From an uncultured virus (IMG/VR IMGVR_UViG_2576861739_000001) (lineage: Duplodnaviria > Heunggongvirae > Uroviricota > Caudoviricetes), in IMG/VR virus record IMGVR_UViG_2576861739_000001: 23,587 nucleotides of DNA; one strand, 5' to 3'. This document shows positions 1 through 23,587 of the stretch, in pieces. The notes beneath the pieces are model-generated. The model was not told where the DNA came from. It made no database searches and saw only the letters and a list, made by a program, of their open reading frames with translations. The translations under genes and the position numbers were made by a program. Within the stretch, counting starts at the first letter, position 1. Each line of letters starts with the position of its first letter.

Positions 1-775
1 AACCCTTCTGTGAGATTTCCGCGTCGACAAAGCGGGTGGCTTCCGTGGTGGCGACCTTGCCTTCCAATGCCTGCACCTTGCTTTGCAGCTCTGCGTTTTG
101 CTGCGCATGAGTGCTGAGCTGTTCGGTTTTGGCACGAAGAGCTGCCAGAATGGCTTCGTTGGATGCACCATCCTGCAACCCGGCCAGTTTCAGAACGCTC
201 GTGTGGAGTGAAAGCGCAGAACTTGCGCCCGTCAGCTGCGTGCTGACCTCCGTATCAGACGCCGTCTCGGGCAGGCCGAGCAGACGCCGGAGTTCCTTCG
301 GGTCCATGCCCGTCTCCTGCTGTTGGTGATGAAGTTGGGTTACGCCAAGATTGGGCGTGTTTGTGAGGGCAGCGCGTGCGATGTAGGTCACGTTGCCACT
401 CTTGTCGGAGGCAAAAACCGGAGACACACCCCGGTATGCCTTATCCGACATCAATTCAGTTCCGCGCTGGTTCCATTCCACGCGCCCCCAGATGCCATTG
501 GCACGGGACTGCAGTTCTACAATCCACCCCAACGCCGGTGAGGAACCACCCTTGGGAGCAGCCAGATCTGTGCTGTGGTTTTCGTCAATCACCAGTTTAC
601 CACCCATCTCCTGCATGGAGCGGGTGATGACTTCCTGCGGATTGTTCAGATGGAATGGGCCACGTCCGTCACGTCCCTTGAACGTGCCAGATGGCACCAG
701 GTGCAACCATTCCGGCGGTGCACCTGCAGCGCCTTCGGGTAGCGACATGTGATAATGGACAAATTGCAGCGTCAT
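1..775 (-). CDS. Mu-like prohead protease I (runs off the window edge)
   Basis: Manual translation from ATG 775: MTLQFVHYHMSLPEGAAGAPPEWLHLVPSGTFKGRDGRGPF...IDENHST...GIWGRVEWN...YRGVSPVF...ALTNTPNL. These are Mu gpI motifs and the gene follows gpG. It is absent from the ORF track because it has no stop in the window. Confidence 0.92.
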   Translation of the reverse strand, partial: MTLQFVHYHMSLPEGAAGAPPEWLHLVPSGTFKGRDGRGPFHLNNPQEVITRSMQEMGGKLVIDENHSTDLAAPKGGSSPALGWIVELQSRANGIWGRVEWNQRGTELMSDKAYRGVSPVFASDKSGNVTYIARAALTNTPNLGVTQLHHQQQETGMDPKELRRLLGLPETASDTEVSTQLTGASSALSLHTSVLKLAGLQDGASNEAILAALRAKTEQLSTHAQQNAELQSKVQALEGKVATTEATRFVDAEISQKG

Positions 776-804
776 GCTGCTGTTGTGGACTACTCAAGCC
801 ACCA

Positions 805-829
805 ATAGGATTGTGCGTGTTTTCGGCAG
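805..829 (-). promoter_or_regulatory. Late promoter/activator site upstream of protease I (PI-like)
   Basis: ATAGGATTGTGCGTGTTTTCG (805-825) is identical to 9207-9227, with the same 29-nt gap to the start codon. Confidence 0.8.
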
Positions 830-994
830 GATGACCATTTTCCCGGCTTCAGGAATATGGCTCTCAAATTTAGCCGCACAGAGGCGTGCGGGGTTCTACC
901 CCCTAATCTCGGACGCAAGAAGCCTTAAAACGTCTCTAGCACCCTTTTAGGCCCTTTTAGAAACCTTTTAGAGCCTTACCATCACCCCACGATG

Positions 995-1513
995 TCATCC
1001 GCGCATGGCACGAGCCAAATATTCTTCCAGCTCGAACATCACGTCTTCGCGGTCTTCCTCCGTAAATCCCAGATATGGTCTGGCCGGAATTTTGACTGAC
1101 TTGCGCATAAATACCGCGCCGCCCATTTCCCAGACCAACGCCTTTTTCGTGCGTGGCACTATGACGCCTCCAAACTGGTGAATGCGTGCGTAGGGCAAAG
1201 CGGAACCCCATTCCAACGTATTCCCACGCACCCTCTTTGTCAGAGAGCCATATAATCCTGTGCGAGACCAATCCAGCCCGCGCAAAATACCAGGACCGTC
1301 TTTTGTTGATGCGTATAACGGGTTCAGCGGCGCGTAGCTTTCCCAGGCAATGCCGCGAGGATCTACACCGCGTTCCATCCTGCGCCGGGTATTATTCAGA
1401 ATTGAGAAGCCAACAGCATCCAGAACACGAGATGGATCACGGCCAATGGCAGCAATCCTGTCCAGAGCAGAACGGATGGGCTGCGTTGATCCAGAAACAA
1501 TAACTGAAGGCAT
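995..1513 (-). CDS. Mu gpG-like virion morphogenesis protein
   Basis: DPRGIAW, YARIHQFGG and IPARPYLG motifs; lies between gpF and I. Confidence 0.9.
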   Translation of the reverse strand: MPSVIVSGSTQPIRSALDRIAAIGRDPSRVLDAVGFSILNNTRRRMERGVDPRGIAWESYAPLNPLYASTKDGPGILRGLDWSRTGLYGSLTKRVRGNTLEWGSALPYARIHQFGGVIVPRTKKALVWEMGGAVFMRKSVKIPARPYLGFTEEDREDVMFELEEYLARAMRG

Positions 1514-1545
1514 GACAGCACCTCTCTTATGCTGCTAAAGGTAGC

Positions 1546-1646
1546 GAATGACATGCTGTGATCTGGCGATATTCTCCCGACCAGGGCACGCTTTAATGGC
1601 GGAGCAAATTGTGGGGTTACCGGGAGGCCCCACCAGCATGTCATTC
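1546..1646 (-). ncRNA. Putative structured RNA downstream of gpF
   Basis: 13-bp perfect closing stem (1546-1558/1634-1646), three inner hairpins and complementary loops CTCCCG/CGGGAG. Confidence 0.6.
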
Positions 1647-2846
1647 CGCATTTCCTTCTACATTCGGAATTTCCAGACTGCCTAACAGGCATTCCCGTGT
1701 GCGCATGTATCGTTTTACCTCAGCGCCATTGATTGCGTGGAACGACAGCAGATAGTTTTCCTTGCCGTTTGCGGTGCTCTTGATCAGCATCCGATAAATC
1801 TGTTTCCCATATGTGGAGAACAGCATCACATGGCGCTCACTCCCCGCAGACAGAACCATCTGCGTATCGGCCACCAACTGCGGGATCAGCTGATACTCTG
1901 ACTTCTCAACCTCAGCATGATGGGTCTGGTTTTTCTTGAGGTTATCTTCAGACAACCGCAGGCTGTCACTCTCACTGCGAATAATCTTCTGGATATCTGG
2001 CGACAATGTCCCAGCCTCAACCACACCCACCGGATGTTCCAGCAGATCCTCAATCTGCTCTGCCTGAAGCGTTTGTCGCTCAACTGGTGGCAGATCAACG
2101 ACTGGTTTTCCAGACACCTCTGTAACAGGCGTCAGAGCTGTTTCCGCCCGCACTTTTTCAGCCTGCATCCAGACGGCACCGGGGTTGCTGTTAAACCCCG
2201 GATCAATTCCCACAGGCACTTGCTCTATTTTTCCAGTTGCCGGGTTTTTCCATGGGCGTGTCTCTATCGGTGGCGCTTCAGAAACACTCCATCCAAATTT
2301 CTTCAGATCGCGGCGCGAAACAGGCTCAACAGTGCAATGGCAGCGCCATCCATTGGGCGGGAAGTGTGTTGCAAACCACGGATCGTTTGCAGGCAGGATC
2401 ATACCATCCCATGCGAGATGCTGGGCACGTGGGTGCTCACAGGCATGGTGCCGATAACGCCAGTAGGGAAACATCTCCAGCGCTTCAGGCGTGGTCAGCT
2501 GCCTGTATTGGCCTGCGGCATACGCGGTGCTGATATTGGTCTGGTAAATAATCATGGCGCGCCAACCAGGCGTTCCATTGTATTCCCATCCATAACGCTT
2601 GGTGAGGTCTGGAAAGTCCTTCACAAGCTCTTTTAACGTTGTTTTTCCACGCAGTGCTTCGTCAATGCCACGCCGGAAATCATTCAGCAGTGCATCAGAA
2701 GCAGCTCCGGCAACGGTAAATGCCCGTGCATGTGCCTCTGCTTCGAGTTCTCCGAATGTAGCAGATTGCACATTTGTTTTTTGCCGCAGGAAAGAAATAG
2801 CTTCTTTAGGAGCTAATGCCGCAGCGGAGACGATGCTGTCAGGCAC
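1641..2846 (-). CDS. Mu gpF head morphogenesis protein with a C-terminal extension (PBECR-like nuclease fold suspected)
   Basis: MuF motifs RAFTVAG, IIYQTN, HPRAQHLAWDG, FPPNGWRCHC and GIDPGF, plus ~170 extra C-terminal residues. The likely start is GTG 2846, overlapping the portal stop. Confidence 0.88.
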   Translation of the reverse strand: MPDSIVSAAALAPKEAISFLRQKTNVQSATFGELEAEAHARAFTVAGAASDALLNDFRRGIDEALRGKTTLKELVKDFPDLTKRYGWEYNGTPGWRAMIIYQTNISTAYAAGQYRQLTTPEALEMFPYWRYRHHACEHPRAQHLAWDGMILPANDPWFATHFPPNGWRCHCTVEPVSRRDLKKFGWSVSEAPPIETRPWKNPATGKIEQVPVGIDPGFNSNPGAVWMQAEKVRAETALTPVTEVSGKPVVDLPPVERQTLQAEQIEDLLEHPVGVVEAGTLSPDIQKIIRSESDSLRLSEDNLKKNQTHHAEVEKSEYQLIPQLVADTQMVLSAGSERHVMLFSTYGKQIYRMLIKSTANGKENYLLSFHAINGAEVKRYMRTRECLLGSLEIPNVEGNAE

Positions 2847-4554
2847 GCTGCATGCTTTCCAGCATTGCTGCTTCACCAGCCAGTTCGGCCATCAGCAGTC
2901 CCATGCTCATGGCATGCTGGAACTCATCGTCAGACAAACCCAAGGTATCCAGCCGGTCACGCAGGTTCTCCAGACTGGTAGCCTGCTCAAATTCAGCTCT
3001 TACAGCATCCTGCATGGACGCCAGACCGCTTTCCGCTTCACGAGAAAGGCTCTGTGTCAGAACGTCCACCAACGCAGGTTTCTGAACCGCATGCCGCCGT
3101 AACAGTTTCCCCAGTGCGGCATTGAGTTTCAGTTCTTTCTGTTCAGGATCATCCGCACCCGGAGCACGTGGGCTCTCATTTGTAGCTGGCGGAATGTGGG
3201 CTGGATTATCCTTTGGCGGCTTGTTTTCGGGAGGCAGCACGCGGGACGGCAATGGCTGCTGCGGTTGGGCAGTCACACCAATCACAACGTCTCCGTCTTC
3301 CGGCGGCGTTAAACCGCTCCGCGCATAGATATCGTCTGCCCGAACCTTCAATCCTTGCGGGCCAAGGTTTTGCACAAGTGTGGTAATCTCAGCCAACGGC
3401 ACTTCATCAGGGCGGCCGATAACCACTTCAGGATAATTTCCATCAGGCGGAGATCCGAACTTCATGTCGATCATCGGCTTGACGATTTGAGTATTGGCTG
3501 TGTGGCTGATCAGCAGTGCATCTGCACGCTCAATATCGTCCTGCACCAACTTATGCACAGATGCCGCTGCATGCGTGCCCTGGCGCGCATCCGTAGTGCC
3601 AGTCTGGCCTAAAACAGCTTTACTCGTCTGCTCATCTAGCCATTTGCAACGCCGCTCATGCACATCGTTTGAACCCGCGCCGTTCTTCGGCTCCACAAAG
3701 TCCAGTTCCATGCCTTTGGGGATCATACACCCCAAAACATTCGCGATACTTGCAACGGCTTGCCACAGCTTGTTCCGATCATCGTCTGTGCTGTCAGGAC
3801 CATATTTGCCAACACGCATTGGCAGCCCAAAGTTTTCAACAAACACACCCCAGTCACGGGTGCTGAACATTTTGAACAGGCTGTTGAACGCAATAGCGCG
3901 CGTTAATCCAGAATGCAGCGTCAGACCTGACCATGAAGGGTGTTTGTGCACAACACAGCTATAGGGCGGCAACGCGGCAAAACCGATTTCCTCTACGGCC
4001 CCATCAATGTCAGGCGTGAATGAACTGCCAGTGTCCGTACGCATCTTAACAGTTTCGCCATCCTGGTATGAGATATCAAACCAGCGTTGTGGCCGATACG
4101 TCAGCTGGCGTGGCCAGTATCCATAAGCATTTGCATTCCATGAGATGGATAGAACTGAAAAGCCTTTTGCCAGCGCATCCATCATGTCAAACAATGACGC
4201 ACGCAGAATACCTTTTTTCAGCCAGTCGCGCACATAATCAGCGTGCTTCTTATGGATAGGATCAGAACTTGCGGCTTCAACGGAAATCGGTAACTGGCTG
4301 ATAGTGCGTTTGCGAGTGCTCAGAACACCCAAATAATGCAAATCCTTCTGCTCAATCAGGGAACAGAATTCCTGCCATTGCTGGCTGTCACCATCTGATG
4401 CCGCACGCAACATATCTCCCACCACGGCAGGATTAACCCATTCCATGGACAACGTGCTGATTGCAGAGCGAGATCCCAGCACTGTCGGGCCAGCAACTTC
4501 TTTCCGCAATGTAGATGGAGGAATTGGTTTTCCATACTGATCAAGCAGTGCCAT
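2839..4554 (-). CDS. Portal protein (Mu gp29, DUF935)
   Basis: ALLDQYGKPI start, DWGVFVENFGLPMRVGKY and SKAVLGQTGTT motifs; synteny. Confidence 0.93.
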   Translation of the reverse strand: MALLDQYGKPIPPSTLRKEVAGPTVLGSRSAISTLSMEWVNPAVVGDMLRAASDGDSQQWQEFCSLIEQKDLHYLGVLSTRKRTISQLPISVEAASSDPIHKKHADYVRDWLKKGILRASLFDMMDALAKGFSVLSISWNANAYGYWPRQLTYRPQRWFDISYQDGETVKMRTDTGSSFTPDIDGAVEEIGFAALPPYSCVVHKHPSWSGLTLHSGLTRAIAFNSLFKMFSTRDWGVFVENFGLPMRVGKYGPDSTDDDRNKLWQAVASIANVLGCMIPKGMELDFVEPKNGAGSNDVHERRCKWLDEQTSKAVLGQTGTTDARQGTHAAASVHKLVQDDIERADALLISHTANTQIVKPMIDMKFGSPPDGNYPEVVIGRPDEVPLAEITTLVQNLGPQGLKVRADDIYARSGLTPPEDGDVVIGVTAQPQQPLPSRVLPPENKPPKDNPAHIPPATNESPRAPGADDPEQKELKLNAALGKLLRRHAVQKPALVDVLTQSLSREAESGLASMQDAVRAEFEQATSLENLRDRLDTLGLSDDEFQHAMSMGLLMAELAGEAAMLESMQRA

Positions 4555-4556
4555 GC

Positions 4557-4802
4557 TCAGTTTCCTTTCTGGCAGGCACGCACCTGATCACGCAAACCAC
4601 CATAATCGCGAATGGCACGATGCGTCATAGGGGTATCTGTATGAGCAACCAGCTCCTTAGCCAGCGTTTGTTCATCCGTGCGTGAATACGGAACCAGAGT
4701 TGGGCATACGGGCTTCGGTATGTAAGAAGAGCAGGCACCCAGTAATGAAATCCCGGCATATGCTCCCAGTAGGACTACCAATCCCTGCACATTACGTGAC
4801 AT
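4557..4802 (-). CDS. Small lipoprotein, o-spanin (Rz1-like) candidate
   Basis: Signal peptide with lipobox LLGAC, Pro-rich segment and two further Cys; TGATG coupling to the upstream gene. Confidence 0.6.
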   Translation of the reverse strand: MSRNVQGLVVLLGAYAGISLLGACSSYIPKPVCPTLVPYSRTDEQTLAKELVAHTDTPMTHRAIRDYGGLRDQVRACQKGN

Positions 4803-5044
4803 CAGAAGTTTCCTTTGTTCAGGCGATCTACGACATCGGCATCATCGGCCGGAGCGGTTGCCTGCGCCTGCGCCATGCTCTGCTCAACTGCTAGGGTCGT
4901 CGTATCGTTTTTGCTTTGAGCTGCGGCATCTTCTGCCGTCTGTTTCTTCTGGGCTGCCTGCCACAATGCCCAAGCAGCCCAACCGGCAGCCGCCAAAATG
5001 AGCACCACCAAAATGGTCAGGCATATCCACGCAATATTGCTCAT
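4802..5044 (-). CDS. Single-pass membrane protein, i-spanin (Rz-like) candidate
   Basis: N-terminal TM helix then an Ala/Gln-rich helical region; ATGA overlap with terminase. Confidence 0.6.
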   Translation of the reverse strand: MSNIAWICLTILVVLILAAAGWAAWALWQAAQKKQTAEDAAAQSKNDTTTLAVEQSMAQAQATAPADDADVVDRLNKGNF

Positions 5045-6615
5045 AATCTCACAGATCCTCTCAATCCGGTGCTGTTGCGAAATCCAGCACGGTCACGGGA
5101 AATCTCATCTTCAATCGGCCAATCGTGACTGGATGCGTTGCCAAATGCGGATGGCAACGAACGGGGCACCGGCGTAAACCCATACTCTTCCGGTTCTGCA
5201 CGGCTGGCGGCGTAGGCCATTGCCAAAGCAACCGCAGCATCACCGTGTCGGTTTCCGGTTTTGTCGGTAGTACGTGCATCGGGAATACGGGCCACACCGC
5301 GCACCATTTTGAGAGCGCGGATATCATCCTGAATATCGCGGTCTCGCGGGAGGCTCAGCATTCCGTCTTCAAACGCAGCCTTCAGAGGCGGCATGTTTTC
5401 TCGATACCAGCTTTCAGATAGCATCACGGCCTCAACACGACTGCCGTAACGCTGCACAGTCACTTCCGCCAGATACTGGCCATTGCCCCGTGCGTCCATC
5501 TTCCCCGCCCGGAAACGGGGCAATCCATCCAGAACAAAGAACAGAACGCGCTTCTGTTCTTCAAACGGGATATTTCGCAATTCCAGCACAAAGGCCGTGC
5601 GGCGCTTCAGGTCTTTCCCGATAGCCATCACCCAGATTACGGTCAGATCTCCGCTGCGCCCGAAATCCTCACCAAACACGTAAGGGTCATTAGGGTTCAG
5701 ACTATCCAGAACCGGCATGATCTCGTCACGGCAAAACGCCAGCGTCTCCATCTTACGAATGTCTTCGGGCAGGAGGGCAAATTCTGATTTTCGATCCCAG
5801 CGAACAACTGGCACGTCTACGGAAATGCGCGCTTCAATTAACGGCAATGGAATATATGTTCCCGTGCTGGGAGACGGAATGCAGAACAATTCTTCATCTG
5901 CTGCATCCCCATAGAATTTGATAATTTCACTGCGCCACGCATCTTCTTTAACCTGCGTCCATTCGTCGCCCTTTTTCTCGCAGATCTTGCGGAACAACCC
6001 ATCCCTTAAAGCATCATCAAAGGTCGTTCTAAGCAGCTTGTAAGGTTTCCGTCCGGACAGGATGTCCTGCACCAGTAGATTGAACGGGTTCGTGTCGCCA
6101 TTATGGGTGCTGATAATAAGCACCTTGCCGCCCCACATCAGCAACGCCAGAGCAGCTTTCAAAAGTTCTTCCAGATCATCATGGAAGGCGGCTTCATCAA
6201 TAATCACCAACCCTTGCATACCGCGCAACGCACGCGGCACAGAGGGAAGAGCCAGAACCTTGTTCCCAGATGCAAAATCCATCCGAAAGACTTTAACGTC
6301 TTTCTCGGGTCGATCAGGATCATGAAAAAAGCTTTCCTGAACCTCACCGACTACCGCCTGCATGATTTCCGCGTGTTCCGCGCAGTAGTCAATAAATTCA
6401 CGGGCCATTTCCAGATTATAGCCCATGTAAAAGACATCCATGCCACCGTCCGCCTGCGCAAGACCAGCTACAAGATCGCCAACAAAAGATGCACACCAGG
6501 ACAAACCTGTGCGTCGTGATTTTTCCACGACTGTCACAGGATTTTCCCATACGGATGCCATGCAGGCCGATTGATACGTCAGAAAGATACCAGAAAGATC
6601 AGGACTTCTTGTCAT
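5041..6615 (-). CDS. Terminase large subunit (Mu gp28-like)
   Basis: EKSRRTGLS Walker A, VIIDEAAF Walker B, IISTHNG, and nuclease motifs GEDFGRSGD and HGDAA. Confidence 0.95.
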   Translation of the reverse strand: MTRSPDLSGIFLTYQSACMASVWENPVTVVEKSRRTGLSWCASFVGDLVAGLAQADGGMDVFYMGYNLEMAREFIDYCAEHAEIMQAVVGEVQESFFHDPDRPEKDVKVFRMDFASGNKVLALPSVPRALRGMQGLVIIDEAAFHDDLEELLKAALALLMWGGKVLIISTHNGDTNPFNLLVQDILSGRKPYKLLRTTFDDALRDGLFRKICEKKGDEWTQVKEDAWRSEIIKFYGDAADEELFCIPSPSTGTYIPLPLIEARISVDVPVVRWDRKSEFALLPEDIRKMETLAFCRDEIMPVLDSLNPNDPYVFGEDFGRSGDLTVIWVMAIGKDLKRRTAFVLELRNIPFEEQKRVLFFVLDGLPRFRAGKMDARGNGQYLAEVTVQRYGSRVEAVMLSESWYRENMPPLKAAFEDGMLSLPRDRDIQDDIRALKMVRGVARIPDARTTDKTGNRHGDAAVALAMAYAASRAEPEEYGFTPVPRSLPSAFGNASSHDWPIEDEISRDRAGFRNSTGLRGSVRL

Positions 6616-7192
6616 TGCTATTTACCCCAAACGCGCCCTGCATAAGCGCACGCGCTGTTTCTGCGCTGATACCGCGCCTCTTAGCTTCCGAAACAACGTG
6701 TTTTTCAGCCTGCGCTTTCAGGCGTCTTTCCACACGCTCTTCAATGGCCTTCTGGTTTTCAATGTCGGATTTGGCGGATTTGGTGAGGTGATCCAAAGCT
6801 TTTGCAAGCATCATGATGCCCTCGGGGTTGCCGTTCAGGGCAGCAATCCCACGTCCATCCGGTCCGCCTTCTTCTGCATTCTGTGCAGCCAGAAACAGAT
6901 CCAGCACAGCACTATGCAAGAGTTCAATATTCAACTGGGCAGAGCGGGATGCAGGCTCACCACCTAACTGGCGCACCAAGGCTTCCGCAATATTGCGGCT
7001 GTGCCGAAGCTTTGCCCCAATCTTTTCCATAGACTGCACATGCCGCCCCAGTGCAGAGCGGCTGATATGCGTCACGTCTAATTCACGCAGCGCGGCCAAT
7101 ATTTCATCAAGAGTATGGCCGTTACCACGCAAGCGCCCGATCTCATCCCTGATCTCAGGCTCTAACTGATCAATAGATGATGGGCGCGCCAC
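6599..7192 (-). CDS. Mu gp27-like protein (DUF3486, terminase small subunit)
   Basis: MARPSSIDQL and ISRSALGRH motifs; directly upstream of terminase. Confidence 0.88.
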   Translation of the reverse strand: MARPSSIDQLEPEIRDEIGRLRGNGHTLDEILAALRELDVTHISRSALGRHVQSMEKIGAKLRHSRNIAEALVRQLGGEPASRSAQLNIELLHSAVLDLFLAAQNAEEGGPDGRGIAALNGNPEGIMMLAKALDHLTKSAKSDIENQKAIEERVERRLKAQAEKHVVSEAKRRGISAETARALMQGAFGVNSNDKKS

Positions 7193-7194
7193 GC

Positions 7195-7500
7195 TTAACC
7201 TACCGTGCGCCGTGCTACGCCATTCACCAGAAGCTTGCCCTGTGCGGCCAACAGGCCATCATCTGTCAGACGCACGCGCCACAATTCTCCACCAGAACGG
7301 GGCATTTTCTCAATGGCCACACAGTGTCGGTGTTCCAGAAATGTCAGATCATCACGCATTGTATCGCGGTCAGTATCTCGGCCACTTTCACACACTGCCC
7401 GCAGAATTGTAGCTTCGCACAGCAGACCATCCTGCATCTGGGAGAGTGCATCCAGCACCTTACGGCGACGATCAGCCGCGATTTCCATTGTAACGCTCAT
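7195..7500 (-). CDS. Mu gp26-like winged-helix protein
   Basis: DRRRKVL...DLTFLE...LTDDGLLAAQG...GVAR pattern and position. Confidence 0.8.
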   Translation of the reverse strand: MSVTMEIAADRRRKVLDALSQMQDGLLCEATILRAVCESGRDTDRDTMRDDLTFLEHRHCVAIEKMPRSGGELWRVRLTDDGLLAAQGKLLVNGVARRTVG

Positions 7501-7649
7501 GCCCGAACTCCCCGCAGCATCCGACCACCACGCACAAGAGTGCGTAAAAATGCCTGTTCCTGTTCATATGCGGCATGACCGCGAGACACTTTTTTGAACG
7601 GCCCTGATTTTTTCGAGCGAAATACGCTGCGTTTCTTACGGTTTTTCAT
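7497..7649 (-). CDS. Small basic protein, 50 aa (not in ORF track)
   Basis: MKNRKKRSVFRSKKSGPFKKVSRGHAAYEQEQAFLRTLVRGGRMLRGVRA; ATGA overlaps with both neighbours. Confidence 0.7.
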   Translation of the reverse strand: MKNRKKRSVFRSKKSGPFKKVSRGHAAYEQEQAFLRTLVRGGRMLRGVRA

Positions 7650-7948
7650 GATTTATCACCCATGTGCCCACGAATGATCGTGTGCAGCAGATCCTTGTTA
7701 TTCTTGCCGTCCTGCTGAACGCCTTTCAGCAATTCGCTGATGGCAGACAACTGCACAGACTGTGCGCTGATTTCCGTTGGGATGCTTTCCAGAACAGCAA
7801 CCCGATCGCTCAGTTCCTGATGCGATTTTTCCAGCGCTTCATGCTGTTCAACCAACGCTCGCTGACGGCCCTGGGAAAACAGGGTAACCGCTCCGCCAAT
7901 TCCGCCTAGAACTGACAATGCACCGCCAACAATTTCCCAGGGCCACAC
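7646..7948 (-). CDS. Membrane-anchored coiled-coil protein (Mu gp25-like position)
   Basis: Hydrophobic N-terminus followed by a coiled coil; lies between lysis genes and gp26. Confidence 0.65.
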   Translation of the reverse strand: MWPWEIVGGALSVLGGIGGAVTLFSQGRQRALVEQHEALEKSHQELSDRVAVLESIPTEISAQSVQLSAISELLKGVQQDGKNNKDLLHTIIRGHMGDKS

Positions 7949-7950
7949 GG

Positions 7951-8385
7951 TCAGGCTGCCGGAGTGGCGGCTACTGCCGTTCCAGACGTTGCCGTCTGAT
8001 TATCCGTCGCGCCTGCGGAAGCAGAGGCAACGGGCGTAGTCGTTGCATCCACAGTAGATGCGGGCACAAAAATACCAGACAGATCAGCAATGGCCGCCTT
8101 AACATGCGTTACCACCAGTTCTTCAGACGGCAGCTTAATGCCCAGACCGCTCAGAATGGTCGTGGTGCCAGTCAGCGCTTCCTGAACCAGCGGGTTCGCT
8201 GTTTCAAACTTCGCAAAAGCAGACTGCAGGTCATCAATGCCGTTGTCGGCCTTCGTGACTGCTGCTTTCACTGCCGTCTGCGCCGCCGTCTCATAAACGG
8301 CCAGCTTTCCACCCAGAGCGGTGGAACCAATGCTACCCAGAACGCCAAACAGACCGGGCAGGAATGTGGAGAGATTAAAGATCAT
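7951..8385 (-). CDS. Hypothetical protein, holin candidate
   Basis: Hydrophobic N-terminus, GGGGG Shine-Dalgarno, directly after the endolysin. Function is inferred from position only. Confidence 0.5.
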   Translation of the reverse strand: MIFNLSTFLPGLFGVLGSIGSTALGGKLAVYETAAQTAVKAAVTKADNGIDDLQSAFAKFETANPLVQEALTGTTTILSGLGIKLPSEELVVTHVKAAIADLSGIFVPASTVDATTTPVASASAGATDNQTATSGTAVAATPAA

Positions 8386-8419
8386 AGAGCCCCCATAAGT
8401 GCGCTGCGTCTGCGCATAG

Positions 8420-8453
8420 AAAAACAGACCGAACGCGCCCGCGCGGCCCGATC
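8420..8453 (-). terminator. Possible intrinsic terminator/attenuator after the endolysin
   Basis: GATCGGGC...GTTCGGTC stem with G-U pairs followed by TGTTTTT on the - strand. Confidence 0.45.
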
Positions 8454-8457
8454 AAGA

Positions 8458-9177
8458 TCAAACGGACACGCTTGTCCGTTTGATTTCAGGCGCGATGTTC
8501 AGCAGGCGATGCGCGGCAAACAGGCGCGCTTCCAGCCGCTTAATCCAAGTCGCACCGAATTGAGAAAATGATTTCAGGCTGCGGTAATAGGCTTCCTGCA
8601 CAGATGCGAGCGCGTAAAGCAGCAAAGCCATTTCAGCATTTTGTGAGACCACGGCAGCGAGTGTCTTTGGTCCTGGCATGCCGTCAGGAGAAACGCCGAG
8701 ATATGATTGCAGCTGCTGCGCATATTTGACTGACAGAAAAGCACACATTTCCTGCGCCGTAGCTGCAGACAAACAGGAAAGTGTTTTCGGGCCTATTTCA
8801 CCATCTGGAACGGGCACACCAACAATGCGCTGCAACCCGTGCGCAGCAGCTGAGGTTCCTGCATTAAACCCGTGATCAAAGATCATCAGATCTACGCCCG
8901 TTGGCAGATCACTACAGCACAGCACGTCCCAAAATCGCTCTGTGGCAATTTCATGATACTGATCAACGGTAATATGCTGCATCATGCCGCGCGTCACAGC
9001 GCTGCGAGAGCCCAGAACACACGCCATCAATGCAGCCGAAATTCCGTATTTAGTGCCAGCCAGCAGGCCAACGCCAACACGACCACCGGACCAGTTTCCC
9101 TGATCAGCGCGATTGCACTGATAAGATCCTTCCTGACCCAAGGTGAAGTTTAGAGATTGTGAAAGATTGGCTTGCAT
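8458..9177 (-). CDS. Endolysin, glycoside hydrolase family 108
   Basis: EGSY...D.GNW...GTKYGIS catalytic motif, LPTGVDLMIFDHGFNAG and two DG.(I/P)GPKTL repeats. Confidence 0.9.
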   Translation of the reverse strand: MQANLSQSLNFTLGQEGSYQCNRADQGNWSGGRVGVGLLAGTKYGISAALMACVLGSRSAVTRGMMQHITVDQYHEIATERFWDVLCCSDLPTGVDLMIFDHGFNAGTSAAAHGLQRIVGVPVPDGEIGPKTLSCLSAATAQEMCAFLSVKYAQQLQSYLGVSPDGMPGPKTLAAVVSQNAEMALLLYALASVQEAYYRSLKSFSQFGATWIKRLEARLFAAHRLLNIAPEIKRTSVSV

Positions 9178-9206
9178 GCACGCACATTATGATTTCCATG
9201 CCTTGC

Positions 9207-9231
9207 ATAGGATTGTGCGTGTTTTCGTCAG
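9207..9231 (-). promoter_or_regulatory. Late promoter/activator site upstream of endolysin (Plys-like)
   Basis: 21-bp identity with 805-825; CATAAT -10-like hexamer 8 nt before the ATG. Confidence 0.8.
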
Positions 9232-9237
9232 TTCGGG

Positions 9238-9615
9238 TTAGATGCCAAACATATCCATCTGGTTGGGGTTTATTCCGCGGCCGACTTTACGGTCAAGTGA
9301 TGGATCTGATTGCAGCAAATTGCTGACCTGTCGCCAAGATATACCCAACCGGCTGGCGATCTCGTTATTGCTCAACCCACGTCGGGCCAGAACATGCGCA
9401 CGCCACGTCTTCACCAATGGCACCTGATATGATGACCCACCGTGATGATTGACCAATTCTGCGGCTAATTCTGCGCCGTACAAGTCAGAGAGAAGTGAGC
9501 CGGGCGCATTGCGCGGGACCATGATGCGTTGGCCTCCAGCGCTTTCTATGAACAGCAATGCAGCATCTTCGCCCACGGCATTAACAAGCCACGAAATAGA
9601 CGCAGGAGGCTGCAT
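9238..9615 (-). CDS. Mor/C-type late transcription activator
   Basis: VGEDAALLF...GGQRIMVP repeated module and a C-terminal HTH (LSNNEIASRLGISWRQV); sits just before the lysis genes, as Mu C does. Confidence 0.75.
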   Translation of the reverse strand: MQPPASISWLVNAVGEDAALLFIESAGGQRIMVPRNAPGSLLSDLYGAELAAELVNHHGGSSYQVPLVKTWRAHVLARRGLSNNEIASRLGISWRQVSNLLQSDPSLDRKVGRGINPNQMDMFGI

Positions 9616-9630
9616 TGTTATTCCTCTCGT

Positions 9631-9795
9631 TTATTGTGTTTGAAAGGCCTTTTTAGAGGCGTTCAAAATGCGTTCAACAGCATAATCACACATCTGATCC
9701 TGTATCCTAACGCTTTCCTCTGCTGTTGTCGCGTGTTTTCCAGAAATGACTGCCTGGCGGATAACAGAACGTATTGTCTCTTCCAGTTCTTTCAT
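9631..9795 (-). CDS. Hypothetical protein, 54 aa (not in ORF track)
   Basis: MKELEETIRSVIRQAVISGKHATTAEESVRIQDQMCDYAVERILNASKKAFQTQ; ATGA overlap with the upstream gene and fills the gap. Confidence 0.7.
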   Translation of the reverse strand: MKELEETIRSVIRQAVISGKHATTAEESVRIQDQMCDYAVERILNASKKAFQTQ

Positions 9796-10088
9796 TTCAC
9801 GTTTTTCAACATATCTCTGATCTCTAAACGGATCAGTTCTTTCATAGAGTTTTCTATTCGGCTGCTATATCGGCCCAAAATGTAGGCAGCCAAAGAATCA
9901 TGTGCATCATGAAGCTCTTTTCCTGCCTTGAAGGCATCTGAAACCATATTAAGTAATGTATTTTCAAGATATTCTTTAGCAGTTTTTCTGGAACGAAATT
10001 TATGTAAGTTCCATATGACCCTGCCATCCAGACTTGTCATTTTTCTGATCTTGATATTAGACCATCTGGCCATCTTTTGATCAGACAT
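9792..10088 (-). CDS. Hypothetical protein (AT-rich)
   Basis: 98-aa ORF overlapping both neighbours in the operon. Confidence 0.7.
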   Translation of the reverse strand: MSDQKMARWSNIKIRKMTSLDGRVIWNLHKFRSRKTAKEYLENTLLNMVSDAFKAGKELHDAHDSLAAYILGRYSSRIENSMKELIRLEIRDMLKNVK

Positions 10089-10500
10089 CTTGTGCTTCCA
10101 GCCGTTTGCGCCAAGCTTTCAATCCTTCAATCACACTGCGAGCTGCAGGTTCGTCCAGAAACTCAGGAGCACTCACGCCTGTCTGGCGCTGCACATATGC
10201 GCGCAATGCGTCCCTCGTGCCGCCGCTCCGCAGCATGGGAGCCATATCGGCCCAAATAGCGTAAACTTTCCGCACCCAAGGCTTATGGCTCGTTTTCTTT
10301 GCCCTAAAGCCCAACCGCTTCATTTCTTCCAGAACATCATGTAGCTGGCCGATAGACAGTTCTGTTGATGATGTTTTGTTGGTGACCCGTTGAAGGAGGG
10401 CGCGGTAATCCGCGTCCTCCAACCCTAGTTGTTTGCGAGCAACGTGCAGCTTACGCATCATTGCTGTGCGGTTGGCATTTTTATCATGCTGAACGTTCAT
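10081..10500 (-). CDS. gemA: GemA / Mu gp16 family (DUF1018)
   Basis: KLHVARKQLGLEDADYRALL...KTSSTEL...GF and VIEGLKAW motifs. Confidence 0.9.
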   Translation of the reverse strand: MNVQHDKNANRTAMMRKLHVARKQLGLEDADYRALLQRVTNKTSSTELSIGQLHDVLEEMKRLGFRAKKTSHKPWVRKVYAIWADMAPMLRSGGTRDALRAYVQRQTGVSAPEFLDEPAARSVIEGLKAWRKRLEAQDV

Positions 10501-11135
10501 AACATCTTTTCCACAACGGGAATTTTCGAGAACTGCAACACAACCTGCTGCCAGTCCTGGTCGTGACGTTCCCGCCAGTAAAACCGCAGGTATGATTTGC
10601 TGCTTGTCACCTCAATGCTATTTGCAACTGCGTCAAGCACGTCAGGCCAACGCGGGTGAGACAACTTGATGCGGCGCACTTGCTGTAGTCGCTCAACATT
10701 CACTCTCCCAGTTTTTTCGTCTGGAACAAAAGCCGCTTCCAGAAGAAGGCGAATATCTGGGTTTACGTCTTCCATCAGGTCATCCAGAACCTCGCCCATC
10801 AGAGCTTGGGCAGCCACAATATCTGATGTGACACGCCGAAAATCAGCAATGGATAGATCTACACGGAAGCAGTCATCCATGCTGGATGCTGATATCTGAC
10901 CACGAGAGTTCTTCCTCTTTTTCGCCCGATAATGCGTAAGAAGTCTTTCTTCGTAATCTTCAATCTTGGCATACATGCGCATTTTTGTTTCGCGCATCAG
11001 GTCATGCAGGGCCTTTGCATCTCCGACCATCTCAATGGCAAAATCGTTTGCCAGAAGTGTGCTGGTCGCAACCTTTGCTCGTGGCCATGGGCCAGAGCAG
11101 GTCATGACTGTGCCTTCGCGATTAACTTCGATCAT
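10497..11135 (-). CDS. DUF3164 family protein
   Basis: AAF..D.KTGRVN, HPRW..V.DAV.NSI and SKSYLRFY.R motifs typical of Mu-like early regions. Confidence 0.8.
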   Translation of the reverse strand: MIEVNREGTVMTCSGPWPRAKVATSTLLANDFAIEMVGDAKALHDLMRETKMRMYAKIEDYEERLLTHYRAKKRKNSRGQISASSMDDCFRVDLSIADFRRVTSDIVAAQALMGEVLDDLMEDVNPDIRLLLEAAFVPDEKTGRVNVERLQQVRRIKLSHPRWPDVLDAVANSIEVTSSKSYLRFYWRERHDQDWQQVVLQFSKIPVVEKML

Positions 11136-11146
11136 TTCTATATCTC

Positions 11147-11479
11147 TTAGTGTTTTGTTGTTGCCTGTGCGTTCGCAATATCGGACTGAAGCGTGTCGAT
11201 TTTTATTTGCGTGCGCAGCAAAATTGCTATGATGAGTGCGTGTGTGGCCGCTTGCTCAACATCACGATACATCTTGGACATCGTCCTGCATGCTTGTTCG
11301 GTTTTCTGATCAATGTTCAGATTGGACGCATACAGGCAGATAGCCACTCTATCCGCTAACGCTTTCAGCGTTGTGACCGAGCTTGCAAAATCAACCGTTT
11401 TATCTCCAGATAACGCCTGTTTCAGATGCCGTTTTACGGCTTCTGCCACGCCATCAATATCAACAGTAACATCGCTCAT
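11147..11479 (-). CDS. Hypothetical protein
   Basis: Translationally coupled ORF in the early operon. Confidence 0.7.
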   Translation of the reverse strand: MSDVTVDIDGVAEAVKRHLKQALSGDKTVDFASSVTTLKALADRVAICLYASNLNIDQKTEQACRTMSKMYRDVEQAATHALIIAILLRTQIKIDTLQSDIANAQATTKH

Positions 11480-11709
11480 GACCGCACTTCCTGAAACTCA
11501 ACATCAATAATTTCCGGCATCGTCTGCACGGGCATCCGTAGCAGCGTGAATGCTGCCTCAAGTTCGCTCGCCATACGGTCAAACCAGTCCGCCGCCTCCT
11601 GCCGGTCATGGCATGACAACACAGTGACGTCCTTGGGCTGGGCAAACAGCTGCGCACCTGTACGCAATTGTTGAACAACGCCGCCGATCTGTTCGAGAGG
11701 TGTAGCCAT
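11476..11709 (-). CDS. Hypothetical protein
   Basis: TAATG and ATGA coupling to neighbours; GGAGG Shine-Dalgarno. Confidence 0.75.
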   Translation of the reverse strand: MATPLEQIGGVVQQLRTGAQLFAQPKDVTVLSCHDRQEAADWFDRMASELEAAFTLLRMPVQTMPEIIDVEFQEVRS

Positions 11710-11990
11710 TAGATTGCCTCCATCTGGGACAGGATTTCACTGGCCGTTGTTTCGGCCGGATAGGATTCAAAGAACTCGCGGACCACTTGCCGACGCTGAT
11801 CACCGGCAATGTGCGTTTCATGCCGCAAGACAGCGACCAAATGGCATGCTGTTGCTGCTGGCTCAGCACTCCGCAAGAATGCGCGAATATCCCGTAGGAG
11901 AGCGCGGTAACGCTCATCCTGGGCAAAAATAGTCCCTTCAACGACCTCAGTTAGAACATCGTGAGGGACTGGCATTTCAAGTGTTGTCAT
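11709..11990 (-). CDS. Hypothetical protein
   Basis: Starts 4 nt after the MuB stop and is coupled to the next gene. Confidence 0.75.
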   Translation of the reverse strand: MTTLEMPVPHDVLTEVVEGTIFAQDERYRALLRDIRAFLRSAEPAATACHLVAVLRHETHIAGDQRRQVVREFFESYPAETTASEILSQMEAI

Positions 11991-11994
11991 GGCC

Positions 11995-12957
11995 TTATCC
12001 CTGCACGCGGATTTTAGGGAATTCGCCAGTCATGTGTTCACCCCAAGCATATTCAAGGTCTTTCTTGGTGATCTGATCACGCCTGTTTACACGGGCAATT
12101 TTTGTAGCGTTGCGCAGCACTTTGCTCATGCTCCGCAATCCACCCGCGCAGCGACCGATTTCCTTGGCGCAAAGCTGCACCTCTTCATCCTTCACACCTT
12201 CCCACCCGGCAAGGATGGCGCACATGTCTTTCTGTCGAGGCTTGTTGATCTTCCGGCGCAATCCAATACGGCTGAACAACTGTGCATAGTCTGCTGTTCG
12301 TCCCAGACCATCAAACTTGGCGTTCAAAGGCGCGTTTCCCATGAATACAACGCCTACTTTTGCCTGATCATGAATGGACCTTATTTCTTCAACAGCTTTG
12401 ACGGAAAGATGCTGGGCTTCATCAATGATCAGCACCGCCTCCGTGCCTTTCAGGCGGCGGATAATGGAACGAATGCGGCGCTGTCCCTTATCATTGCAGC
12501 CCAAGGTTTCTGCAATTTCCAGCAAAACAGCAGAAGGACTGGACAAACTTGGGTCTGCCGTAATCAGAAACACATTGTTGGTGCGTTTCTGATACTCTTC
12601 TGCAGCCATGGTCTTGCCTGTTCCCGCATTTCCAGAAATTACGGCCAGATCCACGTCATACTGCGCCGTTTCAATCATGTTCATGATCGTTCTGGCCGTT
12701 TCCGTCATGATAAACCCTGGAACAACTGGCCGTGCGGATCTGTTCCGCTCTTTAGTTTCCTGCGCTTCAAGCCATAACTGCAGCTTACCAGCTACCTTTT
12801 CATTATCCCCGGTATAATTGCCGCCAAGGAATGAGCTGATCACTGGTCCAGACACACCACATGCAGTTCCGATCTGTGTCAGGGAGAGCTGATCACGGTC
12901 TTTACGATCCCTTACGGCATCACGCAGGCGTGCGTAGTCATTCATGATCTGTGTCAT
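11995..12957 (-). CDS. MuB-like transposition AAA+ ATPase
   Basis: N-terminal HTH, GNAGTGKT Walker A, LIIDEAQHL Walker B and AQLFSRIG. Confidence 0.95.
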   Translation of the reverse strand: MTQIMNDYARLRDAVRDRKDRDQLSLTQIGTACGVSGPVISSFLGGNYTGDNEKVAGKLQLWLEAQETKERNRSARPVVPGFIMTETARTIMNMIETAQYDVDLAVISGNAGTGKTMAAEEYQKRTNNVFLITADPSLSSPSAVLLEIAETLGCNDKGQRRIRSIIRRLKGTEAVLIIDEAQHLSVKAVEEIRSIHDQAKVGVVFMGNAPLNAKFDGLGRTADYAQLFSRIGLRRKINKPRQKDMCAILAGWEGVKDEEVQLCAKEIGRCAGGLRSMSKVLRNATKIARVNRRDQITKKDLEYAWGEHMTGEFPKIRVQG

Positions 12958-12999
12958 GTGTAAAAATTTCCTCGTTTATTGGAGCGTTATTGGCTTAAT

Positions 13000-15046
13000 T
13001 CAGTCTTCGTCAGTATCCACAAGTCGCAGCGAGCGCGTTGTTGGTCGTGTCTGTTCGTTATACTTTGTCAGCCAGTCTGCTTCTTCATCTTCGTCATGCG
13101 CCACTGCTGCATTCCCGTGGCTAATAGGAGCCTTCGGGCGTAGCGGCCGCACAACTTTGGTTTCGGGCAGATCCGGTTCTGGTGTTTCCACATCCCCGTA
13201 AATACGTGCCAGTTCCTGCCGATTAACCCGCACTTCCGCTTTTTGAAGTTCTTTTGTGGCCCGTTTGAACGCCTTATAGGCGCGCGCCTGGCTCTGGGCT
13301 GCCTGCTGATCTGCAAATCCGGCTTTCTCAACACAACTGGCAGCACCCAGATACGTGCCGTCAATTCGGTAAACATGCAGATCATCCTGCAATGCCTGCG
13401 GGTCAAACCGAACAATTACAGACGTGCCGCGATGTTGATGTAGAAATTCGGCCCAATACCGATTGTCGGCCAGAGAAATCACACCATCGCGGCGCGCAAC
13501 AGTTACACTTTCCGCTGCCATCAGGCACAGTCTGCGCTGTTCCTCCGTTGCTGTTACAATTTCACCACGGTTTGCGGCCTGCGCATAACTTTCCGCAAAT
13601 ACGTGGTCAAAACTGAATTTGCCCTGGCACACGTCAGAGCGACGGCCGACACGGGCGTTGTGTTCCCGAATACCCTCGGCAACCACCTCCAGAAACACAT
13701 CCAGATCCACAGCATTGCTGCCGTAGTTCTCGGGTTTGCTGGTAACGGTGTTCCCTGTATATGCCCCGGCAAAACGCGGGTGCTTGGCCAGATCGCCAGC
13801 CAGATCGCGCCATGCGCGTTCAATAGGTTTGGAACGTCCGCTGTATGGTGTAGCCCAGTGCACCTCTACACCCAGCAGGGGCAGGATCCCCATTGGCTCA
13901 TCATCACGTACCTTGAACCGATAACGGTTCTGCACACCGCCGGTCAGCCATTTTGATGCAAAGTTGCGCCCGTTATCCAGCCAGCATTTTTTCGGAATGC
14001 CGTATTTGGCGACCATATCGCCAAATGCCAGGCGCACGCATTCCTTGTTTTCAGAAACGTCCACCCGCCAAGATAGAATTTTGCCACTGTAAATGTCCTG
14101 AAAGCCGACTAAAACGGGCCTGATAACCTGTTCCTTGCCATTTTCAATCCAGCGCACGAACACATCGAACTTGTGACCGTCTGCGTTGACGGCTTCCAGA
14201 GCATGAAACACGGTATGGTCTCGTTTCTGTGCAGGAAACATGGTTTTCAGCGCCTGTTCGCCTTTGCGACACAACGTCACCAGTTCAGGTGGCAGAGCAT
14301 CCATGCGGCGCTTGAGTGTTTTGGCTGAAGGCAACTTCCAACCTTGCTTGGAAGCATGTTTTTCCAAGCGGCGCATACACGCACTGAATGTTGGCTGTTC
14401 CAGACGCAGGAAGTCGGATTTCAGAATATCCCATGCCTCAGTCGGGCAATCCACTAACTCCTGATGCTTCGCATAATGCGGTGCCAATGCAGCCAGCCAG
14501 TCACAATGGTTCACGCCATGCACAGCGCGATACCAGCGGTGGATCGTCGCAACGCTAACACCTTCATCACGACCGATCTGGATGATGGACAACTTCTTCT
14601 GCAGTCCAGCAGCCACCAGCATCTCAACCGCCGTGACGATACGGTGTGCCTTTTTAGCCCGTGCCTTCAGGCTTTCCGGCAAAGCATCGTAATGCCGCCA
14701 CAGATCCTCACGCTCACGTTTCTGGTCATCGGCATTAAGCTCATCTGCCTTTGCTTCTTGCGCCTTAATGGCAAGAGCAGCGCGCGCAGGAAGAGGCAAC
14801 CCTGAAGCCGCTCTTCCTATACATCCTGGACCAAAGAGCAGCGCGCGCAGGAAGAGGCAACACATACGGCGTGAACTCAAACCCGCCACCCCGACCGCTG
14901 CGCTTTCGCCAAGACTTGCCTTCATTATCTGGATCAAGCCAGTTTTCGGCCTTCGCCTTTCTTGTGATTCCCTGAGTAGTGGCGGGAATACCTGGTAGCG
15001 CCATTCCTGACAGTTCAGCAGGCGAGAACCAATGAACGTTACTCAT
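13000..15046 (-). pseudogene. MuA-like DDE transposase frameshifted by a 61-bp insertion
   Basis: The N-terminal Mu DNA-binding domain (WFSPAEL...GRGGGFEF) is in ORF 14765-15046 and the core (NADGHKFD, LDNG, SKPIER) is in another frame. Removing 61 bp gives a continuous 661-aa frame. Confidence 0.9.
14773..14861. repeat. 28-bp direct repeat flanking a 33-bp unique insert
   Basis: AAGAGCAGCGCGCGCAGGAAGAGGCAAC at 14773-14800 and 14834-14861. Confidence 0.97.
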
Positions 15047-15498
15047 CAGAACTTCCCTCCCATCTGCCGACGCAGCCCGCTTTCCATCCGAGCGAGTTTC
15101 TTTTTCTGTTCAGCCACGGCTGCCAGTTCAATCATCGGTAGAAACCGGCGCTCAATCACGGCCCAATCACGCGGTGCGGCCATCAGTTCCAGCAGACGGC
15201 GATCCTGTGTTGCACCAATCAGTGCATCAAATCGCGGAACACTGATCTGGTGACCGTCACGCTGCACACTAGCGTAAGCGTTAAGCATATTGATGCTGAT
15301 AGGCCGTGTCAGGATATCGCTCATACGTTCGCACACCTCGGCTCGGCTCATGCCGCAGTCATCCAGCGAAACAGAAATCGCACGGGCCAGCTGATCAGAA
15401 AACGTGTTGCCACGTATGAGAAACGGGTCAAACGCCGCCACAGGTTCAGGTGGTGTCCAATCCAGCAGTGACAGCTGGCGTTCATCTTTGCGGATCAT
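15046..15498 (-). CDS. Phage regulatory/hypothetical protein
   Basis: Coupled to MuA (TGATG); HTH-like segment MSRAEVCERMS...MLNAYAS. Confidence 0.75.
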   Translation of the reverse strand: MIRKDERQLSLLDWTPPEPVAAFDPFLIRGNTFSDQLARAISVSLDDCGMSRAEVCERMSDILTRPISINMLNAYASVQRDGHQISVPRFDALIGATQDRRLLELMAAPRDWAVIERRFLPMIELAAVAEQKKKLARMESGLRRQMGGKF

Positions 15499-15767
15499 GC
15501 TGCCAGCCTTTCGTTACCCAGCCGCAGATCTGCGTCTGCCTGCACGATTTCCAGAAAAACGCTCTGAGGGCAGTCCATGGCCCACAGCATATCAAACAGC
15601 GTATTCATGCGATGACTATATTTCCCGCGCTCCATGTCACCCACAGAGTTTCTGGTAAGGCCACATTCTGTAGCCAGAACTTCAATCGTCCAGCCACACC
15701 GCATACGTTCACGACGGATGATTTTTCCCACAGTAGCTGACAGGGCCTGCGCATTTACGGTTTTCAT
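15495..15767 (-). CDS. XRE-family HTH protein
   Basis: IRRER...WTIEVLATECGLTRNSVGDMERG. Confidence 0.85.
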   Translation of the reverse strand: MKTVNAQALSATVGKIIRRERMRCGWTIEVLATECGLTRNSVGDMERGKYSHRMNTLFDMLWAMDCPQSVFLEIVQADADLRLGNERLAA

Positions 15768-16582
15768 TCTGCGTCTCCCATGTTCATTTCAGGTTCAAGA
15801 TAGGCATGGAATTTCATTCGTGTTGCGCTGTCAGCCTTTTCCCAAAGCGCAACCAGCTTGTCATAAAGGGTTGGTTGCTTCTTTTTGGGCTGCCCCTTTA
15901 TCTGCCTGATAATCTCGGCAACATTTTTTACGCCGGGCCAATGCGCGACAAAATCCGCTATCTGACGCTGCATGTCGGGAGTTTCGCGCCCCAACGCATC
16001 CAGTTGTGCGCCGCTGCCAGCCAGCCATGTGTTGGCAATTTTTTCGCGCACATCAGGAACAATTTTGCTATAGAGTGCAACTGAGCGCCTGATGGATCGC
16101 GCATCAAGACCGAGTTTCTGGGCAGATGCCTCGGTAAAGGACGGTATCAGGTGGACAAGATTGTCCATCTGATCCGACCGTCTATCACCACCACGCTTGG
16201 TTTCCGGGTGAAGCGTTTCGTAAACCTCCTTCCGCTTCGCCAAAAATGTTGCCCTATCAAGCGGGCTCAATTCACGACGGCAGATATTCTCGTCAATTTC
16301 CAGCAGTTGTGCCTGCAAGTCGTCGGCCTTCACCACCACGGCAAATGCTGTTTCTATGCCAGCCATTTCCAATGCCCGCACACGGTGCGCACCGGCAATC
16401 AACTGATACCGTTTGCCGATTTTACGCACTTCAATCGGGGTGCGCTGCCCTTGTTCCTGCATGCTGGCAGCAATAACAGCAGCTGCATCATCATCAATCG
16501 CACGCAGACGGTCACCAACGTCAATTTGTGACAAGGGGATAGAGACCACTGCTGAGAGTGGCTGTGGAACCTGCACGTTCAT
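15764..16582 (-). CDS. ParB N-terminal domain protein
   Basis: GQRTPIEV, LIAGAHRVRA, EIDENICRRELS and a downstream HTH. Confidence 0.9.
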   Translation of the reverse strand: MNVQVPQPLSAVVSIPLSQIDVGDRLRAIDDDAAAVIAASMQEQGQRTPIEVRKIGKRYQLIAGAHRVRALEMAGIETAFAVVVKADDLQAQLLEIDENICRRELSPLDRATFLAKRKEVYETLHPETKRGGDRRSDQMDNLVHLIPSFTEASAQKLGLDARSIRRSVALYSKIVPDVREKIANTWLAGSGAQLDALGRETPDMQRQIADFVAHWPGVKNVAEIIRQIKGQPKKKQPTLYDKLVALWEKADSATRMKFHAYLEPEMNMGDAE

Positions 16583-16884
16583 GCCGCCACCTCATTTTGA
16601 CGGTGCGCGGCGCACGGCAGCGCTGTAGGGATACGAGCAACAGTAATGGAAATAGGAGAGCCATCCCGATGATACCGATCCGGCCAGATAGCCTGAGGCT
16701 TCATCTTCAGAACTTTCGCGATTTCATGTTCGATAGGAACCGAATAACCGGGCGTAGCAATGGTTTTGCTAACCGAACGGCTATCTCGACCAATCTGTCT
16801 GGAGAATGCAGCTAGAGCGCCGAACATTTTCCGCAGTGCGGCCTTAATGTCCTCCGGGTGCATTCCCTTATGCTTTTGTGGCAT
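16579..16884 (-). CDS. ner: Ner-like DNA-binding protein
   Basis: MHPEDIKAALR...IA...PQAIWPDRY; divergent from the repressor. Confidence 0.9.
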   Translation of the reverse strand: MPQKHKGMHPEDIKAALRKMFGALAAFSRQIGRDSRSVSKTIATPGYSVPIEHEIAKVLKMKPQAIWPDRYHRDGSPISITVARIPTALPCAAHRQNEVAA

Positions 16885-16904
16885 AGTAGGTCACTCCTGA
16901 TTCG

Positions 16905-16928
16905 AGGGCGGCTGCCACCGCCCTTTTT
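16905..16928. other. GC-rich hairpin in the early leader (U-tract on the + strand)
   Basis: AGGGCGG-CTGCCA-CCGCCCT followed by TTTT. Confidence 0.5.
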
Positions 16929-16974
16929 CTTCAACCCCGTTCAGCGACTTTTCGCCGCTGATAATCGCCGCGAG

Positions 16975-17090
16975 TTGTTCCGTAAGAATAGTATTTTTCG
17001 GAATATCCGCAAGGAAAAATCAGATGGTTCAAGTTTTTTCATGTGGAAAAGATGTGGATAACTACTATTTTCCGCAGTTTCCCGCACGTT
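16975..17090. promoter_or_regulatory. Divergent promoter/operator region between ner and the repressor
   Basis: AT-rich, with recurring TCCG(C/T)A and TGTGGA half-sites in direct and inverted arrangement. Confidence 0.55.
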
Positions 17091-17105
17091 TTTGCTCTGG
17101 AAAAA

Positions 17106-17858
17106 ATGTTTATGTCTGATTTTCAAGAAAGCGAGGGAAACTTGAAAGAGGATTTTCGCTTTGATCGACTGAAAAATGCTGTGGAGAAAGCTGGTGGCAA
17201 CGCTCAAGTTGCTGGAGCCTGCGGCATCGCCGTTTCAACGCTGAGTTCTTACATGAACGGCGCGGAATGGAAGTTAAGCGTAGCGCGGAAAATAGCAGCA
17301 GCCTGCAACGTAAGTTTACCTTGGCTGTTATTTGGTAACGACTTGGCGGAACGACACTCTCCGCCCATGCCTAACAGCAGACCAACAGCTCATATTATTG
17401 AAGTTTGTAAGCCTAGTAATGATGTCAAAGTCCCTTTTTACGATGAGGCTGAGGCAAGCGCTGGTTTTGGCCTTCTAGGTCCAGATACTCCAGCTCCTTT
17501 GATGGTGAGTATATCTAAGGATTTTCTGGAGAAGCTTGGCTTGCCATCCCACCATACTATTATGCTCAAAGTCCGCGGTGACAGTATGGAACCGACACTA
17601 AAGACGGGAGATACCATAATATTAAATACATCTCCGTCCCGCTCATTAAGCGGTGTGACAGTATTCGTATCGTCCGGCCAGCTAATGGTTAAACGTCTGG
17701 CTCCTACAGCGACTGGAACTGTTCGTATTATTTCTGATAACGATAGATACCCTACAGAAGAGGCAGAAATCAGCCGTTTCCGCTGGGGGCATCCTGATGG
17801 TGACGATGCGATTACAATCATAGGCCGCGTGGCTTATAGGTTGCAGGCAATGTCATAA
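17106..17858 (+). CDS. CI/LexA-type repressor (HTH + S24 peptidase); start uncertain (17043/17106/17112)
   Basis: N-terminal HTH, ASAG cleavage site, GDSMEP (Ser) and MVKRL (Lys). Confidence 0.9.
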   Translation: MFMSDFQESEGNLKEDFRFDRLKNAVEKAGGNAQVAGACGIAVSTLSSYMNGAEWKLSVARKIAAACNVSLPWLLFGNDLAERHSPPMPNSRPTAHIIEVCKPSNDVKVPFYDEAEASAGFGLLGPDTPAPLMVSISKDFLEKLGLPSHHTIMLKVRGDSMEPTLKTGDTIILNTSPSRSLSGVTVFVSSGQLMVKRLAPTATGTVRIISDNDRYPTEEAEISRFRWGHPDGDDAITIIGRVAYRLQAMS

Positions 17859-17885
17859 ATAACTATTTCTTAGCGATATAAAGAA

Positions 17886-18455
17886 ATGACCGAGAAAAAA
17901 CCGGCACGAGGGAGAGAGTTATTCCTTGGTGTGGTAATAATTGCATTTACTATGGCTATTTTTGTCCATGTATTTGGGGGCAATGACACATCATATGCAC
18001 CAACACCTGATGATAAGCCACGACAAGACATGCTGGAAACAGCTGAATTCCACGGAATACCTAATAAAAAACAGGATACAGCCCGGAAAGCTGTAGACGC
18101 ATTACTTAATGCGTGCCCAAATATTTCTAAATACGCTGTTCATGGTGAGAACTTAAAAGTCTATTACTATCCAGAAGGCTGGGAGCAAACGCCAGCTCAT
18201 CTAGATGTAGAACTGGACCTGACACCAGAGAGCCTGAAATCCCTGCCACAAGGCCTGAGAGATCCCCAGTGGGGCGGTCACGTTGAGATAGGTCTGTCTG
18301 GTGGCCAAAAACCCGGAGCAATCATGGAAACACCATTGCCAATGTGGTTATGTGATTTGCCAGTAGATGAAGACATTCTCTCTAGTGCCAAGAGAAACTG
18401 GGTTCAGACAAAACAATTTGTCTCTCTTCCTGGCATCGCTCAAAATAGCTTCTAA
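17886..18455 (+). CDS. Membrane-anchored hypothetical protein (prophage cargo)
   Basis: Single N-terminal TM helix; starts 27 nt after the repressor stop. Confidence 0.75.
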   Translation: MTEKKPARGRELFLGVVIIAFTMAIFVHVFGGNDTSYAPTPDDKPRQDMLETAEFHGIPNKKQDTARKAVDALLNACPNISKYAVHGENLKVYYYPEGWEQTPAHLDVELDLTPESLKSLPQGLRDPQWGGHVEIGLSGGQKPGAIMETPLPMWLCDLPVDEDILSSAKRNWVQTKQFVSLPGIAQNSF

Positions 18456-18999
18456 AAGGGTCTTAAAACGCCTGTTTAAGAAATAGGGTTATCGTCTGGA
18501 AAGTCTCAAACTTCCTGTCCAAAAAGCATAAATCGCTCTCAAGTCGCAGACACGGGAATGTCTATAGGAACGATGTGTAGGGCATAGCAAGGAATGCCAA
18601 TAATCGGCGGTTTTCCTCACGTTATTATCCCACCAAATCCCGTATCGTCCCGTTTAATCCCGTCTATCTTCTAGTCTCATTCCATGTGTCCCCTTACACA
18701 GATTATTCATTCTATCTCAATAAGATGAAATTTTATTATGTTCTGAAGATTTATGAACTTTTCAGAATCGCCCTATACCATTCCTTTGCGGCCATAGAAA
18801 CATTCTGAGCGGAAAATAAAGGGATTTCAATTTATGTCATAATTTTAATTTTAAAAGTTCTGTTTATATAAAAAGAGATTTCTCATAAATTTACTATTTT
18901 TGAAAATAAAAATTGCTAACCATTATGGTCCTGTTTCCCTTACACAAAGCTTGGAAAATAATTTCTAAAGTCTCCTGACAGATTCGTAAGGAAACAAAA

Positions 19000-20742
19000 A
19001 TGTCCTCCCCCGCACTCATCTCGGTTAACGCAGGCGTTGCCACCATTTACAGTAGTGGAGACCTATCCAGCCTTGCCCAGATTTCGGCTCTGTCTGGCAT
19101 TATTGTTACCCGCAACGCACAAACCCCGGCAGATGACCCGGTGGTGGTGGATTTTACATCCGGCCTTGCAGGCGTAAGCGCGCTGTCCTACGTAAGCGTA
19201 CGCAACGGCGCAACCCTGATAAATGATGGCGGGCTGGCCAACATAACCGCTCTTAAAGCCATTAATATTGATGGCGGAACTTACGAATCCACCACCCAGC
19301 TTCTGGATGTTTCAGCACTTTCAGGCATTACCATCGGGCCTGCGGGTGGGGTGCTTAAAATTGATCAGCCCGGCCTTGCTGCGGTTACGCTTAACCTGCC
19401 TATCTCTTATGTAGATGACAAAGGCAACGCCACCAGCACACCGCCAGACAATTTTGTGCTGGATTTGCCCTACCAGAAATTTCTGGGTGGATCACTTGCT
19501 GTTCCTATCAGTGTCAACTATTTTAATGGCGTCACCACCGTTCAGGATGATACCGGGCCAATCACACAGCTTTTGGGCCTTGCAGGCATCAACGTGCTCA
19601 CCCGCACCATCTATATTGATGGCAACCCGTTTGACATGAAAAACGGCCAGACCAAGATATATGATGATTCCAACGGCGCCTCAGATGCCCTTATCTGCTT
19701 TTTGCCCGGCAGCATGATCCGCACCCCCAACGGTGATGTTGCTGTGGAAAACATGGTGATGGGGCAAGAGGTTCTGACATTTGATGCAGATGGTCAGGCC
19801 ACCGCGCGCCCCGTTACATGGGTGGGCAAGGCACAGGCCCGCGTCAACCCGGATCAGCCAGATGATATGGCCGGCTACCCTGTGCGTGTGCGCGCCAACG
19901 CCATTGCCGCAGGCGTGCCCGAAGCAGACCTGCTGATTACGCCAGAACACAGCCTGTATCTGCAAGGCCGCTTTGTGCCTGCGCGCATGCTGGTAAACGG
20001 CACATCCATTGTGTACGACAAAAACATTACCAGTTACGATTACTACCACATTGAAACCGAAGACCATGCCGTTATCATGGCCAACGGCACGTTTACAGAA
20101 AGTTATCTGGATACCGGCAACCGCGCCAGCTTTACGCAAACCGGTGCCGTGGCACGCATTGGTGCCCCGGTTAAAAACTGGGCGCAGGATGCCGCCGCCA
20201 CGCTGGAAACCTCCCGCGCGTTTGTAGAACCTCTGTTCCACACTTTGGCCACACGTGGCAGCACGCTTTACCCGGCGCAGCAGGCCGCGCAGCCTGCCGC
20301 AACATCTCGCCAGCCCAACCTGCATCTGGTTCTGGCAAATGGGCACACCATCCGCCCACTGCGGCACAATAAAGATACCTATACCTTTATGCTGCCCGCG
20401 CAGGATTTGGAAAATGTGCATCTTGTCTCCCGCACATTCCGCCCGTGTGATGCAGAAGGCCCGTTTGTAGATGACCGGCGCATTATGGGTGTGGCTATTG
20501 GGCAGATCAGCGTGGCCTCTGCGGGCACCGTGCACGCCATCACCACACATCTGAACACCGATGATCTGCAAGGATGGCATATTATGGGAGCCTCCCGGCG
20601 CGCACGCTGGACAAACGGCCACGCCGTTCTGCCGCTTCCCGCAGGGTTGCAGGGGCTTTGCCTGCTACAGGTGCAGGTGCTGGCAACAGGTACATACACC
20701 ATGCAGGCCGAGGCCACGGCAGAACGCAAAGAAGCTGTATAA
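19000..20742 (+). CDS. Hint domain-containing protein
   Basis: ICFLPGSMIRTP, LLITPEHSL and YYHIETEDH..IMANG..TESYLDTGNR motifs; adhesin-like N-terminal region. Confidence 0.92.
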   Translation: MSSPALISVNAGVATIYSSGDLSSLAQISALSGIIVTRNAQTPADDPVVVDFTSGLAGVSALSYVSVRNGATLINDGGLANITALKAINIDGGTYESTTQLLDVSALSGITIGPAGGVLKIDQPGLAAVTLNLPISYVDDKGNATSTPPDNFVLDLPYQKFLGGSLAVPISVNYFNGVTTVQDDTGPITQLLGLAGINVLTRTIYIDGNPFDMKNGQTKIYDDSNGASDALICFLPGSMIRTPNGDVAVENMVMGQEVLTFDADGQATARPVTWVGKAQARVNPDQPDDMAGYPVRVRANAIAAGVPEADLLITPEHSLYLQGRFVPARMLVNGTSIVYDKNITSYDYYHIETEDHAVIMANGTFTESYLDTGNRASFTQTGAVARIGAPVKNWAQDAAATLETSRAFVEPLFHTLATRGSTLYPAQQAAQPAATSRQPNLHLVLANGHTIRPLRHNKDTYTFMLPAQDLENVHLVSRTFRPCDAEGPFVDDRRIMGVAIGQISVASAGTVHAITTHLNTDDLQGWHIMGASRRARWTNGHAVLPLPAGLQGLCLLQVQVLATGTYTMQAEATAERKEAV

Positions 20743-20768
20743 AAACGCTTTATTGCAAATACATGTTT

Positions 20769-20809
20769 TGCAAAAAGGGGCTGGTGCGTAAGCATCGGCC
20801 CTTTTTGCA
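20769..20809. terminator. Bidirectional intrinsic terminator
   Basis: TGCAAAAAGGG...CCCTTTTTGCA inverted repeat between convergent genes. Confidence 0.85.
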
Positions 20810-20831
20810 TGGCGTAGAGGGGCTTAGGGGT

Positions 20832-21365
20832 TTATTTTAAAACCTTGCTGTGTGCAGGCATGGTTTTTGGGGTGCGTTTTCTTTTTTCCTGCGCTGCACG
20901 GCGGAATGTTTCCTCCAACGCGGCCAGCTGTTCCAGCACAAGGGCACATTGCGCCGCAATCTTGCGTTGGGCAGAACTGCTGGAAATGGTGGGGAACAGG
21001 GCCTCCCCCATAGCGCGGAAGGAAAGATCATCCACCAGCATCATGCGCAAACGCTGGTGGGCGCACAGGCCCAGTGCATCACGCACCGCGGTAATACGCG
21101 CCATGGCCTGCGCACGCACCATCTGCCAGGATACGGCATCATGCCGCACGGTCTGGCCTTGTGGGGCGGGGCTGGTGTGTTCCAGATAATCATAGTAGCC
21201 AAATACATAGTTGCGGCACCAGCGCTCTGCGGCATCGGCGGCAGCCTGCGTAATGTCTCCGGCATGTAGCAGCCCCTGCACCGTGCGGCGCGGGCGGTTA
21301 AGCGTGGCCTGTGCCATAAGGGCATTGGGGGTTGGGGCCTGTGTGGGTTTTGTATGCGTTTTCAT
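20832..21365 (-). CDS. Phage-type hypothetical protein, possible late regulator (DUF6456-like)
   Basis: Start MKTH with AGGA Shine-Dalgarno; LLHAGDITQAAADAAERW helix and C-terminal HTH-like segment. The family call is tentative. Confidence 0.55.
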   Translation of the reverse strand: MKTHTKPTQAPTPNALMAQATLNRPRRTVQGLLHAGDITQAAADAAERWCRNYVFGYYDYLEHTSPAPQGQTVRHDAVSWQMVRAQAMARITAVRDALGLCAHQRLRMMLVDDLSFRAMGEALFPTISSSSAQRKIAAQCALVLEQLAALEETFRRAAQEKRKRTPKTMPAHSKVLK

Positions 21366-21384
21366 AAACAGTCCTGAAACATCA

Positions 21385-21933
21385 TTATTTTTGCAAATCT
21401 GGTGCACGCGTATCAAGCGCCAGCAGCGCCTTGCAGCCGCGGGCATCGCGCCAGATGGTGTTTGCAAAAGGCAGCAGCACGGCACGCAGTTCTGCCGGAA
21501 CTGGCCAGCGCGCACCTACAGGGTAACCATTGCGGGCAGGCTGGCGCGCCCATGCCAGACGCGCCTGCGGGCACCACGCCCCTACGGGCATATCCGCACA
21601 GACCTCGTATATGGCGCGGCATTGTGCTGCGGCATCTGCCGCCCCCGGTGGGTTGGAAACAAGCTGCCCCAGTTTTTTCAACCACGCGGCCACAATGGGT
21701 TGGCTAACCGGCTGCATGGCCCCCTGCACATGGGCCATAACATTGGGCGGCATATCCCGCGCAGTTAGGGCCACACCCTCACGCAGGGCGGCAAACAGAG
21801 CTTGCACATCTGGCGGCGCAGGCGTGTAGCCACCCCCACCCTGCGGCACTGGTGGCGTGGAACAGCCCTTGCCCGGCCCTCGCCACGCTGCATGCGGCTG
21901 CACCGCGCTTGCGCTGTGTGAAAGAGGCGGCAT
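21385..21933 (-). CDS. Hypothetical protein (position of a helicase-loader-type gene)
   Basis: ATG 21933 lies 1 nt after the upstream stop. Confidence 0.65.
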   Translation of the reverse strand: MPPLSHSASAVQPHAAWRGPGKGCSTPPVPQGGGGYTPAPPDVQALFAALREGVALTARDMPPNVMAHVQGAMQPVSQPIVAAWLKKLGQLVSNPPGAADAAAQCRAIYEVCADMPVGAWCPQARLAWARQPARNGYPVGARWPVPAELRAVLLPFANTIWRDARGCKALLALDTRAPDLQK

Positions 21934-21934
21934 G

Positions 21935-22780
21935 TTACACGCCCTCCACATCCGGCACGCCCTCCCACGCGGCCATACGGCGGGCATGTGGGCTTGCGGG
22001 TTCTTCTGGCGCGGGGCGCATCTGCAACTGGGTGCGCAGGGTGGCATCTATCCACGCCACGGGTTCTGCGGGGTTAAAGTTGGCACATTCGGCCAGCACG
22101 TTCAGCACCACGGTGGCATCATCCCCCGTCAGCTTCAGCCAGCGGCCCAGAATGGCACGGGCGGACCGATCCGGCCTGCCGGTGGCCTTTTTTAAAAACG
22201 CCAGACCAGATTTGAACAGATGCGTGCGCGCATCCGTGTCCGGCCCGAACTTGGTGAGGGGATGTTCTGCTTCTGCCTCTGTTTCTGCCTCTGCTTCTTG
22301 GAGCATAACCTTGGCTTCGGGTGGGGGCGTTATCCCCTGCCCGGCCCTGGTTGCGGGGGCATCGGGCTTAAGCTGCGGGTTGCCCCCGGTGCGGCCCCAT
22401 GCGGCCCCGGCATCGGATGCAGCGCGGTCTCGCACCAGACGGCGAGAATACGGCACGCCCTCCGCCGTGGTGGCATACACACCGGCATCTTGCAGCTCTG
22501 CCATATAGCGGCGCACCTGCTGCGGGCCTACGCCCACCATCTGGGCAATCTGGCGCGGGTGCAGGGGTTTGCCGTTGACACATAAATGGCCGTAGGGCTC
22601 GGCCTCGTGCATCAAGCACAGCAGGCGCATCCACAAGCCTTGGGCGGCCAAGCTGCACAAGCGCAAGGCCGGATCGCGCTCATGGTCCTGCCACCAAAAT
22701 TTGGACCACCTGCGCCGCGTGCTGGCGGGTGTGGCTGCGGGTGTTGCGGGGGATGAGGCTAAAGCAGCAGAACGGGGCAT
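21935..22780 (-). CDS. Phage replication initiator-like protein
   Basis: WSKFWWQD...DPALRLCSLAAQGLWMRLLCLM wHTH, SRRLVRD and GGNP motifs; TGATG coupling. Confidence 0.7.
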   Translation of the reverse strand: MPRSAALASSPATPAATPASTRRRWSKFWWQDHERDPALRLCSLAAQGLWMRLLCLMHEAEPYGHLCVNGKPLHPRQIAQMVGVGPQQVRRYMAELQDAGVYATTAEGVPYSRRLVRDRAASDAGAAWGRTGGNPQLKPDAPATRAGQGITPPPEAKVMLQEAEAETEAEAEHPLTKFGPDTDARTHLFKSGLAFLKKATGRPDRSARAILGRWLKLTGDDATVVLNVLAECANFNPAEPVAWIDATLRTQLQMRPAPEEPASPHARRMAAWEGVPDVEGV

Positions 22781-23331
22781 CAAGCAGCACCTCCGTTCCA
22801 CAGCAGAGCTTGGGCAAGGGCGGCTTCATCCTGCTGCCATGTGGTGGGGGTGTGTGTTTGTGTGGGTTGCCAGTGTTCCAGCCCTTTCCAAAGCCCACGC
22901 ATGGCAATGGGGTGGCCTGCGGGCAGGGGTTCGGGGTCTCGCACCAGTTCGGCATAGCCTTTGGGCTGGGGCGCGTGGGCGGGGGATTGGGCCTTCAGGG
23001 CATCTTCATACCGCATGAGCACCTGCCGCACGCCCTCCATACACCGGCCCACTTCCCGCCCGATCCGCCGGAAGGAATAGCCCCTGCGCCGCAACCCCAC
23101 CATGCTGGCCACCATCTGGGCTGATGTGCCGGGCCGCTGCGCCTGCTGGCAGGCCCGTGTGCTCACACTCCCATCCTCTGGCACCGGCGGGGCGGATTCG
23201 GTATTTCCGTGTGATGTATCACACCGCGTTAAGGGGATAGAAACATCTGCATCCCCCGGCCTGCCCCCCTTATGGGCCGTGTTGTCCGCCCCTTTTCCTG
23301 CACGCTGAGGGGTGGGGGTGCCACTGGCCAT
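22780..23331 (-). CDS. HTH-containing phage protein
   Basis: GGAGGGG Shine-Dalgarno before ATG 23331; LRRRGYSFRRIGREVGRC HTH. Confidence 0.65.
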   Translation of the reverse strand: MASGTPTPQRAGKGADNTAHKGGRPGDADVSIPLTRCDTSHGNTESAPPVPEDGSVSTRACQQAQRPGTSAQMVASMVGLRRRGYSFRRIGREVGRCMEGVRQVLMRYEDALKAQSPAHAPQPKGYAELVRDPEPLPAGHPIAMRGLWKGLEHWQPTQTHTPTTWQQDEAALAQALLWNGGAA

Positions 23332-23539
23332 AACCCCTCCCCCCTTCCGCAAAGACAGCAGGTTAGGAAATGGCAAAACATTATGATTTGAAAACTGTTT
23401 TGATGAAATATCAAACACAATGGAACCGGAAACAGGCATAATGGGTGATCCGTGGGTTGCAGGGTGGCTGGCCATTAACACCACCAAAACATGGCCTGCC
23501 CCGGACGCTATGGTGACCACTCACGCAGCGTCAACCCAA

Positions 23540-23561
23540 AAAATGGGATATATCCCCTTTT
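23540..23561. promoter_or_regulatory. Palindromic operator-like site
   Basis: AAAATGGGATATATCCCCTTTT with a perfect 12-bp core GGGATATATCCC at 23545-23556. Confidence 0.5.
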
Positions 23562-23587
23562 GCGCGCATGGCTCCGGCATGGAATAG

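Follow-up and report, generated by a model that had tools for sequence, protein, structure and literature searches.

The locus described here raises the question of what inserted a 33-bp sequence, flanked by an exact 28-bp duplication, into the transposase gene of a Mu-like prophage, and what the insertion did to that gene. The window, i.e. the whole stretch of DNA that was analysed (23,587 nt), is the record of an uncultured Caudoviricetes virus in IMG/VR (IMGVR_UViG_2576861739_000001). The features at the insertion are the following:

14773..14800, no strand: left copy of the 28-bp target-site duplication (pseudo-repeat), holding the GC-only palindrome GCGCGCGC
14801..14833, plus strand: 33-bp insert (putative ectopic spacer), the plus strand being the coding strand of cas2e
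14834..14861, no strand: right copy of the 28-bp target-site duplication; contigs with the empty site join 14772 to 14834
14765..15046, minus strand: N-terminal fragment of a Mu-type transposase, 93 codons, with HTH_Tnp_Mu_1; 71/71 residues match residues 1-71 of P0003, an uninterrupted relative of 661 aa
13000..14861, minus strand: remaining coding sequence of the transposase, which the start codon no longer reads in frame; 97% identical to residues 63-661 of P0003

The sequence AAGAGCAGCGCGCGCAGGAAGAGGCAAC was present twice, at 14773-14800 and 14834-14861, with 100% identity and with starts 61 bp apart. The bases adjoining the two copies differ on either side (c/a in each case), so that the 28-bp repeat cannot be extended and the division into 28+33 is unambiguous from the window alone. 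Junction microhomology was absent on the left and limited to 1 nt on the right. When the whole 23.6-kb window was scanned, the 28+33+28 unit was the sole direct repeat of at least 18 bp within 120 bp, which excludes chance. No second copy of the 33-mer was found in the window, and Rfam and tRNA scans of the window returned no matches. The coordinates, the 28-bp duplication and the 33-mer given in a first-pass annotation of this DNA were all correct when the window sequence was rechecked.

As 61 is not a multiple of 3, the insertion constitutes a frameshift after native codon 71. The N-terminal ORF retains the first 71 native codons and then reads through the insert to a stop, while the transposase remainder carries the Iγ HTH, the DDE core and the C-terminal domain, the ORF at 13000..14937 (minus strand) matching HTH_Tnp_Mu_2, DDE_2 and Mu-transpos_C. 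The full domain set expected for a Mu-type (DDE) transposase, MuA, was therefore present, split over the two ORFs (E-values of 3.2e-8 for HTH_Tnp_Mu_1, 8.5e-29 for HTH_Tnp_Mu_2, 1.8e-59 for DDE_2 and 4.8e-13 for Mu-transpos_C). The peptide LPLPARAAL, encoded by the 28 bp, occurs in both transposase pieces. The earlier claim that the insertion frameshifts the prophage transposase is confirmed. Deleting the 61 bp in silico yielded a single open frame of 661 aa reading ...FTPYVLPLPARAALAIKAQEA..., a restoration that had been predicted from the sequence and that was reproduced by script and matched by the intact relative P0003. The frameshift truncates MuA past its first DNA-binding subdomain. MuA is essential for Mu replication, so that the prophage should be immobile; devoid of a full-length transposase, it would be unable to replicate by transposition.

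The allelic state of the site in other communities was examined on contigs from four sequencing runs (X4, X8, X9 and X18, belonging to four studies, none of them the likely source of the window), which were aligned to positions 12000-20800; these data are assembled contigs rather than raw reads. One contig per run skipped exactly 14773-14833 (61 bases, with a placement ambiguity of 28 bases) in 4/4 runs, and the empty-site contig of X4 showed 0 further differences over 750 nt. The insertion allele was found in 0/4 of these contig sets and was seen in the window only. Taken with the intact 661-aa relative, the empty site in all four runs identifies the 61 bp as a strain-specific insertion; the comparison of MuA alleles proposed in the first-pass annotation thus found the related copies uninterrupted (4/4 runs and P0003).

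A transposable Mu-like prophage, of which the window holds the left part, covers positions 1-18698; the following of its features bear on the argument:

11995..12957, minus strand: MuB-like DNA transposition protein (phrog_296, E-value 1.9e-79), frame open
16579..16884, minus strand: Ner-like early repressor gene, containing a natural I-E protospacer at 16835-16867
17043..17858, plus strand: prophage repressor, CI/LexA-like (phrog_4, E-value 1.3e-40), divergent from the early operon
18697..18698, no strand: repressor-proximal prophage end (...CA), where contigs of three other runs end or diverge

Further prophage genes encode a ParB-like protein, a regulator, a Mor-like activator, an endolysin, the small and large terminase, a portal protein, a MuF-like protein and a protease. 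The transposase is the sole broken frame of the prophage, all others being open. At the prophage end, the X8 contig stops at 18698, the X18 contig diverges there and the X4 contig stops at 18699, which is what transpositional insertion of a phage at varied sites would produce. A contig of X9 matches the window up to 15385 and then runs into another I-E-type repeat.

A spacer on the Acetobacter pasteurianus plasmid NZ_CP039845.2 was identical (33/33) to window positions 16835-16867, with an AAG PAM. It is the second spacer from the leader end of an array with a 61-bp period, and the phage is, by this match, a real CRISPR target in the genus Acetobacter. The host is probably an Acetobacter as well, as suggested by this spacer match, by the cas2e identity described below and by the named relatives of the transposase retrieved in a protein search (Acetobacter persici, 84%; A. 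lovaniensis, 81%; A. fabarum, 77%). The transposase region had no match in E. coli genomes, and E. coli, which analogy might suggest as the host, was rejected on that ground. No near-identical genome for the window was found among the 401 + 401 genomes sampled. In the first 401 genomes (class of G001), 8/401 matched cas1e, with best identities of 65-72%. A separate scan of genome contigs returned relatives of only 47% and 39%, in two MAGs. Among five genomes tested with the Hint-domain flank protein, G095 alone matched, and comparison of the window DNA with 401 genomes of its family gave just transposase matches of 64-69% and short chance hits.

A search for the source of the 33-mer, which the first-pass annotation had put forward as a check, identified the donor: the 33-mer is identical (33/33) to the 3' end of cas2e in nine A. 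pasteurianus plasmid records (PLSDB). The match grows to 34/34 when window position 14834 is counted, and because the cas2e donor continues with A, a 27+34 split is equally possible at this level. The 33-mer had no match in IMG/VR, JGI metagenomes or INPHARED phages. Partial hits to Rhizobium and Sinorhizobium plasmids (18-23 nt, E ~1-3) look like chance and were discarded. The donor operon is a complete, megaplasmid-borne type I-E system (cas3, casA, casB, cas7e, cas5e, cas6e, cas1e and, last, cas2e). In locus L003, the protospacer occupies 12001-12033, cas2e has its stop at 12072 and the CRISPR repeats begin at 12147, which places the protospacer 113 bp upstream of the first repeat. DNA beside an active array is described as a hotspot of spacer acquisition in E. 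coli I-E, in the part of a review that covers it (PMC10011333), and self-derived spacers in Pyrococcus furiosus arrays likewise come from array-adjacent DNA, a bias attributed to nicking during acquisition (PMC5737086).

The X4 and X9 runs each contained a contig that matched the window at the 33-mer only and whose 30-nt loose ends were identical to the cas2e flanks of L003; cas2e-bearing DNA and the phage thus share the same fermentation-type communities. Depth at the bin holding the 33-mer jumped in both X4 (27 to 127) and X8 (16 to 87).

The A. pasteurianus array, of the GTGTTCCCC...-type, was inspected on plasmids beyond cas2e, where 24 copies of GTGTTCCCCGCACACGCGGGGATGAACC(G) follow one another with a strict 61-bp period. 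When the repeat is counted as 28 bp, every spacer measures 33 bp (23/23 in the first array and 22/22 in a second strain); repeats of 28+1 bp and spacers of 32 bp describe the same array with its 61-bp period. The first spacer base, i.e. the 29th repeat base, was G in 22/23 and A in 1/23 spacers of the first array, and G in 20/22, T in 1/22 and A in 1/22 spacers of the second strain. As this base varies within the arrays, the duplicated unit is 28 bp and the inserted one 33 bp, made up of a PAM-derived G and 32 further bases. This is the E. coli I-E rule; the part of Goren et al. (2016, PMC5039180) that addresses repeat length describes 28 bp as the necessary and sufficient, functional I-E repeat. 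The transposase insertion shows the same two numbers, 28 duplicated and 33 inserted.

The adaptation module has been active in this lineage: two plasmids whose Cas proteins have the same accessions shared only 7 trailer-end spacers and differed in 16 and 15 leader-side spacers. Complete I-E operons occur on A. pasteurianus plasmids, and cas2e contigs beside the phage in X4 and X9; the 61-bp-period I-E system anticipated in the first-pass annotation is thus present in that species and may have been present in the source strain. None of the 23 and 22 spacers in the two IFO-type arrays matched the window (best, 23/33), so that priming by these two arrays is unsupported.

An AAG-like PAM had been expected next to the protospacer, and here the expectation failed: the PAM register at the donor reads GGC on the plus (cas2e) strand and GTT on the minus strand. 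The first base of the insert is C on the plus strand or T on the minus strand, where G would otherwise be expected from the PAM, and AAG occurs 4-6 nt inside the insert, out of register. Lacking an in-register PAM, the spacer would be useless for interference. The absent PAM somewhat lowers the odds of a type I-E origin; although a PAM-less source had been named in the first-pass annotation as a ground for refutation, it was judged not to refute that origin, since a PAM is typical of I-E spacers but not obligatory, naive acquisition in E. coli involves AAG in only up to 50% of new spacers, according to the relevant section of a review (PMC10011333), and non-G first bases also occur in the natural arrays.

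The target site was compared with a canonical I-E integration site. Three comparisons (repeat, anchor and palindrome) were chosen after the site had been seen and are suggestive only. Identity to the I-E repeat of A. pasteurianus was 13/28 on the plus strand (46%) and 10/28 on the minus strand, a level reached in either orientation by 2.9% of window sites and by 2.9-4.6% of random sites. On the minus strand, GCGCG takes the place of the IR2 anchor GCGGG at 8 nt from the border; 4.5% of sites score at least 4/5 for this motif. The 28-mer also contains a GC-only 8-bp palindrome, of which the window has only seven, and 0.6% of sites share this property. A preference of E. coli Cas1-Cas2 for palindromic or cruciform DNA has been proposed. 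The pseudo-repeat RNA had minimum free energies of -1.4 and -1.0 kcal/mol and formed no stem, compared with -14.4 kcal/mol and a 7-bp stem for the true A. pasteurianus repeat RNA. No leader-like flank was detected, in-register identity to the 60-nt leader being at chance (14/60 and 10/60) and the AT content of the flanks being 0.50 and 0.38 vs 0.70 in the leader. As the pseudo-repeat has neither a hairpin nor a leader-like flank, no crRNA is expected from it. The unit is therefore an array in geometry only and not a working array. The term nascent array, used in the first-pass annotation, applies to the geometry alone, both the Cas6e stem-loop and the AT-rich leader being absent.

The insertion very probably arose through ectopic, PAM-independent integration of a self-derived spacer by the type I-E Cas1-Cas2 of an Acetobacter host. 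The prespacer on the I-E integrase would have been 33 bp of the enzyme's own cas2e, cut from the 3' end of the gene in array-adjacent hotspot DNA, about 113 bp upstream of the point where leader and repeat meet. Bypassing the first CRISPR repeat, the integrase would have made staggered strand transfers at two points 28 bp from each other in the prophage transposase, at a site in the region of the N-terminal DNA-binding domain that offered a GC-rich palindromic core and a modest similarity to the repeat. Gap repair would then have duplicated the 28 bp to give 28+33+28, and the net gain of 61 bp would have shifted the frame after codon 71, with loss of the full-length transposase. The geometry, the empty site, the donor sequence, the cognate system of the species and the frameshift are observations; on this account, Cas1-Cas2 would have been the catalyst, the source strain would have harboured the plasmid when the event took place, and the prophage would have been immobilised. 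The proposal of off-target I-E integration made in the first-pass annotation is strongly supported at its core by the geometry, the empty site and the cas2e donor, while the expected PAM, the function as an array and the anti-phage role are unsupported. The notion of adaptation acting as an anti-phage mutagen, in particular, is an unproven gloss on one event and is not supported as a function, the frameshift itself being real.

Other processes could in principle leave a similar structure. Template switching, filler DNA at a staggered break, or an integrase or transposase of unknown type that leaves a 28-bp duplication would account for the locus independently of CRISPR and would fit the lack of an in-register PAM, the modest similarity between target and repeat and the fact that the catalyst was not observed. 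Such a mechanism is nevertheless improbable: microhomology at the junctions is none on the left and 1 nt on the right, a 33-bp cargo is too small to encode or carry transposon ends, and the sizes 28 and 33 are both those of the I-E system whose gene supplied the insert. No IS family is known to give a 28-bp target duplication. Among specific elements, an IS or MITE remnant was ruled out by the 33 bp having a unique donor in a cas gene. Mu's own transposition, which leaves 5-bp duplications, is ruled out by the size of the duplication, and so is a casposon, whose duplications differ in size and whose cargo is large. The 61 bp of the source record might also be suspected of being a laboratory construct or an artefact of assembly or sequencing, because the insertion allele was seen in the window only, all four other runs showing only the uninterrupted form. 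This is very improbable, given that assemblers do not produce exact 28-bp duplications on both sides of 33 bp that belong to a gene on a different replicon and that the geometry fits a known enzymatic product. In addition, all sampled words of 13500-20800 (100%) were found in three runs of the source sample, although these runs are not independent.

A functional alternative would see in the unit a phage-borne mini-array, or an antisense element, directed against the host cas2e as a counter-defence. The spacer does match a cas gene, a minus-strand transcript of the early operon would include 33 nt antisense to cas2e mRNA, and orphan arrays with anti-cas spacers are mentioned in a passage of PMC13142298. 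Yet the unit destroyed the phage's own transposase and is absent from the phage copies in 4/4 other runs; its flanking repeats are not CRISPR repeats and provide no Cas6e hairpin, and the spacer has no PAM for interference. A counter-defence role is, on these grounds, extremely unlikely.

Under the preferred reading, i.e. ectopic I-E integration, the locus would be a naturally occurring example with all elements identified: the empty site, the donor (the integrase's own cas2e), the cognate 28/33 array and a hit of phenotypic consequence, in a prophage transposase. It would show a genomic cost or side-effect of CRISPR adaptation in the wild, and it supports the idea that the DNA neighbouring an active array feeds the integrase. 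The target, the prespacer and the enzyme together offer a concrete substrate for asking what makes non-CRISPR sites attackable. A broader view, in which off-target integration is a recurrent mutagenic force in the wild and the present event was retained as the prophage was immobilised, is doubtful. If it were true, the adaptation machinery would help to domesticate prophages independently of interference, and a systematic search for 28+33+28 scars could trace both integrase infidelity and the starting points of new arrays.

The closest known counterpart is the off-target, or neo-CRISPR, integration that Nivala, Shipman and Church reportedly described in 2018 in Nature Microbiology for over-expressed E. 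coli Cas1-Cas2 supplied with electroporated oligonucleotides. The two have in common an I-E integrase, a site outside any array, a duplication of repeat length and an insert of spacer length, with gene disruption as a possible cost. The E. coli loci were laboratory events, whereas the present one is natural, its donor is cas2e itself and it struck a prophage transposase. Natural evidence for off-target integration is qualified, in a passage of a preprint (10.1101/148544), as only 'circumstantial... in two other species'. The locus would thus be a natural, well-resolved case of a phenomenon known mainly from the laboratory, and an equally resolved case may already be published.

Canonical I-E adaptation takes place at the leader-proximal repeat and uses two molecular rulers, as set out in the relevant part of Goren et al. 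2016 (PMC5039180). The present site agrees with that description in the 28/33 sizes and, suggestively, in a GC-rich core at ruler distance, and departs from it in having no leader, no hairpin and no PAM-derived G, with a repeat identity of 13/28. Target identity of this order has a precedent in P. furiosus, for which an excerpt of PMC6698737 indicates that Cas1-Cas2 efficiently used, in vitro, an off-target site 43% identical to the repeat. Integration there was likewise full-site, with borders one repeat-length apart and an identity of ~43% (46% here), but it involved a plasmid target, another CRISPR subtype and a 30-bp spacing.

The donor position, 113 bp upstream of the leader-repeat junction in cas2e, resembles that of the hotspot self-spacers of E. 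coli and P. furiosus; the spacers in that literature end in an array, whereas the present one lies in a prophage gene. Finally, off-target acquisition has been proposed as the origin of isolated or orphan mini-arrays (Shmakov et al. 2020, CRISPR J, as cited in the part of PMC13142298 that discusses them). As summarised there, they share with the present unit the repeat-spacer-repeat organisation away from cas genes, but they contain recognisable CRISPR repeats, whereas the 'repeats' described here are transposase coding sequence.

A spacer on the Acetobacter pasteurianus plasmid NZ_CP039845.2 (locus L004, 6002-6034) was identical at 33 of 33 positions to window 16835-16867, which corresponds to the start of the Ner-like early repressor gene of the Mu-like prophage. 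It was the second spacer from the leader in an array with a period of 61 bp, and the protospacer had a canonical AAG PAM on the minus strand (window 16867-16869). No cas gene annotation was found within 6 kb of this array. The spacer against the Ner-like gene is natural type I-E immunity to the Mu-like phage. A further wild anti-phage spacer is probably represented in a contig from another sequencing run (X9), in which the match to the window ended at 15385 and was followed by TATTCCCCGCGTCTGCGGGGGTTAACCG, a I-E-type repeat. Its putative target would be window ~15352-15384, where the PAM would read ATG.

On the minus strand, the transposase transcript (early operon) is predicted to carry, from window 14801-14833, a 33-nt segment that is antisense to the cas2e mRNA at its 3' end; this is probably incidental.

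The prophage terminus (...CA) was located at window 18698. Contigs from runs X8 and X18 ended or diverged precisely at this position, and the X4 contig ended at 18699; therefore, the same phage occupies other insertion sites elsewhere. The prophage was flanked by a gene encoding a 580-aa protein (19000-20742) with no PHROG match, whose weak relatives (28-38% identity) occurred six times in one sampled genome. In X4 and X8, the contigs covering the middle of this protein (19644-20525) reached depths of up to 964, and this domain is thus repeated or present in multiple copies in the communities of these two runs. Window 20832-23587 may belong to another mobile element, unrelated to the prophage and adjoining its end, as one ORF there (20832-21515) matched phrog_16492. 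The GC content of this region was 64%, compared to ~53% in the prophage.

Spacer content was compared between two A. pasteurianus plasmids whose Cas proteins have the same accessions. Their arrays (L003, 12147-13580, and L021) had only seven trailer spacers in common, whereas the leader-side spacers (16 and 15, respectively) were strain-specific, a distribution which indicates that spacer acquisition in these arrays is polarised and recent.
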